64,000 bases of DNA. Origin: an archaeon UBA543. Lineage in GTDB: Archaea > Undinarchaeota > Undinarchaeia > Undinarchaeales > UBA543. The DNA lies in the NCBI GenBank assembly GCA_002502135.1, contig DAPM01000017.1, forward strand, positions 5,548 to 69,547. Reading direction: 5' to 3'. A program made the translations under genes and the position numbers. How positions within the stretch are numbered: the stretch's first letter is position 1; every line of letters begins with the position of its first letter. This document shows, piece after piece, positions 1 through 64,000 of this stretch. The notes under the pieces were generated by a model, which saw only the letters and a program-made list of their open reading frames with translations, was not told the DNA's origin and ran no database searches.

Positions 1-213
1 TCTATTCCTTGTACGGTGCCTCATAGCTTCTATTACGCCAGCACTTATGTAAACTTCAATTGGACCTTTCCCTGGATATGTATAACTAATATTATCTTCA
101 GGAGGTTCTGCTTCCATAACCTCTACTTTTGTTTCACTAACAATCTTTGGTTGTGTCTTCCTCACAATTCTTGGTGGTTTCTTCTTCACAATCCTCGGCG
201 TTGGCACTGTCAT
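1..213 (-). CDS. Hypothetical protein, partial; ORF runs off the window start
   Basis: Minus-strand ATG at 213..211 reads without a stop to position 1 (71 codons). The product contains PRIVKKKPP/PRIVRKTQP/PKIV repeats. It is absent from the ORF track because it has no stop inside the window. No family recognised. Confidence 0.25.
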   Translation of the reverse strand, partial: MTVPTPRIVKKKPPRIVRKTQPKIVSETKVEVMEAEPPEDNISYTYPGKGPIEVYISAGVIEAMRHRTRNR

Positions 214-285
214 ACTTATCCTTGTATCTGTTTTCCCTTATATCCTTTCCCAAAGTATTTATCCAGCGAAACCACAGTTTCTCTA

Positions 286-705
286 ATGAAACAGAATATT
301 ACAGCTCACGGCCATGCAAATGTACTCAGCACACACTCTACAACTATTGAAATCACAAAAGAAACAGAATTAACATCAGCTGGTGATTGTATTATTGCAA
401 TTGGGGCTTCAGCTTCCTGCGCTGACTTGAATATTGAGCTGAGGAAAGCAATTCAGGAAGGCAAGAAGATTAAAGTGACTCTGAAAGTCGGAGAAACTGA
501 GGATGTTGTTACTGGTTTTGGAAACCCTGAATTGACTTTGAAGCACACCCATGACATTGTTATTCGCAAATCAGATTTCAAATGCTCCAGAACTTTAATG
601 ATTAATTCTGACAAAGCTGCTTGTGATTTGAAACCTGAATTAATTGAGAAATTGAAGAAACCAACAAGCAAACTGAATTTTACTATTGAAGTATTAAACC
701 TATAA
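286..705 (+). CDS. DUF371-like conserved archaeal protein
   Basis: Track ORF 16..705. The N-terminal 90 aa are low-complexity (W/F/C/H-rich) and look non-coding. The internal Met at 286 gives a ~139-aa protein (MKQNITAHGHANV...GDCIIAIGAS...IVIRKSDF) that resembles DUF371 proteins from memory. Confidence 0.45.
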   Translation: MKQNITAHGHANVLSTHSTTIEITKETELTSAGDCIIAIGASASCADLNIELRKAIQEGKKIKVTLKVGETEDVVTGFGNPELTLKHTHDIVIRKSDFKCSRTLMINSDKAACDLKPELIEKLKKPTSKLNFTIEVLNL

Positions 706-1524
706 CCTTTTCCTTGTTTTATTATATTCACGTGTTATATGCGTACACACATCTCCCATATTCAATTTTCCATAATATGAAATAATCTTTCTAAGTTCCT
801 CTCTGAACTTTCTTTCATCTGTTCCACGTTCTGAATTTCCATAATCAATTATCCTAATCTTATCTTTTAATTGGAGTTTTGTGTTAGCTACATTAGTTTT
901 ATTTATGAAGACGTGAGCCCCAGGATCATCATTATGAAGTATTCCTGCTGAGTGAAGATTTGCCACTATTTGTCCAATAAGCTTGCATACAGTAACCTTT
1001 CTCTTATTAACTGTTTTCATTATTTCTGGATTGTAAATTTCTCCCCACCCTTTGGCAGGGTCTAGAAACTCCTCCTCAAACATGTAAATATTTGATTTCA
1101 TATACATGAGGTTCGTATAAATAAAATCATAAACCTCTGGCGATGCTCTTGCTTTTTCAAAAGCGTCTTTTGAAATATCATACTCTGTTTGTGATTCTCC
1201 TTCTCTATCCAGTGTTATACAATGCTCTGGTTTAACTACTCTAAACTCCCGTCTTTTTGTATAAAGAAAGACCAAATCATATTTATTATCCATTAAGTAA
1301 TTGCTTAATAACTCATACCCAGCCTCGTTGTACATAACTGTTCTTTTTTTATGAAAATCACCTTTTGCAAGATATTCTGGGTTTTTGAATATGTATATCT
1401 TCTCTGCTCCCAAATCTTTTAATGTCTTGTAGAAAACTTCAACACAAGTGTATAGTTTTCTATCCTTTCTTTGTCCAAATGGGTTTATTAATTTCCAATA
1501 ATTCTTGTAAATTCTTTCTGCCAT
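700..1524 (-). CDS. Protein-kinase-like fold protein (lipopolysaccharide/Kdo-kinase-like family)
   Basis: 274 aa. Contains LHSAGILHNDDPGAHVFI (catalytic-loop-like H-x-D) and IIDYGNSE (DFG-like), as in PKL/Kdo-kinase/RIO-type small kinases. The assignment is tentative. Confidence 0.35.
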   Translation of the reverse strand: MAERIYKNYWKLINPFGQRKDRKLYTCVEVFYKTLKDLGAEKIYIFKNPEYLAKGDFHKKRTVMYNEAGYELLSNYLMDNKYDLVFLYTKRREFRVVKPEHCITLDREGESQTEYDISKDAFEKARASPEVYDFIYTNLMYMKSNIYMFEEEFLDPAKGWGEIYNPEIMKTVNKRKVTVCKLIGQIVANLHSAGILHNDDPGAHVFINKTNVANTKLQLKDKIRIIDYGNSERGTDERKFREELRKIISYYGKLNMGDVCTHITREYNKTRKRL

Positions 1525-1558
1525 TGCATTTTTAATAGACTTTCTGAATACTTATAGC

Positions 1559-2380
1559 TTACGCGCTCTCTTTAAACTTCAACACATTCTGATCTAATTC
1601 AACACCCAAATCATTAGCAACAGGCTCACACTTTGCCTTCAGCATAAACAAAATCCTTCTTGGATTCTCACTCAAGGTTTCGTAATGCCCCATCCCCTTT
1701 GCAATTACCAAGTCAGCTGTTTCAAATTCTTTCAAAAACTCTTCAGAAGCTTCAACAAGATTTGTTCCAATACAATCAGTTCCAATTGAAATCACTTTAC
1801 AATATTTTTCATAACCAGCTTCCTTTAAATCAGTAACAGTAGCATCATTAGTAATGTCACTTTCTTTTCCAGCAACAATAACGTCAGCTTCTATTTTCTT
1901 AATAAACAGCAAATCAAACAAATGCTCCCCGCAATTGTCTGTTAAATACAAAATCTTCTTTCCTTTTTGGAAATATTTCTTAGCCTTGTCAAAATCATCA
2001 ATCGCCAGTTTAATATTGAATGCATCAGCAACATTTTCCAACTCCTGCTCACTTCTTACAGTAACAACATCAACAAAATTACCAGCTACAGCAGATCGGC
2101 AAGCATCTTTCAGGGTTTTAATAGTTGGCTCAACTTCTTTCAGGATTTCAGTAGCTGCTTCAGTGCCTTCCTGTTTCTCCCCTGCAAATGGGTTCTTGCC
2201 AGTCTCTTTCATTATCAATCTGTGAAAAACAGTGCCTTCTGTTGCAGGAATACCTTGGATGTGCTCTTTAGAATATTTCAATGCCTCTTGTTTAACTTCT
2301 TCAGAAACTTTTCCTAATGTCACAGCTCGCTCTATCTGCTGTTTCTGGCACTCCAAGCAATATTTCGGGTCACTTTTCAT
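1559..2380 (-). CDS. DUF89 (ARMT1-like) damage-control phosphatase family protein
   Basis: 273 aa. The YLTDNCGEHLFDLLFIKK...IAKGMGHYETL arrangement matches DUF89 architecture (D-N-x-G-E plus later acidic motifs). Confidence 0.5.
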   Translation of the reverse strand: MKSDPKYCLECQKQQIERAVTLGKVSEEVKQEALKYSKEHIQGIPATEGTVFHRLIMKETGKNPFAGEKQEGTEAATEILKEVEPTIKTLKDACRSAVAGNFVDVVTVRSEQELENVADAFNIKLAIDDFDKAKKYFQKGKKILYLTDNCGEHLFDLLFIKKIEADVIVAGKESDITNDATVTDLKEAGYEKYCKVISIGTDCIGTNLVEASEEFLKEFETADLVIAKGMGHYETLSENPRRILFMLKAKCEPVANDLGVELDQNVLKFKESA

Positions 2381-3378
2381 TTACTTAAAACAGTTCTCCC
2401 AGTCTTTGTAACCAAAATATCATCCTCAATCCTGATTCCGAACTTCCCTTTAATGTAAACACCAGGCTCTACAGTGAAAACCATGCCCGGCTCCAAAACA
2501 GTTTCGAACTTCTTGCCAATATATGGCCACTCATGAATTGTCAAGCCAATTCCATGTCCAGTTGAATGTCTGAGTGTGTACCCGTTCTTTTTCAAATGGT
2601 TTGAGCAGATGTTATCAATCTCTTTAGCTGTTTTACCAGGAGCAACAGCGTCAATAGCAAGTTCCTGAGCTTCTTTAACAATCTCATATGCTTTTTCAAA
2701 ACTCTTATCTCTCTTCAGCCGAACCGTTCTTGTTAAATCAGCATGATAACCTTTCCACTTTGCTCCAATATCGCATAACAGGCAAACTCCATTCTTATCT
2801 TTAGTCGGTTTAGCATGCGGAAGTGCCGCATTCTTGCCATAAGAAATTATTGGATCAAAAGACCATCTGGCTTCTTTCCGCCTCAGAAACGCTGACATAT
2901 CTGCAGAAATATCCAATTCACTTTTTCCAGGAACCGCCAGCTTGAACATTTCTTTTGTCAGGCTTATTGCTTTCCTCAATTTCGCAACCTCAGCAGGAGT
3001 TTTAATTGCCATCATCTTCACAAGCTCCCTAGAAACATCCTTAATCAGAATATTGTGCTTTTTCAGAAACTTGTAAATCTCAAAAGGAAGAGCCTTTCCA
3101 TTAATCCCTACTGTTTTCCCTTTCATCTTTTTGAAAATACTCTCAAAACTTTTCTTCGGCCTTGCTATAACATTCAACTCTGAATCTTTTTTTGCTCTAG
3201 GAGTCTCAAAACCAGAAACATAAACTTTCTGCGTCGAACTGCCCATATAAACAGCTTTTTCGTAATCAAGCAAGCCGGTCATGTAGCTGAAAGCCGGGTC
3301 TATCAAGTGCAGTTTTGGGCTGACAAGAACTAGTGCATCCAATTCTTTTTCTTTCAACAGAGGCTTGATGTTAATCAC
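2377..3378 (-). CDS. Xaa-Pro aminopeptidase / M24 metallopeptidase (creatinase-prolidase fold)
   Basis: 333 aa. C-terminal pita-bread motifs HSTGHGIGLTIHEWP and FTVEPGVYI...GIRIEDDILV. Confidence 0.85.
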   Translation of the reverse strand: MINIKPLLKEKELDALVLVSPKLHLIDPAFSYMTGLLDYEKAVYMGSSTQKVYVSGFETPRAKKDSELNVIARPKKSFESIFKKMKGKTVGINGKALPFEIYKFLKKHNILIKDVSRELVKMMAIKTPAEVAKLRKAISLTKEMFKLAVPGKSELDISADMSAFLRRKEARWSFDPIISYGKNAALPHAKPTKDKNGVCLLCDIGAKWKGYHADLTRTVRLKRDKSFEKAYEIVKEAQELAIDAVAPGKTAKEIDNICSNHLKKNGYTLRHSTGHGIGLTIHEWPYIGKKFETVLEPGMVFTVEPGVYIKGKFGIRIEDDILVTKTGRTVLSK

Positions 3379-3409
3379 AATTAGAATTAGTCTTTAAGCG
3401 TATTAAAGC

Positions 3410-3775
3410 TTAGTGATTTGCAATATGCTTCAGCTTTTCAGCGTGGATTAACTGGTTTTTGTTATGGTCGTAGAAGTGCCGCAGGAACTCCCTTCCAGCT
3501 GCTTCAATACCGAATTCTTTCTCAAATTTCTCCAGTGCTGCAATATGATGCCTGTTTCCAGGTTTTTCAACAAACCGAACCATCTTTTCCAAGTCAGTGT
3601 CTGTTAGTTGATCCAGTGCTTCAGCGTATTTGTCTCCTAGAATCTTGTGCTGGTCAATAGAAGTTCTGAGTTTTGCAATATGATCCTGCACATCTGCGTG
3701 CATTGGTGTGATTTTTGTTAGAATATGAAGTATTTCGTCAAAGAATTGGCTGATTTCTGCGTGGTCTGGGGTCAT
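3410..3775 (-). CDS. Hypothetical small helical protein
   Basis: 121-aa ORF, overlaps the next gene by 4 nt (operon-like). No family recognised. Confidence 0.35.
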   Translation of the reverse strand: MTPDHAEISQFFDEILHILTKITPMHADVQDHIAKLRTSIDQHKILGDKYAEALDQLTDTDLEKMVRFVEKPGNRHHIAALEKFEKEFGIEAAGREFLRHFYDHNKNQLIHAEKLKHIANH

Positions 3776-4389
3776 TTGTATCCAAAAAGTTCTTTTGCAA
3801 AATTTTTCTTTAGGTTATTTGTTCCTTTATCAATATTATCTAAAAGCTCTATTTTTTTCTTTGCATCACTATTAAAAAGAGTTTGACAAATTATTATCTG
3901 TTCTCTAAGTGCTGTTAAAAACTCTTTCAATATATCTTGTTCTTCTGTATCTTTATCGGTGTAAAATTTTATAGTATTGTTATATGTGTCCTCAAGTTCT
4001 GTTAGTTCTTTTCCGTGTTTCTCTCCAAGCTCTTCCTGTATTGATTTATGTTTTTCCAAAAAATCTATCATTTGGTCCTGAAGTTCTTTTGGGGTATGTT
4101 TTAAAAGGTATTTTTTATTTAAGTTAGAGATAGTTTCTAAAGTCTCAAATGTGTGCATAAACTGGTAAATACTCTCTTCACCTTTTTTTAATTCTTCTTT
4201 TAATTCTGTCGGCACATTCATATCTAAAAGTACTTCTTGCATTCCCATAATTATCTGTGCTCTAGTGAAATATATATTAAAATCGACATTGAGTGTTTTT
4301 TCCCATAATAAATCAACATGTATCCAATCTTTTAATAATTCCTTTACCAAGAATGGACTTATCTTCGTCTTGAGTTTTTCAAATTTCAT
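3772..4389 (-). CDS. Hypothetical coiled-coil protein
   Basis: Track ORF 3772..4494 runs into the tRNA-Leu gene. Trimmed to the internal Met (MKFEKLKTK...) at 4389. The product is lysine/glutamate-rich. Confidence 0.35.
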   Translation of the reverse strand: MKFEKLKTKISPFLVKELLKDWIHVDLLWEKTLNVDFNIYFTRAQIIMGMQEVLLDMNVPTELKEELKKGEESIYQFMHTFETLETISNLNKKYLLKHTPKELQDQMIDFLEKHKSIQEELGEKHGKELTELEDTYNNTIKFYTDKDTEEQDILKEFLTALREQIIICQTLFNSDAKKKIELLDNIDKGTNNLKKNFAKELFGYK

Positions 4390-4424
4390 TGTGTTCTCTT
4401 GTATTACTTCATATAAATAATTAA

Positions 4425-4510
4425 TGCGGGAGAAGAGATTCGAACTCTCGAAGGCACTAAGCCACAGCGACCTGAACGCTGCACATTTGACCAAACTTTG
4501 CTACCCCCGC
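4425..4510 (-). tRNA. tRNA-Leu (anticodon CAG), type II with a long variable arm
   Basis: The reverse complement folds into a cloverleaf: acceptor GCGGGGG/CTCCCGC (one G-U), 3-bp D-stem, anticodon stem CAGCG/CGCTG with loop TTCAGGT (anticodon CAG), variable arm GGC-TTAGT-GCC, T-arm GAGAG-TTCGAAT-CTCTT, discriminator A. CCA is not encoded. Confidence 0.85.
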
Positions 4511-4547
4511 AATAACTTTTTCTATAAAATCGCTATTTAATAAGCTT

Positions 4548-4865
4548 TTACACAGGTCGTCCAGCATTAACAAAAGTAACAGTATCAACACCATCAACTT
4601 CATTCAAAGCCTGTTCCAGTGCATCCTGTGACCCACCAGCATCTGGTATTTCATAAGTAGCAACAACTTTCTTAGTTCCAAAAACAAAATCCTGAACTTC
4701 AATTGCACCAACATTGCAGTAATACTGCTCGTCCACACTCTCATCTTTAGAGCTAGGCCCGGAGCCAATTATAGTAACTCCTTTCAGCTTCTCAGCAACA
4801 ACGTCGGCTCCCGCCTGGTCGTTCTGGCTTGGTACAACATCGTAAACAATTATTACGCTTCCCAT
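4548..4865 (-). CDS. Hypothetical protein (small alpha/beta protein)
   Basis: Track ORF 4548..4889. The likely start is MGSVIIVYDVV at 4865, immediately after the stop of the upstream Zn-ribbon gene (TAAAAATG). Confidence 0.35.
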   Translation of the reverse strand: MGSVIIVYDVVPSQNDQAGADVVAEKLKGVTIIGSGPSSKDESVDEQYYCNVGAIEVQDFVFGTKKVVATYEIPDAGGSQDALEQALNEVDGVDTVTFVNAGRPV

Positions 4866-4867
4866 TT

Positions 4868-5029
4868 TTAAGGTCCCACAAATTTGCATTTAGAGCAAGT
4901 GTACTCTCTAGACAGCTTCTTGCACCTCTGGCATCTTCCAATCACAATGTCGCTGCAACCAGGGCACTTGAATTCTGCTTTCACTTCTTCTGCTTCGAGA
5001 TTTGCTCCGCAACTAGTACATGTAGTCAT
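4868..5029 (-). CDS. Small Zn-ribbon protein (two CxxC pairs)
   Basis: 53-aa ORF missed by the ORF track: MTTCTSCGANLEAEEVKAEFKCPGCSDIVIGRCQRCKKLSREYTCSKCKFVGP. It has CxxC...CxxC...CxxC...CxxC Zn-ribbon spacing and is tightly coupled to the downstream gene. Confidence 0.5.
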   Translation of the reverse strand: MTTCTSCGANLEAEEVKAEFKCPGCSDIVIGRCQRCKKLSREYTCSKCKFVGP

Positions 5030-5132
5030 AGTAGGGTTTTGTATAAAATGGGTTGGTTATAAATGTTATTGTTTACCTGCCCCTACAAATCCAATTTACA
5101 TAATGCTTTTAAACTAAATTTAGGACTATTTC

Positions 5133-5798
5133 TTGTTCAAAATGGGACTAGTGATTTTAAATTTCAAGGCGTATGAAGAAGCAACAGGCTCTAAAGCAGA
5201 GGAACTCTCAAAAATCTGCAAAGAGACAGCTGAAGCAACAGGAGCTCGGATTATAGTGGCTCCGCAAACAGCAGATATTCTAAGAACTTCTCCATTAATT
5301 GAGACTATTGCACAGTCTGCAAGTTCTATAAAACCAGGATCTGGCACAGGTTCTAATCTTGTTGAATCTCTGAAACAAGCTGGAGCAGTTGGCTCAATTC
5401 TGAACCACTCAGAACACAGAATTCCGCACATGCAGATTTCTGAAACAGTTCTGAGACTAAAAGAAGCTGGAATGATTAGTGTTGTCTGTGCTCAGGACGA
5501 TGAAGAAGCCAAGGCTTTGGCAGAATTCGCTCCAGATTACATTGCAGTTGAGCCTCCAGAACTAATTGGCTCAGGTGTTTCAGTATCACAATCAAAACCA
5601 GAAGTAGTTACCAAAACAGTTGAAAATATAAAACAGGTTAATCCTGATGTTAAGGTACTCTGCGGTGCAGGAATCTCAAACGGATCTGATGTGAAAAAAG
5701 CATTGGAACTTGGTGTTGATGGTGTTCTGCTTGCAAGCGCTTTCACAAAAGCAGCTGACCCAAGGGCAGTGCTTCTGGATATTTGTGGTGGATTATAA
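5133..5798 (+). CDS. tpiA: Triosephosphate isomerase (archaeal short type)
   Basis: 221 aa, the typical archaeal TIM length. Motifs NFKAY, SEHR and GAGIS... are present. Its stop overlaps the pgk start (TAATG). Confidence 0.85.
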   Translation: MFKMGLVILNFKAYEEATGSKAEELSKICKETAEATGARIIVAPQTADILRTSPLIETIAQSASSIKPGSGTGSNLVESLKQAGAVGSILNHSEHRIPHMQISETVLRLKEAGMISVVCAQDDEEAKALAEFAPDYIAVEPPELIGSGVSVSQSKPEVVTKTVENIKQVNPDVKVLCGAGISNGSDVKKALELGVDGVLLASAFTKAADPRAVLLDICGGL

Positions 5799-7021
5799 TG
5801 GCTTTCAAAACTATTGACAACTTTGACTTCAAGGGCAAAACAGTCCTTGTCCGTGTGGATATAAATTGTCCAATTGATCCTGAAACTAATGAGTTCCTGG
5901 ACACACGAAGAGTACGAATTCACACTAAAACCATCAAAGAGCTTTCAGATAAGGGTGGCAAAGTTGTTGTTTTAGCTCACCAAGGCAGACCAGGCTCTGA
6001 ATACGACTTTACAAGCCTGGAAAAGCACGCTGAAGAGCTTTCAAAGCACACAGGCAACGGTGTCAAGTACATTCCTGATGTTATTGGTCCTACTGCTCAA
6101 GCAGCAATAAAGGCCATGCAGGACGGCGACATTATTGTTCTTGAAAATGTCAGATTCCTGGCTGAAGAACTGCTCAAAAGACCTTCAGATGTGCAGGCTA
6201 ATACTCACTTTGTGAAAACACTAGCACCACTTGCAGACTACTTTGTGTGCGATGCTTTTGCAACAGCACACAGGTCACAGCCTTCAATTGTCGGATTCAC
6301 AGAAGTTCTTCCATCCTGCGCAGGTCGGGTAATGCAAGAAGAAGTTGAAGTAATGGCAAAAGTCTTGGAATCAAACAAAAAGCCAGCAATTTACATTGCC
6401 GGCGGAGCAAAAGTAAAGAGTTCACTTAGGGTTATTAAAACTTTCCTGGAATATGGAGTAATGGACAAAATCCTGACAAGCGGACTTGTAGCTTCTGTTT
6501 TCCTTTCAGCAAAAGGATATGATATTCCTGGAAAAGATTACATTGACAATTACGAAACTCACCTGAAAACAGCAAAAGAATTACTTGCAGAATACTCAAC
6601 TCAGATTGAAATTCCAATGGATCTTGCACTTGACAAACAGGGCAAAAGGTTTGAAGTAGCACTTTCAGAAATGCCACTTCCTTACAAAGTTGCAGATATT
6701 GGAAACGGCACAATCGGAAGGTACAAGTACATTATTGAAAACGCAGGCACAATTATTGCAAATGGCCCAGCTGGTGTTTTCGAAGAAGCTGCATTTGAAA
6801 AAGGGACAATGGAAATTGTAAAATCAATAGCAGAAGCAGATGCTTTCTCAGTAGTCGGAGGCGGACACATTGCAATTGCAATTGTGAAAGCAGGTCTTGA
6901 GGATAAAATAACTCACATCAGCACTGGTGGCGGAGCTTGCATAACTCACTTGGCTGGAATAAAGTTGTGGGCTTTGGATGCACTTGAGCGAGCTGCTCAA
7001 AAAGAGGTCAAAAATGATTAA
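5798..7021 (+). CDS. pgk: Phosphoglycerate kinase
   Basis: Start set at MAFKTIDNFDF. The PGK N-domain (RVDINCP..., HQGRPG) and C-domain (GGGACITHLAG) are present. Confidence 0.9.
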   Translation: MAFKTIDNFDFKGKTVLVRVDINCPIDPETNEFLDTRRVRIHTKTIKELSDKGGKVVVLAHQGRPGSEYDFTSLEKHAEELSKHTGNGVKYIPDVIGPTAQAAIKAMQDGDIIVLENVRFLAEELLKRPSDVQANTHFVKTLAPLADYFVCDAFATAHRSQPSIVGFTEVLPSCAGRVMQEEVEVMAKVLESNKKPAIYIAGGAKVKSSLRVIKTFLEYGVMDKILTSGLVASVFLSAKGYDIPGKDYIDNYETHLKTAKELLAEYSTQIEIPMDLALDKQGKRFEVALSEMPLPYKVADIGNGTIGRYKYIIENAGTIIANGPAGVFEEAAFEKGTMEIVKSIAEADAFSVVGGGHIAIAIVKAGLEDKITHISTGGGACITHLAGIKLWALDALERAAQKEVKND

Positions 7022-8027
7022 AGTCGGAATTAATGGATACGGAACAATTGGAAAACGCGTTGCAGATGCGGTTTCCAAGCAGGATGACATGGAAATTGTC
7101 GGTGTTACAAAGACTCGCCCTACTTGGGAAGCAAAAAATGCAATCAAAGCAGGCTACAAACTATTCTGCGGAATTCCAGATAATGTAAATAATTTCAAGG
7201 AAGCTGGAATTGAGCTAGCTGGAGACATTAATGATTTGCTAGGTCAGTGCGATATTATGATTGATTGTTCTCCAAAAAAGATTGGAGCTGAAAATTTGGA
7301 GAAATATTACAAACCACAAGGCATCAAGGCAATTTACCAGGGTGCTGTGAAACACGATGCAATTGGGGAGAGCTTTAATGCACAGTCTAATTACGATTCA
7401 GCAAAAGGAAAACAGAATGTTAGAGTTGTTTCCTGTAATACCACAGGGCTCAGCAGAGTTCTTGGAGCTTTAGACAAGGCTTACGGAGTAAAGAAAGCTA
7501 GAGTTGTGCTAGTTCGAAGAGCTTCCGATCCTGGCAGTTCAAAGAGCGGGCCTGTTGATGGAATTGTTCCAAACCCAATAACAGTGCCAAGTCATCACGG
7601 TCCTGATGTTCTAACTGTTCTTCCAAAGTTGAATATTGTTACAAGCGCATTCAAAGTTTCAAGCACTTTCATGCACGCCCATTCACTTATGATAGAATTG
7701 GACAAGGAAGTTTCAGCAGAAGAAGTTAAAGAACTTTTCAAGAAAACACCACGCTTGCTTATGGTTAATTCTTCAGAGGGATTGACTTCAACAGCAGAGT
7801 TGATGGAATTTGCACGAGACTTTGGCAGACCAAGGTATGATATGTATGAGAACCTAGTCTGGGAAGACTCAATTGGAGTTGAAGGCAATGAATTGTACTT
7901 CTTCCAGGCAGTTCCGCAAGAATCCATAGTTATTCCAGAAAATATTGATTGTATTCGCGCAATGTGCAGTGATGTTAGTGCAGAAGAGAGTATGGAGAAG
8001 ACTAACAAAACACTTGGAATTAAATAA
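7014..8027 (+). CDS. gap: Glyceraldehyde-3-phosphate dehydrogenase, archaeal type II
   Basis: Start MIKVGINGYGTIGKRVADAV is the archaeal GAPDH N-terminus. There is an 8-nt overlap with pgk, consistent with translational coupling. Confidence 0.9.
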   Translation: MIKVGINGYGTIGKRVADAVSKQDDMEIVGVTKTRPTWEAKNAIKAGYKLFCGIPDNVNNFKEAGIELAGDINDLLGQCDIMIDCSPKKIGAENLEKYYKPQGIKAIYQGAVKHDAIGESFNAQSNYDSAKGKQNVRVVSCNTTGLSRVLGALDKAYGVKKARVVLVRRASDPGSSKSGPVDGIVPNPITVPSHHGPDVLTVLPKLNIVTSAFKVSSTFMHAHSLMIELDKEVSAEEVKELFKKTPRLLMVNSSEGLTSTAELMEFARDFGRPRYDMYENLVWEDSIGVEGNELYFFQAVPQESIVIPENIDCIRAMCSDVSAEESMEKTNKTLGIK

Positions 8028-8667
8028 ACCCAACCAAATATCCATAAATCAACATTCCAACATACTTCACTAACCACCAATTAAACAGAAAAGCAACTGA
8101 GGTTCCAATTACATATTTTGACAACGGAGTTTTCATTGGGAATATAATTCTTAGCATCAGCAATAATCCGAGCCACGGGCCATACAAAATCAAATAGTAA
8201 AACGGAAGATTGGAAACAACAACACCGACACTAATCACCTGAACAAACACACCCATCACACTAATTGAAATAACACTATACCCCAACTGTTTCAAAATAT
8301 TTCTTTCCCCAGCTCTGAAAAAACTCTTTAATGGAATATCGGCCATGTAAAGCCACATCCTTAACGGAACCGACAGTAGTCTAAGCACAAGCGCTGTAAT
8401 CGGCCCAAGAGTCAGCACAATCATAAACAGCAAAAAATACGAAAACCGAATCCCAAACTCAGTAAACCTTGTCATTCTAGAAATTGTCAGAAGCAACAAA
8501 AGCCCAACATACAATCCAAGCAAACCCCAATTAACAAAAGAAGCTGCACCAACAAGTAATTTCCAAACCAAATAAACAATAGACAATCCAAAAACAACAA
8601 CAGTCAGCACTATTTTCCAAGGCTCCAGCTTGAACAGAAAGTCTTTAAAGCTCGATTTCCTCTTCAT
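8020..8667 (-). CDS. Hypothetical polytopic membrane protein
   Basis: 215 aa with about 6 hydrophobic segments. No family recognised. Confidence 0.4.
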   Translation of the reverse strand: MKRKSSFKDFLFKLEPWKIVLTVVVFGLSIVYLVWKLLVGAASFVNWGLLGLYVGLLLLLTISRMTRFTEFGIRFSYFLLFMIVLTLGPITALVLRLLSVPLRMWLYMADIPLKSFFRAGERNILKQLGYSVISISVMGVFVQVISVGVVVSNLPFYYLILYGPWLGLLLMLRIIFPMKTPLSKYVIGTSVAFLFNWWLVKYVGMLIYGYLVGFI

Positions 8668-8740
8668 TTCTTTCTTTCTGGTTTGTCCTCATAATTTATA
8701 TAATACTTGGTATTTAATATAGGAAAAGGGGGAGATACAT

Positions 8741-9931
8741 TTGGCAGAGATTTCAAACAGAACAGCTACACTAGGCACTGAAAACGCATTTGTTGTTCTT
8801 GCAGAAGTGAAGAAGCGCATAAAGCAAGGCGACGATATTGTTAATTTTTGTATTGGTCAGCCCGACTTCGATACACCTGATAATATAAAAAAAGCTGCAA
8901 TCAGGGCCATTATCGAAGGGAAAACTGGCTACACACCATCTGCTGGAATTACCGAACTTCGAGAAGCAGCTGCAAAATACTTTTCACGAACAAGGGGCAT
9001 TGAAGTTGATCCAAAACATGTTGCAACAGCTTGCGGAGGCAAACCGTTCATTTACTGGACAATTCTGAGTACAACTGATCACGGGGTTGGTGATGAAATC
9101 CTATACCCAAATCCTGGTTTCCCAATTTACGAATCACAAATCAAAGCATGTGGAGCAGTTCCAGTTGCCCTCCCACTTCGAGAAGAGAACGCATTCTCTT
9201 TCAGTATTGACGACTTAGCAGAGAAAATCACTTCGAAAACCAAAATGCTCATACTCAACTCACCACACAACCCAACTGGCAATGTCCTAAAAAAGCACGA
9301 ACTTAAGGGAATTGCCGACCTTGCTATGGAGCACGATTTTTGGGTGTATTCTGATGAGGTTTACTCCAGTCTGATTTATGATGGCAAGTTTGAGTCAATA
9401 GTTTCAATTCCTGGGATGGAGGAACACACAATAGTTGTGGATTGCGTTTCAAAATCATATGCAATGACTGGTTGGCGTCTTGGTTACGCTTACAACAAGC
9501 ACTTATCAGAGCATTTTGCAAGATGGATGACAAATACTGATTCCTGTGCTTCTCATCCTATCCAATGGGCAGGCGTTGAGGCTTTGAATGGTCCGCAGGG
9601 GCACAGTCAGTTAATGACTGAAAGCTTTAAAGAGCGCCGGAACTTAATTGTTAATGGTTTGAATGAAATGTCTGGTGTTTCTTGCTTATCTCCTGGTGGC
9701 GCTTTCTATGCCTGGCCAAATGTTACTGAAGCTTGCAGAAAGGTTGGAGCAGCGAATTCAGAGGAGTTCAGAAAGATGCTTTTGGATCACGGCGTAGCGG
9801 TTTTGGCCGATACCCACTTTGGTCCTAAGAATCCTGGCCAAGAACAGGAATACATAAGGTTTTCATATGCCACTTCACAAGAAGAAATCAGTGAAGGGCT
9901 TAAAAGAATGAAGGAATTTGTGGAAAAATGA
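8741..9931 (+). CDS. Aspartate/aromatic aminotransferase (class I, PLP-dependent)
   Basis: 396 aa. Motifs NFCIGQPDF, NSPHNPTG and SKSYAMTGWRLGY (PLP lysine). Confidence 0.85.
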   Translation: MAEISNRTATLGTENAFVVLAEVKKRIKQGDDIVNFCIGQPDFDTPDNIKKAAIRAIIEGKTGYTPSAGITELREAAAKYFSRTRGIEVDPKHVATACGGKPFIYWTILSTTDHGVGDEILYPNPGFPIYESQIKACGAVPVALPLREENAFSFSIDDLAEKITSKTKMLILNSPHNPTGNVLKKHELKGIADLAMEHDFWVYSDEVYSSLIYDGKFESIVSIPGMEEHTIVVDCVSKSYAMTGWRLGYAYNKHLSEHFARWMTNTDSCASHPIQWAGVEALNGPQGHSQLMTESFKERRNLIVNGLNEMSGVSCLSPGGAFYAWPNVTEACRKVGAANSEEFRKMLLDHGVAVLADTHFGPKNPGQEQEYIRFSYATSQEEISEGLKRMKEFVEK

Positions 9932-11880
9932 AAAAATATTCAGTTGAAGAACTTGAAAATGCAGCAAAAGAAATGCGGGCTTATATGCTAGTTGCTCTCC
10001 ATGCTGCTGGTTCCGGCCACTCAGGTGGATCACTTTCTTGTATGGATCTTGTTGCAGCAGCTTATCTGAATGTAATGAATCACGATCCAAAAAACCCAAA
10101 ACTGGAAGACCGCGACCGTTTCTTATTCTCTGCAGGACACAAAGCACCTGCACTTTATGCAGCCCTTGGCTACTCAGGTTATTTTGATATCAAAGATTTA
10201 ATGAAGCTCAGAAAACTGGAAAGCCCTTACCAGGGACACCCACACTGGCTCAAACTTGAAGGTGTTGAAGCTTCAACTGGCTCGCTTGGTCAGGGTTTGA
10301 GTATTGCTATTGGGTTCGCACTCAGGGCAAAACTTGACAAAAAGGATTACAGAATTTACTGCTTAATGGGTGATGGTGAGCAACAGGAAGGACAAGTTTG
10401 GGAAGCTGCAATGGAAGCTTCGCATTACAAATTGGGCAATTTAACAGCAATTGTTGATGTTAATAATCTCCAAATTGACGGAAACGTTTCAGATGTTATG
10501 ACTATTCAGCCTCTGAAAGAAAAATACGAGTCTTTTGGCTGGAATGTTATTGAAATTGACGGGCACGATATGCAGCAGATTGTGGATGCTTATTCAAAAA
10601 CAGCAACAGACAAACCTACAGTTATTCTTGCAAAAACAGTAAAAGGCAAGGGCGTTTCCTTTATGGAAGACCAGGCTGGATGGCATGGTAAAGCTCCAAA
10701 CAGGGAAGAACTTGAAACAACTCTCAAAGAACTCGGCGTAGAACTTCCAATTGACGATCTTTTGAAAATTGCGCAGGATTATCAGGCAAAAATGGATAAG
10801 AAAGTGGCTGATATGATTCCGAAATTCTCCAAAAACTACTGGTGGAATGAACAGGACAATATGAAAGCAGAAATGAAGCCAACCAGAAAAGGATTTGGTG
10901 AATGTCTGGCAGAAATCGGCGATGACGAGAGAATTGTCTGCCTGGGTGCGGATATTTCAGGATCAATTTGTATTAATCAGTTCAACAAAGACAAACCAGA
11001 ACGCGACAACCGCTTTTTGAGTATGGGAATTGCAGAGCAGAGTGGAACAGCAGTTGCAGCAGGACTTGCAAAAGAAGGAAAGATTCCGATTTTCGGAACT
11101 TATGCTGTTTTCTCAGCTGGAAGAGCACTTGACCAGATCAGAACAACTGTTTGTTATGGAAATTTCAATGTTAAGATCACTGGAGCTCACGGCGGTGTCT
11201 CAGTTGGACCAGATGGTGCAACCCACCAAGCACTGGAAGATATTTTCCAGATGTGTGGTTTGCCAAACATGAATGTGTTTGTGCCTTGCGATTCTGTAGA
11301 AACCAAGAAAGCATCTAACGCAATGATTCTTGATGTTGAAGGGCCTTGTTATATCCGATATGCAAGAGAATCAACTCCAATTATTTCAACTGAAGATACT
11401 CCTTACAAGTCCGGAACAGCGAACGTAATCCGATACAGGGGGGCAAAAGATAATTTCATTGAAGCTTTTGAAACCAAATTAGCAAGTGATTACAATTCAG
11501 AAAATGAAGACTTGACAATTGTGGCCTGCGGTCCTGAAGTACCAGAAGCAATGCGAGCTGCCTGGATTCTGAAAGGAGAATTCGGACTTGAAACCAGAAT
11601 TATCAACATGCACACCTTAAAACCACTTGACACAGACGCACTCACAGCAGCTGGAAAAGAAACTAAAATAATCATAACTGCTGAAGAACACCAGAAAGGC
11701 GGACTTGGAAACCTGGTTGCTGCAGCACTACTTGAAGCTGGTGTTGCTCCAGAAAAGTTCGCAATGATTGGAGTTCCTGATAGGTTCGGCGAATCTGGTG
11801 GTTCCTGGGAATTAGTCAAGTATTTCAGGCTTTCTGCAGAGTTTATTGCTCAAAAAGCAAAAGAGCTTGCAGGGAAATAA
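9928..11880 (+). CDS. tkt: Transketolase (fused N/C full-length form)
   Basis: 650 aa. TPP site GSGHSGGSLS...GDGEQQEG, followed by pyrimidine-binding and C-terminal domains. Confidence 0.9.
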   Translation: MKKYSVEELENAAKEMRAYMLVALHAAGSGHSGGSLSCMDLVAAAYLNVMNHDPKNPKLEDRDRFLFSAGHKAPALYAALGYSGYFDIKDLMKLRKLESPYQGHPHWLKLEGVEASTGSLGQGLSIAIGFALRAKLDKKDYRIYCLMGDGEQQEGQVWEAAMEASHYKLGNLTAIVDVNNLQIDGNVSDVMTIQPLKEKYESFGWNVIEIDGHDMQQIVDAYSKTATDKPTVILAKTVKGKGVSFMEDQAGWHGKAPNREELETTLKELGVELPIDDLLKIAQDYQAKMDKKVADMIPKFSKNYWWNEQDNMKAEMKPTRKGFGECLAEIGDDERIVCLGADISGSICINQFNKDKPERDNRFLSMGIAEQSGTAVAAGLAKEGKIPIFGTYAVFSAGRALDQIRTTVCYGNFNVKITGAHGGVSVGPDGATHQALEDIFQMCGLPNMNVFVPCDSVETKKASNAMILDVEGPCYIRYARESTPIISTEDTPYKSGTANVIRYRGAKDNFIEAFETKLASDYNSENEDLTIVACGPEVPEAMRAAWILKGEFGLETRIINMHTLKPLDTDALTAAGKETKIIITAEEHQKGGLGNLVAAALLEAGVAPEKFAMIGVPDRFGESGGSWELVKYFRLSAEFIAQKAKELAGK

Positions 11881-11909
11881 GTTTAAACTAGCAATTTCTT
11901 AATTTTACT

Positions 11910-12260
11910 ATGGATTTCAACTACAAACAAGCAATCTTAATCAGAAAAGACCTTAACCTGAGCAAAGGCAAGGCAATAGCACAGGGAGCGCACGCCAGTG
12001 TTGAAGCATTTGTTAAATCAAAAGAAATTGGAAACACCTGGCTGCAAGAAGGAATGAAGAAAGTCGTGCTCGAAGTTGCAGATGAAGCAGAATTAATCAA
12101 ATATTTCCAAACTGCTAAAGATCTTGGCCTGCCAGCTTGCTTAATCACAGATGCTGGCCACACTGAAATTCCTGCTGGAAAAAAAACCGCAGTTGGTATT
12201 GGCCCTGCTCTTGATGCTGATATTGACAAAGTTACTGGGGAGTTGAAACTTTTAGGGTGA
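11910..12260 (+). CDS. pth2: Peptidyl-tRNA hydrolase, archaeal Pth2
   Basis: 116 aa. KAIAQGAHASVEAF...TDAGHTEIPAGKKTAVGIGP matches the Pth2 family. Confidence 0.85.
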   Translation: MDFNYKQAILIRKDLNLSKGKAIAQGAHASVEAFVKSKEIGNTWLQEGMKKVVLEVADEAELIKYFQTAKDLGLPACLITDAGHTEIPAGKKTAVGIGPALDADIDKVTGELKLLG

Positions 12261-13402
12261 TGGATTTCTCAACATTCGGAATAACACAATTTGCCACTAA
12301 GGCAGACGGATTTTCAGGAAAATTCAAGCAAGAGCCTGGCGACTTTGTTGTTCAAGAAATTCTAGTTGACGGAACAGTTGCCAGTTTGGAACCTGATAAT
12401 TCTGCTAAACCCTTGGATTCTGAATACACTCAATTCACTTTAGTAAAACGGGACTGGAATCAGGACACAATCCTAAAGAAAATCGCAATGTATTGCGGTG
12501 TTTCCAGAAAACGAGTTTCCTACGCAGGAACAAAAGACAAATACGCTCTAACAGCTCAGAGAATTTCAGCTTGGAAAATTTCTCCAGAACAACTTGCAAA
12601 TATCAGAATCAAAGATGTTGAAATCGGTGACTTCACTGCATTTGACAAGCGTTTAGAGCTTGGAGATCTCTGGGGAAACAGATTCACAATTAAAATCACA
12701 GATGTGGCCGATCCAAAATCTGCAGTCAAATCCTGCAATGAAACTTTCAAACAACTTGAAAAACTTGGTGGACTTCCAAACTTCTTTGGTCAGCAAAGAT
12801 TCGGAATGCGCAGAAACAATCACATTATCGGAAAGCACCTGCTCCAAGGAAAAATGGAAGATGCTTGCAAGGGCTTCCTTATTGAAACAACCGATGATGA
12901 AAAACCTGAAGGAAAAGCAGCAAGAGAAGACCTTGCAAAGAACTGGGGCACTTTCAAACAGTTCCCGAAATTTATGAGATTTGAAAACGCAGTAATAAAT
13001 CAGTTGATCCAGCATCCAAGCGATTTTGTGGGAGCTTTCAAAAGACTAAGCAAGAATATTTACAAAATTTTCACTCACGCTTACCAATCCAACTTATTTA
13101 ACATTCTTTTATCTGAGCGACTGGAGAAACAAGATTCTCTGAGTGGTGAGGGAAACTTAGTAGGATATGATTCTGAGCTAACTGAGCAAGAGTTGAGCTT
13201 GCTAAAGAAAGATGAGCTGACACAAAAAGGTCTGCGAATCAAACAGTTTCCAGAAGCAAGCGTCAGTGGGGGCAAGCGAAAATGGCTGGCAGAAATGAAG
13301 AACTTCTCCTGCGAAGCTGGCGACAATTCTGTAACAATCAAGTTCGATTTGCAAAAAGGAGCATATGCAACAGTCCTTCTCAGAGAATTATTGAAATCAT
13401 AA
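12257..13402 (+). CDS. truD: tRNA pseudouridine(13) synthase TruD/Pus7
   Basis: 381 aa. Motifs GTKDKYA and NFFGQQRFG are TruD signature motifs. Confidence 0.8.
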   Translation: MMDFSTFGITQFATKADGFSGKFKQEPGDFVVQEILVDGTVASLEPDNSAKPLDSEYTQFTLVKRDWNQDTILKKIAMYCGVSRKRVSYAGTKDKYALTAQRISAWKISPEQLANIRIKDVEIGDFTAFDKRLELGDLWGNRFTIKITDVADPKSAVKSCNETFKQLEKLGGLPNFFGQQRFGMRRNNHIIGKHLLQGKMEDACKGFLIETTDDEKPEGKAAREDLAKNWGTFKQFPKFMRFENAVINQLIQHPSDFVGAFKRLSKNIYKIFTHAYQSNLFNILLSERLEKQDSLSGEGNLVGYDSELTEQELSLLKKDELTQKGLRIKQFPEASVSGGKRKWLAEMKNFSCEAGDNSVTIKFDLQKGAYATVLLRELLKS

Positions 13403-13437
13403 CCTTTTTATATTATCAAACAGGGATGAACTAATCC

Positions 13438-14199
13438 ATGATAAACCCGGTCAGATCTATTTATAGAAGAGTGGTCTCAATTCCACATATCTTATTTCCA
13501 AAAAAGCTAAACACGATGCCTTATTTCCAGAGAATGAAACTCTTCTACAAACTCGAGCGAGTTCACTGGAACATCAGGTGCTATCACAAAAGGAGTCACA
13601 TAGTACCGTTTATCAAATGGCTTATTGAAAATCCTGAGATCGGGGGCTCTATTATTGAAGCAGGATGCGGACAGGGCGGAAGTACAACTAAACTCAGCAT
13701 TATCGCCAAAATGCTTAACAAGAAACTAATAGTTTTTGACAGTTTCCAAGGTCTTCCACATGGAAGCGACGAAGTTAAAAACATTCTTGGAAATCCTGCA
13801 GAGAAATTCAAAACTGGAAATTTCGCAACTCCACTTAAACAAGTCAAAGAAAACATTTCAAAATACGGAGAACTTGGCCAGTGCAAATTTGTTGAAGGCT
13901 GGTTCAAGGACACTCTGCCCTCTTTTAACGAAACCATCTGCGCAGCATATATTGATGTTGATCTCCCATCCAGCACAGCAACTTGTATCAAATATCTGTT
14001 CCCACATCTCTCTGAACATGGGCTTTTCTATTCACAAGATGGTGATTACCCTTCTGTTCTCGCAACCTTCTTATCAACAGATATATGGCATGACATCCAA
14101 TATAATGTTCCTAAAATCCGCCATCTTGGAAGCAAATTAAAAATCATCTGGATTGAAAGAACAATTCCAAGCGCTAGGCAAAAGCATAATCTTTATTAA
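13438..14199 (+). CDS. TylF/MycF-like SAM-dependent O-methyltransferase
   Basis: 253 aa. GSIIEAGCGQGGST...FDSFQGLP...GWFKDTLP matches the macrocin-O-methyltransferase family layout. It sits immediately upstream of the aglB pair. Confidence 0.55.
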   Translation: MINPVRSIYRRVVSIPHILFPKKLNTMPYFQRMKLFYKLERVHWNIRCYHKRSHIVPFIKWLIENPEIGGSIIEAGCGQGGSTTKLSIIAKMLNKKLIVFDSFQGLPHGSDEVKNILGNPAEKFKTGNFATPLKQVKENISKYGELGQCKFVEGWFKDTLPSFNETICAAYIDVDLPSSTATCIKYLFPHLSEHGLFYSQDGDYPSVLATFLSTDIWHDIQYNVPKIRHLGSKLKIIWIERTIPSARQKHNLY

Positions 14200-14224
14200 T
14201 ACCTGTTTTCAACCAGTGTGCATG
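14180..14224 (+). promoter_or_regulatory. Putative archaeal TATA promoter for aglB copy 1; member of a duplicated 45-nt upstream sequence
   Basis: AAAAGCATAATCTTTATTAATACCTGTTTTCAACCAGTGTGCATG is near-identical to 16442..16486. The TTTATTAATA box is centred ~27 nt before the ATG, which implies a leaderless mRNA. Confidence 0.5.
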
Positions 14225-16435
14225 AATGAGGGGGGAGAGGATGATTCATCCTTTGATTTTTCAAAGTTAAAGAATCGATTCAAGCGCGACAAAGCGTCTG
14301 GCGACAGCATGGCTCTGGATCTTTCTGGCCCAGCCAAGTGGCTCAAAAACAACAAGAAGTTCCTAATTTACGGGCTTCTGGTTTTGCTTTTATTATTCTC
14401 CGGATGGCTTAGATTTATGCCAGAGGAAAAGTACACTGGAATTTATGAAAATTCACTTTCTGCCATGGATCCTTACTGGCATTACAGACATGCAAACGAC
14501 GTTTATGAGCATGGTTTTGTTGGTGACGAAGAAGTCTGCTATAATGAGGCAGCGAAACTAACAACCAAATATGATGGCTCGTGTCCACCCGGTTCTGAAC
14601 ACGCCTATTGGGATTTCATGCACGATGCCCCTGAAGGAAGTCGTATTGACCAGGAATTCTACCCATACTTTTCTGCATATTCTTACAAGTTTTTCGGTAG
14701 AGCATTTGCACCTAACTTGCTTGTCTGGCACCGCTGGACACCTGCGCTTTTCGGAATACTAGCAGTTCTTGGAATGTTCCTTCTGGCAAAACAATTATTC
14801 GGGCCTTACGCAGGACTTGCTGCAGGTTTCCTCTTTTCACTAGCGCCTTCATTTTTAACAAGAAGTGTTTCTGGATTTGCAGATACTGACGCAGTAATCG
14901 GGTTCTTCACTGTATTCTCGCTTTATTTCTTCATAAAAGCCTGGGATAACAACTCCATATTATATGCAATAATCGGTGGAGTCTGTCTTGGTTTGTTTGG
15001 TGTAGCCTGGCCAGGGTACGAGTTCATGCCACTTCTATTGATGGGCATGGCTGGATTTTTCTTTGTTTACAAAACCGTCCCTAAAATAATTGAAGGTTCC
15101 AGAAATTTCATAAAATTGGTTGTCGATCATTTGAAAGAGTATTGGAAAAAGTATGCAATTCTTGCGCTCTTACTATTGGTTACTCTAACTCTTGTAGGAT
15201 CTATCCGCGGTTTCAAGGAAGTTAATGTGTTTGAAGCAATAACTGCTTCTACAAGATTCAAAGTTGAAGATGTTGTTGACACTTCTGTTGAAGGAGAGGA
15301 CGTACTTGAGGTTTACAAAACCGTTGCTGAGATGAATCCTTCAAATCTCAGAAATATTGTTATTCGTCTTCATTACGCTCTTGTACTTCTTGCTGTTGGT
15401 TTCATAGCCTTACTCCCATTTGGATTATGGAAAAAGGTGAAAGATAATACACACCATATCGCCTTCCTCTTACTTTGGTTCGGTGCTACATTCTACATGT
15501 CTTTCAAGGCAATGAGGTTTATTGGAATGGCAGTATTCCCTGTTTGTATTTTTGCAGGAATCACTATTGCATTCTTGATTTCAAAAATCAAGCTGAAGCG
15601 CCCTGTTATTTCAGTTATATTTGCACTTATCATTTTCCTTTCAATCTTTGCAGTTCCTAATATTGCTATGGTCAAGGGGCAGGAATGGGGTGTATCCTAT
15701 TACGCCAGTGGAAGAGCAACTGCAGATCAAACTGGTCCATCTTTAGGACCTAATTGGTTTGACTTCCTCTACTGGGCCAGAGACTCGACTCCTGAAGGCT
15801 CAATATTCGCATCTTGGTGGGATCCTGGACATGCAATGACAGCTATCGGTGAGCGTCCTGCGGTTGCTGACGGAAGTCAGAACTCCTGGCATATCCACGA
15901 TCTCGCAGTCATCTTCACCACAACTGATGAAAATCTCGCAGTTGAACGGCTCAAAAAATATGATGTGTCTTACTTTTACACAAGTTCTGACCTGATTAAC
16001 AAGTATGGTGCAATCAGTTTCCTGTCTAATGGACAGGGTGAAAACTATCCGTTCCTCAATCTTGCTGAATCCAAGGAAGTTGCTTCAGGAAATGTTTTGA
16101 TATATCCTGTTGCTTCTCAGACAGACATAATCCTTGAATTAAGAGAAGATGGGATGAGTGCAGTTATATCTCAGAGATTCCAGAAACAGACAATAAAACG
16201 GATCTTCTACACTCAGAACGATCAGAGCTATGTTTCAGAATCAGATGACCCAGATGCATTCGAAGCAATGCTGTATCTCCAGCCTAATTTCCAGCAGGCC
16301 ATATTCCTTCCAATTCATCTGGAAAACAATATGCTCACCCAGCTTCACTTCTTCAATGGTCAGAATCTTGAGCACTTTGAGTATGTTGGCAATTACGGTG
16401 ATGAAATAAAAGTTTTCAAAGTCATTTATGACTAG
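14222..16435 (+). CDS. aglB: Oligosaccharyltransferase AglB/STT3 family, paralog 1
   Basis: Start placed at MNEGGEDD (leaderless, after the TATA). N-terminal polytopic membrane domain carries a DPYWHYR first-loop motif (cf. STT3 DPWFNYR), a T-x-x-E-like KTVAEM and a C-terminal WWDPGH (variant of the WWDYG motif). Confidence 0.75.
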   Translation: MNEGGEDDSSFDFSKLKNRFKRDKASGDSMALDLSGPAKWLKNNKKFLIYGLLVLLLLFSGWLRFMPEEKYTGIYENSLSAMDPYWHYRHANDVYEHGFVGDEEVCYNEAAKLTTKYDGSCPPGSEHAYWDFMHDAPEGSRIDQEFYPYFSAYSYKFFGRAFAPNLLVWHRWTPALFGILAVLGMFLLAKQLFGPYAGLAAGFLFSLAPSFLTRSVSGFADTDAVIGFFTVFSLYFFIKAWDNNSILYAIIGGVCLGLFGVAWPGYEFMPLLLMGMAGFFFVYKTVPKIIEGSRNFIKLVVDHLKEYWKKYAILALLLLVTLTLVGSIRGFKEVNVFEAITASTRFKVEDVVDTSVEGEDVLEVYKTVAEMNPSNLRNIVIRLHYALVLLAVGFIALLPFGLWKKVKDNTHHIAFLLLWFGATFYMSFKAMRFIGMAVFPVCIFAGITIAFLISKIKLKRPVISVIFALIIFLSIFAVPNIAMVKGQEWGVSYYASGRATADQTGPSLGPNWFDFLYWARDSTPEGSIFASWWDPGHAMTAIGERPAVADGSQNSWHIHDLAVIFTTTDENLAVERLKKYDVSYFYTSSDLINKYGAISFLSNGQGENYPFLNLAESKEVASGNVLIYPVASQTDIILELREDGMSAVISQRFQKQTIKRIFYTQNDQSYVSESDDPDAFEAMLYLQPNFQQAIFLPIHLENNMLTQLHFFNGQNLEHFEYVGNYGDEIKVFKVIYD

Positions 16436-16441
16436 AGCAGA

Positions 16442-16486
16442 AAAAGCATAATCTTTATTAATACCAGTTTTCAACCAATGTCTATG
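16442..16486 (+). promoter_or_regulatory. Putative TATA promoter for aglB copy 2 (duplicate of 14180..14224)
   Basis: AAAAGCATAATCTTTATTAATACCAGTTTTCAACCAATGTCTATG has the same TATA box and spacing. Confidence 0.5.
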
Positions 16487-18697
16487 GCAGATGGGGAAGA
16501 AGGTAAATCCTTTAAGTTTTCAGATATAGAGAGCCGGCTAAATGAAGGTCGCGATATCTCTAAAAGTATTACCTGGGTCAAGGAGAACAAAAAGACTGTA
16601 ATCTATCTTGTCTTGTTTCTGATATTACTATTTTCAACGGTTATCCGATTTGCTCCTGAACAACAGTATACAGGAATTTATGAGGACACTCTTGCTCTTG
16701 GGGACTCTTACTGGCATTACAGACACGCAAAAAACGTTTATGAGCATGGTTTTGTGGGTGATGAAGAGCTTTGCTATAACGAGCAAACCAAAGATACCCA
16801 GGCCTATGACGGTTCGTGCCCTGATGGATATGAACCAGCGTATTTTGACACACTGCACGATGCTCCATTTGGGGTTAAAATTGAGCAGGAATTCTATCCA
16901 TATTTCTCAGCTTATTCCTATAAATATTTCGGTAGAGCATTTGCACCTAACTTGCTTGTCTGGCACCGCTGGACACCTGCATTTTTCGGAATCCTATCAG
17001 TTCTTGGAATGTTCCTTCTCGTTAAACAATTATTCGGACCTTATGCCGGACTTGCTGCAGGTTTAATTTTTTCCCTTGCTCCCTATACTATAATCAAAAC
17101 TATTTCAGGAACAGCTGATACTGAAGCAGTTGTGACATTTTTCACTATATTTACTTTCTACTTTTTTGTAAAGGCGTGGAATCTTTCATCATTTAAATAT
17201 GCTGTAGCCGGAGGCATCACTCTCGGATTGTTCGGAATTGCCTGGGCATCCTATAGGTTCGCTCCTGTCCTCATGCTGGCTGTACTATTCTTCTTCTTTT
17301 TGCAGAAAGTTTATCCTAAATTCAAACAAGGGCGCAGGGATATCTTCAAATTAATAAAAGAGCACTTGACAGAGTACTGGAAAAAATATACTACATTCTT
17401 AATAATACTCGCCATTGGACTTCCTATTATCGGTTTTGTCCGCGGCTTCATTCATATTAATTTCTTCTATGCAATTACAACAGCTTTAAAATTAAAAACA
17501 ACAACAGCTGCGACAACAGTTGGAGGAGAAGTCATCCGTGATGTTTACTCTACAATCACTGAAATGAAGCAAATCGGACTTCATACTATTGTAACAAGGC
17601 TTCACCTTGTTCCAGCACTTCTCTGCGCATCTTTCTTTGCTCTTCTTCCATTTGGCTTGTGGAAAAAATACAAGGATAAAGCTCCCCAGGTTCTTTTTAT
17701 TTTAGTCTGGTTTGCAGCTGCAGTTTTTATGACTTTTAAGGCAACCCGATTTATTATAATGCTGATTCTTCCAGTTTCAGTACTTGCTGGAACAGCTGTT
17801 GGATTCGTGATCTCAAAGATGAGGCAAAAGAAGCTTGTTTTTTCGGTTGTAATTGCTGTTATCCTTCTCATAGTGCTTTTTGTTCTTCCAAACATTCCTG
17901 CTCAGCAAGGCCAGCCAGAACTTCCACAATCTGGTGTTTCACGAAATCGTTCATATTTCTCAACTGGAATTGAATTTACATCTCTTCCAAAACCTCTTTT
18001 AAACCAAAATTGGATAAATTTCTACAAATGGGCGCGTGAACAAACTCCAGAAGATGCAATCTTTGCTTCATGGTGGGATCATGGCCACCTAACTACCGCT
18101 GTTGCTGAACGGGCTATTGTAGCAGACGGAAGTCAAAACAATCTTCATATTCACGATCTTGCCGTTATTCTTACTACTAATGACGAAGATCTAGCTGTAG
18201 AGCGATTGAAAAAATACAATGTTTCATACTTCTTCACAAGTTCAGATATGATAAACAAGTATGGACTGATACTATATCTTGCTGATAAACAGGGCAGTGA
18301 GTATACATTAATTGTTAACCCTGAAATCCAAACCACCCCTCTCGGGCCGGTTTTAGTTTATACTATGGATGAAGCAAATAAAATCACTTTGAAACAGGAA
18401 GAAGATGAACGAATATCTGCTACATTAAGACAGGGGTATCAAACAACACCAATCAATCGAACTCTTTATTACACTAATAATTCTACGCCACTCATTTCTG
18501 AAAGCGAGGCAGAGGATGCGCTCGACATGCTGATTTATGTTCTTCCTCAATGGTTTGGAATCTTTCTTTTAAACCCTGAGATTGAAAAATCAATGCTCAC
18601 TCAACTCCACTTTTTCAATGCAGATTATCTTGAGCATTTCGAATTTATTGAAAGTTTTGGCGGAGAAATCAAGGTCTTTAAGGTAAATTATGACTAA
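16484..18697 (+). CDS. aglB: Oligosaccharyltransferase AglB/STT3 family, paralog 2
   Basis: Track start is 16478; the ATG homologous to copy 1 is 16484 (MADGEEG). Motifs: DSYWHYR, STITEM, WWDHGH. A stretch around 16929..16982 is nucleotide-identical to 14697..14750. Confidence 0.75.
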   Translation: MADGEEGKSFKFSDIESRLNEGRDISKSITWVKENKKTVIYLVLFLILLFSTVIRFAPEQQYTGIYEDTLALGDSYWHYRHAKNVYEHGFVGDEELCYNEQTKDTQAYDGSCPDGYEPAYFDTLHDAPFGVKIEQEFYPYFSAYSYKYFGRAFAPNLLVWHRWTPAFFGILSVLGMFLLVKQLFGPYAGLAAGLIFSLAPYTIIKTISGTADTEAVVTFFTIFTFYFFVKAWNLSSFKYAVAGGITLGLFGIAWASYRFAPVLMLAVLFFFFLQKVYPKFKQGRRDIFKLIKEHLTEYWKKYTTFLIILAIGLPIIGFVRGFIHINFFYAITTALKLKTTTAATTVGGEVIRDVYSTITEMKQIGLHTIVTRLHLVPALLCASFFALLPFGLWKKYKDKAPQVLFILVWFAAAVFMTFKATRFIIMLILPVSVLAGTAVGFVISKMRQKKLVFSVVIAVILLIVLFVLPNIPAQQGQPELPQSGVSRNRSYFSTGIEFTSLPKPLLNQNWINFYKWAREQTPEDAIFASWWDHGHLTTAVAERAIVADGSQNNLHIHDLAVILTTNDEDLAVERLKKYNVSYFFTSSDMINKYGLILYLADKQGSEYTLIVNPEIQTTPLGPVLVYTMDEANKITLKQEEDERISATLRQGYQTTPINRTLYYTNNSTPLISESEAEDALDMLIYVLPQWFGIFLLNPEIEKSMLTQLHFFNADYLEHFEFIESFGGEIKVFKVNYD

Positions 18698-19652
18698 AAC
18701 AAGATCAATTGTTTCAAAAGCACTCCCTATCTTTGGAGTCCTTTTGTTCGCATATATTCTTTACAGGGTTGGGCTTGGAAATATCTGGGGCAATATACGA
18801 GTTCTCAATCTAAAGTACTTTTCAATAGCAGTCGCACTGTTAATTCCTACAATTCTCATCAAAGCGTTCAAATGGAACCGAGTCCTGGCTGCCATGGGAT
18901 TCAAATATCCTCTTGGTGAGAGTTCAAAGTCTCTTACAATCTCTTATTTTATTGGCTCGTTAACCCCAGCCCGCCTTGGAGACTTTACAAGAGCACTTTA
19001 TTTGAAAAAATACAAGGTTTCACTTTCAAAAGCATTCTCCTCTGTTCTAATTGACAGATTATTTGATGTCGGAATCCTTGTCCTAATGGCTGTGTTCAGT
19101 GTAATAACACTTGTTCAGAGATTTTCTCTTGCGTTTTCAAGCATTTTACTCGTGCTCTTCATAGCGGTTTCATTTGGAGCTATTCTTCTACTTGTGCTCA
19201 GAAAAAAATTAATGCGAAAACTTCTCAAGCCATTCTTCTATATGTTGATTCCTGAGAAATTCCAGAAACAGCTCATAAATATCTTCGATGACTTTTATAC
19301 TAGCATTGCCGAATTCAGTCAGAATTTGTCAGTGATGTTCTCACTCTCGTTTTTGACATTAATTTCCTGGATAATCTCATTTATTTCAACATATTTTATT
19401 GCACTTTCACTTGGAATTGAAATCAAATTCTTTATACTTCTATTAATGCTCCCATTCTCAACACTAGTTGAAATGCTTCCAATCTCATTCTCAGGAGTCG
19501 GAACCAGAGATGCAGTATTTATCTTAATGTTCTCCCTCCTAGCAATACCAGCTGCAAAAGCAGTTTCATTCTCACTCATGATACTGATTTTCAATTATAT
19601 CCTATGTCTGGTCGGAGCCCTGCTCTGGGTCAAAAAACCATTCAAGGTCTAA
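18690..19652 (+). CDS. UPF0104 / lysylphosphatidylglycerol-synthase-TM-like (flippase-like) membrane protein
   Basis: 320-aa polytopic protein. The overall pattern resembles the flippase-like domain family often found beside GT2 genes. Confidence 0.5.
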   Translation: MTKTRSIVSKALPIFGVLLFAYILYRVGLGNIWGNIRVLNLKYFSIAVALLIPTILIKAFKWNRVLAAMGFKYPLGESSKSLTISYFIGSLTPARLGDFTRALYLKKYKVSLSKAFSSVLIDRLFDVGILVLMAVFSVITLVQRFSLAFSSILLVLFIAVSFGAILLLVLRKKLMRKLLKPFFYMLIPEKFQKQLINIFDDFYTSIAEFSQNLSVMFSLSFLTLISWIISFISTYFIALSLGIEIKFFILLLMLPFSTLVEMLPISFSGVGTRDAVFILMFSLLAIPAAKAVSFSLMILIFNYILCLVGALLWVKKPFKV

Positions 19653-19697
19653 ATTTCCATAAGTTATAAAAACCCAACAAATGAGTTCTAGAATACA

Positions 19698-22013
19698 ATG
19701 CAGATTGTAGTACTAGCTGGCGGATTGGCAACACGTATGAGACCGGTTACAGAGACCATTCCAAAAGCAATGATTCAGGTCAATGGCAAGCCTTTTCTGG
19801 AGCACCAGATTAAACTATTCCGAAGGAACGGAGTTACTGATATTATCTTGTGTGTTGGATACAGGGCTCAGCAGATAAAGGATTATTTCGGGGACGGCTC
19901 TAAATTCGATGTCAGAATCCGCTACAGTGACGAAGGAGACAACCTAAAAGGCACAGCAGGCGCTCTAAAGCAAGCAGAAGCGCTTCTGGATGACGAATTC
20001 CTTGTGATTTATGGAGATTCTTTTCTCACAACCAATTTTCAGGATGTAATTGATCATTTTAACAAGAATGACAAGTCAGCTCTTTGCACTGTTTACAAAA
20101 ACGATTTAGAATATCACAAAAACAATATGCAGGTTGCAGACGGGATGATTGTAAAGTACGACAAAACTGCTCAGACACCTGAAATGAAGCATGTTGACTA
20201 CGGACTTTCTATTCTCAGAAAATCAATATTGGATTCAATTCATCCTGATCGTGTAATCCAACTTGACGAAATATTCCAAACTCTAATCGCTAACAAGGGG
20301 TTACTTGCTTACGAAGTTTCTGACAGGTTTTATGAAATTGGTGAACCTGAAGGACTTAAACAGTTTGAGGATTATTTGAAGAGTAAAGACGAAACTACAA
20401 AAGCTTCAGGATGTGCTGGGTGTCCAAAATCAAGAATGTGCGGTACTGGGGTTCAGACTTCTTTTGAGCACAAGCGAGTTGAAACAATTGTTGGGCTTCC
20501 TGATAGTGTTGGAAAAGGGAAAAGTATCAAGAAGGTTCTGTTAATCTTTCCACACAGGATAAGTTTTTCCGGATACAAAGAGGATTTATCTCCTCCAATG
20601 GGCATGGCTTGTCTTGGTGCAGTTCTGGAAAACGCAGGATATGAAGTTAAAATTATTGATGCTGCAGCAGAGGATTTCAACCATTCTGAAAAAATTAATG
20701 ACAACATGGTACGGCTCGGAATAAGTATGGAAGACTTGAAACAGAGAATTACAGACTATCATCCTGATTTTGTTGGGGTGTCTTGTCTTTTCACAGCTCA
20801 GATCAAGACTGTTCTTGAAATCTGCAAGTCAATTAAGGAAGTTGATCCAAGTGTTCCTGTTGCAGTTGGTGGTTCTCATCCATCCGCTTTGCCTGAGCAG
20901 TCACTCAAATCACAATTCTTGGATTATGTAATCATTGGAGAAGGTGAATACACTTGCCGAGAGCTTCTCAACAAGCTGAAAACCAATGAGTCAGTTTCTG
21001 ATATTGACGGTTTTGCCTGGAAAGAAGACGGCAAGATTCACGTAAATCCTAAAACAAAATTTATAGAAGACATTAATGAGCTTCCTGAGCCAGCAAGGCA
21101 CTTACTGCCTATGAAAACATATTTTGACATTAATCTACCTCAGTGCGGAACCTCTCTCAAGAGACCGAACACTACAATTGCAACTTCAAGGGGGTGCACA
21201 GGCAACTGTGTGTTCTGTGCAACTACAAAACTCTGGGGAAGACGGTTCAGGCCGTTTGCAGTTGAGCGAGTTCTGGATGAAATGGAGACACTAATCAAGG
21301 ATTACGGAATTAAGGAGTTCCAATTTATTGACGACAACCTCACACTCAACAAAGAACGTGCAATGAAGATTTTCCAGGGAATGATTGACCGAAAATTCAA
21401 TATTGTCTGGAATACTCCGCAAGGTATAGCAATCTGGGCACTGGATAATGAGCTTCTGGACAAAATGAAAGAATCTGGGTGCTACGAAATCACAATTGCT
21501 GTTGAGAGCGGAGACCAGGATGTTCTTACTAACATAATCCACAAGCCAACAAACCTTTCAAAAGTTGAGGGAATTGTAAAACATGCAAAGAAACTCGGCT
21601 TGATTGTGAAAGGATACTTTGTTGTAGGATTCCCGGGTGAAAAGAAATGGCAGATGCAGAAAACTTTTGATATTGCAAAAGACTTGAAGTTTGATGCAGC
21701 TGGAATTTTCATTGCAACACCACTTCCAGGCACACAATTATACAAACAATGCAAGGAAAAAGGGTATCTTCGCCCTGGTTTTGATTTTGAACGTGTGAAT
21801 TATGGAGTTGGAAATATTATTACTCCAGATTTCAAGCCTGAAGAAATCGAGCAGATGGTTTCAGAAAATATTATCAAAATCAACATGGCTCTCTTGTACA
21901 GAAATCCTTGGAAGTTTGCAAAGAAGTATTTCCAGCTTGTTAAGCGAAATCCAAGAGTTATGTTTGATTATATGGGCTTCTTATGGAAGAAAGCAAGGAG
22001 GAAGAAATCATAA
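19698..22013 (+). CDS. Fusion protein: sugar-1-phosphate nucleotidyltransferase (N-terminal) plus cobalamin-binding radical SAM enzyme (C-terminal)
   Basis: 771 aa. The N-terminus MQIVVLAGGLATRMRPVTETIPKAMIQVNGKPFLEHQI is a G-x-G-x-R NTP-transferase fold (HddC/RmlA-like). The middle region is a B12-binding Rossmann (VLLIFPHRISFSGY...VIIGEGEY). Then comes ATSRGCTGNCVFCATT, the CxxxCxxC radical-SAM cluster. Confidence 0.8.
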   Translation: MQIVVLAGGLATRMRPVTETIPKAMIQVNGKPFLEHQIKLFRRNGVTDIILCVGYRAQQIKDYFGDGSKFDVRIRYSDEGDNLKGTAGALKQAEALLDDEFLVIYGDSFLTTNFQDVIDHFNKNDKSALCTVYKNDLEYHKNNMQVADGMIVKYDKTAQTPEMKHVDYGLSILRKSILDSIHPDRVIQLDEIFQTLIANKGLLAYEVSDRFYEIGEPEGLKQFEDYLKSKDETTKASGCAGCPKSRMCGTGVQTSFEHKRVETIVGLPDSVGKGKSIKKVLLIFPHRISFSGYKEDLSPPMGMACLGAVLENAGYEVKIIDAAAEDFNHSEKINDNMVRLGISMEDLKQRITDYHPDFVGVSCLFTAQIKTVLEICKSIKEVDPSVPVAVGGSHPSALPEQSLKSQFLDYVIIGEGEYTCRELLNKLKTNESVSDIDGFAWKEDGKIHVNPKTKFIEDINELPEPARHLLPMKTYFDINLPQCGTSLKRPNTTIATSRGCTGNCVFCATTKLWGRRFRPFAVERVLDEMETLIKDYGIKEFQFIDDNLTLNKERAMKIFQGMIDRKFNIVWNTPQGIAIWALDNELLDKMKESGCYEITIAVESGDQDVLTNIIHKPTNLSKVEGIVKHAKKLGLIVKGYFVVGFPGEKKWQMQKTFDIAKDLKFDAAGIFIATPLPGTQLYKQCKEKGYLRPGFDFERVNYGVGNIITPDFKPEEIEQMVSENIIKINMALLYRNPWKFAKKYFQLVKRNPRVMFDYMGFLWKKARRKKS

Positions 22014-22046
22014 AGCCTTTAAATTAAAATCATCGATTTAACTACA

Positions 22047-23027
22047 ATGATCATAACACAAACCCCACTCAGAATAACACTCGGCGGAGGAGGCACAGAT
22101 TTAGCTTCCTATTACTCAAAACACACAGGATTCCTGATAAGCGCTGCAATCGACAAGTATGTTTACATTAGTTTGCACAAGACTTTTGACAAGGATATTA
22201 CAGCCCACTATTCAAAACATGAGAAAGTTTCAAATGTTGCAGAATTACAGCACCCCATCATCATGGAAGCACTCAAACTCACAGGAATCGAGAGTGGTAT
22301 AGAGGTTTCCAGCATGGCAGACATCCCAGCAGGAACAGGATTAGGTTCTTCCGGATGTTTCACAGTCGGACTTCTGAATGCACTTCACACTTCTAAAAGA
22401 GAAAAATTATCTTCACACGAGCTAGCAGAAGAGGCTTGCAAAATCGAAATTGATCTTCTAAAAGAGCCAATTGGCAAGCAGGATCAGCACGCTTGTGCTA
22501 CAGGGGGCTTGACTGCATTCACTTTTGAGAAAGACGGCACTGTCAAAGCAGAGCCAATGAAAGTTTCCCAGAAAACAATGAATGCACTGGAAGACAATCT
22601 CTTACTTTTCTTTACAAATTACTCCAGAAGTGCTTCAGGTATTCTGAAAGAGCAGGATGACAAGAGCAAACAGGATGAAGATGAAATGATTCAGAACCTG
22701 CACAAAGTCAAAGAGCTTGGTGTTGAGAGCAAGCTTGCACTTGAATCTGGAAATCCTGACAAGCTTGGAGAATTAATGCACATTCACTGGGAGAACAAGA
22801 AAAAACGCTCAGGTTCAATGAGTAATCCTAAAATTGACAAATGGTACAACATTGCAATGGAGAATGGTGCTCTTGGCGGAAAACTGGTTGGCGCTGGCGG
22901 AGGCGGATTCCTGATGTTCTACGCAAATGACAAAGAGAAGCTTCGGGAAGCAATGCGCAAGGAAGGTTTGAGTGAGGTCAGGTTCAGATTCGACTTTGAT
23001 GGTTCTAAAGTATTGGTGAATGTATGA
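22047..23027 (+). CDS. GHMP-family sugar kinase, HddA-like (D-glycero-alpha-D-manno-heptose-7-phosphate kinase-like)
   Basis: 326 aa. MIITQTPLRITLGGGGTDL is the HddA-type N-terminus; the GHMP motif PAGTGLGSSG is present. Confidence 0.7.
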   Translation: MIITQTPLRITLGGGGTDLASYYSKHTGFLISAAIDKYVYISLHKTFDKDITAHYSKHEKVSNVAELQHPIIMEALKLTGIESGIEVSSMADIPAGTGLGSSGCFTVGLLNALHTSKREKLSSHELAEEACKIEIDLLKEPIGKQDQHACATGGLTAFTFEKDGTVKAEPMKVSQKTMNALEDNLLLFFTNYSRSASGILKEQDDKSKQDEDEMIQNLHKVKELGVESKLALESGNPDKLGELMHIHWENKKKRSGSMSNPKIDKWYNIAMENGALGGKLVGAGGGGFLMFYANDKEKLREAMRKEGLSEVRFRFDFDGSKVLVNV

Positions 23028-23788
23028 AGAGAGCAGTTGTAACTGGTGGAAGCGGTGGAATTGGAAAAATTATAGCAAAAGCACTGCACGATAACGGTTT
23101 TGAAATCATTCTTGTTGCTAGAAATGAAGAGAATTTGAAAAAAGCTGCACCAGAAATTGGAACTAATGTTAAAACATTCCCTTGCGATGTTACAAGCTAC
23201 ACTCATGTTGAATCTCTTTTCGCAAATTTTGATAAAATTGATGTTCTAGTAAATTCTGCAGGCATTCTTGGGCCAACTGAAACCCTTGCAGATTCTGACA
23301 TTGCTAATTGGAAGCGAGTACTTGAAGTTAATTTAATAGGAACAGTAAATTGCTGCAAAGCTGCTGGCCCCATTCTTGAAAAGTCAGAGCACGGGAAAAT
23401 TGTGAATATTGCAGGCGGTGGTGCTGCATATGCAAGACCACTTCATTCTGCTTATGCAACTTCAAAAGCAGGAGTAGTCAGGTTCACCGAAGAATTATCA
23501 TTGGAACTGAAGAACACAGATGTTAATGTTATTGCTCCTGGAGCGCACAACACAAAACTCTGGGAAGATGAGAAGGTTGATGAACCGCCAGAGCAGTGGG
23601 CAAACCCAGAAGATGTTGCAAAACTTGTGCTCTATCTTGCTTCTGAAAAATCTAATGGAATTACTGGCAAATTCATACACATCAAGGATGATTACGAAAG
23701 TTTCACTCCAGAGCTTTCAAAATCTGACAAATGCGCATTGAGGCGCGTTGACGACATATTGCTGGAGAAATTGAAAAATGAATTATAA
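23024..23788 (+). CDS. Short-chain dehydrogenase/reductase (SDR)
   Basis: 254 aa. Motifs TGGSGGIGK and YATSKAG (Y-x3-K). Confidence 0.8.
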   Translation: MKRAVVTGGSGGIGKIIAKALHDNGFEIILVARNEENLKKAAPEIGTNVKTFPCDVTSYTHVESLFANFDKIDVLVNSAGILGPTETLADSDIANWKRVLEVNLIGTVNCCKAAGPILEKSEHGKIVNIAGGGAAYARPLHSAYATSKAGVVRFTEELSLELKNTDVNVIAPGAHNTKLWEDEKVDEPPEQWANPEDVAKLVLYLASEKSNGITGKFIHIKDDYESFTPELSKSDKCALRRVDDILLEKLKNEL

Positions 23789-23816
23789 AGTTGAGGAGGT
23801 TGGAAAATACTAATAT

Positions 23817-23889
23817 CGGGGCACTGTGGAACCGCGGGGCCGGAGCGCCGAACGGCGCCCCTGCGCACCCGCGCCCCGGATCCACTGGA
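23817..23889. repeat. GC-rich structured intergenic element (copy A)
   Basis: A ~73-nt stretch of very high GC in a ~40% GC context. The core 23852..23879 (ACGGCGCCCCTGCGCACCCGCGCCCCGG) is the exact reverse complement of 60499..60526. It contains internal hairpins GCGCC-GAAC-GGCGC and GCGC-ACCC-GCGC. Confidence 0.6.
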
Positions 23890-23894
23890 CAAAA

Positions 23895-24860
23895 ATGAAA
23901 ACAGGAATTATTGGTTGCGGTCTAATCGGCTGGCGCAGAGCTAGTTTTCTAGGCGAGGATGAGCTTGTAATGTGCGCAGATGTCGATGAGGAGCGCGCCA
24001 AAAAGCTTGCAGAGGAATTTGATTGCGAATATTCTACTGATTCTACAAAAGTAACAAGTGATCCTCGAATTGAAGCTGTAATTATTTCGACTACAAACCA
24101 ATTCTTAGCAGAAATCGCTACCGATGCTGTCCGAAATAACAAACACTGCTTAATTGAAAAACCAGGAGCAAGAACTCTTGTTGAATATGAGCAGTTGATG
24201 AATGTTGCTAAAGAGCAAGGCGTTAAAGTGAAAATCGGTTACAATCACAGATTCCACCCATCCTTCTTGAAAGCTAGGGAGATTGTTGATTCTGGAGAAA
24301 TTGGTGAAGTAATGTATGTCAGGGGAAGGTATGGTCACGGCGGACGGCTTGGGTACGATAAAGAGTGGCGTGCAGATCCGCAAAAGTCTGGTGGTGGTGA
24401 GATGCTAGATCAGGGAACTCACTTAATTGACTTGGCTCGATGGTTCTGTGGCGAATTCACAGATGTTAAAGGCCATGTTGGCACTTTCTTCTGGGACATG
24501 CCAGTTGAGGATAATGGTTTTGCGCTCCTAAAAACAGATTCAGGCAAAGTTGCATGGCTGACTGCAAGCTGTACTCAGTGGAAGAATTTGTTCTGCTTTG
24601 AGATTCACTGCAAAACTGGATTGCTTGTAATTGACGGTCTTGGCAAGAGTTATGGCAAAGAAACACTCACTTTCCACAAAATGAAGCCTGAAATGGGTAT
24701 TCCTGATACTGAAACCTTCACTTGGGATGAAGATGATTCCTGGAAAAAGGAGTGGGTTGAGTTTAGAAGTGCGATTTCAGAGAATCGGGAGCCAATGAGC
24801 TCAATCTCAGATGCTTATGGAAACTTTAAGGTTGTTTCTGACCTCTACAAAACCCACTGA
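23895..24860 (+). CDS. Gfo/Idh/MocA-family NAD(P)-dependent oxidoreductase
   Basis: Track ORF starts at 23826, but its first 23 aa translate the GC-rich element. The real start is MKTGIIGCGLIGWRRA (Rossmann), followed by a C-terminal Gfo/Idh/MocA alpha/beta domain. Confidence 0.8.
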   Translation: MKTGIIGCGLIGWRRASFLGEDELVMCADVDEERAKKLAEEFDCEYSTDSTKVTSDPRIEAVIISTTNQFLAEIATDAVRNNKHCLIEKPGARTLVEYEQLMNVAKEQGVKVKIGYNHRFHPSFLKAREIVDSGEIGEVMYVRGRYGHGGRLGYDKEWRADPQKSGGGEMLDQGTHLIDLARWFCGEFTDVKGHVGTFFWDMPVEDNGFALLKTDSGKVAWLTASCTQWKNLFCFEIHCKTGLLVIDGLGKSYGKETLTFHKMKPEMGIPDTETFTWDEDDSWKKEWVEFRSAISENREPMSSISDAYGNFKVVSDLYKTH

Positions 24861-24904
24861 TTTTAACATACATAACCCTTAAAACCTCTTTTCCCGACCA
24901 TTTT

Positions 24905-25516
24905 TTGATAATAATGGATAATGTAGAGTATATCAACAAATACTTTTCCGAAATGAAAGATGTTATTGGAAACATCTCTGCGGAAGACACAGCTGGGGTA
25001 GTTAATGCGCTATTCACAGCCTGGAAAAACGGAAACCAAGTATTCCTAATTGGAAACGGTGGTTCTGCAAGCACAGCCACTCACATGGCATGCGACCTAA
25101 ACAAGTGCACAATTGTTGAGGGAAAACCTCGAATGAAAGCTCTTGCACTGGTTGACAATATTCCAGTAGTCAGCGCACTTACAAATGACGACGGCTGGGG
25201 TGAAATTTATGTTGAACAGCTTAAGAATTTCTTTAAAACAGGTGATGTTGTTATTGCTTTTAGTGTTCACGGCGGATCTGGAAGCGACAAGGCAGGTGCC
25301 TGGTCACAGAACCTTTTGAAAGGACTGCAGTATGCAAAAGATAATGGCGGAGTTGCAATTGGAATCTCCGGGTTTGACGGCGGAGCAATGAAGCAAATGG
25401 CAGACCACTGCATTGTAGTGCCTGTGGAATCAACACCACACACCGAATCACTGCATTTAGCAATCGAGCATCTCATTACAAACTGCTTGAAGGAGAAAAT
25501 AATCAACCAAGCATGA
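24905..25516 (+). CDS. gmhA: SIS-domain sedoheptulose-7-phosphate isomerase (GmhA-like), copy 1
   Basis: 203 aa. FLIGNGGSASTATHMACDL is the GmhA signature. Confidence 0.75.
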   Translation: MIIMDNVEYINKYFSEMKDVIGNISAEDTAGVVNALFTAWKNGNQVFLIGNGGSASTATHMACDLNKCTIVEGKPRMKALALVDNIPVVSALTNDDGWGEIYVEQLKNFFKTGDVVIAFSVHGGSGSDKAGAWSQNLLKGLQYAKDNGGVAIGISGFDGGAMKQMADHCIVVPVESTPHTESLHLAIEHLITNCLKEKIINQA

Positions 25517-26118
25517 AAAGAGCAGTTTTCCTTGACAGAGATGACACAATAAATAAGTCAATTTACATTTCAGATGAGAACAGGATTGAGAGTCCTCTAA
25601 AACCAGAGGAATTCGAACTGTTTTCAACAGCAGGAGACGCAATCAAAATCTTCAATGAACTTGGATTCCTGGTAATTGTGGTCACAAATCAGCCCGCAAT
25701 TGCAAAAGCAAAAACAACAGTTGAACTAGTTGATCAAATTCACGAAAAAATGAAAGCAGATCTTGAAGCTCAAGGCACTCAGGTGGATGAGGTTTACTAT
25801 TGCCCTCACTCAGAACCTGGAAAAGGAAAAATCCCTGAGTTTACAAAAATCTGTGACTGCAGAAAGCCTGGACAAGGTATGTTTTTGCAGGCAAAAGAGA
25901 GATTCGATATTGACATGGAAAATTCATATATGATAGGTGATAGCTGGCGAGATATTAAAGTTGGAAATTCGCTAGGCTGCACTACATTTAAAGTCGATCA
26001 TTCAATGATCGAAACTCATAGTGATTTAATCACAGAACAGCTAAATAATCCAGATCACAAGGTTAAGGATTTATATGAGGCTGCATTACTAATCAAAAAC
26101 TTAGAGGAGAAAAAATAA
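25513..26118 (+). CDS. gmhB: D-glycero-D-manno-heptose-1,7-bisphosphate phosphatase (HAD, GmhB-like)
   Basis: 201 aa. FLDRDDTIN (DxDxT), VVTNQ, and CPHSEPGKGKIPEFTKICDCRKP (GmhB Zn-binding Cys/His insert). Confidence 0.75.
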   Translation: MKRAVFLDRDDTINKSIYISDENRIESPLKPEEFELFSTAGDAIKIFNELGFLVIVVTNQPAIAKAKTTVELVDQIHEKMKADLEAQGTQVDEVYYCPHSEPGKGKIPEFTKICDCRKPGQGMFLQAKERFDIDMENSYMIGDSWRDIKVGNSLGCTTFKVDHSMIETHSDLITEQLNNPDHKVKDLYEAALLIKNLEEKK

Positions 26119-26119
26119 A

Positions 26120-26773
26120 ATGGACATTTATATAGACACTGCAAATCTTGAAGAAATAAAAAACGCTGTTGATATGGGCATCATAGATGGGTGCACAACC
26201 AATCCAGCAATTGTTGCCAAAGAGGGATGTGAATTTGAAAGCAGGATGAAGGAAATCCTTGCACTTGTCAAAGGCCCTGTCAGCATTGAAGTTACTACAA
26301 TTGATGTTGACACAATGGTTGAAGAAGCTGTAAAGTATTCAAAATGGGGCGACAATGTTGTTGTCAAAATCCCTATGGATGCAAACGGGCTTCGCGCAAC
26401 AAAAATCCTAACGGAAAAAGGCATCAAAACTAATGTGACCTGTTGCATGAGCTCAACTCAGGCAGTTCTGGCTGCAAAAGCAGGAGCAACATACGTTTCT
26501 CTGTTCTACGGCAGAATCGCTGACATGGGTTATGATGCAATGTACGAACTTGCAGATGCTGTAAATATTTTTGAACATTCTGGATTTGAATCCAAGATTA
26601 TTGCAGGAAGCCTAAGATCTGTTGCTGATGTTATGACAGCAATCCGCGCAGGAGTGCACATAGTTACTGTTCCGCCTGCATCTCTTAACAAAATGTACGT
26701 TCACCCAAGAACAAAAGAAACTATCCAGGAATTCCTGGACTTCTGGGCTGACTACAAGAAAAAACATAAGTGA
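26120..26773 (+). CDS. Transaldolase / fructose-6-phosphate aldolase (short TalC/FSA type)
   Basis: 217 aa. Begins MDIYIDTANLEEIK with the Schiff-base-lysine region VVVKIP. Confidence 0.8.
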   Translation: MDIYIDTANLEEIKNAVDMGIIDGCTTNPAIVAKEGCEFESRMKEILALVKGPVSIEVTTIDVDTMVEEAVKYSKWGDNVVVKIPMDANGLRATKILTEKGIKTNVTCCMSSTQAVLAAKAGATYVSLFYGRIADMGYDAMYELADAVNIFEHSGFESKIIAGSLRSVADVMTAIRAGVHIVTVPPASLNKMYVHPRTKETIQEFLDFWADYKKKHK

Positions 26774-27510
26774 GAATGGACGGAGACCACGACATAACAC
26801 TGTTTTTCCCTGTTTATAATGAAGAGGGGAACATACGTTCAGTTATCACTACTGCAAGCAATGTTCTGAAAAAGATTTCACGGAATTATGAAGTTCTGCT
26901 TGTGCTTTATGCTGGTTCTACTGATAAAAGTGAGGAAATCATCCGAGAAATGGCTAAAGAGGATCCGCACATCAGGCTGGTAATTCAGCCTACAAGCGAT
27001 CCTGGAGTCGGCAGAGCTTACAGAATTGGTTTTGAGCAGGCAAAGTATCCGATTATTGCTTATTCTGATTCTGACAACCAGTTCAACTTAAATGAGCTTG
27101 TGAAATTCCTCCCATACCTTGATGAGTATGACATTATTGCAGGTTACAAATTGAAACGACAGGATCCACTTCCAAGAATAATCACTTCTTGGGGCTACAA
27201 CACACTAGTGAGAACTCTTTTCAGGATAAACACAATGGATGTTAATACTGCTTTCAGGGTTGTGAAGAAACCAGTTCTGGATAAAGTCAAATTAACTTCA
27301 AGACTTGGAACAGTCACAACCGAACTTCTTGTAAAAGCAAAAAAGAACGGGTTCAGCATAAAACAGATAGGCGTAACCCACTTTCCAAGAACAGAAGGCA
27401 AGCCTTTATACGAAGTTACAAGCGGAATGCTGTCACCAAAAACAATAATCAATGTTTCAAAGGAAATTGTAAGGCTTTGGTGGAGTGTTAATGTGAGGAA
27501 ACAATACTAA
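26770..27510 (+). CDS. Family-2 glycosyltransferase (Dol-P-sugar-synthase-like, soluble)
   Basis: 246 aa. LFFPVYNEEGNI...YSDSDNQ (DxD). Confidence 0.75.
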   Translation: MRMDGDHDITLFFPVYNEEGNIRSVITTASNVLKKISRNYEVLLVLYAGSTDKSEEIIREMAKEDPHIRLVIQPTSDPGVGRAYRIGFEQAKYPIIAYSDSDNQFNLNELVKFLPYLDEYDIIAGYKLKRQDPLPRIITSWGYNTLVRTLFRINTMDVNTAFRVVKKPVLDKVKLTSRLGTVTTELLVKAKKNGFSIKQIGVTHFPRTEGKPLYEVTSGMLSPKTIINVSKEIVRLWWSVNVRKQY

Positions 27511-28481
27511 TGGAGATTAAGGGAAAGAAGATTTTCATAACTGGCGGAGCAGGATTCGTTGGCAGTCACACTGCTGACAAGCTTCTGGAAATGGATTGCA
27601 GTGTAACTGTTTATGACAATCTGAAAACAGGGCAATCTGATATTTTCCTAAAAGACGCCAAGACCAACAAGGATTTCAAAATGGTTGAGGGCGATATTCT
27701 CGATCTTGACAAATTGAAATCTGAAATGGATGGTCACGATTTTGTATTCCATCTTTCTGCAAATGCTGATGTGCGCGGAGGTCTTGACAACACTCGAATT
27801 GATCTTGAGCAGAACACAATCGGAACTTGGAATGTTCTTGAAGCAATGAAAATCAACAATGTGAAAGGAATTGCATTTTCTTCAACATCTGCAATGTATG
27901 GCGAGCCTGATAAATTCCCAACACCTGAAAACTATAATCCTACTCAAACCTCACTTTACGGAGCGTCAAAACTCGCAGGAGAAGCAATGATACAGGCATT
28001 TTGCGAGGGTTTTGGCATAAAATCGTGGATTTTCCGCTTTGTTTCGCTTATTGGAGAGAGGTATACCCACGGGGTGATATTCGACTTCATCAAGAAGCTC
28101 CATTCCGACCCAAAAGAGCTGGAAATCCTCGGAGATGGCGAGCAAAAGAAATCCTATTTGTATATTGGCGACTGTGTGAATGCAATGGTATTCGCAATCC
28201 AGAATGCTGATGAAAAAGTTAATACTTTCAATCTAGGAAATGTCGAATATATGAATGTAAAAGATGTTGCAAACATCATAATCGAGGAAATGAAACTCTC
28301 AGATGTCAAATTCAAGTTCACTGGCGGTGAAAAAGGCTGGATCGGAGATGCTCCGTTTGTCCAGCTTGCTGTTGACCGCATTCAATCACTAGGATGGAAG
28401 CCCGAAGTGTCTATAGAGGACGGAATTAGGAAAACTGCGCAGTACCTTTTGCAAAACAAAGAGCTTCTTGACAGGAGATAA
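27510..28481 (+). CDS. NAD-dependent nucleotide-sugar epimerase/dehydratase (extended SDR)
   Basis: 323 aa. ITGGAGFVGSH and YGASKLAGE (Y-x3-K). Confidence 0.8.
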   Translation: MEIKGKKIFITGGAGFVGSHTADKLLEMDCSVTVYDNLKTGQSDIFLKDAKTNKDFKMVEGDILDLDKLKSEMDGHDFVFHLSANADVRGGLDNTRIDLEQNTIGTWNVLEAMKINNVKGIAFSSTSAMYGEPDKFPTPENYNPTQTSLYGASKLAGEAMIQAFCEGFGIKSWIFRFVSLIGERYTHGVIFDFIKKLHSDPKELEILGDGEQKKSYLYIGDCVNAMVFAIQNADEKVNTFNLGNVEYMNVKDVANIIIEEMKLSDVKFKFTGGEKGWIGDAPFVQLAVDRIQSLGWKPEVSIEDGIRKTAQYLLQNKELLDRR

Positions 28482-28483
28482 TC

Positions 28484-29425
28484 TTGGAAATCAATGATTT
28501 CGTAAGCTTGCTGAAATGCCCGGCGTGTTGGAAGCCTGGTCTTGAACCTGTAATACAGAATGATAGGACTTTTTTGCATTGCAAATCCTGCAGTCTTTTG
28601 TATGCATTCAGGAAGAATTTTGTGAATTTTATGGATTCTTTCAAATCTGCTGGGATGAAATTAAAAGATTTCAAACCAGAGAAGCTTGGTGAGCAGGATT
28701 CAAGCAGAACAGACTTGAGGATGATTTCCTACAACTACTACACAAGACACAAAGCATTTTTCAAAAAAGCAGACATTGATTTCAAGAGCACTGTTGTTGA
28801 TGTTGGGTGTTCAGCAGGTGTGCTGGCCCAGAACTTCGAGAATTATGTTGGTCTTGACTTATCAGAAGATCTAGAAAATGTTGCAAAAGACAATCCTGCG
28901 AAGTTTTTTGTCAGAGCCGATGCAATGCAAATGCCATTTGTTGATAACTGTTTTGACTCTTTTGTATCAAGACACCTTCTTGAGCACACTCCAACACCTC
29001 GAAAAGTTCTATCAGAACTGAAAAGGGTTTGCAGAAGTGGTGGTGTTCTTGAACTTCCTGTAAAAGAATTCCCCTTCCTCTTCGATCCTCTTAATTTCAC
29101 TCTTCAAAAAATGAAAAAACAGCCTAAGAAGTTCGGAATCTATGGTTTCGGACATCAACGGGTGTTTGCAACAAAAGAATGGGATGAAATTATTACAAGC
29201 ACTTTCAAAATCAAGGATTCTGTAAAGTTGTGCAGAGGCGCTTTCTACAATCTAATCTGTCTTTTTGAGAATATTCTGTTCTCCAGAAAAGATGATTATG
29301 ATGTGCCTAGCCAGCAAGTTAAAAAGTGGCTGCTCAAACCACTAAATCTTATTTACGATCTCCTGAACCTGATCGATCCTAAGATCACAGGCTCTCACAC
29401 CATTCTTTACAATGTTGAACCATGA
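28484..29425 (+). CDS. Class I SAM-dependent methyltransferase with N-terminal Zn-ribbon
   Basis: 313 aa. CPACW...CKSC ribbon, then VVDVGCSAGV (motif I). Confidence 0.6.
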   Translation: MEINDFVSLLKCPACWKPGLEPVIQNDRTFLHCKSCSLLYAFRKNFVNFMDSFKSAGMKLKDFKPEKLGEQDSSRTDLRMISYNYYTRHKAFFKKADIDFKSTVVDVGCSAGVLAQNFENYVGLDLSEDLENVAKDNPAKFFVRADAMQMPFVDNCFDSFVSRHLLEHTPTPRKVLSELKRVCRSGGVLELPVKEFPFLFDPLNFTLQKMKKQPKKFGIYGFGHQRVFATKEWDEIITSTFKIKDSVKLCRGAFYNLICLFENILFSRKDDYDVPSQQVKKWLLKPLNLIYDLLNLIDPKITGSHTILYNVEP

Positions 29426-30993
29426 AAAACAAGACTCTACTCCTATTATTGCTTATAATTCTAACTGGAGCTGTGCTCAGGTTTGCTTTTCTTGCAAGTC
29501 CTAGCATCAGAGGAGATGAAGGTCCTGCTCTTTTCATGAGTGAGCGTCCTTTTGGAGAATTGTGGGAGAACACTAAAGCAGATTCCCATCCTCCACTATT
29601 CTATCTTGTGCTTAGGGCGGTTCCAAAAATCGGGGAAATCCTACCATACCGCTTGCTTGTTGCAATTCTAAGTATTGCAGCGATTCCAGTTGCATTCCTG
29701 CTCGGTAAAAAACTGTTTAATGAAAATGTTGGCTTGTTTTCAGCATTCATGTTCTCAATTTCGCAGATGAATATAAAATACGCCCAAATGGTGAGAAGCT
29801 ATTCTCTGATAACTTTACTTGCAATGCTTTCAATTTACTTTTTCATATCATACTTGAAAGATAGAAAGACTTCGCAAATTACCTGGTGGGTTGTTTTCTC
29901 AGCATTAGCCTGCTGGACTCACTACTTCATGCTGTTCGTGCTTGTTGCTGAAGCAGCTTACATTCTGTCTTATCATTTGAAAGACAAAAAACTCATTAAA
30001 TCATTTTTCTTCCATGGATTTTTGCTGGTGATTCTAATTGCCCCGCTTGCTCCGCTTTTCCAAGCTCAATCTGCAACAATAAAGGATGTCTTGGCTCCGA
30101 TTTATCAGTATAATGATCCACTTCTCCAGCCAACCCTGACTACACCAATTGCAAATAATATCCTGGTCCGGAATGCAATGATGTTCTTTCATTTGAGTGT
30201 TGGTCACACAAAATTCACTCCAACAGTCTTTTTCGCAGTCTTTTTTGCGCTCACTGCTCTTGCATTCGGCTTGCCATTGCTTGCTAATCTGAAAAATCTA
30301 CTTAAAGATAAGAAAACATTCTTGCCATTAGCCCTATTCCTTTCAGTTCCAATCTTCATGTCGCTTATGTGGATTACAAAGTTCTTGATTTACCATACGT
30401 ATGCTCGATATCTTTTGTTTGTATCACCTCTTTACTATCTCTTTATTTCAAAAGGAGTGTTTAATCTAAAGAATTTAATTCCGAAAATCAATTTAAAGAA
30501 AGTGGTAATTGTTTTTGCAATCCTGATTCTTGCTTTGAATGCAGTTTCCTTGTATGGATATTATACAAGCACACTCCAGCATGAAAATTTCAAATATTTG
30601 ACTTCAAAAATCACTGGAGCTGGCTCTGAAGATGTTATAATTATCCACACTGGTTTTTATTCCCAAAATATTGAGCGAACTTACAAAGGAGAAGCTCAAA
30701 TCTGTCTTGGCCCAGATGGAATAAAAGTAGGTCCAGACATTACGATTTTGGATTATTTGAAATCAAAGAAACCAGCAACAGAAGAGAACAAGTGCGACAT
30801 TCTCAAATGTACCGAAGGCGCTGATAATATCTGGCTTATGCAGAACAATCCTAGTGTTCATGACTCTGAAAAACTTTTGAAAAACTGCCTTGAAAATAAT
30901 TTCAAGCTGGAAAACACTTATTCCAATACCTATAAGAACGCTCAAGGGGAAGACGAAACAGATTTCTTCCTTTATGAATTCACTAAACAATGA
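29422..30993 (+). CDS. GT-C fold membrane glycosyltransferase (ArnT/PMT, GT39/GT83-like)
   Basis: 523-aa polytopic protein. The first loop carries RGDEGPALFMSER...SHPPLFY, typical of ArnT/PMT-type Dol-P/Und-P-sugar-dependent transferases. Confidence 0.6.
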   Translation: MKNKTLLLLLLIILTGAVLRFAFLASPSIRGDEGPALFMSERPFGELWENTKADSHPPLFYLVLRAVPKIGEILPYRLLVAILSIAAIPVAFLLGKKLFNENVGLFSAFMFSISQMNIKYAQMVRSYSLITLLAMLSIYFFISYLKDRKTSQITWWVVFSALACWTHYFMLFVLVAEAAYILSYHLKDKKLIKSFFFHGFLLVILIAPLAPLFQAQSATIKDVLAPIYQYNDPLLQPTLTTPIANNILVRNAMMFFHLSVGHTKFTPTVFFAVFFALTALAFGLPLLANLKNLLKDKKTFLPLALFLSVPIFMSLMWITKFLIYHTYARYLLFVSPLYYLFISKGVFNLKNLIPKINLKKVVIVFAILILALNAVSLYGYYTSTLQHENFKYLTSKITGAGSEDVIIIHTGFYSQNIERTYKGEAQICLGPDGIKVGPDITILDYLKSKKPATEENKCDILKCTEGADNIWLMQNNPSVHDSEKLLKNCLENNFKLENTYSNTYKNAQGEDETDFFLYEFTKQ

Positions 30994-32489
30994 ATACTGA
31001 AAAAAAATACAGCAAAATCTCTGGACAAGTAATCTTCTCAAACATCGTTTTAGTTCTAACAATCCTGATTTCTCCAGTTCTGATTGCGCTTCTTACAAGA
31101 GTTCTTAGTATTGCAGATTTTGGAGTTTATTCTCTTCTGACTTCTTTTGTAGCATTAATGTCACTGCTTCTGATTCTTGGATTGTCAAAATATATTATTG
31201 CCCGCTTGCCTGGAAAACAAAGAACTGAGCAAGCAACCAAATTCTATGCAATTGTAATTTTCAATGCAGTAATTGTTGCAGTTCTCTTACTTGTTGCATA
31301 CTTCAGTCCATTCAAACCATGGTTCTTAGGGATAACAAACCTGCAAGCATACAGCGCTGAATTTGGAATTTGTTTGTTTGTAATCTTTGCAATGGCAATG
31401 GGTAAGTTGTTTTTTGAATACTACAGTGCCAAAGAACGCCTAAATTTCGCAAATACAATGGATTTTTTAGTTAACAAGGGCTGGATGTTTATTCTTGTTG
31501 CAATTTTCCTGATTTTCAGAAGCTTCACCCTCTCTCAGGTGTTTATTGTTTGGCTTGTCGGAGTTGTGCTCGCTGTTTTAATCTATTCTCTCTGTTCACT
31601 CGGAGATATCAAAATATTCCTTAAAGAAAAATTCAATACTGCTGTGCTGAAACGAGCATTGTGGTTTGGGCTTCCGGTTATACCAGTTGTAATTTCTGGT
31701 TGGCTTATCTCACTTAGCGATCGATTTATTCTAAACCACTTTATGACTGCAGAAGCAGTAGGACTCTATACTCTTCCATATTCACTTCTTGGAGTTGTCA
31801 AAACTTTCGGAACATCTGCAAGTGTTGTAATTCTGCCTTATTTTGCAGCTGCATACAACAATAAGAATAAAGATTCTACAAAACTGATAAGTGCTGCAAT
31901 GAAATTCGGGCTTGTTCTAATTGTTCCTTTCTTGGTGGGCGCAGCAGTTCTTGGAAAGCAGATTATTCTGATAATTTCTGGAGCAAAATACCTTCCTGCA
32001 GTTCCATATCTTCTTCCACTTCTTCTCTATCCACTATTCTACTTCATGGCTTCAATTTTCTATGATGGTCTTGTTGTTGCTGGCCAGACAAAACATGCTG
32101 GAATCGCTTATACTGGCGCTGCAATTCTAAATATTATTCTAAATATCTGGTGGATTCCAAAAATAGGCATCTATGGAGCCGTTTTCTCAACAGTTCTTAG
32201 CTACTTGCTAATGTCTATTTACATGTATTCTGTGTTCAAAAAATACTGTAAAATCAGTCCAAGCTTTATAAAATTCGGGAGAATACTGATTGCTAGCATT
32301 ATCATGGGCATTCCTATTTACTTTATCAATCCTAGTGGACTTTTCATGACAGTAGCTACAACAGCACTCGGTGGAGCAATATATTGTATCCTTCTGCTTG
32401 TTTTCAAAGTAATTTCACATCACGAATTAAGATTATTCTTCAGCAAAGTGCCTGTAGTTCATAAAATTATTGATAAAATATTTGCTTAA
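30990..32489 (+). CDS. Wzx-like polysaccharide/oligosaccharide flippase (MOP superfamily)
   Basis: 499 aa with about 12-14 TM segments and a polysaccharide-biosynthesis-protein-like pattern. Confidence 0.7.
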   Translation: MNTEKKYSKISGQVIFSNIVLVLTILISPVLIALLTRVLSIADFGVYSLLTSFVALMSLLLILGLSKYIIARLPGKQRTEQATKFYAIVIFNAVIVAVLLLVAYFSPFKPWFLGITNLQAYSAEFGICLFVIFAMAMGKLFFEYYSAKERLNFANTMDFLVNKGWMFILVAIFLIFRSFTLSQVFIVWLVGVVLAVLIYSLCSLGDIKIFLKEKFNTAVLKRALWFGLPVIPVVISGWLISLSDRFILNHFMTAEAVGLYTLPYSLLGVVKTFGTSASVVILPYFAAAYNNKNKDSTKLISAAMKFGLVLIVPFLVGAAVLGKQIILIISGAKYLPAVPYLLPLLLYPLFYFMASIFYDGLVVAGQTKHAGIAYTGAAILNIILNIWWIPKIGIYGAVFSTVLSYLLMSIYMYSVFKKYCKISPSFIKFGRILIASIIMGIPIYFINPSGLFMTVATTALGGAIYCILLLVFKVISHHELRLFFSKVPVVHKIIDKIFA

Positions 32490-32986
32490 GCAGTTGGTTT
32501 TTCCAAAACCATCTCAACAGCAGGCCTGTCTTTGTGCGTAATATCTGTTTTTTCTGTGAATCCAAGCTTTTTGAAAACTGCAATTGAAATTGGATTGTCT
32601 GTTCTTATGTAGGTCTGGTATTTTTCAATTCCAAGACTGTCAAAACCATACTGGCAAGCAGTTCTTATTACTGCAGTTCCATATCCTTTACCTTGTTCTG
32701 GCTTGTCAATGTAAATTGCAATATCGGAAATACCTGAGTCAATGTCAAACCGTATTACACCCATTGGTGTTGACTCAGAATTCTCTATAATAAAAAATCT
32801 AGTTGTTTCAGAATCCACTCTGTTTGCAAACCATTTCTCATGGTTTTCAAACGGAATTTCATCTGCTTCAAAAGCTCTCTGTCGTGTTTCCGGATCATTT
32901 CGCCACCCCCACAACATTCTACTATCCTCTAGAGTTGCAGGTCGTGCCTTCAATTCCTTCTCTGCAATTTCGAAAACATACGCCAT
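32486..32986 (-). CDS. GNAT N-acetyltransferase
   Basis: 166 aa. PEQGKGYGTAVIRTACQYGFDSLGIEK is the acetyl-CoA-binding motif A. Confidence 0.75.
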   Translation of the reverse strand: MAYVFEIAEKELKARPATLEDSRMLWGWRNDPETRQRAFEADEIPFENHEKWFANRVDSETTRFFIIENSESTPMGVIRFDIDSGISDIAIYIDKPEQGKGYGTAVIRTACQYGFDSLGIEKYQTYIRTDNPISIAVFKKLGFTEKTDITHKDRPAVEMVLEKPTA

Positions 32987-33059
32987 AATTCTAACTCTGC
33001 CTTATGCCTTTAAACCTTTTATGATAATTAATTCAAAAACATTATAAACCGATTTCGCC

Positions 33060-34091
33060 GTGTGTTTTAATAACATGGCACGATTTTCACACGAAATTGG
33101 ACAGTCTTTTAGGTCTCTGCTGACATCTAGAGGCAAAGGCCTAGATTGGGCTTACAGGAAGTATCGCTACTTATGGAAGCGTGCACCTGCGAAGCAGAAA
33201 GTGCTGAAATTCCCACTTCACTTGGATATTGAAAACACCAACAACTGCAATCTTCGCTGTGTAATGTGCGCTATTAATTTTGCTGAAGAGGCTTTCGGAT
33301 CAATGGATTGGAACCTCTACACAAAGATTATTGACGAGGGTGCAAAGAACGGACTGGCATCTATCAAGCTCAACTGGCGCGGAGAACCACTTCTTCATCC
33401 AAAAATTGTTGAAATGGTGAAATATGCAAAAGATAAGGGAATTGTTGAAGTGCAGTTCAACACCAATGCTCAGCTTTTAACAGAAGACTTATCTCGCAGA
33501 TTAATTGACGCAGGTCTGGACAGGATTATTTTCTCAGTAGACGGAGCTACAACCGAAACTTACGAGAAAATAAGACGTGGCGGTAAATACGACAGACTTG
33601 TTAATAATATTGAAACTTTCCTAAGACTCAAAAAAGAAAAAGGAACCAAACTTCCTCTTACAAGAATACAATTTGTGAAAATGAAAGAGAACGAGAACGA
33701 AGCTGACTTGTTCAAGAAAACTTGGGATGGGAAAATTGATGAAGTGATTGTTAATCCATTCCTTGATTACACTTCCCTCAGCGACACAGCTGAGAAACAG
33801 GACAATCTAAAATCTTCCGACCAAATTAAAATAACTGGAAGAAAGCCATGTAACCAGCTTTGGCAGAGATTAATAATCAGTTATGATGGTGAAGTGATGA
33901 TGTGTTGTGATGACTGGAACATGGAAGTTAAACTCGGAAATGTTAATAATCAGAATATTTACGATATCTGGCATGGTGAAAAGCTGAACAAAATCCGCAA
34001 GCTTCATGCAACTGGCCAATGGGACAATATTCCTGTTTGCAAAAACTGTACAGAACTTGACGGATGTACTTACGAGAAAAATGAAAATTAG
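33060..34091 (+). CDS. Radical SAM enzyme with C-terminal SPASM domain
   Basis: 343 aa. NTNNCNLRCVMCA (CxxxCxxC), then C-terminal CNQLW...MMCCDDW...CKNCTELDGC auxiliary-cluster cysteines. Confidence 0.75.
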   Translation: MCFNNMARFSHEIGQSFRSLLTSRGKGLDWAYRKYRYLWKRAPAKQKVLKFPLHLDIENTNNCNLRCVMCAINFAEEAFGSMDWNLYTKIIDEGAKNGLASIKLNWRGEPLLHPKIVEMVKYAKDKGIVEVQFNTNAQLLTEDLSRRLIDAGLDRIIFSVDGATTETYEKIRRGGKYDRLVNNIETFLRLKKEKGTKLPLTRIQFVKMKENENEADLFKKTWDGKIDEVIVNPFLDYTSLSDTAEKQDNLKSSDQIKITGRKPCNQLWQRLIISYDGEVMMCCDDWNMEVKLGNVNNQNIYDIWHGEKLNKIRKLHATGQWDNIPVCKNCTELDGCTYEKNEN

Positions 34092-35373
34092 CAAATTAAT
34101 TGAAGAATCATACCTTTTGAATCGGGTTTTTGTATCTGATGATTTAGTAAAAGCTCTGGACAACCTATCTGCTCACACTGATGTTGAATTTAAGGATTAC
34201 AAATTCAAAACAGGCACTGATGTTAATGGTTTTGTAATTCCTAGCAAATGGAGTGTTGATGATGCAAAGATTTTGAAAGATGGTAAAGTTGTTTATGATG
34301 GAATGCAGCATGTTCTTTGTGTTATTGCAAATTCAGCAAGCTTTGAAGGAAAAGTTTCCAAAGAAGAGCTTGTAAAACATCTACACACTGCTCCAAAACA
34401 GCCAAAAGCAATTCCATTCCACTTCAGGCAGATGTACAGACCTTGGCAGGAAGATTGGGGATTCTGTATGCCACAGGAATTATTTGATTCTCTAGAAGAT
34501 GGCGAATATGAAGTTGTTCTAAAAACAAAATCAGAACCTGGAGAAATGGTAATGCGAGAATTCACTTTGCCTGGAAAATCAAAGGAAACAGTTCTTTTTG
34601 TTGCTCATATTGATCATCCAGGACTTTCAAATGATGATTTGTCTGGTTGTTCTGTCGGAATTGCGCTTTTAGAAGAGCTCAAGAAACTGAAAGATCGCAA
34701 ATACACTTACAAACTTCTGCTTACTCAGGAAATAATCGGCTCAGTTTTTTACTTGAATGCAATTAAACAAGCGAAAAAGGATCTGAAATATTCATTATTC
34801 ATTGAAATGTTCGGAAACAGTACAGATTTGGCTTTACAGAAGTCTTTTTCAGGAGAAACTGAAATTGACAAAGCCTGCGAATTAGTTCTGCAGGGAATAG
34901 TGAAAGAACCTGTAATAAAACCTTTTAGAGAGCATGTTGGCAACGATGAAATTGCTTTTGAAGCTCCTGGTTTTGAAATTCCAATGCCTTCAATTTCAAG
35001 ATGGCCTTATCCTGAATATCACACTAATCTGGAGAACATGGATTTGATTGATGAGGACAAATTGCAGGAAGCTTTGAAGTATTTGCTCGATGTTGTGAAT
35101 GTTTTGGAGAAAAATGCTATTGTCAAGAGAAAATTTGAAGGATTAGTTGGTCTTGCCAATCCAAAATACGATTTGTATATGGGTCCTGGTCAGATTCTGA
35201 GCACAAGCGAGAAAGGGGACAAGCTGAAATGTCTGTTCCAGTACAAAATGCCTCGTTATCTTGAAGGCGACAAAACTGTTTTGGACATAGCTCTAGAATT
35301 CGGACTTGATTTTAACTGGACTCACGATTATTTCTGTAAAATGGCTGAGAAAGATTTAGTTGAACTTCTTTAA
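34081..35373 (+). CDS. Zinc-aminopeptidase-fold (M28/DUF4910-like) protein
   Basis: Track ORF 34006; the likely start is MKISKLIEE at 34081, overlapping the radical-SAM stop. VAHIDHPGLSNDDLSGCSVGIALLEEL resembles the metal-binding core of M28-like domains. The assignment is tentative. Confidence 0.4.
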   Translation: MKISKLIEESYLLNRVFVSDDLVKALDNLSAHTDVEFKDYKFKTGTDVNGFVIPSKWSVDDAKILKDGKVVYDGMQHVLCVIANSASFEGKVSKEELVKHLHTAPKQPKAIPFHFRQMYRPWQEDWGFCMPQELFDSLEDGEYEVVLKTKSEPGEMVMREFTLPGKSKETVLFVAHIDHPGLSNDDLSGCSVGIALLEELKKLKDRKYTYKLLLTQEIIGSVFYLNAIKQAKKDLKYSLFIEMFGNSTDLALQKSFSGETEIDKACELVLQGIVKEPVIKPFREHVGNDEIAFEAPGFEIPMPSISRWPYPEYHTNLENMDLIDEDKLQEALKYLLDVVNVLEKNAIVKRKFEGLVGLANPKYDLYMGPGQILSTSEKGDKLKCLFQYKMPRYLEGDKTVLDIALEFGLDFNWTHDYFCKMAEKDLVELL

Positions 35374-35395
35374 GTGGTAATTTTACAAGCTATTT

Positions 35396-36346
35396 TCAGA
35401 TTCCCTGCATATCAGGCTCAACATACTTGTCTAAATTCTCTTTGTAATAATCTATAACAGCTTTCAAACCGTCTTCAATAGTCCATTTTGGTTCGTATCC
35501 AAGTTTTTCCTGTGCTTTTTTAATCTCAGGAACTCTCTTGAACACTTCCCGCCACTTTCCACGGATCTTATCACCGAATTCCACGTGCTCAATCTTGCTC
35601 TGGCTTCCAGAAATCTCCACAATCTTTTGTGCAAGCTGTTCCATGCTGACTTCTCCTCCAGGGTTTCCAATATTGAAAATTTCGTTTTTTGCTTTCTCTT
35701 CAAAAATACCTTTGCAAATTCCCTGAACAATATCATCAACATAACAGAATGCTCTTGTTTGCTGGCCATCTCCGAAAAGTTTCAGTGTCTCATTCTTGAG
35801 GGCTGCTGTTATGAATAATGGAACAACAAACTCATTTCTCTGTTCTCCATAAACATTGAAGAATCGTAGAATTGTATAATCTAAATTGTATTTCTTGCTG
35901 TAAGCTTTGATATATTCCTCGCCAATAACCTTACTTGCACCGTATTCTGATTTTGGTGAATAGTCTGCAGTTTCCAGGATAGGTAGTTCTCTAGGCTCAC
36001 CATAAATTTCTGAAGAACTTGAGAAAACAAATCTCTTGATATCGTTTTTGACACTTGCTTCCAACATATTTCTTGTGCCGAGAACATTAACGTCAAGACA
36101 TTCAAGAGGTGCTTTCAGTGATCTGTCTACACCAACAGTAGCTGCTAAGTGAACAACATATTCACAGCCGTCCATGGCCTTGTCAATATCCATTGGGCTC
36201 AAAATTGTACCCTGGATATAATTAGTGCCTTCAATCTTAACATCGTGAATGTCAAGCATGTTGACTTCGTGGCCGTCCTTGACGAGTTTCTCGACAAGCG
36301 CGGCTCCTACCATTCCTGATCCTCCTGTAACTAAAATTTTTACCAT
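35396..36346 (-). CDS. NAD-dependent nucleotide-sugar epimerase/dehydratase
   Basis: 316 aa. ILVTGGSGMVGAAL and YGASKVIGE. Confidence 0.8.
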   Translation of the reverse strand: MVKILVTGGSGMVGAALVEKLVKDGHEVNMLDIHDVKIEGTNYIQGTILSPMDIDKAMDGCEYVVHLAATVGVDRSLKAPLECLDVNVLGTRNMLEASVKNDIKRFVFSSSSEIYGEPRELPILETADYSPKSEYGASKVIGEEYIKAYSKKYNLDYTILRFFNVYGEQRNEFVVPLFITAALKNETLKLFGDGQQTRAFCYVDDIVQGICKGIFEEKAKNEIFNIGNPGGEVSMEQLAQKIVEISGSQSKIEHVEFGDKIRGKWREVFKRVPEIKKAQEKLGYEPKWTIEDGLKAVIDYYKENLDKYVEPDMQGI

Positions 36347-36347
36347 T

Positions 36348-37028
36348 TTAATAGCTCCTCATGTCTTCGATAATTTTACCGTGTTTTTCCAAAAGGTACT
36401 TTTTCGCTTCTTCAACCTTTGTTTTATCCCCGGTTATGCTATCAGGTCTCCTGTTATAGGTAAATAAAGGTTCTGAAACATGGATACTCGTGCATTTTTC
36501 CTGGGCTTTTATGATAATGTCGTACTCTGGAAGCACAATAGCTTCATCATATGGGCCTGCGTCTTGTAAAACACTTTTTTTGTACAAAATACCGCCTGCA
36601 ATTGTGTCCATTAGGTTATCAACAGTGACAGTTTTCACTTCCTCTCTTGTTTTCTCAAAATAATCACAATAAGAGAATCCCAAATCAGGATCTGTTTCAA
36701 ATGGTTTGTATAATTTCTCTAATGCAGTTGGTTCCAACCAATCGTCAGAGTCCAGAATTATGATAAAGTCGCCTGTTGCAGTATCAATTCCCTGATTCAA
36801 GGCTTTGATAGCACCCAAATGCGCATTTTTGATAACTACAACATTCCCTTGTGCGTTTGCAAAGGTGTCTAGAAGCTCTTGGGTGTTATCTGTAGAACCA
36901 TCATCAACACAAATCAATTCAATTTGCTCTTTTGTCAGAGTTTGTGCTGCCACGCTATCTAGTGCTTTCTGAACAAAAGCTGAACTATTGTAAGTTCTTA
37001 GAATGATGCTAATTTTTCCTAATTCCAT
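36348..37028 (-). CDS. Family-2 glycosyltransferase (short)
   Basis: 226 aa. ISIILRTYNSSAFV...VDDGSTD...LDSDD. Confidence 0.7.
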   Translation of the reverse strand: MELGKISIILRTYNSSAFVQKALDSVAAQTLTKEQIELICVDDGSTDNTQELLDTFANAQGNVVVIKNAHLGAIKALNQGIDTATGDFIIILDSDDWLEPTALEKLYKPFETDPDLGFSYCDYFEKTREEVKTVTVDNLMDTIAGGILYKKSVLQDAGPYDEAIVLPEYDIIIKAQEKCTSIHVSEPLFTYNRRPDSITGDKTKVEEAKKYLLEKHGKIIEDMRSY

Positions 37029-37759
37029 GTTCGTGCTGTACCTGCTGGTATATTTTCATTCAAAGCCTTAATTTCTGGATTTGCATCAAGCCATTTCAAA
37101 ACATCTTTCAGCTTGACAAAATTACCATCCTGAACCAAAGCATCGTAACTTCGCCTTGCAACAATCAAATCTTCTGGATTATCAACTGTCAGTCTGACTT
37201 CAGGTCGTCTTAATTCCTCATCTACTTGCTGCATCTGAATCTTGAATTTGTCAGGATTCTCATTAATGTAAAGTGAGATCAGTTCGCTCCTGTGTTTGTC
37301 CTCGCCATCTTGGTGTGATTTCCTAAGTGCATCCATTGTTATAATTTCCACGTGAGTTCCTACTGGAATATTCTCGCAAACTGCAAGAGATGCTTTCTCA
37401 TCCAAAAGTTTCTGATACATCTCATCAACTTTTTCAACATAAATGTAAGGGTTCTCAGTAGTGCTTCTCAGAATAACATCAGCTTCAACCAAGTCTCCGC
37501 CTTTTATCAGTCGTCCAAGAACATCTTTCTCATTTCCATAAACATAAGGAATGTTGTGTTCTTTTGCTAGAAGTTCGAAATGAACATTCTCCTGACCTTC
37601 GCTAATTGCAAAAACAATTTCATCAATTGATTTACATTGCTCTCTGATCCTGTCAACAACATGCATAACTATTGGCTTTCCGCCAACAAGCTGTAACGGC
37701 TTAGCATAAAGTCGTGTTGATTTATTTCTGCAAGCTAATACTGCAACAAATTTTGTCAT
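37019..37759 (-). CDS. Acylneuraminate/pseudaminate-type cytidylyltransferase (CTP_transf_3, NeuA/SpsF/PseF-like)
   Basis: 246 aa. VAVLACRNKSTRLYAKPL is the N-x-x-S-T-R-L nucleotide-binding motif of CMP-ulosonic acid synthetases. Confidence 0.65.
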   Translation of the reverse strand: MTKFVAVLACRNKSTRLYAKPLQLVGGKPIVMHVVDRIREQCKSIDEIVFAISEGQENVHFELLAKEHNIPYVYGNEKDVLGRLIKGGDLVEADVILRSTTENPYIYVEKVDEMYQKLLDEKASLAVCENIPVGTHVEIITMDALRKSHQDGEDKHRSELISLYINENPDKFKIQMQQVDEELRRPEVRLTVDNPEDLIVARRSYDALVQDGNFVKLKDVLKWLDANPEIKALNENIPAGTARTWN

Positions 37760-38790
37760 TTTAACATATCCTCCACAATAACTTCATTTTTTGGAACGTC
37801 CCTTGCTGCTGTTTTTCCAACAACTTCCTCTACTCGCAGGAAGGGCAAGTCTTTTTCAACTCTTTTGAGATGAATATCATCAATTTTAATTTCGTCTCCA
37901 GCTTTCAGGTCTTTCTGAGCTAGAATGTGCTTTCTTACAAGTTTTCTGTACTCTTTCTCGCCGTCATTCAGAACATATTCTTTGCTTCCCAAACTCTTCT
38001 CAACTCTTCGCACATATTCCACGAACTTTTTGAACTCATCAGGATTCAAGGATGACTGGTAATCCACTCCTTTCTGGCTTCTGTCCCAAGTAATGTGCTT
38101 TTCCATTATCACTGCATTCATTCCCATTGGCATAAGTGGATATGGAACTGCAAGCTCATCATCACCATCAAGATGTCCCGCATAACCTACAGGCAATCCG
38201 AACTTCTCTTGAATCATTCTAATCCGCTCAAGATTTGTGTCCTCTAATTTTGTAGGGAAGTTCTGGAACCCGTGCATGATTGCGATTTCAGTTGCTCCAT
38301 ATTCCTTTGCTTTAGCAACAGCGTACTCTGCATCATCTAAGCTTGCGCCACCAACGTAAAGGAACACTGGTTTTCCTGTTTCAGCAACTTTTTTGATTAA
38401 AATTGAGTTTGTAATATCTGAGGAATGGATTTCATAAGCATCCAGATTGAATTGTTCCATATCTGCAAGGCTGGTTTCGCCAAAAACATCTGCAAAGACC
38501 ATTAATCCAAGATCTTTTGCATATTCAACAAGTCCTTTCCATTCATCAATTGGCATTTCACACTTTTTCAGAATTTCATAATATGAATATCCCGGTACTG
38601 AAATCTCATCTGCAAGAATTCTTTGCACTTTGACTGCATTAGCTCCGCCATCTGCAGAAGCTTTAATTATCTTTTTGGCAATTTCCACATTCCCGTCATG
38701 AGCATTTGCCATTTCTGCAATAACAAGTGTGTTCCTGCTATTGAATTCCTCTCCTTTGATTGTTATTTTCGGATTGTACATTCTTCCCAC
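37756..38790 (-). CDS. N-acetylneuraminate / nonulosonic acid synthase (NeuB/PseI/LegI family)
   Basis: 344 aa. NeuB TIM-barrel (IAEMANAHDG...GANAVKVQ) plus a C-terminal SAF/antifreeze-like domain. Confidence 0.8.
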   Translation of the reverse strand: MGRMYNPKITIKGEEFNSRNTLVIAEMANAHDGNVEIAKKIIKASADGGANAVKVQRILADEISVPGYSYYEILKKCEMPIDEWKGLVEYAKDLGLMVFADVFGETSLADMEQFNLDAYEIHSSDITNSILIKKVAETGKPVFLYVGGASLDDAEYAVAKAKEYGATEIAIMHGFQNFPTKLEDTNLERIRMIQEKFGLPVGYAGHLDGDDELAVPYPLMPMGMNAVIMEKHITWDRSQKGVDYQSSLNPDEFKKFVEYVRRVEKSLGSKEYVLNDGEKEYRKLVRKHILAQKDLKAGDEIKIDDIHLKRVEKDLPFLRVEEVVGKTAARDVPKNEVIVEDMLK

Positions 38791-38841
38791 CTAATTACTA
38801 TGAATTTTGATTTTTGCTTTAAATTGTTTATGATTTTACTT

Positions 38842-40686
38842 TCACAGCATGTTTTCAATGATCTTTGCAACTTCTACTGCTGCTGGTTTTCCCTTCTGCT
38901 TTACATACTGTTTTGCAAGTTCTTTAGCTTCTTCCGTTTTTCCTGTTCTAAGTATTCTGTCAAGTGCCTCACTTAATTCTTGCCCTGTTTTAACAATTTC
39001 AACCATTCCTTCTTTCCTTTTCGGGAAACTTGAAAGCGGAGCATTCATTGTGTTAATATAAATCACTGGCTTGCCATAAGCCATTGCTTCAAGTGCTACA
39101 GTTGATTTTGTTGTTACAAGAGCTGTACAACCTGCAAGAAGTTCTAAAAGATGTTTTTTTGTCAGTATGTTATTACTCACCCCATGCTTTTTCAACAGAG
39201 TCTTGTAAAGTCGTTCACTTTCTGCAGGATGAGGTTTTGAAACCACTTGCAAATTCCTGTATTTCTTTATTGTGTTGTAGAAAATATCATATGGGTGATA
39301 TGATGCACTTTCGGGAACGCAAGTTCCTCCAAAAACAATTATTGGTCTTGTTCTGTCAAGCCCAAGTGCAGTTAGCACATTATTTACCTTTTCCATACTG
39401 AGCTCCTTATTCTCTTTTCCTTCTGGTTGACCAACTGCAAACAATCGAGTTCTACTCACACCACTTCTCACAAGAGTTTCTACTGAAGATTGACCATATA
39501 CTGCCATTCTATCTGCATTAACTGGAACTCCTTTTGGTCTTTGGTCAAGAAGACCGTACCGCATTACAAAAGTTTTCAAGTTCTTCTGTTTTGCAATTGC
39601 AAGCAGTGTGTTTGGATATCTGCTCCAGTCATCAACACCACACACAATCTCTGGTTTTTCAGTATCAAGAATTTTGTTGAACACTTCAATTCTGATTAAA
39701 GTTTCAATAAATCTCTCGTAGAACAGGAATGAAAATAGTTTTGAGCAAACCGGCCACAACCTGACTCCTTTGTACTCGAATTTTGTTTTGAAGTTTTCAT
39801 TTTTCTCCAATTTGTCCAGAATACCTTCTAGTTTTTTCTGCAAACCCTCAATTTTTCTTATAATTTCTTTGTCAGCATAGTCTTGGAATCGCTCATATCT
39901 TATTCCAGCTTTCTTGAATTCATCTGAAACTTCTTTTCTAGGATCAAGTCCAACACACACCCTGTCACAATTCTGCAATTCTCTAGCCCATGGCAGAACC
40001 TTGTCAGTTTCACAGTGATCGTAGAAGAACAGAGTCTTAGGATCTTTAGATTCTGTTGGTTTTGGGGTTCTATTCTTCAAGCCTTTCAAAATCTTGTCAG
40101 CATGTCGACCTGTGAACAATTTCACTCCTCGGTCTTTGTTCTCATTGATTTTTCCAATAACTTTCAAGCCCATTGACTTTGCAACAAGTGCAAACACTTT
40201 CTGGTGCATACTTGAATTATTGAAAATAACAACCTGCTCAATCTTTTCTTTTTTCAAAACTCTAAATGCCTCGTCAATTGTTTTTATAATTGGAACCAGA
40301 TAGAAGCGCCATACTTCTGCAACATTTAAATTCCAGAGCTTCAAGCCCCTGTACTTCATTATTGAATCAATTCCTGCAATTGTTGATTCCATTTCTCGCA
40401 TAAACTGATAAGTATTATTCCAAGTTTCGTCATCCAGGAACTGTTCTGTTACTTCTGAAAGGCAGATATGAATGATTTCCTGCCTCTCTAGTTCCTGACT
40501 TGTCATGTAGTCAAGAGCAATTATTGAAATATCCTTGTATTTTTTCTCCAGACTACTAAGTTTTTGGTGCAGTCTTTTGAACATTACATCACTTTCACAA
40601 TCCTTTACAAAATCATAAACACCCCGAAGTGGGTGCGAGAACGCCATTTTCTGAACATCAAGTATAACTGCAGTTTTTTTTATCAT
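38842..40686 (-). CDS. Large GT-B-like glycosyltransferase with a K-x-H-P motif (candidate CMP-ulosonic acid transferase)
   Basis: 614 aa. The C-terminal half PIIVFGGT...VVSKPHPAE...ALVTTKSTVALEAMAYGKPVI looks like a GT-B C-domain with an HP motif. Such motifs are seen in KpsC/KpsS-type and sialyltransferase families. Family placement is tentative. Confidence 0.4.
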   Translation of the reverse strand: MIKKTAVILDVQKMAFSHPLRGVYDFVKDCESDVMFKRLHQKLSSLEKKYKDISIIALDYMTSQELERQEIIHICLSEVTEQFLDDETWNNTYQFMREMESTIAGIDSIMKYRGLKLWNLNVAEVWRFYLVPIIKTIDEAFRVLKKEKIEQVVIFNNSSMHQKVFALVAKSMGLKVIGKINENKDRGVKLFTGRHADKILKGLKNRTPKPTESKDPKTLFFYDHCETDKVLPWARELQNCDRVCVGLDPRKEVSDEFKKAGIRYERFQDYADKEIIRKIEGLQKKLEGILDKLEKNENFKTKFEYKGVRLWPVCSKLFSFLFYERFIETLIRIEVFNKILDTEKPEIVCGVDDWSRYPNTLLAIAKQKNLKTFVMRYGLLDQRPKGVPVNADRMAVYGQSSVETLVRSGVSRTRLFAVGQPEGKENKELSMEKVNNVLTALGLDRTRPIIVFGGTCVPESASYHPYDIFYNTIKKYRNLQVVSKPHPAESERLYKTLLKKHGVSNNILTKKHLLELLAGCTALVTTKSTVALEAMAYGKPVIYINTMNAPLSSFPKRKEGMVEIVKTGQELSEALDRILRTGKTEEAKELAKQYVKQKGKPAAVEVAKIIENML

Positions 40687-41381
40687 TTCTTTTTCTTTAG
40701 GAAGTCACTTCTAACAGATCTGTGCTGCATAATGAAATATGCAAACCAATACAGGTTGCCTACAACAGCCAGGCCCCATAACACCAGGTAAAGCTGGTTT
40801 AGCAGAGCCCCAACAGCAATAATGTTAATGTGCCACTGCCTTGCATAGAAGAATAGATTGTACCATTTCCCAAACCCGCTAAATTTCTTTTTAACTACTT
40901 TGTGTGGGATTTGGTTCAAGGTATAAAATCTTGCTGTGACATAAAATACTGTGAAGAAGTAAAGGCTGGCAAGTCCGAGAATCCAGATGTGAGTTACTGG
41001 ATAAATTCTGTATGCGCCAATTGTAATTGCAATTATCAGAAGTGGATCGAGTATTAAGTCAAGTGCCGAATCAAGATATCCGCCGTAATAGCTGGATTCT
41101 TTCCTGCATCTTGCAAGTTCGCCATCACAAAGATCAAGAATGTATCCGAATTCAAGCAGAACAGCTCCCCAGATCAGACATTTCCAAACTCCTGTTGTGA
41201 AAAGAGCAGCTCCTGCCATGCAAAACAAGAAACCGATAACAGTAACCTGATTTCCAGTAAGCGAAGTATGATTGTAAAGGAATGGAGTTATCCTTCTTGA
41301 GATTTTCCTGTGAACCCAATGAGTTATTAACTGGTCATTCTCCCTGTCAGGAACATCTTTTGTAGTGATTTTCTTTTTCAT
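40683..41381 (-). CDS. CDP-alcohol phosphatidyltransferase-family membrane enzyme
   Basis: 232 aa. DLCDGELARCRKESSYYGGYLDSALDLILD matches the D-G-x2-A-R-x8-G-x3-D-x3-D signature. Confidence 0.75.
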   Translation of the reverse strand: MKKKITTKDVPDRENDQLITHWVHRKISRRITPFLYNHTSLTGNQVTVIGFLFCMAGAALFTTGVWKCLIWGAVLLEFGYILDLCDGELARCRKESSYYGGYLDSALDLILDPLLIIAITIGAYRIYPVTHIWILGLASLYFFTVFYVTARFYTLNQIPHKVVKKKFSGFGKWYNLFFYARQWHINIIAVGALLNQLYLVLWGLAVVGNLYWFAYFIMQHRSVRSDFLKKKK

Positions 41382-42097
41382 TTGAGTAGTTTAGGATAAA
41401 TTTCGTTTTTAGCTTTTTCCAAATCATCTGGAAAGTCGATTTCAATCCACGGAAGTTTGTCAGTTGGCACAATTTTTATTGGAAATCCTTTTTCTGCAAG
41501 ATTTGTCAGTGCTGAAGTGTCGTAATCCATGAATCTGCCTTCTGCAAGTAGTGATTCAATTTCTGGAATTAGTTTTTTCCAGCCTTCTGAACTGAATTTG
41601 ATAATTCCAGTCCATTCTCCGCCTGCTTGGTCAAGTGGAATTGCCTTACTGGATTCAATTAAGTGTCCTTTCTCATCCAATTTGACTTTCATTGACTCTT
41701 CATCAAAAACTTCAGTGTCTGTAACAAGAACAATATCTCCCTCAGCGTCAATCGCTTTTTTTATTAGCTCATCGTGGTAGAGCAGGTCGCTGTGCAAGTA
41801 AAGAAACGGCTCGTCTCCTACTGCTTCTTTTCCGAACCAGAGCGAAGCCATGTCATTTGTAGTTTCGTAAAATGGATTGAACAGGTGAGTTACAGAATCT
41901 CCAAGTTTCTCATGAATTTTCTCTTTTTTCCAGCCACTAACAATTGCAATATCTGTAATTCCGTGCTTTTTCAGATTTTCAAGAGTGAGATCGAGAAGTG
42001 TTTTTCCTTCAGCAACTTCTGTAAGGCATTTCGGAATCTCAGAATCATTCCCGTATAACCGGGTTCCGCGCCCTGCTGCAACAATTACTGCTTTCAT
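41378..42097 (-). CDS. Nucleotidyltransferase (NTP_transf_3-like; candidate phosphonate- or alcohol-phosphate cytidylyltransferase)
   Basis: 239 aa. The N-terminus is MKAVIVAAGRGTRL. It overlaps both neighbours by 4 nt, consistent with an operon. Confidence 0.7.
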   Translation of the reverse strand: MKAVIVAAGRGTRLYGNDSEIPKCLTEVAEGKTLLDLTLENLKKHGITDIAIVSGWKKEKIHEKLGDSVTHLFNPFYETTNDMASLWFGKEAVGDEPFLYLHSDLLYHDELIKKAIDAEGDIVLVTDTEVFDEESMKVKLDEKGHLIESSKAIPLDQAGGEWTGIIKFSSEGWKKLIPEIESLLAEGRFMDYDTSALTNLAEKGFPIKIVPTDKLPWIEIDFPDDLEKAKNEIYPKLLK

Positions 42098-43047
42098 TCT
42101 AGTATTTTCTTGAAAATGTTAATCAAGTCCTCCTTTGAAACTTCTTTTGGATTATTATCAAGATGCCTTTTGTCTGGGAACACAACTTCTGCAAGTTCTT
42201 CAGCTGTTCCTGTAATCTCCACATTTCCTAGTCCTGTTTCTGTAATAATGCTTTTAATCTCTTGTGAAAGCGCAGGATCTGTTCCATTAAAGTCCATTGC
42301 GTGCGGAAGAACAATTGCAATTGCCTCTCCATGTGGAATTCCCTGGTTTGAGAGTGGATAAGAGAGTGCATGCGCAAGAGTTGTTCCAGAATTGCCGAAA
42401 GCTTTTCCAGCAACCAGACTTGCGTAAGACATCTGCTCTTTTGCCAATTCGTCACCTTCAATTGCTTTCTTGAGATTAATTTTGATTATGTCAATTGCTT
42501 CTTTTGCCAGTGTCTTGGTTGTTTCATCACTCTTTTTTGATTCAGAACATTCAACTGCATGAGCTAGAGCATCAATTCCTGTGCAGGCTGCGAGCTTCTT
42601 CGGCATTGTAAATGTGAGCTCAGGATCCACTAGCGCAACATCAGGAAGAAGGTTTTCGTTTTTAATTCCCTTTTTCTTGCCTTCCACTTTCAGGACAGCA
42701 TCATGGGTTACTTCACTTCCAGTTCCTGCAGTTGTTGGGATCATAATTTTCTTTGCATTTAGCTCCATTGCAGCGTATTTTGCAACATCCAAAACAGACC
42801 CTCCACCTAGTCCAATAATTGTGTCAGCCCCAAGTGCTTTAACTTTCTCAACAGTTTCCATACTTGGTTCTGGTTCTACATCTGAGAAGATTTTGATTTC
42901 ACCTAGAAGTGTTTTGATTTTGTCAACTGGTCCGCGTGTTAGCATACCTTTAGAAGTAACTAGAAGAACAGCGCCTTCTGTAAATTCAGGCAGTTTGCTG
43001 ATTGCTCCTCTTTCGAATATTATGTGCTCCGGCAGTATCAATTCCAT
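42094..43047 (-). CDS. Iron-containing (group III) alcohol dehydrogenase superfamily; candidate phosphonoacetaldehyde reductase
   Basis: 317 aa. The GLGGGSVLDVAKYAA NAD-binding motif and the His-rich metal-site region (AHAVEC...) are present. Confidence 0.65.
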   Translation of the reverse strand: MELILPEHIIFERGAISKLPEFTEGAVLLVTSKGMLTRGPVDKIKTLLGEIKIFSDVEPEPSMETVEKVKALGADTIIGLGGGSVLDVAKYAAMELNAKKIMIPTTAGTGSEVTHDAVLKVEGKKKGIKNENLLPDVALVDPELTFTMPKKLAACTGIDALAHAVECSESKKSDETTKTLAKEAIDIIKINLKKAIEGDELAKEQMSYASLVAGKAFGNSGTTLAHALSYPLSNQGIPHGEAIAIVLPHAMDFNGTDPALSQEIKSIITETGLGNVEITGTAEELAEVVFPDKRHLDNNPKEVSKEDLINIFKKILE

Positions 43048-43152
43048 ACAAAACAGGTGTTTGAATTGGGTATTTTAAGGTTATGCAAGTTTATAGCACC
43101 GAATAGTTTATCACAACCTTAATAACCACTTTTCAGAACACAATTCTTACAA

Positions 43153-43629
43153 ATGGTTAATACAAGTGAGTTTCTCGCTAAACTTTCAGAACTTGGATAC
43201 AATTTCTACGCTGGAGTACCTTGCTCTATTTTCAAAACTCTAATCAGCCAGCTAGAATCTGGAGATAATTACACACCAGTTACTCGAGAGGATGAAGGTC
43301 TTGGATTATGCACAGGGGCTCAGCTAGCTGGAAAGAAGCCTGTAATGGTTATGCAGAATTCCGGTCTTGGAAATTCAATTAATGTTCTGTCTTCACTGCT
43401 TCTACTCTACAAAATCCCGACACTCATGCTGATCAGCTGGAGGGGCGAGACAAAAGAGGATGCTCCTGAGCATTGGGTAATGGGAGAATCAATGACTAAA
43501 CTGCTTGATTCAATTGGTGTTCCGTATTTTATTTTTGAAACACTTGAGGATATGGAAAAAGCTAATGCAAAACTGACTGAAACAAACCAGCCAGTTGCAG
43601 TTATTTTCAAAAAGGGGTCACTTGAATGA
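43153..43629 (+). CDS. Phosphonopyruvate (or sulfopyruvate) decarboxylase, alpha subunit (TPP enzyme, PYR domain)
   Basis: 158 aa. The pattern is like split Ppd/ComD N-terminal halves. Its stop overlaps the start of the beta subunit. Confidence 0.7.
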   Translation: MVNTSEFLAKLSELGYNFYAGVPCSIFKTLISQLESGDNYTPVTREDEGLGLCTGAQLAGKKPVMVMQNSGLGNSINVLSSLLLLYKIPTLMLISWRGETKEDAPEHWVMGESMTKLLDSIGVPYFIFETLEDMEKANAKLTETNQPVAVIFKKGSLE

Positions 43630-44174
43630 AAACACAAGAAGCAGTTGCAAAAATAGTATCTCTTTTGAAAGGGGATGAAGTTATTATTTCTGCTAATGGT
43701 TTTATTTCACGAGAACTTCACGACACTGGCGACAATGAGCGGAATTTCTATATGATTGGCTCAATGGGAATGGGTGCATCAATTGGAGCTGGAATTGCAC
43801 TGAATTCTCAAAAGAAAGTGGTTGTTCTGGATGGCGACGGGAATGTTCTGATGAATCTGGGTGCGCTGGCTACAATTGGCAATAAAAAACCTGAGAATTT
43901 CCTTCATATTGTAATTGACAATGGTGTTTACGAATCAACTGGCTCTCAGAAAACTGTTTCTGCAACAATTGAGCTGGAAAATGTTGCAAAATCAGCTGGA
44001 TACACTACTTGTGTTAAAGTTTCTAATCTTGAAGAACTGGAATCAGCAATTGTCAGCGAGTACACTGGTTCGGTTTTCATTCGAGTAATAGTTGAAGCAG
44101 GCAAAAGAGAAGTTGGCAGAGTGCAGGCAAGCCCGGAAGAAATTGCAAACCGGCTCAGAACTTACCTTCCATAA
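43626..44174 (+). CDS. Phosphonopyruvate (or sulfopyruvate) decarboxylase, beta subunit (TPP-binding)
   Basis: 182 aa. LDGDGNVLMNLGALATIG...IVIDNG is the G-D-G...N-N TPP-binding motif. Confidence 0.75.
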   Translation: MKTQEAVAKIVSLLKGDEVIISANGFISRELHDTGDNERNFYMIGSMGMGASIGAGIALNSQKKVVVLDGDGNVLMNLGALATIGNKKPENFLHIVIDNGVYESTGSQKTVSATIELENVAKSAGYTTCVKVSNLEELESAIVSEYTGSVFIRVIVEAGKREVGRVQASPEEIANRLRTYLP

Positions 44175-44207
44175 CTCTTTTAACCTAAAATCAGGACGTT
44201 CAATTCA

Positions 44208-45830
44208 ATGACCAAGGCTAAAAAGCTCAGAGAACTGTTTGAAAGCAAGGATCTTGTACGGATCGTTGGAGCTCACAATGGACTAACTGCAAAACTTGTA
44301 GAGCTGAACGGTTTTGATGGTGTATGGGCTTCTGGTTTAGAAGTTTCAGCATCCAACGCTGTTCCTGATGCTAATATTCTCACAATGTCTGATTATCTTG
44401 CAGCAGCAGCCAGCATGAATGATGCTACAAGCATTCCAGTTGTTGTGGACTGCGATACTGGATACGGCAATTCAATGAATGTAATCCGAATGGTGAAGAA
44501 ATTCGAGGATGCCGGAATTGCTGCTGTTTGCATGGAGGACAAGAAATTCCCAAAAACCAACAGTTTGCTTGAAGGCGGGAAACAGGAGCTGGCTCCAATT
44601 GCTGAGTTTGTTGGCAAGATAATGGCTGCTAAGAATGCTCAGGAGTCAGATGATTTTATGGTTATTGCTCGTGTTGAGGCTTTGATTGCTGGCTGGGGAC
44701 AGGAAGAAGCACTCAAAAGAGCTCGCGCTTATGCTGATGCAGGCGCTGATGCAATTTTTATTCACTCAAAAAAGTCTGATCCTAAAGAAATTGAGGATTT
44801 CCTCAAAGCTTGGGACAATTACAAACCAGTTGTGTTGGTTCCAACAAATTATCCTAGCTTCACAGAAGCTCAGATGAAGCAGTATGGTGTGAAACTTGTT
44901 ATTTATGCTAATCACGGAATCCGGACAATTGTAAAACACGTTAATGAAACTCTTGCAGAAATTAAGGAAAAAGGGATTACTGAAATTGATTCTAAAATCG
45001 CTAGCGTGAAAGACCTTTTTGCTTTGCAGGAAATGGATAAATTCAAGGAAGATCAGGACAAGTTTGTCAGAACAAAAGAATCTGTAAAAGCAATTATTCC
45101 AGCTGCTGGGGACAGAAGCGTTGAACCTAGTTTGAAAGAACTTCTACAGGACAGACCACTTACAATGATTGATGTTAATGGAAAGTCAATTCTGCAGAGA
45201 AGTGTTGAGAATCTGAAGCAGTGCGGTGTTGATGACATCAAAGTTATTGGCGGTTACAAGGCAGAGCATGTTGTTGCTGATGATATTAATCTAGTTGTGA
45301 ATGAGGCATATGCTGACGGGCATATTATGGATTCAATTTCAAAAGCTGGAGAGGAATATGCTGAAAAGAATCTGATAATCTACTCTGACATTATTTTCGA
45401 AACAGAAATTCTTGATAAATTGCTAAAAACTGACAAGGATATTACACTTGTAATTGACAGTTCTGTTAGAAAGTCTGAAGTCAGGTCTGATATTGATCTT
45501 GTAATTGCTGAAAAGCCTCCTTTGGACGGCGAGAGAGTGATTAATGTTAATAAAGAGAATAAAATTCTGAACATTGGAAAGGATTTGGACAGAGAGAAGG
45601 CAAAACACGAGTTTGTTGGAATAGTTCTGCTTTCAAAAATTGGAATGCAGAAGCTGATGCAGGTTTACAAGGATGCTGGAGATCAGAAAATGGGTCTCTG
45701 CACTGCGATTCAGAAGCTTATTGATTCTGGTGAGGCTGTTAATTCACTTGAAATCAGCAGAGGGTGGAGTGAAATTCACGATTTTGAAGATTATAAGAAA
45801 GTTTCTGAGATGTTGGCTACTGAAAATTAA
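44208..45830 (+). CDS. Phosphoenolpyruvate phosphomutase (PepM) fused to a C-terminal nucleotidyltransferase domain
   Basis: 540 aa. The N-terminal ~290 aa belong to the ICL/PEP-mutase superfamily and carry the PepM-diagnostic EDKKFPKTNS (EDKX5NS). The C-terminal ~230 aa are AIIPAAGDRS...IDVNGKSIL, an NTP-transferase fold. Confidence 0.85.
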   Translation: MTKAKKLRELFESKDLVRIVGAHNGLTAKLVELNGFDGVWASGLEVSASNAVPDANILTMSDYLAAAASMNDATSIPVVVDCDTGYGNSMNVIRMVKKFEDAGIAAVCMEDKKFPKTNSLLEGGKQELAPIAEFVGKIMAAKNAQESDDFMVIARVEALIAGWGQEEALKRARAYADAGADAIFIHSKKSDPKEIEDFLKAWDNYKPVVLVPTNYPSFTEAQMKQYGVKLVIYANHGIRTIVKHVNETLAEIKEKGITEIDSKIASVKDLFALQEMDKFKEDQDKFVRTKESVKAIIPAAGDRSVEPSLKELLQDRPLTMIDVNGKSILQRSVENLKQCGVDDIKVIGGYKAEHVVADDINLVVNEAYADGHIMDSISKAGEEYAEKNLIIYSDIIFETEILDKLLKTDKDITLVIDSSVRKSEVRSDIDLVIAEKPPLDGERVINVNKENKILNIGKDLDREKAKHEFVGIVLLSKIGMQKLMQVYKDAGDQKMGLCTAIQKLIDSGEAVNSLEISRGWSEIHDFEDYKKVSEMLATEN

Positions 45831-46972
45831 AGCAATTTCTCAGCTGCTTCAACAATTTTTCTAGGTTCTAATTCAACAAGGCACTTCCTGTCCTTGCAAT
45901 TAAAATAATTAGCAGTAAAAGAATCAACACAAGGAATACAAGCCAAGTCTTTTTTCACAACAATAACTTTCTCACCATAAGGTTTTGCTTTTTCAGAATC
46001 TGTAGGACCGAAAATACTAACTACTGGAATTCCAAGTGCTGCTGCAAGATGCCCAGGCCCAGTATCTGTGCTAATGAAAATATCACAATTCTTAATCAAA
46101 GCAGCTGTTTCTGGAATAGTTTTGTCAAAGAACATCAACGGTTTCTCTTGCATCATTGCGTGAATACTCTTGCCAGCATGAGCTTCTTCTGGCCCACCAA
46201 CTATCATAATCTTTGTATTATGCTTCTTGGCAAGTTCAGTACATGCTTCTGCAAAGCCATGCTGAGTCCACTGTTTGTATTTGGTTTCATGAACTGAGCC
46301 GGTGTGCACGCCAATAAGTTTCTGACCTTCACCAAGTCCTCTGGATTTCAGAAGGTTTCGAGCACCATATACTTTAGCGTCTGGCAATTCAAGTTTAATA
46401 CTTCTGTCAATTTCTTTTTCACCAAGCATTTTAGCAATATCCAAATTCACATCAACACAGTGCTTGCTAGTGCTTTTAACAACAATATTTGAGAAAACTC
46501 CTGATTTGAAGAACCCGACGTTCTGCTCAACTCCAATCATTTTCTTTGCTCCAATGAATTTTGTAGCTACCCCGCTGAACTTTCCGCTTGGGTATGTTAG
46601 AATTGAAAGATCGAATTTTCTTTTTCCAAGTTCTTTCATGAATTTTCTTTTCTTGAAAATCCCTCTATGCTCTTCTGGATTGAAGAAAACAATATCGTCC
46701 ACTAGTTTGTTTGCCTGCATTAATTCAACAACTGGTTTGTATGAAGCAAGCAGAGTGATTTTTGCAGTTGGAAACCTTTTTCTTAAAGTTTTGAGCAAAG
46801 GAATTGAAAAAATCATATTTCCCAAGCCCATCAGGTTTACAACAACAATATTCTGAAAATTCTCATCAACTGGTCTGCTTCTTGCAAATAACAAATCCCA
46901 CGGAATCAAGAATTTCAAGGCTAGTATGTTCTCAAACATTCTAACATGCAAAGGAATTTTTATTTTAGACAT
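45827..46972 (-). CDS. GT9 family heptosyltransferase-like glycosyltransferase
   Basis: 381 aa. IVVVNLMGLGNMIFSIPLLKTLRKRFP is the GT9 N-terminal motif. C-terminal HTGS...GGPEE... GT-B half is also present. Confidence 0.7.
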   Translation of the reverse strand: MSKIKIPLHVRMFENILALKFLIPWDLLFARSRPVDENFQNIVVVNLMGLGNMIFSIPLLKTLRKRFPTAKITLLASYKPVVELMQANKLVDDIVFFNPEEHRGIFKKRKFMKELGKRKFDLSILTYPSGKFSGVATKFIGAKKMIGVEQNVGFFKSGVFSNIVVKSTSKHCVDVNLDIAKMLGEKEIDRSIKLELPDAKVYGARNLLKSRGLGEGQKLIGVHTGSVHETKYKQWTQHGFAEACTELAKKHNTKIMIVGGPEEAHAGKSIHAMMQEKPLMFFDKTIPETAALIKNCDIFISTDTGPGHLAAALGIPVVSIFGPTDSEKAKPYGEKVIVVKKDLACIPCVDSFTANYFNCKDRKCLVELEPRKIVEAAEKLL

Positions 46973-46973
46973 T

Positions 46974-47432
46974 TTAAAGTTTTGAAATTATGTCTGTTGT
47001 TGAATCACAATCAACTAACTTCAATATTTCCAGTCTTCCGCCATATTCTTCTAAAGCTTTTTTCTCAGGAACTTGTTCTGGGGTATAATCTCCGCCTTTA
47101 GCTTGGATTCCTGGTTTCAGCTCGCGGATAAGCTGTTCTGGAGTGTTTTCATCATAAATCACAACATAATCCACGCTTTCTAGGGAATCAAGCACTTCAG
47201 CTCGCTGATCCTGCTGAATTAATGGTCGTTTCTCACCTTTCAACTTTTTAACTGATGCATCGCTGTTCAGTCCAACAATCAGAACATCTCCGAGTTCTCT
47301 GGCTTCTTTCAAATAGCGAATATGACCAATATGCAGAATATCAAAACAACCATTAGTGAAAACTACTGTTTTCCCTGCTGTTTTCAGCTGGTCTACAGTC
47401 TGTTTTGCATCTTCTCTTGACAAAACACTCAT
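46974..47432 (-). CDS. D-beta-D-heptose-1-phosphate adenylyltransferase (HldE domain II / RfaE2-like)
   Basis: 152 aa. TNGCFDILHIGHIRYL...IVGLNSD...KGGDY...CDSTTDIISK is collinear with the E. coli HldE C-terminal domain. Confidence 0.8.
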   Translation of the reverse strand: MSVLSREDAKQTVDQLKTAGKTVVFTNGCFDILHIGHIRYLKEARELGDVLIVGLNSDASVKKLKGEKRPLIQQDQRAEVLDSLESVDYVVIYDENTPEQLIRELKPGIQAKGGDYTPEQVPEKKALEEYGGRLEILKLVDCDSTTDIISKL

Positions 47433-48349
47433 TTTAGAGCCTCCCTCAGGTCGATTTTGTGAACGCGCCTCTTCCCAATAACAAAACCAGCTGCTTTGTT
47501 AGCCAGTTTTGCAGATTCAAGATCATTTATTCCAGATGCAAGAGCAACAGCAAGCACTGCAGCAACAGTATCTCCAGCTCCTGTAACATCATAAACCTCT
47601 TTAGCTTCTACTGGAATTTGTTCTGCAGTTCCATTTGAAACAAGCATCATTCCTTCTGCTCCCATTGTCATCAAAACTTTGCAGTTCAGCTTTTCTGAAA
47701 GTGTTTTTCCGATTTCTTCAGAAGTGCTGTTCTCAGAATTAACAATTTCTCTGGATTCTTTTAAGTTCGGAGTAATAATTTCAACTCCTTTGAAAATTTC
47801 AGCATTAACTGGTTTTGGATCCACAAGCACTTTCTTTCCAGTTTGCTTTGCAGCTTCCACAATTTTATCAGTCATAACACCTTTTGCATAATCTGAAAGA
47901 ACAATTATGCTGGCGTCTCCTGCTTTTTCTGAAATAGCAGATATGATTTTATCCTCATCCTCTTCACTGATTTTGTCTTTTTTTTCAGTATCAATTCTGA
48001 GCAACTGCTCTAACTCACTAGTTACAATCCTTTTCTTAACAGTTGTAGGACGGTTTTTGTCAATTATAATTGAGTCAGCCGTTATTCCGCTGGATTTGAT
48101 AAGTTCTGCAAGCTCTTTGCCTTCTGAATCATCACCAATAACACCAACCAGCTCTGCTTTTGCTCCAAGCTCAACAATATTTTTTGCAACATTTGCAGCT
48201 CCGCCAAGAACATCCTTTATTTTCTCTTTGTTAAAAACCGGTACAGGAGCTTCTGGTGAAATCCTACTTGCATCTCCAATAACATATCTGTCCAGCATTA
48301 AGTCTCCAATAATAAGTACTTTGACTGATTCTGGTTTCAGCTCGCTCAT
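47429..48349 (-). CDS. D-beta-D-heptose-7-phosphate kinase (HldE domain I / RfaE1-like, PfkB family)
   Basis: 306 aa. IIGDLMLDRYVIGDASRISPEAPVPV...GGAANVAKN matches HldE domain I. C-terminal DVTGAGDT is the PfkB motif. Confidence 0.75.
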   Translation of the reverse strand: MSELKPESVKVLIIGDLMLDRYVIGDASRISPEAPVPVFNKEKIKDVLGGAANVAKNIVELGAKAELVGVIGDDSEGKELAELIKSSGITADSIIIDKNRPTTVKKRIVTSELEQLLRIDTEKKDKISEEDEDKIISAISEKAGDASIIVLSDYAKGVMTDKIVEAAKQTGKKVLVDPKPVNAEIFKGVEIITPNLKESREIVNSENSTSEEIGKTLSEKLNCKVLMTMGAEGMMLVSNGTAEQIPVEAKEVYDVTGAGDTVAAVLAVALASGINDLESAKLANKAAGFVIGKRRVHKIDLREALK

Positions 48350-48888
48350 TCAAGCGCCTCGCAAATTTCATGAAGTATGAAAGCGTGCATTTCTTGAATT
48401 CGTGGAACCTGATCTGATTGCACCTGAATACCAAGATCGCATTCTCCAGCAAGTGTTCCGACATTTCCTGTCAATGCAATTGTCTTTATTCCAAGTGATT
48501 TTGCTTTCTGAGCAGCTTTAACAACATTCTCAGAAGTTCCGCTTGTGCTAATCACAATTAAAACATCTCCTTGCTTGCCTAGAGCTTCAACCTGCCTCTC
48601 AAAAACTTTGTCATAACCATAATCATTGGAAATTGCTGTCATAACAGCAGTGTTAGCATTAAGAGAAATTCCTTCAAGGGGCTTCCTGTCGCTTTTGTAC
48701 TTGCAAACCAGTTCTGCAATAAAATGGTTAGCATCAGAAGCAGATCCGCCATTACCGCAAGCAAGAACTTTGTGCCCAGCCAGGTGGCACTCTTTAATTG
48801 CATTTACTGCATTCTGCACCTGATCTTTCAGGCCAATAGCGCTTCGCGCCAGGCTTGCTAAATTTTCTGCTCGCTCTTCAAATGTCAT
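48346..48888 (-). CDS. gmhA: Sedoheptulose-7-phosphate isomerase GmhA (SIS), copy 2
   Basis: 180 aa. LACGNGGSASDANHF...ISTSGTSENV. Confidence 0.8.
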   Translation of the reverse strand: MTFEERAENLASLARSAIGLKDQVQNAVNAIKECHLAGHKVLACGNGGSASDANHFIAELVCKYKSDRKPLEGISLNANTAVMTAISNDYGYDKVFERQVEALGKQGDVLIVISTSGTSENVVKAAQKAKSLGIKTIALTGNVGTLAGECDLGIQVQSDQVPRIQEMHAFILHEICEALE

Positions 48889-49009
48889 AGTTTTAGAACT
48901 CCTGATTTTGTTATTTAAAGTTAATGAAAGGCTAATTTATCTTGAAGTGGCAGAAAATCCATGTTTTCAAATCACTCAGACCGCTTCAAGATTCACCCAG
49001 GAAATAGAA

Positions 49010-49029
49010 CCCCGGCCGTTAGGTCGGGG
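49010..49029 (-). terminator. Candidate stem-loop terminator downstream of the 49046..49999 gene
   Basis: CCCCGGCC-GTTA-GGTCGGGG hairpin, 17 nt after the stop of the minus-strand gene and followed by a T-rich stretch on the transcribed strand. Confidence 0.3.
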
Positions 49030-49045
49030 ATTGAATGACTGGGTG

Positions 49046-49999
49046 TTATCTGATTCCTGCGCGTATTTTGCTCTTCAAACCGCTCCCAATCTTCGAGTAA
49101 GCAGAAGCAGCTAATTTCAATGAACTACTAGAGTAAACACGAGTGTAATCAGCAATTTCACCACCCCAGCCTAGTTTGAAGTTTCGGATTCCCTCAATTC
49201 CGGCTCCCAACATGTCGTATTTCTTAAAACCATTTTCATAAGCCCATTTTATTATATGCCACTGGATTACATTATTTGGATACAATTTTGCAAGTTCTCC
49301 CTTGATCGATGCACCTGTCCAATAATAAATTGTTTTTCCAGAGTGCGGGAAAGCAGCACAGCCTATTGTTTTTCCCTGATACTTTGCAAATAAGAGTTTG
49401 ATCTGGTTCTTTGCATGCAAGCCCTGGATTATTTTCTTGTAAAATTCTTTTGGAAGTGGATTATAGTCGCTTGCAGAGTAGGTTTCCATTAGCATTTTGT
49501 AATAAGTTTCAATTGCTTCATCAGAATAATCTTCTTCAATTGTTACTCCATCCTTCTCAGCTTTGTTAACGCAGTATCTGTGCCCTTTTTTGATTATTTT
49601 GAAGTGCTCCTCAGCACTTGGTTGATTGAATTTTGTAATAATTGTCTGAGCTGTTTCAGAAGAGCCGAAATCTGTCTGAGTTCCAGGTGGAAGTATCATG
49701 AAAAAGTTTCCAGCTTCTTTTTTGAGTTGTTTGAGCTTGCTGTTAATATCAGAATCTTTTGAAACAATGCCAAGGTATGCTGTTTCTGTTCCGAAAATCG
49801 GTGAGAATCCAATCTCCACTGGCCCCATCTTTTTTCTGAAAATCGGGCAAATAGCATTTTTAAAAACAGCAATTTCGCATTTAGTTCCTAGACTTTCTAA
49901 TGCAGACAACCATTCATAAGAATGGAAAGGCGTTGCTTGCTCAAGCTGACTATATTCTTCAACAAGTTCCTTTGCTTCTTCAAGTGTTTTGATTTCCAT
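49046..49999 (-). CDS. FemAB-like / GNAT-fold (Acetyltransf_6-like) aminoacyl- or acyl-transferase candidate
   Basis: 317 aa. Two-lobed GNAT-like pattern with a conserved ...QWHIIKWAYENGFKKYDMLGAG... C-terminus, as in FemAB/BioF2-like proteins. The assignment is tentative. Confidence 0.4.
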   Translation of the reverse strand: MEIKTLEEAKELVEEYSQLEQATPFHSYEWLSALESLGTKCEIAVFKNAICPIFRKKMGPVEIGFSPIFGTETAYLGIVSKDSDINSKLKQLKKEAGNFFMILPPGTQTDFGSSETAQTIITKFNQPSAEEHFKIIKKGHRYCVNKAEKDGVTIEEDYSDEAIETYYKMLMETYSASDYNPLPKEFYKKIIQGLHAKNQIKLLFAKYQGKTIGCAAFPHSGKTIYYWTGASIKGELAKLYPNNVIQWHIIKWAYENGFKKYDMLGAGIEGIRNFKLGWGGEIADYTRVYSSSSLKLAASAYSKIGSGLKSKIRAGIR

Positions 50000-50855
50000 T
50001 TACTTTTTCTGCAATTTTCATGCAGTTTGCTTTCCAGCATTTCTGATCTTTTGAAACTCTTTCAACTAACCACTGGTAGAACTGTCTCTGTCTTGGTAGG
50101 TCTTCGGAAAGCGAGCGCTGGTGTACGATTATGTTTATTATTTTTCTATCTTGTTTGGCTTTCTGAATTAATGCCTCGACTTTCTCAATCGCTTTTTCCA
50201 GTTTCAGATTTTCGTAAAATGGACTGAACAAGTAGGTCTCCATTAAATGAACAGGAATTTCAACAATCCCTTCTGGAGTTTTGTAAGCCTGCTTTAATCC
50301 TCCTGATTTGTCAAGTTCTGTTGTATCATATTCATATCCAGCAGTTTTCAGGAGCTTGAGCATATTTGGGTGAGTTTTGAGGTAATGCATCCGAATTCCT
50401 CTCGGCCTTCTATGAAGCATATTGTAAAGAGTTGCATATTCGTCCTTGATTTCTTTTTCATTATCCTGAAACTGTCCATGCACTCCAACTTCAAAATTGA
50501 ATGGAATTGTTTTTACTTTCTCCCTTGCTTGGTCTCGGTCGTACTTCAAGCCGATTCCTGGGTTCATTGCAAAAAAGAAAGTGCTTGGAATACTGTTTTT
50601 GAAATCCAGTTCACACATTTCGTGAACACAATCCCATGAATCTTTTTTAGTGAAAAAAGAGTTTTTTATAACTTTCAGATAGCTTAGGATACTTCTCCTA
50701 AGTCTGAGTACTTCAATCGAACAGGTAACCCAGAATTCAATTATTTCCCAAAACCGGTGCTCCTTGTGCCCTAAATGGTCAACATCGTGACTAATGCAGA
50801 TTCCCCACTCATATTCTTCAGGAAGTATTGACGCCATGTTCGAAGCTTCCTTCAA
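49980..50855 (-). CDS. Hypothetical protein, possibly polysaccharide-deacetylase-like (CE4-like His/Asp motif)
   Basis: 291 aa. ICISHDVDHLGH suggests a metal-dependent deacetylase-type site. Confidence is low. Confidence 0.3.
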   Translation of the reverse strand: MKEASNMASILPEEYEWGICISHDVDHLGHKEHRFWEIIEFWVTCSIEVLRLRRSILSYLKVIKNSFFTKKDSWDCVHEMCELDFKNSIPSTFFFAMNPGIGLKYDRDQAREKVKTIPFNFEVGVHGQFQDNEKEIKDEYATLYNMLHRRPRGIRMHYLKTHPNMLKLLKTAGYEYDTTELDKSGGLKQAYKTPEGIVEIPVHLMETYLFSPFYENLKLEKAIEKVEALIQKAKQDRKIINIIVHQRSLSEDLPRQRQFYQWLVERVSKDQKCWKANCMKIAEKVNGNQNT

Positions 50856-50894
50856 AAAGTATTTAAGAGTTATTAAGGAGAAATCGTTACTACA

Positions 50895-52184
50895 ATGAGA
50901 ATAAGTGTTATCGGAACTGGTTACGTCGGTCTAATTACTGGAACAGGCCTTGCCAGCAAGGGGCATACAGTCACTTGCGTGGATATTGATAAAGAGAAGG
51001 TTGAGAAGATCAACAAGGGGATTTCTCCTATTTTTGAAGAGAATCTGGATGAAATGCTGAAAAAAGCTATTGCAAAAGGCAATTTCAATGCAACTCTCGA
51101 TATCAAAAATGCAATTTTCAATACTGAACTTTCTTTTATTTGTGTAGGAACTCCTTCCAAGGATGACGGAAGCGCTGACCTGAAATACGTTGAAGCTGCT
51201 GCAAAATCAATAGGAGAAGCACTGAAAGAAAAAGATGCTTACCATCTTGTTATTATGAAAAGCACTGTAATCCCTGGAACAACTGAGAATGTGCTTATTC
51301 CAATACTGGAGAAAGAATCTGGCAAGAAAGCTGGTGAAGCTTTCGGAGTCTGCATGACCCCTGAGTTTCTGCGAGAAGGCAGAGCAGTTGAAGATTTCCT
51401 GAATCCTGACCGAGTTATAATTGGACAACTGGACAGCAAAGCTGGAAATCTGGCAAAACAGGTTCATGAAACAAAGGACAGGCCGTTCCTGCGAACAGAT
51501 TTGAGAACTGCAGAAATGATAAAATACTCAAGTAATGCTTTCCTTGCTACAAAAATCTCATTCATTAATGAAATTGGTAATATTTGCAAGAAAATTGGAG
51601 CAGACACACTACAGGTTTCACGCGGAATTGGTATGGATCATAGGATTTCACCGCACTTTCTGCGTCCTGGAATTGGGTTCGGAGGCTCCTGCTTTCCAAA
51701 AGATGTGAAAGCACTGATGCACCAGGCATCTGATGATTATGATTACAAACCAAAGATTCTGAATGCAGTAATGGAAGTTAATGATGACCAGCCATTGAGA
51801 CTTATTGAATTAGCTGAAAAGAAACTTGGCGACTTAAACGGCAAGACTGCTGCTATCCTTGGATTGGCGTTTAAGGCAGGTACTGACGACTTGAGAGAGT
51901 CCAGAGCTATTCCAATTATTCACAAACTCATTGAAAAAGGTGTTAAAGTGCAGGGTTATGATCCAAAAGCTGGTGAAACTGCCAAGGAAGAGTTTGGAGA
52001 CAAGATAACTTATGCTCAAAACATCCAAGAAGCTTTGAAAGATGCTGACTTTTGTTTAATAACAACTGAGTGGCCTGAGTTCAAGAACATTAATTTTGAT
52101 GGAATGAAGGGAAAAGCAGTGTTTGACGGAAGAAATATTCTTGAGAACCGCGCAGATGTTGATTATGAAGGGCTTTGTTGGTGA
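50895..52184 (+). CDS. UDP-glucose/UDP-N-acetyl-hexosamine 6-dehydrogenase (nucleotide-sugar dehydrogenase)
   Basis: 429 aa. Begins MRISVIGTGYVGLITG. Catalytic region GFGGSCFPKDV is present. Confidence 0.85.
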   Translation: MRISVIGTGYVGLITGTGLASKGHTVTCVDIDKEKVEKINKGISPIFEENLDEMLKKAIAKGNFNATLDIKNAIFNTELSFICVGTPSKDDGSADLKYVEAAAKSIGEALKEKDAYHLVIMKSTVIPGTTENVLIPILEKESGKKAGEAFGVCMTPEFLREGRAVEDFLNPDRVIIGQLDSKAGNLAKQVHETKDRPFLRTDLRTAEMIKYSSNAFLATKISFINEIGNICKKIGADTLQVSRGIGMDHRISPHFLRPGIGFGGSCFPKDVKALMHQASDDYDYKPKILNAVMEVNDDQPLRLIELAEKKLGDLNGKTAAILGLAFKAGTDDLRESRAIPIIHKLIEKGVKVQGYDPKAGETAKEEFGDKITYAQNIQEALKDADFCLITTEWPEFKNINFDGMKGKAVFDGRNILENRADVDYEGLCW

Positions 52185-52305
52185 GATTTAGCTAATTTCT
52201 CTATATTTCGTTGTTTTAGCTGTGCGATTATGAGTTTAATGCCTTTAGCGGTATCTCAATACACGACATATGAACATATAAATACTAGTAAAAATAACCC
52301 AGATT

Positions 52306-52917
52306 ATGCGTGAAATCAGGTTTTCAATAAAACATAAGGGAAGCTGGTCTTTAGAAGCAGTTGCGGACTTCTTTGATGTGAAGGCTAGTCTAATTGGAAA
52401 TAACTTGTGGAAGTTTGAAGCCAAAGATGAGAGACAGATTGCGGACTTTCTAAAATTCTTTCAGAATCACAGATCTGTTGATGCTTCAAAACTCGTTTTC
52501 CAGCAGGGAAAGTTTGCAGTTGTTCACGAGAAATCAGGTTCTGAAATCCGCAATCTAATTTCCAAACACAATTGCCACGCAGGTTCGAACATGTCAGTAG
52601 CAAATGGTTTTGAGAACTGGGTTGTTTTTGCAGAGAATTCACAGGATGCAACCAATTTGATGAAAGACTTGAACAAGCTTGGCGAAGTTATTGTTGATAA
52701 AATGGGGAAATATGATCCAAATAAGAGCCAATTCCAGCTTACTGACAAGCAATTACATTCAATAAATCTGGCTGTTGCTTATGGTTACTACAACTGGCCT
52801 CGCAAAGTAACTCTAGAAGAGCTAGCAACTGTCCGAAAAGTTTCCAGACGCACTTATCAGGACCATCTGAGAAAAGCTGAAGAGAAAATTCTTAGGAAAA
52901 TTGTTGAAGAACTCTAA
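52306..52917 (+). CDS. Putative transcriptional regulator with C-terminal HTH_10 (bacterio-opsin-activator-type) domain
   Basis: 203 aa. The C-terminus NWPRKVTLEELATVRKVSRRTYQDHLRKAEEKILRK matches the archaeal HTH_10 pattern. An ATATAAAT box lies ~30 nt upstream. Confidence 0.5.
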   Translation: MREIRFSIKHKGSWSLEAVADFFDVKASLIGNNLWKFEAKDERQIADFLKFFQNHRSVDASKLVFQQGKFAVVHEKSGSEIRNLISKHNCHAGSNMSVANGFENWVVFAENSQDATNLMKDLNKLGEVIVDKMGKYDPNKSQFQLTDKQLHSINLAVAYGYYNWPRKVTLEELATVRKVSRRTYQDHLRKAEEKILRKIVEEL

Positions 52918-53888
52918 AACAGAATTCCCCACAACAAACCTAAACCGTAACTAAAGTGCACAACCATATACCCTACAAACATTACAATACCTTCATTAGC
53001 ATTCTTTGCAATTTTCGTGCAGGAGTAGATTATCGGTGCAACATAGATCACAAAACCAGCAAGCAGGAGCTGTTTTGCAATTGGGAACATACAGCTCAGA
53101 ATTGATAGTGTTACAAAGAATAGAACCATTGAAGCTGGAACAAGATAAACTGGTTTGAATGAGTAATGATGCTTCTCAATCATTTTTGTGCGGGCCCACC
53201 CGTACCAGAACATCTGCTTTGCCAATCCAGTATAGCTCGGTCGCTTGTATTGCTCAACATAAGTCTGCGGAGTGTACAGAAGTTTGTAACCGTCTTTTCT
53301 CAATTTAATATTTAATTCAGCATCTTGTCCGATTCTGAATTTCGGATCATTCAAACCAACATCAAGAAGCGCTTTTTTTCTATAAAGTGTAAATGAAACT
53401 GACTCCACAAAATTGTCTTTTTCATCCTGACTTTGCGAAGTTCCTATTCCGCCAACTCTGCTGTAAAGGATTTTCCCAACTGCTTTCTGGAAATCTGTGG
53501 AATCTGCAGGATCTTTGTGCCTGCACCCAACTCCTGCAACATTTGTTGGCTGGCTGTCCAGTTTTTTAGTAAGAATTTTCAGTAAATTTGGAGCAACTAG
53601 TGTGTGTCCGGACAACTGCATAATGTATTTGCCTTTTGCTTTCTTTATTCCAATATTTCTTCCTGATCCTGACTCCTGATGCTGGTTGTTCAGCAGAGTA
53701 ATTTTCACTTTAGACTTCTTCTGCCACTCTCGAATAATGTCTCTAGTATTATCTTCAGACTTTCCGTCTGCAAAAATGATTTCGTAGTCCTTTACAGGGT
53801 AATGCTGTTTGACCAGGGTTGGAATTACTTTCGTAAGGTTTCTGCCCTCATTCCTCACAGCAATTACAATTGATACTTTTACTCCCAC
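52914..53888 (-). CDS. Family-2 glycosyltransferase with C-terminal TM helices (GTG start)
   Basis: The track ORF (to 54050) has no in-frame ATG before the GT2 core. The only candidate start is GTG at 53888 (VGVKVSIVIAVRNE...ADGKSED...). The upstream 'coding' stretch is actually a repeat element. Confidence 0.65.
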   Translation of the reverse strand: MGVKVSIVIAVRNEGRNLTKVIPTLVKQHYPVKDYEIIFADGKSEDNTRDIIREWQKKSKVKITLLNNQHQESGSGRNIGIKKAKGKYIMQLSGHTLVAPNLLKILTKKLDSQPTNVAGVGCRHKDPADSTDFQKAVGKILYSRVGGIGTSQSQDEKDNFVESVSFTLYRKKALLDVGLNDPKFRIGQDAELNIKLRKDGYKLLYTPQTYVEQYKRPSYTGLAKQMFWYGWARTKMIEKHHYSFKPVYLVPASMVLFFVTLSILSCMFPIAKQLLLAGFVIYVAPIIYSCTKIAKNANEGIVMFVGYMVVHFSYGLGLLWGILF

Positions 53889-53942
53889 ATTATCTGTTCT
53901 AATTAGTGTATTTAAGAGTTTTGTGGATTGCTGTTGTTTTGT

Positions 53943-54050
53943 AGGATTAGGTGTTAGGCGTTGGGCTTTAGGCTTTAGGTTTTGATAGAACAGAACTAAC
54001 GCCCAAAGCCCATTCTGTTTACTCAAATAACTCAGAACGCCTAACGCCAT
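53943..54050. repeat. Imperfect long palindrome built from TTAGGC-type heptamer repeats
   Basis: Left arm TTAGGTG-TTAGGCG-TTGGGCT-TTAGGCT-TTAGG, spacer TTTTGATAGAACAGAACT, right arm AACGCCC-AAAGCCC...GAACGCC-TAACGCC (reverse complements). It lies in a divergent promoter region. Confidence 0.6.
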
Positions 54051-54095
54051 CGTTCCCCAACTTATTTAAACAACAAATTCTGATACTTTTCGGGA

Positions 54096-55028
54096 ATGGG
54101 CGACAAAGTTTTAGTAACAGGTTCAGCTGGTTTTATCGGCTCTAATCTAGCAGAAGCACTCTGCAAAAAAGACTACAACGTTCTTGGGATTGACTGTTTT
54201 ACTGATTATTATCCAAGGAAGCTGAAAGAACAGAACCTTTCAAACCTAAAATCAGAGAAGAATTTCGAGTTTCTGGAAACAAATCTGGTCGACTGCGATA
54301 TTTCAAAGCTTCTAGACGGTGTTTCAACAATCTACCACGAAGCTGCACAACCAGGTGTTCGATACAGCTGGGATCATGTGCAAGTCTATATTGATAACAA
54401 CATAATCGCAACCCAGCGCCTGCTTGAAGCTGCAAGAAAAAACAAGCAGAAAATTGTTTTTGCATCATCCTCTTCTGTTTACGGAGATGTGAAAGAGCTT
54501 CCAGTAAAAGAATCCACCGAATTGAATCCAATTTCGCCCTACGGTGTCACCAAAGTCACTTGCGAGGATCTTCTCAAGATTTACAATGAAGCTCATGGAA
54601 TTCCTTCTGCGATTCTCAGATATTTCACAGTTTACGGGCCAAGGCAGAGGCCGGATATGGCGATTAATATTTTCAGTAATAAAATAATGAATGGTGAAGC
54701 ATTTGAATTGTACGGCGATGGTTCGCAGTCCCGTGATTTCACTTATGTTGATGACATTGTTGCAGGAACAATTTCTGCAGGCGAGTCTTCAAAAGAATTT
54801 GAAACTTACAATATTGGCGGCGGTTCTACTATAACTGTGAAGGGATTAATTGACAAAATCGGAGAAATAGTTGGAAAAGAGCCGAACTACAAGTGTGTAG
54901 GAGAGCAGAAAGGGGATGTAAAACACACTCATGCTGATATCACAAAAGCTAAAAACGATCTTGGCTATTCACCAAAGACGAAAACCGCTGAAGGTCTTCA
55001 AAATTATATTAATTTCATTAAAGGTTAA
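54096..55028 (+). CDS. NAD-dependent nucleotide-sugar epimerase (UDP-glucuronate/UDP-glucose 4-epimerase-like)
   Basis: 310 aa. LVTGSAGFIGSNL and YGVTKVTCE. Confidence 0.8.
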   Translation: MGDKVLVTGSAGFIGSNLAEALCKKDYNVLGIDCFTDYYPRKLKEQNLSNLKSEKNFEFLETNLVDCDISKLLDGVSTIYHEAAQPGVRYSWDHVQVYIDNNIIATQRLLEAARKNKQKIVFASSSSVYGDVKELPVKESTELNPISPYGVTKVTCEDLLKIYNEAHGIPSAILRYFTVYGPRQRPDMAINIFSNKIMNGEAFELYGDGSQSRDFTYVDDIVAGTISAGESSKEFETYNIGGGSTITVKGLIDKIGEIVGKEPNYKCVGEQKGDVKHTHADITKAKNDLGYSPKTKTAEGLQNYINFIKG

Positions 55029-55034
55029 CCCAAA

Positions 55035-56702
55035 ATGGCTGAAAAAACCAAAAAATTCGACAAAAAATACGTCATCTATATAGCACTCGTGCTTTTGATA
55101 CTTGTTGGCGCATACTTCCGTTTTTACCATGCGGATTATCCTGCTGTGGGGTACCACAATTGGAAAGAAACCCACTATCTCACTGAAGCTAGGAACTTCA
55201 ATCAGGACGGTTTCTTTGCAAATGGATTCTTTGCACCAGAATGGGATTATCCTGCACTTAACACAAATCAAGCTGGTTTGCACGGCGATACTTTCCCCAT
55301 GATAAGTGTGCTTACTGCAGTTTCTTTCAAAATTTTCGGAGAAACATTGCTTGCAGCGCGGATGATAGGAATCCTATGCGGACTAGCTGCAATTTATCTG
55401 ATGTTCCAGATCTGCAAGAAAATGTTCAAGCGCGATGATATTGCAATCGTTGCTGCAGCTCTTACGGCTATAAGTCCGCTGTTTGTGTTTTTCAGCAGAA
55501 ATGTTCAGCTTGTAAATCCTGCACTTCTATTCATGCTGTTGTCCTGGTATTTCTTCCTTGATTGGCGTGAGTCACTTGCTTTGAAGAAAGGTATACTGAC
55601 TGCGTTATTTTTGATGCTATCTCTTCTGACAAAATATTCATTCTTCTTAATTGCAATTCCAATGCTTGCAACAATTCCTAAGAAAGTTTGGAAAGAAGTT
55701 GGCGGAGCTGCAAAGAAATTCAATTTGAAAAAGCTCAAACCATATCTGATTTATGGTGCACTCATGCTTCCGGTTCCTGCCTGGTATGCTTATGCAAAAG
55801 TCCTTGAAGCAAAGAGTGGAATGACAACTGTTTCAAGCTCTATTTTCACTGCAGACATGGCTGGAATTCTTTCCAGTTCATGGTGGACTGCAGTTAAGGG
55901 ATATGTAGCTGACAATTACACAATGATTGGGTTTATTATTGCAATTGTCGGGCTTCTGCTTGTTTACTTTATGAAAAAGGACAGTTTCGGCAACAAATTC
56001 ACACTCTGGTATGCTGCAGGATCTGTTCCATGGATTCTAATGATGGTCGGACAGCTTGGAGGCCACTCTTACCATCAATATCCAATTGCTCCTTTGATTA
56101 TAATTCTGATGTCATATGCGCTTGTGGCTGTTGTAACAAACATTGCTGGAATGGTTGGAAAAGGAGTTACAAGAGATTATGCAAAGTATGGACTCCTCTT
56201 GTTAGCAGTAATTCTTCTCCTAATACCGTCTGTAAGTGCAGCTTCCAGGCAGTTTGATGTTCAATTCCTGGGATTGGATATTGCTGGCGAATATATTAAA
56301 GATCACAGCTCTCCTGAAGACAGAATAATTTTCTCCAGAGGCCAGAGCTTTGGAGTATTATGGCATGCAGACAGGAAAGGATATGGAATTCCGCTTCCAG
56401 AAGCGGATCAGATAATGGCTGGAGAAGCTCAAGGTGTGAAGTGGATTTTGCTTTATCAATGGGGATTAGGAACTTTCCAGAATCCTGGCAGTGCTGGATA
56501 CTTGCAGGAAAATTATGCTCCTGTGCAAATGGGCTTCATGAGCAATGGCGAGCAGACTCAACTGGTTTATATCTTGTTAAAGAAGGGAGGCTCTTTCACT
56601 CAGGAGAGTTTGCAAGCATTCCCTAATGAACATGGGGTTGACACTAAAATCTATGAATTCTCCAAAGGATACATAGAATTTGCATACTCTTCTGCTGACT
56701 AA
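55035..56702 (+). CDS. GT-C fold membrane glycosyltransferase (PMT_2/ArnT-like)
   Basis: 555-aa polytopic protein. The N-terminus FRFYHADYPAVGYHNWKETHYLTEAR resembles YkcB/ArnT-like proteins, and there is a large C-terminal soluble domain. Confidence 0.5.
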   Translation: MAEKTKKFDKKYVIYIALVLLILVGAYFRFYHADYPAVGYHNWKETHYLTEARNFNQDGFFANGFFAPEWDYPALNTNQAGLHGDTFPMISVLTAVSFKIFGETLLAARMIGILCGLAAIYLMFQICKKMFKRDDIAIVAAALTAISPLFVFFSRNVQLVNPALLFMLLSWYFFLDWRESLALKKGILTALFLMLSLLTKYSFFLIAIPMLATIPKKVWKEVGGAAKKFNLKKLKPYLIYGALMLPVPAWYAYAKVLEAKSGMTTVSSSIFTADMAGILSSSWWTAVKGYVADNYTMIGFIIAIVGLLLVYFMKKDSFGNKFTLWYAAGSVPWILMMVGQLGGHSYHQYPIAPLIIILMSYALVAVVTNIAGMVGKGVTRDYAKYGLLLLAVILLLIPSVSAASRQFDVQFLGLDIAGEYIKDHSSPEDRIIFSRGQSFGVLWHADRKGYGIPLPEADQIMAGEAQGVKWILLYQWGLGTFQNPGSAGYLQENYAPVQMGFMSNGEQTQLVYILLKKGGSFTQESLQAFPNEHGVDTKIYEFSKGYIEFAYSSAD

Positions 56703-57679
56703 TGAAAATAAGCAAGCGTATTAAGACAGTTCTCGCAATCTTACTGACTGTTGGTCTTGTCTGGTTTCTTGCAATGCAGGTTAATTTAGCTGATGTTATT
56801 CAGATTATTCAGCAAATGCCGATTAGTTTGCTTCTTGCAAGTTTTGGTTTGTATGTATTGGGTCATCTTGGCAGAACTATTCGGTTTTACAAGCTTCTTG
56901 GCTGGAAAAACGGATTTCACGAGCTTTTCAGTATTGTTGCCCTGCACAACTTGTTCATAAATACGCTTCCTGCAAGGACAGGTGAGCTTTCATACCTTTA
57001 CATGACTAAAAAACGAGATGTTTCTATTGCAAAGAGTGGTTCTGTGCTTGTAATTGCTCGTATTCTGGACATGATTGCTATTGCAGTTATTCTATTGGTT
57101 GCTGTAATTATGGTTCCAGTGCTTCCTGCATTTTTGGCAACTGTTTCTTATTTTGTTGCAGGATTGTTAGTTGTGAGCTTGTTTATGCTGTTTTCACTTG
57201 TTCATTTCGGAAAGCATTTTATGAGCGGAATTGGGAAGCTTTTCAGCTTATTCAGACTTGGAAAAACTAGTATTGCTAAATGGGTTTTGGAAAAAGGTGA
57301 TGAAGCTATTGACAGTTTCAAGGTTTTGAAGTCAAAAGGAAGTTTTTTCGAGCATTTGTTCTACTCACTTTTCATCTGGGGAGTTCGGTTTGTACTGTTT
57401 TGGCTAATAACAATTGGATTAGGTGTTGAAGTTGGTATCTGGGTTGGTATTATTGGAATTACTTTGCCTATGCTTTCAACATTTTTGCCAATTCAAGGGC
57501 TAGGTGGTTTTGGAACTCTAGAAGGTGCTTGGGTTCTGTCGTTTATGTCACTTGGAATTGCTAAAGAAGTTGCTATTCTCACTGGTTTCGGGTTCCATAT
57601 TGTGTTCTTGACATTTTCAATAATTACTGGTGTTTATGGGTTTATGGCGCTGTCGCTAATTAAGAAATTAACAAAATAG
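56702..57679 (+). CDS. UPF0104 / flippase-like membrane protein (second copy)
   Basis: 325 aa. Same overall pattern as 18690..19652. Confidence 0.5.
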   Translation: MKISKRIKTVLAILLTVGLVWFLAMQVNLADVIQIIQQMPISLLLASFGLYVLGHLGRTIRFYKLLGWKNGFHELFSIVALHNLFINTLPARTGELSYLYMTKKRDVSIAKSGSVLVIARILDMIAIAVILLVAVIMVPVLPAFLATVSYFVAGLLVVSLFMLFSLVHFGKHFMSGIGKLFSLFRLGKTSIAKWVLEKGDEAIDSFKVLKSKGSFFEHLFYSLFIWGVRFVLFWLITIGLGVEVGIWVGIIGITLPMLSTFLPIQGLGGFGTLEGAWVLSFMSLGIAKEVAILTGFGFHIVFLTFSIITGVYGFMALSLIKKLTK

Positions 57680-58615
57680 TTATTTCTTCCTCTGAACCTT
57701 TTCAATACTGTAAGTATCACGTGGATCGTGTCTGGTTCTCACAAGCATTTCTGCAAGCACTCCTGTAAAGAACAACTGCACTCCCATAATCACTAAAAGA
57801 AGTGTAAGTATGAGCATTGGCCTGCTTGCTATTGATTCACCATAAACGAATTTTTCTATAAGCAGGTATGCGCCTGAAAGACCACCAAGGAACAGAACCC
57901 CTGCTCCAAGTGTACCAAGAATATGAACTGGCCTTTCGCTGTATCTAAGCAAGAATTTCAGAGTCAGAAGATCAAGCAATCCTTTCATCAGTCTTCCAAC
58001 ACCGTATTTTGATTTTCCAAAGCGTCTTGGCCTGTGATTAGTAACTGCTTCTGAAACTTTGTATCCTTTGCTTGCAATCAGTGCAGGAATGTACCTGTGG
58101 TTTTCCCCAAAAAGCTTCAAACCTTCAACTGCTTCACGTCTGTATGCTCTTAGGGTGCAACCGGAATCATGAATTTTCAATCCTGTAAGCTTCCTGTTTA
58201 AGAAATTTGATAATTTTGAAGGCAGTTTCTTCACAACATTGTCTTTTCTTGCCATTCTCCATCCGCAGACTACATCGTGTCCTGTTTCCAGTTTGTGAAT
58301 CAGCTTTGGAATGTCTGCAGGATCGTTCTGCAAATCAGCATCAAGAGTTACAAGTATTTTCCCTGTTGCGTGGTTGAAACCTGCCATAAGTGCCGGAGTC
58401 TGCCCGAAATTCTTCCTAAGTTTTACAATAACAACGTGAGGATCTTTTCCAGCAATTTCTGTAAGTGCGCGATGAGTTGTGTCTGTAGAGCCGTCGTCAA
58501 TAAAAATCAGCTCGTACTTTCTCTTCATCCTCTGCATAACGTCTGTTAACTCGTCGTATAGCTGCTTCACACTTTCTTCTTCATTGTAAGTTGGAAGAAC
58601 AATTGAGATATCCAT
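57680..58615 (-). CDS. Dolichyl-phosphate sugar synthase-like GT2 (DPM1/AglD/ArnC type) with C-terminal TM helices
   Basis: 311 aa. MDISIVLPTYNEEESV...FIDDGSTD...DADLQ, followed by two C-terminal TM segments. Confidence 0.8.
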   Translation of the reverse strand: MDISIVLPTYNEEESVKQLYDELTDVMQRMKRKYELIFIDDGSTDTTHRALTEIAGKDPHVVIVKLRKNFGQTPALMAGFNHATGKILVTLDADLQNDPADIPKLIHKLETGHDVVCGWRMARKDNVVKKLPSKLSNFLNRKLTGLKIHDSGCTLRAYRREAVEGLKLFGENHRYIPALIASKGYKVSEAVTNHRPRRFGKSKYGVGRLMKGLLDLLTLKFLLRYSERPVHILGTLGAGVLFLGGLSGAYLLIEKFVYGESIASRPMLILTLLLVIMGVQLFFTGVLAEMLVRTRHDPRDTYSIEKVQRKK

Positions 58616-58654
58616 ATACTGAATTTTAGCTGAGATGTTTATATAGGTTATTAT

Positions 58655-58690
58655 TTACTGTTCTGGGTGGATTAGGGGCACGGGGGCTTA
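58655..58690 (+). repeat. G-rich TTAGGGG-repeat element in a divergent promoter region
   Basis: GGATTAGGGGCACGGGGGCTTAGGGGCTTGGAG has three G4-5 runs plus GG. It shares GGGGCAC(C)GGGG with the 60492 element and TTAGG units with the 53943 element. Confidence 0.5.
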
Positions 58691-58751
58691 GGGGCTTGGA
58701 GTTGTTCTTTTTTTCTCAAAACTTAAATACACTTCCAGCAAGTTTTATTGT

Positions 58752-60092
58752 ATGGATATCAAATTCAGCACAACTGGAATCAGGGGAATTTCAAACAAGA
58801 CAATGACAGCAGAGCTTGCGCTGAAGCTAGGACAGACTTTTGGAACGTTTTTTAATGGAAAAGGGAAGGTTTTAGTTGCAAGAGACACCCGAACCAGCTC
58901 GGAAATGTTGCGCAGTGCACTGATTTCAGGTTTGCTTTCTACAGGAATTAATGTTGTGGATGCTGGTCTGGCTCCAGTTCCTGCGCTTTCCCATTGCGTT
59001 AAAGAAGGTTTTGATGCTGGAGTAATGATCACAAGTTCTCATAATCCGCCTGAATATAATGGAATGAAGTTCATGACAGGTGAAAGTGTTGAGTTTTCAT
59101 CTGGTGAAGAGAAGAAATTCATAGAATTAGCAAAAAAAGAGCCAATTAAGGCTGACTGGGATAAGGTTGGCAAGCTGGAAGAGCAGGATATTCTGGAAAA
59201 ATACAGCAAAAAACTAATTGGATTGATTGATGCTGAAGCAGTTAGGTCAGGAAAATTCAAAGTTGTTGTTGATACTGGTAATGGCGCACAGGGAAAACTG
59301 ATGCCAGGGTTGCTGGAGAAGCTGGATTGTGAAGTTGTTGGACTTTTCACAAAATTGACAGGAATTTTCGAAAGAGCACCTGAACCAAGACCAGAAACCC
59401 TTGATGTGTTGATTGAGAAAGTAAAAGCTGAGAATGCTGATTTCGGAGTTGCTTTTGATTGTGACGGTGACAGATGTATTTTTGTTGATGAAACTGGAGA
59501 AGTTGTTATGGGTGATGTTACTGGAACTCTGCTTGCAAGAGAGATTTTAAGAGAAAAGAAAGGTGCAAGAGTTGTTACACCGATTTCCACTTCAAAAGTA
59601 ATGGATGATGTTGCAGAAGCTGAAGGTGGAGAGATTATTAAGACAATGGTTGGTGCTAAATACATTGGTGAGACTTTGAAAAATGAAGGTGCTGATTACG
59701 GTTTTGAAGAAACTGGCGGAAGCTTTTTCCCGGAAATCAGTTTTACTCGAGACGGCTCTGCTGCTACAGTTAAAGTTCTTGAAGTTCTTGCAAAATCTGG
59801 GAAGAAGTTCTCTGAATTAATTGCTGAACTGCCAAAATATTATCAGATTAAGCTGAAAGTTGGCTGTGAAGAGGATAAAAAGTCGGATATTCCTAATTTG
59901 AAAGACAAAATTGACAAAGAGAATAAGGAAATTGTTACAATGGACGGAATTAAAGTTGTTTTTGAAGACGGCTCAGTGCTGATGCGCGCTTCTGGAACAG
60001 AGCCGCTGATAAGAATTTTCGTGGAAGCAATTACAAAAGAGAAAGTTGAGGAGTATGCAAGTTGGGGCGAGAGTTTGGTTAAAGCTCTTTGA
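58752..60092 (+). CDS. Phosphohexomutase (phosphoglucosamine/phosphomannomutase family)
   Basis: 446 aa. The active site ITSSHNPPEYNGMKF and four-domain layout are present. Confidence 0.85.
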   Translation: MDIKFSTTGIRGISNKTMTAELALKLGQTFGTFFNGKGKVLVARDTRTSSEMLRSALISGLLSTGINVVDAGLAPVPALSHCVKEGFDAGVMITSSHNPPEYNGMKFMTGESVEFSSGEEKKFIELAKKEPIKADWDKVGKLEEQDILEKYSKKLIGLIDAEAVRSGKFKVVVDTGNGAQGKLMPGLLEKLDCEVVGLFTKLTGIFERAPEPRPETLDVLIEKVKAENADFGVAFDCDGDRCIFVDETGEVVMGDVTGTLLAREILREKKGARVVTPISTSKVMDDVAEAEGGEIIKTMVGAKYIGETLKNEGADYGFEETGGSFFPEISFTRDGSAATVKVLEVLAKSGKKFSELIAELPKYYQIKLKVGCEEDKKSDIPNLKDKIDKENKEIVTMDGIKVVFEDGSVLMRASGTEPLIRIFVEAITKEKVEEYASWGESLVKAL

Positions 60093-60093
60093 G

Positions 60094-60468
60094 TTATTTC
60101 TTTTTCTTAACAGGTTTCTTTTTCTCAATCTCATCCATCCGAATAGCAACTTTCCTAACTAAATCAGTAATTTGCCTCTGTGTCTCCTGGTTTCTAATAT
60201 AAACATGGAAGATCAATGCAAATGCTCCAAGCAATCCAAGAAGCATCAGTGCATCCAAACCACGTCCAATATCTGTGAATAAGCTGAGGAAATTAGCAAA
60301 AGTCAGAGGGAACAGTGCAACTATTAACAGCAACACAGAAACAGAGCTCCAAATAACAATATCTTTTCTCTTGAACCTGCCTTTTTTGTATAAGACTCTT
60401 GTCTCAAAAGCAATCAGGAGCGCTATTGCGATCCCGACCAGTTGTATTCCAAGTATTTGTAGTTCCAT
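60094..60468 (-). CDS. Small membrane protein (DUF2304-like, GT2-associated)
   Basis: The track ORF starts 10 codons further upstream; the probable start is MELQILGIQ. Two or three TM segments plus a basic C-terminal tail. Confidence 0.4.
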   Translation of the reverse strand: MELQILGIQLVGIAIALLIAFETRVLYKKGRFKRKDIVIWSSVSVLLLIVALFPLTFANFLSLFTDIGRGLDALMLLGLLGAFALIFHVYIRNQETQRQITDLVRKVAIRMDEIEKKKPVKKKK

Positions 60469-60491
60469 TTTTTGTTTGTCCTCCTTATGAA

Positions 60492-60569
60492 GGGGCACCG
60501 GGGCGCGGGTGCGCAGGGGCGCCGTCTTGAGTTTTCGGTGCCCCGGCTACCGGTGCACCGGATCCACGG
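60492..60569. repeat. GC-rich structured intergenic element (copy B, inverted relative to copy A)
   Basis: The core 60499..60526 is the reverse complement of 23852..23879. GGGGCACCG (60492-60500) can pair with CGGTGCCCC (60537-60545). A CCGGTGCACCGG palindrome is also present. Confidence 0.6.
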
Positions 60570-60571
60570 AG

Positions 60572-61276
60572 TTACCTTTTCACCCCTATTGTCCGGAGCA
60601 ACATACTCCACACAATTCTAAGGCCGTTCTTGAACGGCATTTGATTAGTACCTCGCTGAACACTGCGGTCATCATAAATAGCTTTTATTGGTATTTCAAG
60701 TATTCGCAGGTTGTGATGTCCAAGTTGGTGGATTATTTCTGAGCTAACTTCGTATTTATCACACAAAATTATCAGTTTTTCAGCAGCTTCTCGGTTAAAT
60801 GCCCGCAAACCGCTTTGTGAATCAGTGATTGTGGTATCTGAAAGAATGTTTGTAACTCCTGTTAGAAGAGTGTTTCCAAAGCGTTTGATTCTTGGCATTA
60901 ACTCAACATCCTTTTTGCTCATAAAACGGGAACCAATAACTGCATCTGCTTTGTTGTTCTGGATTGGCTTGATTAATCTTTCAACATCTTTTCCTAAGTG
61001 CTGAAGATCTGCATCAAATGTAACTACAATATCTACATTACTCCTGATTGCTGCCTGAATTCCAGTTGAAAGCGCTGCACCAAGTCCGCGGTTGATAACA
61101 TGAGTGAGAACATGAACGCCTTGCGCTTCTGCAAATTCTTTAGTCCTGTCTTTAGATCCGTCATTTACTACAAAAATATCATTTTTCGGGAACTGTCTTT
61201 TCACATCCTTGAGAGTCTGTACTATTGACTCTTCTTCATTGTATGCAGGAATTACAAAGACTAAATTCTGTTTCAT
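60572..61276 (-). CDS. Family-2 glycosyltransferase (soluble Dol-P-sugar synthase-like)
   Basis: 234 aa. LVFVIPAYNEEESI...VNDGSKD...FDADLQ. Confidence 0.75.
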   Translation of the reverse strand: MKQNLVFVIPAYNEEESIVQTLKDVKRQFPKNDIFVVNDGSKDRTKEFAEAQGVHVLTHVINRGLGAALSTGIQAAIRSNVDIVVTFDADLQHLGKDVERLIKPIQNNKADAVIGSRFMSKKDVELMPRIKRFGNTLLTGVTNILSDTTITDSQSGLRAFNREAAEKLIILCDKYEVSSEIIHQLGHHNLRILEIPIKAIYDDRSVQRGTNQMPFKNGLRIVWSMLLRTIGVKR

Positions 61277-61324
61277 TGTTTTTATGCTCTTGATTTTCGG
61301 TTATAAAGATTATGTATTGGGGCT

Positions 61325-62206
61325 TCAGATTAGCAAAGTGACTATTCCTAGTGCAATTTCAATTCCCCAAATCACTGCAACCACTTGCCATTCTTTTCTG
61401 AAGCCAAGCCACATCACAACTTTGATAAGTGAAATATACTTTCCGCGTGGAACTAGTCGTCCATTCTCAATTCCAGTTGGCTGGTGCTCACGTCTGTCCA
61501 TTATTCCAGTGCTGAGGAATTTCAAACCAGAATCAATTGCATACGGAATCAGGAGTATTCCCAAACTCAGCAGGGGAGCGCCAATCAAATACGCTGCAAC
61601 CATCATTGTGCCGATTGGCAAAGTTCCAACATCTCCTGGGAAAACTGTTGCAGGATACTTGTTAAACAAGAGGAATGCAAACAAACAGGCTGTATAAATG
61701 TAGAGTATTGAACTGGCTGGATTGTTGCTTGAACCTGCAAGGAACAGGATTGCAATCATTCCAGTTCCCATTTCAAGACCATTAAATCCTGCGAGCATGT
61801 TTGTCCAGTTTGAAGCAACTGCAACTAATAAGAAAATCATGAGCATTGGTTTTAATTCCCAAGGCACAAGCCATAGAAGTGGAATTGCTGCACAACTGAC
61901 TATGAAGAACTTGCTTTTTGGCGGAAATCCGAAAATATCATCAAACAAGCCGATTGCTGCTGATGTCAAGAATGCTAAAAGAAGAATCAGAGTTGTTATG
62001 TTCTGGTTAATGAAATACATTACAAGCATCAGAATTGTGAATGCTCCTGCAACTGCAATGCCGCCGCTTATTGGTTTCTTTGGTTTTCCTTCCTTGTGAA
62101 AGTCATCAGAAACCAGCCCTTTGATTGTGAATTTCTTTATTGCAAGTTTTGTGAGAACTACTGTTAGGATAAAGGCTGCGCAAATGAGGTAGATAAGTTG
62201 GCTCAT
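61325..62206 (-). CDS. aglH: Polyprenyl-phosphate HexNAc-1-phosphate transferase (AglH/WecA/MraY family)
   Basis: 293 aa with about 9 TM segments. LFDDIFGFPPKSK is the cytoplasmic DDxxD-type motif of the MraY/WecA family. Confidence 0.75.
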   Translation of the reverse strand: MSQLIYLICAAFILTVVLTKLAIKKFTIKGLVSDDFHKEGKPKKPISGGIAVAGAFTILMLVMYFINQNITTLILLLAFLTSAAIGLFDDIFGFPPKSKFFIVSCAAIPLLWLVPWELKPMLMIFLLVAVASNWTNMLAGFNGLEMGTGMIAILFLAGSSNNPASSILYIYTACLFAFLLFNKYPATVFPGDVGTLPIGTMMVAAYLIGAPLLSLGILLIPYAIDSGLKFLSTGIMDRREHQPTGIENGRLVPRGKYISLIKVVMWLGFRKEWQVVAVIWGIEIALGIVTLLI

Positions 62207-63204
62207 AGTTCTAGTGCTTCTCGAACTTTAACAAGCGGATCTTCAAATTCGCCCATTGCATTTTCTGCAATTTTTCTGGAATGGTCTTTGTTTGATTCAC
62301 TAATCATTCTTGCGATTTCTGCAGGATTAAGTGAGTGCTGCATTAAATTCTTGCCTATCAACAGATTGTCAACTTCGAGCAGTTGCTGAGGATAGCAGGA
62401 TACTGTTGGAGTTCCAAGTAGTGCAGATTCCCTTGTCATTGTTCCGCCTTCTCCAAGGAATGCTTCTGAGTAGTAAACCAGGCTGTGGAAGTCAATCCCG
62501 TTTTCAGAAACCTTTGCTCCACACTTTTCAAAAACTGCCTTGTCGTGCTGGTTTCTAGGGAATGCAATTATGTCATAGTCTTTTGAAAGTTCAGAAATGT
62601 GTTTTTCAAGTGAAGTGTCTTTGTTGAAATAGGTTGCATCCAGCGGACCTGTTCTAATAGTCAGAATTTTACCTTCTTCTAATCCGAGCTGATCTAAAAC
62701 ATCTTTTTTAGCAGTGAATCCAGCAATATTAGCAACTTCACAAGTTCCATTAAAGCCAATTATATCCACGTTTCCAAAAGCGAGCTTCATTTTAGCTTCA
62801 ATACATTCCGGAACCACTGTTTTTTCAGAAAAAGGAGTTGTTAGATTGTTCTGCTCAGTGCTCTGATCATTGTCAATCACTAAAGTGCTTGGAATTCCAA
62901 GTCCGTAAGCAATTCGCATTCCTTCAATTGAGTATTTGCACAAGAATTTGTCAGGATTGAACTGTTTTACAATTGGTAGAAGCTCATTTGTGCGGTTTAT
63001 GCTGGCCTGAAGCTTTTCAGAATGGTCTTTTCCAGCGTGTTCTCCTATAATTTTAGCGTCAATGCCTTCTTGTTTTATAATATCCTCTAGGTATCCATAT
63101 TTCCTTGCTGTTATGAGCAGTTCATGATCCGGTTCCAGTTGCTTAATCAGCCGTCTGAAGAACAGAACATGCGGTGAATTGCTTAAATCAATCCATATTT
63201 TCAT
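62203..63204 (-). CDS. DUF354-like protein (GT-B-like, archaeal glycosylation-associated)
   Basis: 333 aa. The N-terminus MKIWIDLSNSPHVLFF resembles DUF354 proteins. Function not established. Confidence 0.45.
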   Translation of the reverse strand: MKIWIDLSNSPHVLFFRRLIKQLEPDHELLITARKYGYLEDIIKQEGIDAKIIGEHAGKDHSEKLQASINRTNELLPIVKQFNPDKFLCKYSIEGMRIAYGLGIPSTLVIDNDQSTEQNNLTTPFSEKTVVPECIEAKMKLAFGNVDIIGFNGTCEVANIAGFTAKKDVLDQLGLEEGKILTIRTGPLDATYFNKDTSLEKHISELSKDYDIIAFPRNQHDKAVFEKCGAKVSENGIDFHSLVYYSEAFLGEGGTMTRESALLGTPTVSCYPQQLLEVDNLLIGKNLMQHSLNPAEIARMISESNKDHSRKIAENAMGEFEDPLVKVREALEL

Positions 63205-63272
63205 CCCTAATCCCTTTCAAAAGTTAATATTAGCTGTATAAATACGTTTTCAATAGTGAAATTGTTTGAAAT

Positions 63273-64000
63273 CTACTTTTTTGAGAGTCTCAGCACATAA
63301 GTCTTGCCTTTCTTTTCCCTGACAACTGTTTTCATCTTTCTCAGCTCTGCAACTATCCTGCTCACTTTCGGACGAGAGAAGCCAGTTAGTTTTGGAAGTG
63401 CTTCTTGCCGTAGTTTTCCTTTACTCTGCTCTATTAAATTGATAATTGTCTGCTCATCATCTTCCAGAGCTTCTGCAGGAACAGATTTTTTCCTGAACAT
63501 CATTGCACCCCACAAACTAGACACTAAAAACACTGCTAATCCACCGATTATTAGTCCAATTACAAGGAATGTGCTCTTTTTTGGATCTTCGCGCTTTATT
63601 GGACGCACATTAGTTTGTTGAAGTCCGCCTAGGTTTGCAAGATCTTTCTTTACAGAATTAGAAGCGTCGCCTATGAGTATTATGCGTGTAGCGCCCAGAC
63701 GCTCAATTGCTGTTTCAACTGCTTCTGGGAGTTCGTCTGGTTCTGTAATCAGGAGAGGGCTGTTGTATTCTATTGCTGTGCGTGCTGCAAGCATGAGTTC
63801 TCCGGCATTTCCTTGAGTAACTACTACTGTTTCTGCAGAGGACCATAAGGTCATTGCAACTCTAGCTGAAGTGCCGTAACGGTTCCAGTCCCAAATACGA
63901 GTGCTGGTCATGCCGATGTTATCTAGTTTTGATTCAATGCTCTTTGGAATAGCTTCAGTTCCACCTATAATCAGGACATCTGTGTATCCTTGCTCTTTGT
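63273..64000 (-). CDS. Membrane-anchored winged-HTH regulator with extracytoplasmic CW_binding_2-like repeat; N-terminus beyond the window
   Basis: The ORF stays open to the window edge, so the track's Met at 63911 is internal. The N-terminal part (...VLIIGGTEAIPKSIESKL..., ...ILIGDASNSVKKDL...) looks like cell-wall-binding-2 repeats. One TM segment follows (FLVIGLIIGGLAVFLVSSLW). The cytoplasmic C-terminus LTGFSRPKVSRIVAELRKMKTV is a winged HTH. Confidence 0.5.
   Translation of the reverse strand, partial: KEQGYTDVLIIGGTEAIPKSIESKLDNIGMTSTRIWDWNRYGTSARVAMTLWSSAETVVVTQGNAGELMLAARTAIEYNSPLLITEPDELPEAVETAIERLGATRIILIGDASNSVKKDLANLGGLQQTNVRPIKREDPKKSTFLVIGLIIGGLAVFLVSSLWGAMMFRKKSVPAEALEDDEQTIINLIEQSKGKLRQEALPKLTGFSRPKVSRIVAELRKMKTVVREKKGKTYVLRLSKK

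Follow-up and report, generated by a model that had tools for sequence, protein, structure and literature searches.

The closest described relatives of the proteins considered here are the archaeal AglB enzymes, of which AglB-L from A. fulgidus (3WAJ/3WAK/5GMY/7E9S) and AglB-L from P. furiosus (2ZAG) have been solved. The products of two adjacent genes (g1 and g2) from a marine Undinarchaeota (DPANN) archaeon resemble them in the combination of an STT3 N-terminal multi-span domain with a C-terminal globular domain, and in the residues D83, D221 and D/E223, the E370 of T-x-x-E, and the WWDxG motif; K594/I598 align with the DxxKxxxI motif of P. furiosus as its putative counterparts. However, the sequence identity to the solved AglBs is only about 16%, the fourth position of WWDxG is taken by Pro or His, and in the DK motif the Asp is displaced upstream by one residue (D590-x3-K594).

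Several aglB paralogues in one genome are well documented. A. fulgidus has three, and more than 30 of the 168 genomes surveyed have multiple copies; WWDXG varies between the AglB copies of a genome, and different substrate roles have been proposed for them (PMC5131992). The genes described here differ from those cases in that they are directly tandem, have conserved promoters of their own and are linked by a demonstrable conversion tract; moreover, the turnover of paralogues differs between related genomes. The literature searched contained no comparable case for AglB. Tandem single-subunit STT3 paralogues are found in T. brucei, where distinct donor and acceptor specificities of TbSTT3A/B/C were shown experimentally (PMC2722254). 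This makes them a functional model for a possible role of the Undinarchaeota pair, but the trypanosomal enzymes are eukaryotic and their specificity was measured, whereas for the Undinarchaeota pair a difference is suggested by exchanges close to the sequon pocket.

Gene conversion between tandem paralogues in prokaryotes leaves the same traces as those seen here: a short, non-reciprocally homogenised tract where the otherwise diverged copies are best conserved, and a local drop in synonymous divergence. Mechanistically, the conversion described here is nothing new; the novelty is only in the gene family and in the host lineage, a genome-reduced DPANN archaeon. A literature search on gene conversion among AglB/STT3 paralogues and on glycosylation in Undinarchaeota found nothing specific. 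For a DPANN archaeon that has not been cultivated, the locus is a clean and reproducible case of gene conversion over a short tract, which is tidy but ordinary paralogue evolution. It leaves the current understanding of N-glycosylation unchanged; multiple AglBs, the variability of WWDXG and conversion between tandem paralogues are already established.

The AglB pair, its neighbours and its promoters

In the window (the whole stretch of 64,000 nt of DNA that was analysed), g1 and g2 are adjacent on the same strand and both open reading frames are intact (Table 1). The earlier note had correctly recognised a tandem AglB/STT3 pair, with small errors in coordinates; g1 encodes 737 aa and g2 739 or 737 aa, and of the two possible starts of g2, the ATG at 16484 is the one that aligns with the start of g1. 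The copies are 53% identical at the protein and 62% at the DNA level.

Table 1 Positions of the genes, promoter blocks and repeated segments within the window.
Feature	Position	Strand	Remarks
TylF-like O-methyltransferase gene	13438..14199	+	Pfam TylF E = 1.4e-18
g1 promoter block	14180..14221	+	BRE-like CATAA 14185..14189; TATA box TTTATTAA 14193..14200
g1, AglB/STT3 oligosaccharyltransferase, 737 aa	14222..16435	+	Pfam STT3 E = 2e-32; conservative copy, D type
High-identity island in g1	14642..14841	+	CDS nt 421..620; 86.5% identical to g2
54-nt exact repeat, g1 copy	14692..14745	+	core of the conversion tract; encodes FGRAFAPNLLVWHRWTPA
g2 promoter block	16442..16483	+	architecture as in the g1 block; TATA box TTTATTAA 16455..16462
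g2, AglB/STT3 oligosaccharyltransferase	16484..18697 (737 aa) or 16478..18697 (739 aa)	+	Pfam STT3 E = 1.6e-26; divergent copy, WWDHGH
54-nt exact repeat, g2 copy	16927..16980	+	identical to the g1 copy
LPG_synthase_TM-family membrane protein gene	18690..19652	+	Pfam E = 5.6e-46

The TylF-like gene upstream of the pair sits, by synteny, where the related Undinarchaeota genomes L002 and L003 have the upstream (U) AglB copy, and its stop codon falls within the TATA box of g1. On the other side, the start of the LPG_synthase_TM gene overlaps the end of g2 by 8 nt. It is conserved as a neighbour on this side of the AglB pair, with the same junction in L002 and L003, and a long glycan-biosynthesis cluster begins with it. 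The AglB pair is at the head of a large cluster for N-glycan and sugar biosynthesis.

Both proteins can be assigned to AglB/STT3 on the grounds of their Pfam STT3 matches (PF02516; 113.6 bits for g1 and 94.2 bits for g2 at a cut-off of 24.5), the fold matches to AfAglB, STT3A and PglB and the retained catalytic residues, and they are predicted to transfer lipid-linked glycans onto the Asn of N-x-S/T sequons. The AlphaFold model of g2 (pLDDT 85.6, pTM 0.82) has the overall fold expected from a GT-C transmembrane domain and a mixed alpha/beta periplasmic domain. Its top Foldseek matches were 3WAK, 7E9S, 5GMY, 8PN9, 6S7O, 6GXC, 5OGL and 3RCE (E 2.5e-18 to 3.4e-16, TM 0.57-0.67), with AfAglB (the first three) followed by STT3A and PglB at E about 1e-18. 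The family profile likewise matched STT3A and AfAglB in the PDB, with D83, D221/D223, E370 and WWD in alignment.

The motifs named earlier (DP/DSYWHYR, T-x-x-EM and WWDxGH) are indeed present in both copies, as MDPYWHYR, TVAEM and WWDPGH in g1 and as GDSYWHYR, TITEM and WWDHGH in g2. The Asp of the first loop (D83 in g1, D74 in g2) aligns with D49 of human STT3A, the D-x-D/E motif (D221 and D223 in g1, D212 and E214 in g2) with the D and E of its SYDNEG sequence, and the Glu of the TIxE/SVSE loop (E370 in g1, E360 in g2) with the E of VSEHQP. WWDPG of g1 (aa 532-536) and WWDHG of g2 (aa 530-534 of the 737-aa form) correspond in the alignment to WWDYG, the form found in human STT3A and in AglB of P. 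furiosus; except for its fourth residue, WWDxG is invariant in the family alignments, as are the catalytic columns. Where the family has DTD, g2 has DTE, and human STT3A also has Glu at the aligned position (D-N-E). A loss of catalytic Asp or Glu, which had been named as a sign of inactivation, was found in neither copy. For a DK or MI motif of the kind that shapes the Ser/Thr (+2) pocket, K594 and I598 are candidate residues, since they line up with Lys and Ile in DxxKxxxI from P. furiosus; I598 is invariant in the family and K594 is invariant in the 17-sequence alignment A1 and conserved to at least 90% in A3, and the spacing to the displaced Asp is D590-L-I-N-K594.

The fourth residue of WWDxGH, which had been regarded as non-canonical, does not set the pair apart. 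Pro is the norm of the family (27 of the 36 relatives collected), His recurs in the relative L020, and Tyr, Phe and Glu occur in other members. In the literature the motif is given as WWDXG, and its X differs among Euryarchaeota, methanococci having WWDNG (PMC5131992, PMC11407970). We therefore discarded the motif as a special feature.

Each gene has a TATA-type promoter of its own, from which transcription should begin at or beside the ATG. The blocks upstream of g1 and g2 match in 38 of 42 positions (-42 to -1) and include the exact 24-mer AAAAGCATAATCTTTATTAATACC at 14180..14203 and 16442..16465; the g2 block begins 7 nt past the stop codon of g1. A common upstream sequence of 45 nt with a box ~27 nt before the ATG had been described; the block is real, and the box, TTTATTAATA, spans -29 to -20 relative to the ATG. 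From the centre of the TATA box to the ATG it is about 26 nt, and both genes are without a Shine-Dalgarno sequence. In archaea the distance from TATA box to transcription start is usually about 26 nt, which places the predicted start of g1 at or beside the ATG at 14222. As proposed before, the mRNAs from both promoters are probably leaderless, to judge from the position of the TATA box and the missing Shine-Dalgarno sequence.

The promoter itself is not peculiar to this pair. All six AglB genes from three genomes have its core, AAnCATAAynTTTATTA, without variation, and it fits the form CATAA-N2-3-TTTAWA seen throughout the window. A promoter-specific 17-mer matched, within the window and with up to 3 mismatches, only at the two AglB copies. 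The segment between TATA box and ATG of g2, TTTTCAACCAATGTCTATGG, is of the D type, as in the downstream copies L002_D and L003_D, and both window copies have the D-type segment. The duplicated promoter, singled out in the earlier note, is an inherited and conserved AglB element that gives no evidence of a recent event.

Origin of the two copies

We favour, with a probability of roughly 80%, the reading that g1 and g2 are two functional, separately transcribed AglBs that go back to an old duplication of a D-type gene, followed by divergence of g2 and later gene conversion. Both copies would derive from an ancestral tandem AglB pair, namely from its downstream (D-type) gene. The segment that was duplicated would have begun about 42 nt ahead of the start codon and ended shortly after the stop codon and, because it included the upstream ~42 nt, each copy would have inherited the same BRE/TATA promoter. 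The duplication is old, since synonymous sites outside the island are saturated. Thereafter g1 stayed conservative, whereas g2 diverged strongly, including residues that flank WWDxG and the DK sequon-binding elements. Non-reciprocal homologous recombination between the neighbours later replaced patches of sequence in the 5' third, where conservation is highest; the latest of these patches is the 54-nt identical core within the ~200-nt island.

Several features point to the downstream gene as the source. g1 shares 63-64% identity with the downstream AglB copies in L002 and L003, and its 3' end, TATGACTAG, retains a vestigial overlapping start (ATGACTA) of the LPG_synthase_TM gene. Both copies end in the D-type sequence KVFKV(I/N)YD. 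In contrast to the solved AglBs, the D-type copies have a clade-specific insertion with two Cys in the first external loop; its form CY..C-P-x-G is common to both window copies, but it is no clean synapomorphy because similar Cys-containing insertions occur at the same loop in the more distant L011_1769, L020, P0017 and P0025. From this evidence, the D-type segment between promoter and ATG, and the signature positions and the tree of aa 1-210 discussed below, we infer a D-type origin of g2, more tentatively so for its 3' two-thirds.

The strongest competing explanation, although an unlikely one, is that g2 is the orthologue of the ancestral U-type AglB that was moved downstream of the D gene by unequal crossing-over. 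Its promoter and 5' third would then have been progressively overwritten by g1, and the window pair would be an old U/D pair turned into a mosaic by conversion. The neighbour-joining trees speak for this: g2 groups with the U-type copies in the whole-protein tree (72% bootstrap) and pairs with L003_U in the tree of aa 211-737 (88%), whereas the N-terminal third (aa 1-210) falls within the D clade (83%), and the patchy identity at the 5' end would suit repeated conversion. However, the raw identity of g2 to D-type genes equals or exceeds that to U-type genes in every region, including aa 211-737, and for this reason we attribute its placement with the U copies to long-branch attraction. The whole-protein phylogeny, which conflicts with the indel, the terminus and the signature positions, was set aside for the assignment of g2. 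At the signature positions g2 has 46 D against 13 U states, its 3' end and the overlap with the LPG_synthase_TM gene are of the D type, and a U-type origin would in addition require a swap in gene order.

Divergence and possible function of g2

Whatever its origin, g2 has changed far more than its neighbour. It departs from the family at 22 of 142 highly conserved positions, g1 at 4 of 142. The departures, some of which adjoin the sequon pocket, include P535H, D223E, A597L, S599L and F600Y, and the DK motif of g2 is surrounded by substitutions to M, L, L and Y. A relative of g2 above 52% identity was not present in the protein database searched, and a metagenome scan added no closer loci.

This degree of departure from conserved positions, together with the lack of a close orthologue in that database, could be taken to mean that g2 is a functionally redundant duplicate in decay, without a role of its own and with part of its likeness to g1 maintained by conversion. 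We consider this improbable. The 737-aa open reading frame is intact with all catalytic residues in place, dN/dS of the pair is about 0.2, from which it follows that both copies are under purifying selection, and the model of g2 confidently shows the full AglB fold. Furthermore, the promoter of g2 is conserved, its sequence is identical in five samples, and 2.2 kb of dead weight would be unexpected in a reduced DPANN genome.

If both copies are functional, as the favoured reading holds, a different sequon or donor specificity of g1 and g2 is plausible, with which the substitutions of g2 near the sequon pocket are consistent, and the two enzymes may be functionally specialised. Between closely related Undinarchaeota there is turnover in how many AglB copies a genome has and in which ones these are. 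It is tempting to go one step further and to speculate that AglB in these genome-reduced, probably host-dependent archaea is a small birth-and-death family, whose tandem copies are time and again gained, lost and partly homogenised by conversion, and that g2, with its WWDHGH and the changed surroundings of its DK motif, has a distinct acceptor or donor specificity, which would give two kinds of surface N-glycosylation by analogy to TbSTT3A/B/C; we regard this wider picture as tentative, with the odds rather against it. Should the specificities differ, nature would have provided a compact pair in which to study how sequon or donor preference is encoded around WWDxG and the DK elements, with a possible use in glyco-engineering.

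The shared tract and its surroundings

Within the 5' third, g1 and g2 have a segment in common that is identical over 54 of 54 nt. The 53-nt string given in the earlier note does occur twice; its coordinates of 14697..14750 and 16929..16982 have been corrected to those of the maximal exact repeat in Table 1. In the same columns all other ortholog and paralog pairs, taken from two related genomes, match in only 35-43 of 54 positions. The surrounding island of ~200 nt is 86.5% identical in the window pair, compared to 64.5-76% in the other pairs and 59% in the rest of the gene. Over aa 141-206, a codon range that overlaps the island, dS is 0.53, against 2.1-3.3 elsewhere in g1 and g2; in the other pairs, dS of this codon range is above 1.5 or saturated. 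The tract comprises 27 matching variable sites in a row, a length that 0 of 5000 permutations attained and that is far beyond chance, and a run test on synonymous codons gave p = 0.003 for the tract, in which 15 of 16 degenerate codons are identical (45% outside). The A in GRAFAP is common to the two window copies only. The full match, the drop in dS and the permutations bear out the recent gene conversion suggested before, and we take the identical segment to be a real and recent conversion tract. The island that encloses the 54-nt core probably represents a conversion tract of greater age or extent.

Could such identity arise without recombination, by purifying selection together with codon preference or through an element acting at the nucleotide level, such as an internal promoter or an RNA structure? 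The tract does encode the N-terminal segment that is best conserved in the family (62-85% amino-acid identity over all copies at aa 136-210), and preferred codons are common in conserved regions. However, the values of 35-43 of 54 and 64.5-76% in the relatives mean that there is no nucleotide-level constraint across species, dS falls just for the pair within one genome, and shuffling of the variable sites never reproduced the observed run; an Rfam scan of the whole window matched no RNA family and thus does not support the idea that the tract contains an RNA element. The comparison across genomes and the dS values largely refute codon bias and purifying selection as the cause, and we consider an origin without conversion very improbable.

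A collapsed or chimeric repeat in assembly or binning as the source of the tract, against which the earlier note had advised a check, or of the tandem arrangement itself, has a negligible probability: one MEGAHIT contig (L001) ends at window position 14707 within the g1 repeat copy, so the repeat can break assemblies, but five independent assemblies, which differ in sample and in assembler (JGI, SPAdes, a Tara scaffold and two MEGAHIT), show 100% identity to the window. Three of the five contain both copies of the tract with their unique flanks, and the 54-nt repeat is shorter than a typical read, so that reads anchor both sides.

The same process is seen in the AglB pair of the related genome L002. 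There, a run of 23 matching variable sites was likewise reached in 0 of 5000 permutations, and in several windows between nt 630 and 1700 the two L002 paralogues are more identical to each other than the D orthologues of L002 and L003 are.

Two oligosaccharyltransferase genes in tandem

The AglB/STT3 oligosaccharyltransferase genes g1 and g2 lie on the same strand, with ATG 16484 of g2 as the alignment partner of the g1 start. Both match Pfam STT3 (PF02516; E = 2e-32 for g1, 1.6e-26 for g2) and, more weakly, the AglB-core and PMT_2 models; they are 53% identical to each other at the protein and 62% at the DNA level. Exact copies of both proteins are found in Tara, JGI, ENA and NCBI data, and the source of the window is a marine archaeon of the Undinarchaeota/Undinarchaeales (DPANN).

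A 17-member family profile searched against the PDB matched human STT3A and A. fulgidus AglB-L (E ~1e-28) with the functional residues aligned. The first-loop Asp is D83 in g1 (MDPYWHYR), D74 in g2 (GDSYWHYR) and D49 in STT3A; the D-x-D/E motif reads D221-T-D223, D212-T-E214 and D-N-E, the Glu of the TxxE loop is E370 (TVAEM) and E360 (TITEM; VSEHQP in STT3A), and WWDxG reads WWDPG, WWDHG and WWDYG. Loss of a catalytic D/E from one copy, an objection raised in the earlier note, was not found, as the first-loop Asp, D-x-D/E and the TxxE Glu are kept in both. In the alignment, K594 and I598 of the family correspond to K and I of DxxKxxxI in P. furiosus AglB; the family Asp is shifted one residue upstream. 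The best fold matches of the AlphaFold model of g2 (pLDDT 85.6, pTM 0.82) are AfAglB (3WAK, 7E9S, 5GMY), human STT3A and PglB (E 2.5e-18 to 3.4e-16). Given a dN/dS of ~0.2 between g1 and g2, both genes look functional.

Two related Undinarchaeota genomes, L002 and L003, have their own tandem AglB pairs; U and D denote the upstream and downstream copy of the ancestral pair. A two-Cys insertion in the first external loop (CY..C-P-x-G, g1 aa 103-128) is present in D-type AglBs and g2, is missing from U-type and most other relatives, and may form a disulfide-stabilised loop. Distant relatives have other Cys-containing insertions at this site.

Coordinates of the features discussed (window positions unless a contig is named)
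Feature	Position	Strand	Remark
Divergent gene	8020..8667	-	
Short common intergenic region	8667..8741		mirrored TATA-like boxes
Divergent gene	8741..9931	+	
TylF-like O-methyltransferase	13438..14199		in the slot of the upstream AglB copy of L002 and L003
g1, AglB/STT3	14222..16435	+	737 aa
Two-Cys insertion, g1	14522..14600		
Tract, g1 copy	14692..14745	+	maximal exact repeat, 54 nt
g1 3' end	16425..16441		
g2, AglB/STT3	16478..18697	+	739 aa; 737 aa from ATG 16484
Two-Cys insertion, g2	16775..16850		
Tract, g2 copy	16927..16980	+	maximal exact repeat, 54 nt
Nucleotidyltransferase/B12-binding/radical-SAM fusion	19698..22013		771 aa
Sugar/glycan cluster	22047..32489		one strand throughout
Second GT-C (PMT_2) membrane protein	29422..30993		
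L002 tandem AglB pair	2804..7214 (CAZMMZ010000001.1)		related Undinarchaeota MAG

Gene conversion between the copies

The earlier note had described a tract identical in both genes and attributed it to gene conversion. A 53-nt string is indeed present twice; the coordinates were off by a few bases and the maximal repeat is one nucleotide longer. Around it, an island (g1 CDS nt 421-620) is 86.5% identical between g1 and g2, compared to 59% in the remaining gene. The decisive control was provided by the same columns in the tandem pairs of L002 and L003: of the 54 tract positions, every other ortholog/paralog pair shares only 35-43, with 64.5-76% identity in the island. Therefore, protein conservation alone does not explain the g1-g2 identity. 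In a GENECONV-style permutation test with 1450 variable sites, the 27 consecutive matching variable sites of g1 and g2 were reached in 0 of 5000 permutations. Degenerate codons for the same amino acid are identical in 15 of 16 cases within the tract versus 45% outside, and the Nei-Gojobori dS drops from 2.1-3.3 in the rest of the pair to 0.53 in the island; in all other pairs, island dS is >1.5 or saturated. Cross-genome control, permutation run, synonymous codons and dS bear out the conversion reading.

An assembly artefact does not account for the repeat either: the window sequence recurs at 100% identity in five independent assemblies, which differ in sample and assembler, and three of these include both copies of the tract. 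One MEGAHIT contig of a different sample (L001; its position 1 is window 14707) stops inside the g1 copy; the repeat can evidently fragment assemblies, yet the sequence itself is reproducible. We conclude that the tract is real and records gene conversion that is recent on an evolutionary scale, within an older homogenised island. Conversion would have started in the 5' third, the most conserved part of the gene, where the adjacent copies were probably similar enough for homologous recombination.

The L002 pair has a conversion signal of its own: 23 variable sites match in succession (alignment nt 2083..2115; 0/5000 permutations), several windows of nt 630-1700 show higher identity between its paralogs than between the D orthologs of L002 and L003, and dS after the island is 1.04. 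Concerted evolution of tandem AglBs thus recurs in this lineage.

Origin of g1 and g2

The gene order is TruD, AglB-U, AglB-D, LPG_synthase_TM, nucleotidyltransferase gene in L002 and L003, and TruD, TylF-like methyltransferase, g1, g2, LPG_synthase_TM in the window. The TAA stop of the TylF-like gene (14197..14199) falls within the g1 TATA box. g1 clearly belongs to the D type, with 63-64% identity to D copies and departures from conserved family positions at 4 of 142; g2 departs at 22 of 142. The 3' end of g1, TATGACTAG, keeps ATGACTA, in g2 and the D copy of L003 the overlapping start of the downstream LPG_synthase_TM gene. This points to descent of g1 from a duplicated D-position gene, with ATGACTA as a probable vestige that shows where this unit of duplication ended on its 3' side.

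The closest relative of g2 is g1 itself, and no entry of the protein database searched exceeds 52% identity. Its D-type promoter-to-ATG segment, the C-terminus KVFKVNYD, also of D type, whose coding end overlaps the start of LPG_synthase_TM by 8 nt, the shared CY..C-P-x-G insertion, 46 D versus 13 U signature positions and its place inside the D clade in a tree of aa 1-210 (83% bootstrap) are features that mark g2 as apparently D-derived. NJ trees group it with U copies (72% for the whole protein, 88% for aa 211-737), as would a mosaic gene of U origin; however, in no region does the identity of g2 to U exceed that to D, for which reason we regard this grouping as long-branch attraction and a U origin as unlikely.

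Promoters, WWDxG motif and glycan context

Upstream of g1 and g2 (-42 to -1), 38 of 42 positions match, including an exact 24-mer. The earlier note had singled out this duplicated promoter, but it is not specific to the window: the core AAnCATAAynTTTATTA and its ATG spacing are invariant before all six AglB genes of three genomes (window, L002, L003), and throughout the window many first-in-operon ATGs are preceded, at ~40-23 nt, by a looser CATAA-N2-3-TTTAWA. This looser element ends ~23-25 nt before the start codon, for example upstream of 13438, 19698, 22047, 24905, 44208, 60572(-), 42094(-) and 32486(-). The segment from TATA to ATG (TTTTCAACCA-A/G-TGT..ATGG) is common to the window pair and D-type AglBs of relatives. 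No Shine-Dalgarno sequence accompanies these elements in the window, a hint that this organism commonly makes leaderless mRNAs. The TATA centre of g1 and g2 lies ~26 nt before the ATG, the usual TATA-to-transcription-start distance in archaea, and leaderless g1 and g2 mRNAs are thus reasonably assumed. More distant relatives (L004, L005, L008) have GGAG directly before the AglB ATG instead. Between the divergent genes, mirrored boxes (TTATATAA and TTTATATAA) look like a compact bidirectional promoter.

WWD(P/H)GH had also been called non-canonical. Among 36 non-redundant relatives, WWDPGH (including g1) is commonest with 27, a provisional count since the listed variants sum to 40, followed by WWDYGY (5; L014, L015, L021, P0021, P0022), WWDFGH (3; P0018-P0020), WWDHGH (2; g2 and L020), WWDYGH (2; L011_1769, P0025) and WWDEGH (1; P0026). 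In the literature the motif appears as WWDXG, and its X varies in Euryarchaeota, e.g. WWDNG in methanococci; many archaea are also recorded to have several AglBs with differing motifs (PMC5131992, PMC11407970); replacement of the Tyr is therefore not novel. Of some interest is the g2-specific P535H, accompanied by D223E and by A597L, S599L and F600Y adjoining the DK motif, all among its 22 departures.

In the best-supported reading, the two genes, separately promoted and probably leaderless, stand at the head of a large glycan-biosynthesis cluster with GHMP kinase, SIS (GmhA-like), HAD phosphatase (GmhB-like), transaldolase, GT2, epimerase/dehydratase, methyltransferases, SDR, GFO/IDH oxidoreductase, the second GT-C protein and a flippase (Polysacc_synt); these genes would fit a heptose-type pathway that supplies N-glycans. 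We propose that g1 is the conservative housekeeping enzyme and g2 a divergent paralogue under purifying selection, whose acceptor or donor preference is plausibly modified. As a functional precedent, the tandem array TbSTT3A/B/C of T. brucei comes closest; distinct specificities were measured for it (PMC2722254). The tandem-AglB observation is real, and nothing at the locus is outside known biology. The 771-aa fusion is full in L002 (92% identity); its L003 counterpart is a 230-aa nucleotidyltransferase only.

Follow-up and report, generated by a model that had tools for sequence, protein, structure and literature searches.

The fusion gene

The window, a stretch of 64,000 nucleotides of DNA from an archaeon of the Undinarchaeota (UBA543), carries at positions 19698–22013 (+ strand) one unbroken open reading frame that starts with ATG and encodes 771 amino acids. 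Pfam and NCBIfam divide it into a nucleotidyltransferase (NTase), a linker, a B12-binding domain and a radical SAM core. The Pfam matches are NTP_transferase (PF00483; residues 4–135, E 7e-22), with NTP_transf_3 (PF12804) also matching; B12-binding (PF02310; residues 299–423, E 3e-26, 91.9 bits); and Radical_SAM (PF04055; residues 496–658, E 6e-20). The architecture given in the initial annotation, a single 771-residue ORF in which an NTase is joined to a B12-binding domain and to a radical SAM core with the CxxxCxxC motif, is thus confirmed by the ORF call and by these matches, which include all of the Pfam families that it had proposed as a check.

Unfused forms of either half are far commoner than the fusion, and it might be supposed that the fusion reflects a frameshift or an assembly error between two separate genes, which the initial annotation had named as grounds for refutation. 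However, the same fusion is found in four independent assemblies of Undinarchaeota-like archaea, with identities of 92% (P0001, locus L007), 79% (P0002, L001–L002) and 77% (P0003), and the linker is conserved in all of these homologues. Because four or more independent assemblies keep the continuous ORF and its linker motif, with identities of 77–92%, the fusion is real, and the chance that it is an artefact is negligible.

The operon around the fusion

All of the genes described here are on the + strand. Upstream are a transketolase (9928–11880), expected to take part in the pentose phosphate supply of sedoheptulose-7-phosphate, and two tandem AglB/STT3 oligosaccharyltransferase paralogues (14153–16435 and 16478–18697), which are conserved upstream in L001 and L007. 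A transketolase also adjoins the related cassettes in L001, L008 and L096. Immediately before the fusion is an LPG_synthase_TM flippase-like membrane protein (18690–19652; PF03706, 157.8 bits; TIGR00374 above its cutoff), which is kept in L001, L002 and L007 and is also present in L009.

Directly downstream is a GHMP kinase (22047–23027), a candidate heptose-7-phosphate 1-kinase whose best match is HddA (NF049969, 176.6 bits against a cutoff of 600) and which is 85% identical to its orthologue in L001. It is followed by a classical short-chain dehydrogenase/reductase (SDR; 23024–23788), a GFO/IDH/MocA-family sugar oxidoreductase (23826–24860), a SIS-domain isomerase (24905–25516) whose best match is GmhA (TIGR00441, 87.8 bits, below cutoff), a GmhB-like HAD-IIIA phosphatase (25513–26118; PRK08942, 138.7 bits, cutoff 178) and a fructose-6-phosphate aldolase/transaldolase of the TalC/FSA type (26120–26773; TIGR00875, 226.9 bits, cutoff 246), the presumed supplier of sedoheptulose-7-phosphate. 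The initial annotation had placed the fusion directly upstream of HddA-like kinase, GmhA and GmhB genes; this holds for the kinase, but the SDR and GFO/IDH/MocA genes precede the GmhA- and GmhB-like genes.

The remainder of the operon consists of a small GT2 (26770–27510; PF00535), which is a candidate polyprenyl/dolichyl-phosphate sugar synthase (best NCBIfam matches Dol-P hexose transferase and ArnC, at about 50 bits), an NAD-dependent epimerase/4,6-dehydratase-family enzyme (27510–28481), a class I SAM methyltransferase (28484–29425), a PMT_2 GT-C glycosyltransferase (29422–30993) that resembles AglS and ArnT, which use lipid-phosphate sugar donors, and a Wzx/Polysacc_synt-type flippase (30990–32489). 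Relatives in L002, L009, L018 and L098 also have PMT_2 nearby. The order STT3, LPG_synthase_TM, fusion, GHMP, SDR, GFO, SIS, HAD, TAL, GT2, epimerase is shared by four assemblies. The methyltransferase is variable among relatives, being only 23% identical to the gene in the same position in L002. A conserved methyltransferase partnership, or a Rosetta-stone link by way of the radical SAM–methyltransferase fusions P0036 and P0043, was considered and rejected because the methyltransferases are not orthologous between loci. Homology between a SPASM radical SAM protein of the window (33060–34091) and the one beside the L097 cassette was likewise rejected, the match being only generic (E 0.004). 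The GT9 of the window has an ADP-heptose-type route of its own.

The N-terminal nucleotidyltransferase

The sugar-1-phosphate NTase domain comprises residues 1–228 (19698–20381, + strand), as defined by Pfam, NCBIfam, alignment and the context of its stand-alone homologues. The NCBIfam NTase models span residues 1–224, and mannose-1-phosphate guanylyltransferases align end to end with residues 1–235. The PF00483 score is 78.6 bits, against a cutoff of 21.2. The motifs LAGGLATRMRP..PK, GTAG, YGDS and FYEIGEPE are common to 120 stand-alone homologues, and the domain has what is expected of a sugar-1-phosphate NTase: the GGxGTR-type NTP loop, the PK, GD and (D/E)xG motifs, and a full-length fold of about 225 residues.

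The score against the HddC model (NF049965) is 106.4 bits and does not reach the cutoff of 300. The genomic context is that of HddC: homologues of GmhA, HddA (GHMP) and GmhB adjoin, this is the only NTase of the pathway, and there is no other HddC-like enzyme among the NTases of the window. Further, all three of the unfused homologues sampled (53–55% identity) occur in cassettes of epimerase, NTase, GHMP, SIS, HAD and transaldolase, without a B12 radical SAM; the epimerase of the operon matches the one adjoining the NTase in these cassettes (L096–L098) at 47–55% identity. L096 additionally has an SDR, a GFO (55% identical to that of the window), a GT2 and a split transketolase; its HAD phosphatase is fused to the transaldolase, and a ribulose-phosphate 3-epimerase lies beside it. 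Judged from its sequence and context, the N-domain is the HddC-equivalent NTase of a widespread heptose cassette of NTase, GHMP kinase, SIS, HAD and transaldolase genes, in which a radical SAM gene is normally absent. The cassettes that lack a B12 radical SAM show that the radical step does not belong to the core of the pathway and is an optional extra. The N-domain has the fold, motifs and pathway position of HddC, beside HddA-, GmhA- and GmhB-like genes; it differs in belonging to a divergent subfamily, in which FYE(I/V)G replaces the usual W-x-D-(I/V)-G, and in its fusion to a radical SAM enzyme, and its nucleotide specificity is not established.

The sugar might instead be a higher-carbon one such as an octose, made by a logic like that of lincomycin, for which we take the relevant parallel to be LmbR (transaldolase), LmbN (isomerase), LmbP (GHMP kinase), LmbK (phosphatase), LmbO (NTase), LmbM (epimerase) and LmbL/LmbZ (GFO type). 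The cassette always has its own TalC/FSA-type transaldolase, phosphatase-fused in L096, and includes GFO/IDH/MocA and epimerase genes, while the needs of GT9 are met by the separate ADP-heptose-type route. We nevertheless consider an octose distinctly improbable: the best matches of the kinase, isomerase and phosphatase are HddA, GmhA and GmhB; the transketolase beside the cassettes, with the ribulose-phosphate 3-epimerase in L096, fits a supply of sedoheptulose-7-phosphate in a reduced metabolism; and Campylobacter is known to have ADP- and GDP-heptose routes side by side.

The linker

Alignment of the fusion homologues defines a Cys-rich linker of 47 residues (229–275; 20382–20522, + strand). 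Only 34% of its columns are invariant among the fusions, yet every Cys and His is kept, in the form C239-x2-C242-x5-C248 and T254-S-F-E-H258 (nucleotides 20412–20471). This motif is absent from the stand-alone NTases and stand-alone radical SAM proteins with which it was compared. It may be a metal-binding site, and the conserved CxxCx5C..FEH could serve as an additional metal or redox site through which the two active sites are coupled. The linker and N-domain are predicted at low confidence by AlphaFold2. An alignment mixing NTase-only and radical-SAM-only sequences was misaligned by MAFFT and was left out; the model is therefore silent on the N-domain, the linker and the contacts between domains.

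The radical SAM half

The C-terminal half consists of a Rossmann-type cobalamin-binding domain (residues 276–440; 20523–21017, + strand), identified by PF02310 and by fold matches and predicted with a pLDDT above 90, and a radical SAM core with a C-terminal helical domain (residues 441–771; 21018–22013, + strand), identified by PF04055, its invariant cysteines and its fold. The CxxxCxxC motif is C500/C504/C507 (nucleotides 21195–21218) and is invariant in 47 homologues. Foldseek matches the predicted structure to TsrM, TokK, OxsB, CysS, MgmA and AprD4 with E values of 1e-19 to 1e-23, at sequence identities to the solved structures of only 14–20%. With a Rossmann-type cobalamin-binding domain before the core, and CxxxCxxC within a partial TIM barrel, the predicted architecture is that of class B. 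The binding and use of cobalamin are inferred from indirect evidence only; AprD4, a top structural match, reportedly works without it. A BtuCDF-like importer adjoins the homologue in L017, an indirect hint of cobalamin use.

The best family model is SD_1168 (NF038361), with 304.6 bits (E 1e-90) over profile positions 61–541 of 560, short of its cutoff of 575. Scores against this model are flat across the clades of the superfamily (273–364 bits), and because all clades score alike the match is not specific to phosphonates. HpnJ (TIGR03471) is second best with 187.8 bits against a cutoff of 577.6, and PhpK gives 130.5 bits against 600. Every NCBIfam family model, including HddC for the N-domain, thus falls below its own cutoff. 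There is no characterised close relative, and C-methylation can only be inferred; it is not established because the same structural class and similarity neighbourhood hold the non-methylating enzymes HpnJ, OxsB and AprD4. In a published review, a similarity network unites Fom3, MoeK5 and HpnJ in a single tight group, with SD1168 in the main cluster that surrounds it; the same review gives the physiological substrate of SD1168 as itself unknown.

It is therefore necessary to consider that the enzyme acts on an NDP-heptose by some other radical chemistry, such as ring contraction or the formation of a carbocycle (compare HpnJ and OxsB), dehydration (compare AprD4), epimerisation or C–C bond formation. 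HpnJ is consistently the second-best model in the relatives (170–205 bits), as it is for the fusion (188 bits); AprD4 and OxsB rank high among the structural matches; the neighbouring GT2 and LPG_synthase_TM genes recall hpnI and hpnL; and HpnJ shares the network group of Fom3 and MoeK5. Against this, the SD_1168 methyltransferase family leads by more than 100 bits, and the majority of characterised class B radical SAM enzymes are methylases. The similarity to HpnL is 34 bits, compared to 111 bits to a generic flippase-like model, and no HpnK-like deacetylase is present among the annotated operon genes. We regard non-methylating chemistry as unlikely. A closer analogy to hpnI-J-K-L was dropped: HpnJ and HpnL are weak matches, and no hopanoid genes are found among the annotated genes of the window.

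Radical SAM clades and the phosphonate module

A neighbor-joining tree assigns the radical SAM half to a glycan-associated clade (bootstrap 96); a distinct sister clade (bootstrap 97) occurs in PEP mutase phosphonate clusters. Neighbours within the glycan clade include GT9 (L017, L018) and methyltransferase–GT2 pairs (L008, L010). The Chloroflexi locus L009 has the order NTase, radical SAM, methyltransferase, PMT_2, together with an LPG flippase and a GT2; its unfused NTase, which resembles glucose-1-phosphate cytidylyltransferase (227.6 bits), is encoded by a gene that runs into the beginning of the radical SAM gene. Another clade occurs in an NDP-deoxyaminosugar operon (L092), with radical SAM, RmlA-type NTase, isomerase, 4,6-dehydratase and DegT genes.

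The initial annotation had suggested, as an alternative substrate, a CMP-phosphonate from a phosphonate module 20 kb downstream. The module is real: at about 40.7–45.8 kb there are a PEP mutase–NTase fusion, a split phosphonopyruvate decarboxylase, an Fe-ADH, an NTase and a CDP-alcohol phosphotransferase. This NTase (NT239) and the CDP-alcohol phosphotransferase resemble an IPCT/DIPPS-type pair, not HddC. A Fom3/PhpK-like methyltransferase acting on a cytidylylated phosphonate would account for the presence in the window of Fom1-, Fom2- and FomC-like genes with no dedicated radical SAM in the module, for sister-clade homologues (37–45% identity) inside PepM clusters, and for a best family model that is a P-methyltransferase family. 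However, the fusion lies outside the bootstrap-97 clade and in a heptose operon, which is also the operon conserved in L001 and L002; SD_1168 scores are similar in all clades; and the N-domain is the NTase of the heptose cassette, not of the NT239 or PepM-fused type. The phosphonate pairing exists elsewhere: P0265 is an independent fusion of an NT239-like NTase to a radical SAM of the phosphonate clade, and it lies beside a PepM–NTase gene. In these two independent fusions, each type of NTase goes with a different radical SAM clade. There is thus very little chance that the substrate is a phosphonate. The same substrate had been suggested by the Nanoarchaeota locus L014, and was disfavoured by the tree, the flat SD_1168 scores and P0265.

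NTase and radical SAM genes overlap in L009, L092 and L014, are 2–12 bp apart in L048, L084 and L089, and are 79 bp apart in L066, these loci representing three clades. Across the superfamily, an NTase lies within two genes in 11 of 100 loci, compared to 15 of 258 controls, an approximately two-fold enrichment (one-sided p = 0.074). This adjacency is too weak to support a superfamily-wide rule of a "nucleotide handle", which we rejected, and we make the claim for particular clades only.

Among stand-alone proteins, those most similar to the radical SAM half (58–62% identity; L003–L006, L012, L016, L019) have a thioredoxin-like gene and an MFS transporter, or small ORFs, nearby; no glycan genes are found near them, and these surroundings give no clue to function. 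Their lack of an adjacent NTase is compatible with a radical SAM domain that acts later, on a dolichyl-phosphate-linked sugar or the assembled glycan, with the fusion serving only co-expression or co-localisation. GT2, LPG_synthase_TM and PMT_2 recur around clade members, and MoeK5, from the Fom3/HpnJ similarity group, acts on a lipid-linked sugar. The two independent fusions with their clade-specific NTases, the overlapping or closely spaced genes in three clades, and the precedent of Fom1/Fom3, where the nucleotide is the recognition handle, all count against late action, and the fusion showed no obvious transmembrane segment, although there was no formal test. We consider it improbable. The suggestion in the initial annotation that the radical SAM enzyme takes as its substrate the conjugate produced by its own N-terminal domain is supported by the comparative evidence, in particular the L009 overlap and the parallel pairing in P0265.

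A proposed pathway

Our preferred interpretation, for which we judge the chances to be about even, is that the fusion is a bifunctional enzyme in the nucleotide-heptose branch of an archaeal surface-glycan pathway. NDP-heptose, also the favoured substrate of the initial annotation, is supported by the occurrence of N-domain homologues in heptose cassettes and by the glycan context of the radical SAM clade; the identities of both sugar and nucleotide are inferred. Transketolase and the FSA-type transaldolase would make sedoheptulose-7-phosphate, which the GmhA-like isomerase, HddA-like GHMP kinase and GmhB-like phosphatase would convert to heptose-1-phosphate. The N-terminal domain would combine this with an NTP to give NDP-heptose (GDP being assumed by analogy to HddC), and the tethered cobalamin-dependent radical SAM domain would then modify it; action at the NDP-sugar stage is again an inference. 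In the likeliest chemistry, which is that of Fom3, the 5'-deoxyadenosyl radical would remove hydrogen from an unactivated hydroxyl-bearing carbon, and methylcobalamin, regenerated by a second SAM, would then donate its methyl group.

The SDR, GFO/IDH/MocA and epimerase/dehydratase enzymes may tailor the sugar further. On an inferred lipid-carrier route, the small GT2 would load it onto dolichyl phosphate, the flippase-like protein would move the carrier outward, and the PMT_2 GT-C would add the sugar to the glycan that AglB attaches to protein. Heptose is not in itself new in archaeal glycans, D-glycero-D-galacto-heptose being present in Thermoplasma acidophilum. Literature searches linking heptose to cobalamin (B12) radical SAM enzymes found nothing relevant.

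Comparison with known systems

Most cobalamin-dependent radical SAM enzymes are orphans: their substrates are unknown and assays are difficult. Where such an enzyme is naturally fused to the one that supplies its substrate, the fusion is a strong and directly testable clue. Here it makes a nucleotide-activated heptose the probable substrate for one of the clades, and P0265 points to nucleotidylated phosphonates in the sister clade. We propose, more tentatively and with less expectation of being right, that this is the first cobalamin radical SAM enzyme to act on a primary NDP-sugar, C-methylating an NDP-heptose for a DPANN N-glycan (for example at C6 or C7, to give an 8-deoxy-octose-type or branched heptose), and that, together with P0265, it reveals a nucleotide handle provided by a partner NTase in sizeable clades of the SD_1168-like class B radical SAM enzymes, of which uncultivated bacteria and archaea have thousands of orphan members. 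If so, DPANN archaeal surfaces carry a new modified heptose, probably C-methylated, and a single polypeptide supplied with NTP, sugar-1-phosphate and SAM offers a system for studying class B radical SAM chemistry.

The proposed lipid-carrier route has a precedent in AglD/AglR/AglS of Haloferax volcanii, in which dolichyl phosphate receives a single sugar from a GT2 and is flipped, after which a GT-C transfers the sugar to the N-linked glycan on the outside of the cell; the operon similarly has GT2, flippase-like and PMT_2 genes beside AglB. In Haloferax the sugar is mannose. The flippase-like protein here is of the LPG_synthase_TM family, and the role of such a route here is inferred from gene content only. 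GenK, GenD1 and MoeK5 likewise methylate unactivated carbons of sugars by cobalamin-dependent radical chemistry, but their substrates are the aminoglycoside pseudo-oligosaccharides or lipid-linked sugars of antibiotic pathways rather than a primary NDP-sugar destined for a surface glycan, and they have no NTase fusion. HpnJ (with HpnI/HpnL) and OxsB (with OxsA) are B12-domain radical SAM enzymes with sugar or nucleotide substrates, nucleotides in the case of OxsB; they catalyse ring contractions rather than methylations, and the locus has no hopanoid context.

A close parallel is Fom1 and Fom3 of fosfomycin biosynthesis: once the NTase has formed a nucleotide conjugate, a cobalamin radical SAM enzyme, also of class B, methylates an unactivated hydroxyl-bearing carbon of it, the substrate of Fom3 being cytidylyl-2-hydroxyethylphosphonate (cytidylyl-2-HEP); the sister clade in PepM/Ppd/Fe-ADH clusters belongs to the same superfamily as the fusion. 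The Fom1 NTase is fused to PEP mutase, whereas ours is fused to the radical SAM enzyme itself and is of the sugar-1-phosphate, heptose-cassette type, with an NDP-sugar as the inferred substrate. If our interpretation is correct, it would extend Fom3-type logic from antibiotic biosynthesis to the primary building blocks of cell-surface glycans.

Architecture of the fusion protein

The open reading frame at 19698–22013 (+) starts with ATG and runs uninterrupted for 771 codons. Pfam analysis identified NTP_transferase at residues 4–135 (E 7e-22; NTP_transf_3 is also matched), B12-binding at residues 299–423 (E 3e-26) and Radical_SAM at residues 496–658 (E 6e-20), and thus matched all the profiles proposed as a check in the initial annotation (PF00483/PF12804, B12-binding and Radical_SAM). 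Sugar-1-phosphate nucleotidyltransferase (NTase) models in NCBIfam cover residues 1–224, and residues 1–235 align with mannose-1-phosphate guanylyltransferases in the PDB, with which they share the motifs LAGGLATRMRP..PK, GTAG, YGDS and FYEIGEPE. The radical SAM cysteines C500, C504 and C507 are unchanged across 47 homologues. The window contains no other B12 radical SAM gene.

The same fusion recurs in other assemblies, with 92% identity in a Candidatus Undinarchaeota MAG contig (L007), 79% in two JGI metagenome contigs (L001 and L002), and 77% in P0003, an NCBI partial protein labelled “archaeon”. We therefore rule out an assembly artefact or a sequencing frameshift between two genes, which would have refuted the original description of a single NTase/B12/radical SAM protein; that description is borne out, and it is virtually certain that the fusion is real. 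In an exhaustive search, fusions of this type form a single cluster at 50% identity, represented by P0003.

The 47-residue linker (residues 229–275) has diverged more rapidly than the domains (34% of columns invariant, as against 59–86%). Within it, C239-x2-C242-x5-C248 and TSFEH (254–258) are retained in all four fusion proteins (residues 239–258, window 20412–20471), and this motif was found neither in 120 stand-alone NTase homologues nor in the N-termini of stand-alone radical SAM homologues. It may be a Zn or Fe–S site; the structural model is uninformative for the linker.

Family and predicted structure of the radical SAM half

Of 1.84 billion cluster representatives, 10,227 matched the 771-residue protein at E ≤ 1e-30 in the exhaustive search, whichever half of the fusion was matched. 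The best 150 all match the radical SAM half and are almost exclusively stand-alone proteins of about 500 residues from uncultivated bacteria and DPANN archaea. The top curated model is the B12 radical SAM methyltransferase family SD_1168, at 304.6 bits, which does not meet its cutoff of 575, followed by HpnJ (188 bits), BchE (158 bits) and PhpK (130 bits). Representatives of every subclade score 273–364 bits with SD_1168, and the match is therefore not phosphonate-specific. A 2022 review groups Fom3, MoeK5 and HpnJ in a sequence-similarity network, and gives the physiological substrate of SD1168 as unknown. We note that the nearest characterised relative was judged from model scores and this one review only; no Fom3, MoeK5 or GenK sequences were compared.

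The AlphaFold2 model has pLDDT above 90 for residues about 275–765 and is reliable for the B12/radical SAM part only, the N-terminal domain and linker not being reliably modelled. Every solved B12-domain radical SAM structure (AprD4, TsrM, MgmA/QCMT, CysS, OxsB and TokK) is matched, although with only 14–20% identity. On the basis of this model, the class B architecture is confirmed but the chemistry is not.

The operon and surrounding genes

The fusion is one of 15 closely packed genes on the same strand (14153–32489), which run in the order: two AglB/STT3 oligosaccharyltransferases, an LPG_synthase_TM flippase-like protein, the fusion, an HddA-like GHMP kinase, an SDR, a GFO/IDH/MocA oxidoreductase, a GmhA-like SIS isomerase, a GmhB-like HAD phosphatase, an FSA/TalC transaldolase, a small GT2 (top matches Dol-P-hexose transferase and ArnC), an epimerase/4,6-dehydratase, a class I methyltransferase, a PMT_2 GT-C glycosyltransferase and a Wzx-like flippase. 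The initial annotation placed the fusion directly upstream of the heptose genes; this holds for the kinase, but the GmhA- and GmhB-like genes come only after the SDR and GFO/IDH/MocA genes. Between STT3 and the epimerase, gene order is kept in L001, L002 and L007, with 58–94% identity. A transketolase gene lies upstream of the array.

A TylF-like gene (macrocin O-methyltransferase family; 13438–14199, +) is directly upstream of the first AglB gene. The triad of GT2, flippase-like and GT-C proteins is present in two copies in the glycan island (about 13–60 kb), the second being part of a GT2 (−)/epimerase/PMT_2/LPG_synthase_TM set at 52914–57679. Within the island there is also a radical SAM/SPASM protein (33060–34091), for which the top model is a tungsten-cofactor oxidoreductase maturase (148 bits, below cutoff), and whose gene overlaps a DUF4910/DUF2172/M28-like gene (34006–35373). 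A NeuB-family synthase and a CMP-nonulosonate (CTP_transf_3) synthetase are encoded at 37019–38790 (−), which points to a sialic-acid-like sugar pathway in the island as well.

The N-terminal domain

A search with residues 1–262 found thousands of stand-alone proteins of about 234 residues, the best with 50–63% identity. Three of these, chosen for their long contigs, were sampled, and all three sit in the same type of cassette: in locus L098, Epimerase, NTase, GHMP, SIS, HAD, TAL/FSA and PMT_2; in L097, SPASM radical SAM, Epimerase, NTase, GHMP, SIS, HAD and TAL/FSA; and in L096, Epimerase, SDR, GFO/IDH/MocA, GHMP, SIS, fused HAD+TAL, GT2 and NTase, adjoined by a split transketolase and ribulose-phosphate epimerase. 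The cassette proteins have 32–66% identity to their window counterparts. None of the three loci contains a B12 radical SAM gene, and the SPASM protein beside the L097 cassette has no specific relationship to the one in the window. In L096 (4883–6214) the GmhB-like phosphatase and TAL/FSA transaldolase form one 443-residue protein, which underlines that the transaldolase is an integral component of the cassette.

Judged by the cassette setting of these homologous sequences, the N-terminal domain is very probably the cassette NTase, which takes the place of HddC in a widespread cassette of heptose type. In Undinarchaeota, the operon is such a cassette with a radical SAM domain joined to its NTase. 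Against the HddC equivalog model the domain scores 106.4 bits, short of the cutoff of 300, and we therefore call it HddC-like in action, and not a member of the HddC family.

Comparative genomics of the radical SAM family

Window proteins were mapped onto 95 collected loci, and relationships were assessed by a neighbour-joining tree only (116 sequences, 100 bootstraps). A phosphonate clade (bootstrap 97) takes in every homologue located in a PEP mutase cluster (L014/L015, L045, L048, L055, L060, L078, L084 and L089), often with a gene 2–12 bp downstream resembling NT239, the 239-residue NTase of the window's phosphonate module, or with a CTP_transf_like gene overlapping its start. The fusion falls in a separate clade (bootstrap 96), of which the following members were informative. 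The Chloroflexi locus L009 (49% identity) contains an NTase, epimerase, LPG-flippase, GT2 and further genes, then UDP-Glc/GDP-Man dehydrogenase, NTase, radical SAM, MTase and PMT_2; the NTase gene next to the radical SAM gene overlaps its start, and its product is glucose-1-P cytidylyltransferase-like (227.6 bits). Two Iainarchaeota loci, L008 and L010 (51–52%), have radical SAM, MTase and GT2 with a split transketolase adjacent, L018 (50%) has GT4, PMT_2, GT9 and radical SAM, and L017 (53%) has a BtuCDF-like ABC importer, radical SAM and GT9. Another clade is embedded in NDP-sugar operons, for example L092 (radical SAM, RmlA-type NTase, 3,5-epimerase/ketoisomerase, 4,6-dehydratase and DegT aminotransferase). 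L028 (44%) combines an ADP-heptose operon (GmhB, HldD-like, HldE, GmhA) with a directly adjoining glycan cluster, in which three B12 radical SAMs are encoded.

Next to the clade that holds the fusion, a sister group (bootstrap 93) is made up of tandem paralogue arrays, whose contexts are uninformative. As many as eight paralogues encoding B12 radical SAM proteins lie in tandem, as on a deltaproteobacterial chromosome (L013, 8556–21224), and arrays of the same superfamily occur in metagenome contigs too (L020, L029, L038, L040, L043 and L075).

No glycan genes were found near the closest stand-alone radical SAM relatives (58–62% identity), which cuts against a simple picture. Moreover, over the superfamily as a whole, the presence of an NTase gene no more than two genes away is enriched only two-fold (11/100 vs 15/258, p = 0.074). 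Taken together, these results imply that the NTase partnership is limited to certain clades. The homologues in L003–L006 and L012 (58–60%) have either a thioredoxin-like gene on one side and an MFS transporter on the other (Vulcanimicrobiota), or a very small ORF on each side (63 and 39 residues).

A second fusion and the choice of substrate

The exhaustive search uncovered a second NTase–B12 radical SAM fusion, P0265, of 728 residues (L099, 1944–4130). Its N-terminal domain is NT239-like (33% identity to the window NT239), and the radical SAM half falls within the phosphonate clade (58% identity to L078; 40–42% to L060, L089 and L048). Flanking genes encode an HD-domain protein, a further radical SAM paralogue and a PEP mutase–NTase fusion; the last of these genes adjoins P0265, and its product has 33% identity over 542 residues to that of 44208–45830. 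It follows from the two proteins that NTase–radical SAM fusion arose independently at least twice. Each pairs an NTase type and a radical SAM clade that are also found as separate neighbouring genes, and two such matched pairs, known only as sequences, strongly support the proposal that the radical enzyme would act on the nucleotide conjugate made by its own NTase. P0265 would be well suited as an experimental parallel to the window enzyme.

The alternative substrate offered in the initial annotation was a CMP-phosphonate from a downstream module. The module does exist, as a PEP mutase fused to an NTase (44208–45830, the PEP mutase part above the TIGR02320 cutoff) with its partner genes: a split phosphonopyruvate decarboxylase (43153–44174), Fe-ADH (42094–43047), NT239 (41378–42097) and a CDP-alcohol phosphotransferase (40683–41381). 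NT239 and the phosphotransferase look like a pair of IPCT/DIPPS type, not like HddC. The region 38842–45830 as a whole is a Fom1/Fom2/FomC-like module, including a Glyphos_transf-like protein and lacking a radical SAM of its own, and suggests a 2-hydroxyethylphosphonate-type head group transferred to glycan or lipid. A CMP-phosphonate is nevertheless disfavoured, because it is the heptose-type NTase to which the window radical SAM is joined, the phosphonate-type one being separate.

A second heptose route, of ADP-heptose type, is found beside the PEP mutase gene (45827–48888, −). It comprises a GmhA-like SIS protein (48346–48888, −), a PfkB kinase (47429–48349, −) and a CTP_transf_like adenylyltransferase (46974–47432, −) that are the halves of a split HldE, and a GT9 heptosyltransferase (45827–46972, −). 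Such an ADP-heptose/GT9 set of bacterial-LPS style, beside a PEP mutase gene, is unusual in a DPANN archaeon.

Proposed pathway

We propose that transketolase and FSA would supply sedoheptulose-7-P, which the GmhA-, HddA- and GmhB-like enzymes would turn into heptose-1-P, to be converted to NDP-heptose by the N-terminal domain; the GmhA/HddA/GmhB/HddC logic of NDP-heptose synthesis is established. The tethered class B radical SAM domain would then modify NDP-heptose, most probably by Fom3-type radical C-methylation at an unactivated hydroxyl-bearing carbon, the heptose C6/C7 side chain being an attractive analogue of 2-hydroxyethylphosphonate; both suggestions are inference only. The sugar would be tailored by the SDR, GFO and epimerase enzymes, which occur in cassettes lacking a radical SAM as well. 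Finally, GT2 would charge dolichyl phosphate, a flippase-like protein would carry the sugar across the membrane and PMT_2 would join it to the glycan, which AglB would attach to protein. Since equivalent cassettes occur without radical SAM, the radical step is optional tailoring, which is consistent with a decoration, a methyl group for instance. We have good confidence that the radical SAM acts in the heptose-cassette sugar pathway. That its chemistry is methylation is reasonably favoured, and that it acts at the NDP-sugar stage modestly so; for the pathway in full, the chances are about even.

Comparison with known systems

The closest functional analogue of the fusion is Fom1(CyTase)/Fom3, and the closest curated family to its radical SAM half is SD_1168, below cutoff. 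With HddC the N-terminal domain shares a working role without reaching equivalog level, and its nucleotide specificity is undetermined. Haloferax AglD, AglR and AglS provide a precedent for dolichyl-phosphate sugar loading, flipping and transfer to glycan, and heptose in an archaeal N-glycan has a precedent in Thermoplasma. The heptose modifications known from Campylobacter rely on dehydrogenases, epimerases, reductases and dehydratases, and we found no report in the literature of a cobalamin-dependent radical SAM enzyme that acts on heptose or is fused to an NTase. What is new here is the fusion partner and, by inference, the substrate class for a class B radical SAM enzyme.

Follow-up and report, generated by a model that had tools for sequence, protein, structure and literature searches.

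A probable variant nucleotide-heptose pathway with a nucleotidyltransferase-radical SAM fusion in an N-glycosylation island of Undinarchaeota

In bacteria, nucleotide-activated heptose of the alpha type is made by GmhA, HddA, GmhB and HddC. A GHMP-type kinase is indicative of this alpha-anomer route, as opposed to the beta route (GmhA/HldA/HldC(HldE) and a GT9 heptosyltransferase), which relies on a PfkB-type kinase for the beta anomer and a cytidylyltransferase-fold adenylyltransferase. Among the radical SAM enzymes with a B12 domain, GenK, GenD1 and MoeK5 are sugar C-methylases, and Haloferax AglD/AglR/AglS and bacterial GtrA/GtrB/Gtr* are sets of three components that put one sugar on the outside of the membrane. 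Heptose in archaea as such is not new: the statement of the initial annotation that heptoses are not described in archaeal N-glycans is contradicted by the N-glycan of Thermoplasma acidophilum, which contains D-glycero-D-galacto-heptose, the heptose-bearing N-linked glycan of Thermoplasma and Cuniculiplasma being a close archaeal parallel (PMC11407970, PMC12448462). Assays of archaeal NDP-heptose enzymes are on record (PMC11461863), and an ADP-heptose pathway has been shown to function in some archaea (Tang et al. 2024, via PMC11461863).

The window, that is, the entire analysed stretch of 64 000 nucleotides, comes from a tiny marine archaeon of the Undinarchaeota, where a complete gene set for a nucleotide-activated seven-carbon sugar adjoins protein-glycosylation enzymes. 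The distinctive feature is the fusion of the sugar-activating enzyme to a vitamin B12 radical enzyme, the probable function of which is to modify the sugar once it is activated. The relevant features are as follows:

9928-11880, + strand: transketolase (Pfam Transketolase_N/pyr/C)
14153-16435 and 16478-18697, + strand: tandem pair of AglB/STT3 oligosaccharyltransferase paralogues (translations with the WWDxG motif)
18690-19652, + strand: LPG_synthase_TM-family membrane protein (Pfam PF03706, 157.8 bits)
19698-22013, + strand: fusion ORF, 771 aa, with an NTP_transferase domain in residues 1-230
19698-20387, + strand: sugar-1-phosphate nucleotidyltransferase (NTase) domain of the fusion, residues 1-230 (PF00483)
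20388-20522, + strand: fusion linker, residues 231-275 (CxxCx5C and TSFEH conserved in the alignment of four fusion proteins)
20523-22013, + strand: B12-binding radical SAM (rSAM) domain, residues 276-771 (PF02310, 91.9 bits; PF04055, 72.4 bits)
22047-23027, + strand: HddA-like GHMP kinase, an anomeric sugar kinase, beginning MIITQTPLRITLGGGGTDL (Pfam/NCBIfam, solved-structure matches)
23024-23788, + strand: classical SDR oxidoreductase, conserved module member (Pfam/NCBIfam, module neighbourhoods)
23895-24860 (longer ORF from 23826), + strand: Gfo/Idh/MocA oxidoreductase (Gfo; Pfam)
24905-25516, + strand: GmhA-like SIS isomerase (GNGGSAS), distinct subfamily with a His/Asp/Glu/His signature
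25513-26118, + strand: GmhB-like HAD-IIIA phosphatase (DRDDT, CPH...CDCRKP; Cys/His zinc insert)
26120-26773, + strand: short transaldolase (Tal), TAL_FSA, 217 aa (Pfam/NCBIfam, catalytic residues)
26770-27510, + strand: GT2, polyprenyl-phosphate glycosyltransferase-like
27510-28481, + strand: GalE-like extended SDR (eSDR)
28484-29425, + strand: methyltransferase
29422-30993, + strand: PMT_2 GT-C
30990-32489, + strand: Wzx-type flippase
45827-48888, - strand: second heptose route in the window, of the ADP-heptose (beta) type, including a GT9 heptosyltransferase

The seven-gene block at 19698-26773 that was delineated in the initial annotation holds up: every ORF was found, on the + strand, and the order is kept in related Undinarchaeota. 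The genes of the block overlap by 1-4 nt or are separated by gaps of <50 nt, four related contigs share the synteny, with proteins that are 60-87% identical, and synonymous sites are saturated with respect to the relatives whereas pN is ~0.1, so that these ORFs are real genes. The Gfo protein probably starts at ATG 23895, which gives 321 aa, the same length as the counterpart in the related contig L002; the upstream GTG at 23826 would cross a GC-rich non-coding insert. For SIS, the probable start is ATG 24914. The block is part of an N-glycosylation island, flanked by the two AglB genes, which lie directly upstream in the same orientation and whose syntenic counterparts in L002 and L173 match PF02516 (STT3), and by the flippase, the last of five co-directional downstream genes. 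The Thermoplasma and Cuniculiplasma case makes it clear that heptose can be part of N-linked glycans in archaea.

Families were assigned by Pfam and NCBIfam. None of the proteins of the block reaches its NCBIfam equivalog cut-off (176.6 against 600 for HddA, 87.8 against 209 for GmhA, 138.7 against 178 for GmhB and 106 against 300 for HddC), and thus, the real substrate could differ from D-glycero-D-manno-heptose. Nevertheless, the order of reactions expected of alpha-type activation, from SIS isomerase to GHMP anomeric kinase, HAD phosphatase and nucleotidyltransferase, fits the bacterial scheme, with the same four enzyme classes. The kinase is HddA-like as initially annotated: heptokinases (HddA, WcbL) take the first four places among its solved relatives (E 1e-46 to 1e-40; the nearest are 3k85, 4n3o and 4usk), far ahead of a fucokinase structure (E 1e-16 only). 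The SIS protein matches only GmhA and DiaA, in agreement with the GmhA rather than the KpsF/GutQ type. The phosphatase (NF006506, 138.7 bits) passes the TIGR01662 and TIGR01656 domain cut-offs, and its zinc insert can be read in the translation along with other GmhB-like motifs; no other GmhB-like gene is present in the window. The short transaldolase, labelled ‘transaldolase/FSA', turns out to be a canonical, T. maritima-like transaldolase rather than an FSA, judging by Asp6, Glu57, Lys83 and Phe129. Two specifics of the original proposal are unproven. As to ‘GDP', HddC is not a nearer match of the NTase domain than MurU, GlmU or ManC, and as to ‘manno', the SIS protein belongs to a distinct subfamily, in which His/Asp/Glu/His is invariant (60/60 sequences) in place of the His/Glu/Gln/His of GmhA, with Asp and Glu replacing Glu65 and Gln172 at two catalytic or metal positions. 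The initial annotation as a whole is supported in part, a large one.

The genes belong to a distinct module, SDR-Gfo-GHMP-NTase-SIS-HAD-Tal, the distribution of which spans more than 580 species of bacteria and archaea; the kinase family, at 60-67% identity, likewise counts more than 580 species. Across 80 loci from many phyla (58 or 55 assessable, depending on the gene), the members occur as follows: NTase (57/58), Tal (50/58), SIS (49/58), HAD (43/58), eSDR (46/55), SDR (35/55) and Gfo (32/55). The bacterial module NTases score 130-250 bits, most of them about 200, against the NTase domain in the window. Probably, the module is a variant, common but experimentally uncharacterised, of the pathway to nucleotide-heptose of the alpha type. 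It differs from the bacterial GmhA/HddA/GmhB/HddC set by the addition of Tal, Gfo, SDR and the GalE-like SDR and, in the window, by the NTase-rSAM fusion.

The presence of the genes, their family relationships, the conservation of the module and the existence of the fusion, with selection acting on it, are established; from family assignments and gene order, we infer a route, including the nucleotide, the heptose configuration, the rSAM chemistry and substrate, and the acceptor. Transaldolase and transketolase would supply sedoheptulose-7-P, to be converted by the SIS isomerase to aldoheptose-7-P, which the GHMP kinase would phosphorylate at the anomeric position; the GmhB-like phosphatase would then take off the 7-phosphate, and the N-terminal domain of the fusion would form NDP-heptose. 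The fused rSAM domain could then act on the nucleotide-linked sugar, most likely by C-methylation, Gfo, SDR and the GalE-like enzyme would re-set stereocentres, probably C3 and C4, and GT2, the LPG_synthase_TM protein and PMT_2 would put the sugar on dolichyl phosphate and then attach it to a glycan extracellularly. We put at about 0.6 the probability that this is indeed an Undinarchaeota copy of the variant alpha-type pathway, located in an N-glycosylation island and tailored by rSAM. The last step resembles the Haloferax AglD/AglR/AglS and bacterial Gtr systems in combining a GT2, a flippase-like membrane protein, the inferred role of the LPG_synthase_TM protein, and a GT-C, but here the components are assigned at the family level only; the matches of the GT2 to dolichyl-phosphate hexose transferase and to ArnC are weak (~50 bits, the cut-offs being 375 and 529).

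The strongest challenge concerns the product, which might not be D-glycero-D-manno-heptose but a heptose of another configuration, such as gluco, galacto or altro, or, less likely, a sugar of a different chain length, with the variant SIS setting C2 and Gfo, SDR and the GalE-like enzyme setting C3 and C4. This is a serious if tentative possibility. The signature that sets all 60 subfamily members apart from GmhA speaks for it, as do the relationships of two further enzymes (eSDR nearest to GalE 4-epimerases, Gfo nearest to sugar C3 dehydrogenases and 3-ketoreductases among solved structures); moreover, a near-canonical GmhA is encoded elsewhere in the window, which makes redundancy of the divergent copy improbable. 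There are also precedents, namely, the galacto-heptose of T. acidophilum (PMC12448462) and the altro-heptose made from sedoheptulose-7-P by use of HygP (PMC10948575). However, the Glu-to-Asp and Gln-to-Glu replacements are conservative and may keep the same chemistry. Furthermore, C. jejuni has two gmhA copies for manno-heptose.

It appears rather doubtful that the transaldolase and transketolase are plain housekeeping enzymes of the non-oxidative branch of pentose-phosphate metabolism, without a dedicated link to heptose. Undinarchaeota genomes are small (PMC7414124), so that general metabolism probably relies on single copies; the transaldolase is canonical, and the transketolase, although found at the same position in L002, L009 and L173, is parted from the module by PTH2, TruD, methyltransferase and AglB genes; it has a possible role in sedoheptulose-7-P and pentose-phosphate supply. 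In contrast, Tal, with transaldolase-type residues kept, is the terminal module gene in 50 of the 58 assessable loci from unrelated phyla, which makes its presence no coincidence and bears out the initially proposed tie to the heptose genes; these loci include bacteria that can be expected to own a housekeeping transaldolase as well. In the window, 1 nt separates the start of Tal from the GmhB stop, and at the other end, 4 nt are shared with the GT2 gene.

The fusion gene heads the heptose operon. Its first domain had been correctly recognized as a nucleotidyltransferase, but its fusion, in a protein of 771 aa, to a B12-binding rSAM enzyme went unnoticed. The NTase domain is 64% identical over 229 aa to a stand-alone 230-aa NTase that occupies the same place in the gene order of the sister Undinarchaeota genome L009 and, accordingly, represents the NTase of the module itself. 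The reality of the fusion is borne out by its identity in Tara and other assemblies, by the same architecture in relatives at 92, 79 and 77% identity, and by purifying selection on both domains (pN/pS 0.108/0.747 for NTase and 0.119/0.807 for rSAM). The linker is predicted to be disordered (pLDDT <50), with pN of 0.27 compared with 0.11 in the domains. The CxxxCxxC motif of rSAM is C500/C504/C507 (nt 21195-21218), and the predicted model of this domain (pLDDT >90) matches the folds of AprD4, TsrM, MgmA, CysS, TokK and OxsB. Fusion of the module NTase to B12-rSAM is confined to this lineage, but other NTase-rSAM fusions exist, and in three phyla, the module contains or adjoins B12-rSAM genes of other subfamilies.

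Most likely, the rSAM domain tailors NDP-heptose, methylation being the part in question; the host would presumably have to scavenge cobalamin. The closest stand-alone homologue (60% identity) is located between SIS (E 2e-19) and HAD remnants, those at 50-53% identity belong to glycan clusters with GT9, PMT_2, GT4 and methyltransferase, and one homologue adjoins GmhA, an HldE-type kinase and GmhB. In other members of the family, rSAM is joined to a DegT NDP-sugar aminotransferase, within an NDP-deoxyaminosugar cluster, or to GT2 plus methyltransferases; the contexts of several of the closest bacterial homologues are uninformative. GenK, GenD1, MoeK5 and AprD4 (PDB 6fd2) share the Rossmann B12-like domain and radical SAM barrel and act on carbohydrate carbons, but their substrates are aminoglycoside or phosphoglycolipid intermediates rather than nucleotide sugars, and none carries an NTase fusion.

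The main rival for the substrate is a nucleotidyl-phosphonate. In fosfomycin biosynthesis, the class B enzyme Fom3 methylates a nucleotide-linked substrate and requires the cytidylylated form made by Fom1 (PMC8158854), and homologues of the rSAM in the window are found in Fom-like clusters; in the Fom system, the substrate is a phosphonate and the NTase has a CTP_transf_like fold. The domain could, then, belong to a phosphonate pathway, catalysing Fom3-like methylation of nucleotidyl-2-hydroxyethylphosphonate or methylation at phosphorus, with the NTase fusion being incidental or reflecting a shared nucleotide-binding partner. A phosphonate module, overlooked previously, lies in the window (PEP mutase-NTase, phosphonopyruvate decarboxylase, Fe-ADH, NTase and CDP-alcohol transferase), and no B12-rSAM gene of its own was found within the window. 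Among NCBIfam models, rSAM best matches the Sden_1168 B12-rSAM P-methyltransferase family (304.6 bits, under the cut-off), homologues at 35-45% identity occur in phosphonate clusters, including the Nanoarchaeota protein P0114 (45%), beside a cytidylyltransferase in a Fom1/Fom2/FomC-like cluster, a 43%-identical homologue is annotated by JGI as ‘phosphonoacetaldehyde methylase', and an independent NTase-rSAM fusion (P0265/P0393) adjoins a PEP mutase-NTase gene. Still, we consider this unlikely: the covalently fused domain is a PF00483 sugar-1-P NTase orthologous to that of the heptose module and not an NTase of the phosphonate type, the NTase domain of P0265 scores 86 bits against the window's NTP2 and 47 against the fused domain, the fusion gene is about 18-20 kb upstream of the phosphonate genes, and the nearest relatives (50-60% identity) come from heptose or GT9 contexts, with which the domain groups, apart from a separate clade of phosphonate-context proteins, in a rough NJ tree without support values. 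Least probable is a non-methylase, acting as a diol dehydratase like AprD4 or as a rearrangement enzyme like OxsB/HpnJ and yielding a deoxy-keto- or ring-contracted heptose to be reduced by the adjacent SDR: AprD4, the partner of a reductase in sugar 1,2-diol dehydration, is the top PDB sequence and fold match, the HpnJ and BchE models also score, and SDR and Gfo are adjacent, but the few class B enzymes in PDB match about equally (E 1e-20 to 1e-23), the folds fit methylase and dehydratase chemistry alike, AprD4 reaches 91 bits compared with 304.6 for the methyltransferase family, and SDR and Gfo are in the module with or without rSAM.

The ADP-heptose pathway at 45827-48888, apart from the heptose block, was also missed in the initial annotation; it would share the sedoheptulose-7-P pool with the block and probably draws on the same GmhB-like gene.

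The gene at 19698-22013, recorded in the initial annotation as a nucleotidyltransferase (NTase), does encode an NTP_transferase domain (residues 1-230 of 771), but a fused B12-binding radical SAM (rSAM) enzyme had been overlooked. A 45-residue linker connects the NTase domain to this complete second enzyme (residues 276-771), in which an N-terminal B12-binding Rossmann domain (PF02310, 91.9 bits) is followed by a radical SAM barrel (PF04055, 72.4 bits) with the CxxxCxxC cluster motif (C500-x3-C504-x2-C507), the combination that defines class B enzymes. The fusion belongs to a single co-directional, tightly packed gene string that spans 12.2-32.5 kb and includes every sequence motif previously quoted for the block; the transketolase assignment at 9928-11880 is confirmed as well.

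Genes of the 12.2-32.5 kb string
Start of the string, plus strand: TruD and a TylF-like methyltransferase
14153-16435 and 16478-18697, plus: two AglB/STT3 paralogs
18690-19652, plus: LPG_synthase_TM protein
19698-22013, plus: NTase-rSAM fusion, 771 amino acids
22047-23027, plus: GHMP kinase
23024-23788, plus: SDR
23895 (probable true start)-24860, plus: Gfo/Idh/MocA oxidoreductase
24905-25516, plus: SIS protein
25513-26118, plus: HAD-IIIA phosphatase
26120-26773, plus: transaldolase
26770-27510, plus: GT2 glycosyltransferase
27510-28481, plus: GalE-like extended SDR
28484-29425, plus: methyltransferase
29422-30993, plus: PMT_2 GT-C enzyme
30990-32489, plus: Wzx-type flippase

An assembly or frameshift artefact is ruled out as the source of the fusion by its recurrence in independent assemblies and by purifying selection. 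The identical protein is found on 10 contigs from several sources and is present in a Tara mesopelagic 0.1-0.22 µm sample, and relatives with 92, 79 and 77% identity share both the architecture and the neighbors. Compared with the 79% relative, the gene shows saturation at synonymous sites (pS 0.75-0.81), whereas pN is 0.108 for the NTase domain and 0.119 for the rSAM domain, as in other genes of the cluster, and 0.27 for the linker. The linker (residues 231-275; 20388-20522) is predicted to be disordered and is the least constrained part of the protein except that all four fusion proteins contain CxxCx5C followed by TSFEH, which may be a metal or cluster site. The GHMP kinase of the window is likewise identical to a protein from Tara Oceans and other assemblies, and shares 88% and 84% identity with proteins assigned to 'Candidatus Undinarchaeales archaeon'.

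In the GTDB representative that shares the synteny, a Candidatus Undinarchaeota MAG (L009), the genes run in the same order (Tkt-PTH2-TruD-AglB-AglB-LPGsynthase-NTase-GHMP), the NTase is a stand-alone protein of 230 amino acids that is 64% identical to the fused domain, and the rSAM domain is missing. It follows that a single Undinarchaeota sub-lineage gained the rSAM domain by insertion and fusion, and the sister species with the NTase alone provides a natural control for the fusion. At 50% identity or more, the fusion forms one cluster only among 1.84 billion cluster representatives. AlphaFold yields a confident model of the rSAM domain (pLDDT >90 for residues 276-740), but the NTase domain and the interface could not be modelled usefully, because only four fusion sequences cover them.

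The enzymes encoded downstream fit a heptose pathway at the level of families. The four best solved relatives of the kinase are all D-glycero-D-manno-heptose kinases (3k85 of B. thetaiotaomicron, 4n3o, the HddA of C. jejuni, and 4usk/4usm, the WcbL of B. pseudomallei; E-values 8e-46 to 2e-39), compared with 5e-16 for fucokinase, 1e-11 for galactokinase and 4e-9 for mevalonate kinase, and NCBIfam scores put the GHMP families in the same order, which places the kinase nearer to heptokinases than to the kinases for fucose, galactose, mevalonate or homoserine. It aligns end to end with the HddA equivalog model NF049969 (2-321 against 3-334 of 338) and scores 176.6 bits, with the cut-off at 600. 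The SIS protein scores 87.8 bits with the GmhA equivalog TIGR00441 (cut-off 209.45), and its PDB matches are GmhA or its paralog DiaA only (E-value about 1e-19); a KpsF/GutQ-type arabinose-5-phosphate isomerase is rejected, with no such match in the NCBIfam or PDB searches. The initial annotation had named a grouping of the kinase with non-heptose kinases, and of the SIS protein with non-GmhA isomerases, as grounds for abandoning the pathway, and neither is observed. At the positions of GmhA His61, Glu65, Gln172 and His180 (E. coli numbering), the SIS protein departs from the GmhA signature and has His, Asp, Glu and His. The same residues are found in 60 of 60 SIS proteins of the gene set to which this block belongs; the changes are conservative but the signature is distinct, and judging from these residues, the proteins form a separate GmhA-like subfamily.

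The HAD-IIIA phosphatase contains the motifs DRDDT, VTNQ, CPH...CDCRKP (the GmhB-type zinc insert) and GDSWRD and passes the domain models TIGR01662 and TIGR01656; its scores are 138.7 with the equivalog NF006506 (cut-off 178) and 87.9 with the alpha-specific NF050049 (cut-off 250). The NTase domain reaches 106.4 bits with the HddC equivalog NF049965 (cut-off 300), the MurU, archaeal GlmU and ManC models score as high or higher, and in the PDB search HddC (5xhw) has an E-value of 4e-16 versus 5e-23 for other NTases. The proposal of a GDP-type manno-heptose pathway is compatible with the families of the kinase, SIS, HAD and transaldolase proteins, but 'GDP' and 'manno' remain assumptions, given that the NTase domain is no nearer to HddC than to MurU, GlmU or mannose-1-phosphate guanylyltransferases and that none of the four core proteins (HddA-, GmhA-, GmhB- and HddC-like) reaches its equivalog cut-off. 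The transaldolase, with 219 bits to the T. maritima enzyme 1vpx and 226.9 with TIGR00875, slightly below the cut-off of 245.95, has the transaldolase catalytic signature Asp6, Glu57, Lys83 and Phe129; fructose-6-phosphate aldolase (FSA) is ruled out by Phe in place of Tyr and Glu in place of Gln.

The block is a representative of a widespread module. At least 580 relatives of the kinase were confirmed in a scan of one genome per species, and the family is 60-67% identical across phyla. Partner genes were sought in the best 80 of these loci, and the counts, which are restricted to loci with sufficient flank and, coming from single-sequence phmmer searches, are lower bounds, are 57 of 58 for the NTase, 50 for the transaldolase, 49 for SIS and 43 for HAD, and, of 55 loci, 46 for the GalE-like SDR, 35 for the SDR and 32 for Gfo. 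The usual order is extended SDR-(UDP-sugar dehydrogenase)-SDR-Gfo-GHMP-NTase-SIS-HAD-transaldolase (Pfam check of one locus, L041). Among the matches listed, the hosts include Verrucomicrobiota, Acidobacteriota, Planctomycetota, Legionellales (Legionella/Coxiellaceae), Methylococcales, Lachnospiraceae, Bifidobacteriaceae, Methanospirillum and Hadarchaeota. The fused NTase domain scores about 200 bits with the NTases of the module.

The transaldolases are integral members of the module, and all catalytic residues are retained in 54-56 of 56 sequences. The suggestion that the block has its own supply of sedoheptulose-7-phosphate is accordingly strengthened for the transaldolase; the link to the transketolase is weaker, since this gene is syntenic in the relatives, yet housekeeping genes lie between it and the module. 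The nearest solved relatives of Gfo are DgpA, levoglucosan dehydrogenase and KijD10, that is, sugar C3 dehydrogenases or 3-ketoreductases, and those of the extended SDR are GalE 4-epimerases, so that the final sugar may well not be manno-configured. The literature search yielded no publication that describes the module and no relevant work on B12 radical SAM enzymes, nucleotide sugars and heptose combined, and heptose, transaldolase and glycosylation all go unmentioned in the Undinarchaeota genome paper. The novelty lies in the variant module itself and in the NTase-B12-rSAM fusion; no characterized member of the module was found, and a single biochemical study would give a large family of surface-glycan genes its annotation.

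The probable chemistry of the rSAM domain was assessed from sequence, fold and gene context. Among curated families, the Sden_1168 B12-rSAM P-methyltransferase scores highest (304.6 bits, below the cut-off of 575), followed by HpnJ, BchE and others; the PDB sequence search for a close relative returned only distant class B enzymes, without Fom3. Fold matches are roughly equal for AprD4, TsrM, MgmA, CysS, TokK and OxsB (E-values 1e-20 to 1e-23) and include non-methylases, so that fold search cannot separate the chemistries.

Gene contexts of rSAM homologs, with identity to the rSAM domain of the window
60% (loci L089/L004, the closest stand-alone rSAM): C-terminal remnant of a module-type SIS gene upstream, degenerate GmhB N-terminus downstream
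50-53% (loci L091-L094): glycan clusters with GT9 (heptosyltransferase family), PMT_2, GT4, methyltransferase, rSAM-SPASM and carbamoyltransferase
45% (protein P0114, locus L113): Fom1/Fom2/FomC-like phosphonate clusters, adjoining a cytidylyltransferase
43-44% (locus L107): adjoins GmhA, an HldE-type kinase and GmhB
39% (protein P0276): fused to a DegT/EryC1 NDP-sugar aminotransferase, within an NTase, 4,6-dehydratase and isomerase deoxyaminosugar cluster
33-46% (proteins P0275, P0267, P0043): fused to GT2 and/or methyltransferase domains
35% (proteins P0265/P0393): independent NTase-rSAM fusion adjoining a PEP mutase-NTase gene; aminotransferase-NTase-rSAM triple fusion at the same locus

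The SIS remnant next to the closest homolog is 50% identical over 54 amino acids (E-value 2e-19), and a tblastn search for module remnants found them in the L089/L004 lineage only; this arrangement suggests a decayed heptose module that retained only the rSAM gene. In the bacterial contig L089 (907-2742; the lineage also includes L004 and L005), the catalytic DxD of the GmhB-like remnant is changed to HRD. The contexts of several other close stand-alone rSAM homologs (L001, L008), next to thioredoxin-like and MFS genes, are uninformative. B12-rSAM genes of other subfamilies are found within the module or next to it in one genome each of Elusimicrobia, Oscillospiraceae and Gammaproteobacteria. 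The common denominator of the homolog contexts is, on this comparison, a putative nucleotide-carrying substrate, for which there is a precedent in Fom3, an enzyme that accepts only the cytidylyl-2-hydroxyethylphosphonate made by Fom1 (PMC8158854).

Action of the rSAM domain on NDP-heptose, probably by C-methylation, is favored because the fused NTase is the ortholog of the heptose-module NTase and because, in a rough neighbor-joining tree without support values, the rSAM of the window groups with the proteins from SIS-remnant and GT9 contexts, apart from the phosphonate ones. The fused NTase would make NDP-heptose, on which the rSAM domain would act, C-methylation being chosen as the commonest class B chemistry. 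In full, the 771-residue protein would be bifunctional, its two activities leading to a branched or chain-extended (eight-carbon) sugar of archaeal N-glycans, and the module would be a widespread, unrecognized pathway for a non-manno heptose; this reading is tentative, with a probability of roughly 0.3. If it is correct, the protein would be the first example of a cobalamin radical SAM enzyme with a nucleotide-activated sugar as its substrate and would point to a general rule, namely that this rSAM clade recognizes nucleotide handles; the fusion puts forward a candidate new reaction class, radical tailoring of nucleotide sugars.

The principal alternative is that the rSAM domain is a Fom3-like partner of the phosphonate module in the same window (40683-45830), which has no B12-rSAM of its own and encodes a CDP-alcohol phosphatidyltransferase-family protein, an NTase (41378-42097), an Fe-ADH, a split phosphonopyruvate decarboxylase and a PEP mutase-NTase fusion of 540 amino acids that passes the PEP mutase model TIGR02320. 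This is considered unlikely because of the operon position of the fusion, the identity of its NTase, which is of the heptose-module rather than the phosphonate type, and the SIS-remnant and GT9 contexts of the nearest rSAM relatives. The NTase domain of P0265, from the independent fusion, is nearer to the phosphonate-module NTase (86 bits) than to the fused domain (47 bits). The presence of the phosphonate module itself suggests that nucleotide-activated 2-hydroxyethylphosphonate decorates a glycan or lipid. AprD4-like dehydratase chemistry, with AprD4 among the equal fold matches, is a minor alternative to NDP-heptose methylation.

On a low-GC contig of 166 kb (L171, ENA contig NODE_310), B12-rSAM genes or domains number at least eight in a stretch of 22 kb (1-22202), including a 733-residue NTase-rSAM fusion and an aminotransferase-NTase-rSAM triple fusion of 1115 residues. 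They surround a PEP mutase-NTase gene together with GT2, GT9 and flippase genes, and the contig appears to offer a wealth of radical chemistry on nucleotide handles. In another B12-binding rSAM homolog (P0368, 797 amino acids), the sequence is interrupted by an intein that includes an HNH endonuclease domain.

The window also contains a second heptose gene set, of the ADP-heptose (beta) type, with an adjoining GT9 gene (45827-48888).

Genes of the beta-type set
45827-46972, minus: GT9 heptosyltransferase-like protein
46974-47432, minus: HldC (TIGR02199, 204.7; passes the cut-off of 181.5)
47429-48349, minus: HldA-type PfkB kinase (TIGR02198, 335.4; slightly under the cut-off of 345)
48346-48888, minus: near-canonical GmhA (TIGR00441, 185.2; slightly under the cut-off of 209.45)

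This set is without GmhB, and the only GmhB-like gene of the window, at 25513 in the alpha module, may serve both routes. The earlier statement that heptose is not a described feature of archaeal N-glycosylation is incorrect: the N-glycan of T. acidophilum contains D-glycero-D-galacto-heptose (PMC11407970, PMC12448462). An ADP-heptose cluster has been predicted in the acid mine drainage (AMD) archaeon 'Iplasma' (PMC3750248), and archaeal NDP-beta-heptose enzymes, which represent the same beta-type route as the minus-strand set, have been assayed, according to the summary of Tang et al. (2024) in PMC11461863. Heptose in archaea as such is, then, not new.

The GT2, LPG_synthase_TM and PMT_2 GT-C proteins of the plus-strand string resemble three-component systems, such as AglD/AglR/AglS of Haloferax, in which a sugar is transferred from a polyprenyl-phosphate donor on the outer side of the membrane, and would act in the same manner; the GT2 protein matches dolichyl-phosphate hexose transferase and ArnC weakly (about 50 bits, well below the cut-offs of 375 and 529). 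A second PMT_2, LPG_synthase_TM and GT2 trio is found at 55035-58615, with a GT2 and DUF2304 pair and a Glycos_transf_4 (AglH-like) gene at 60094-62206. A nonulosonic-acid route on the minus strand (35396-40686) includes a NeuB-family synthase (37756-38790), a CMP-sugar synthetase-like CTP_transf_3 protein (37019-37759), a GT2, an extended SDR and a 614-residue surface-carbohydrate biosynthesis protein. Just downstream of the flippase (33060-35373), a DUF4910/M28-like protein follows a radical SAM/SPASM protein; the GT9-context cluster L093 likewise includes a radical SAM/SPASM gene. The tandem AglB/STT3 pair (14153-18697) is found in L009 and in two other syntenic contigs (L173/L174), with one copy seen in the relative L002; these paralogs diverge fast, with 50-64% identity between relatives compared with 83-90% for transketolase and the kinase.

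The glycosylation island extends over about 13-63 kb of the 64-kb window and combines, beside two AglB genes, two heptose routes, a nonulosonic-acid route and a phosphonate route. Undinarchaeota are DPANN archaea with small genomes (PMC7414124), and the large share of the window that such a genome-reduced archaeon gives to glycan genes points to a central role of surface glycans in its way of life, which is presumed to be host-associated.

Two intergenic inserts, each about 80 nucleotides long (23812-23890 and 60484-60565), have about 80% GC in a window with 39% GC and share the exact 26-nucleotide core GGCGCCCCTGCGCACCCGCGCCCCGG, which in both cases is oriented alike with respect to the direction in which the neighboring genes are transcribed. 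Each insert folds into a long GC hairpin; the first gives rise to a spurious GTG-start N-terminus of the Gfo ORF. An Rfam scan of the window at gathering thresholds gave no matches, ARAGORN found only one, unrelated tRNA, and neither insert has an Rfam or tRNA match or is present in the syntenic relatives or in any of the 168 compared loci. They could represent either a small mobile hairpin element or an RNA element internal to operons.
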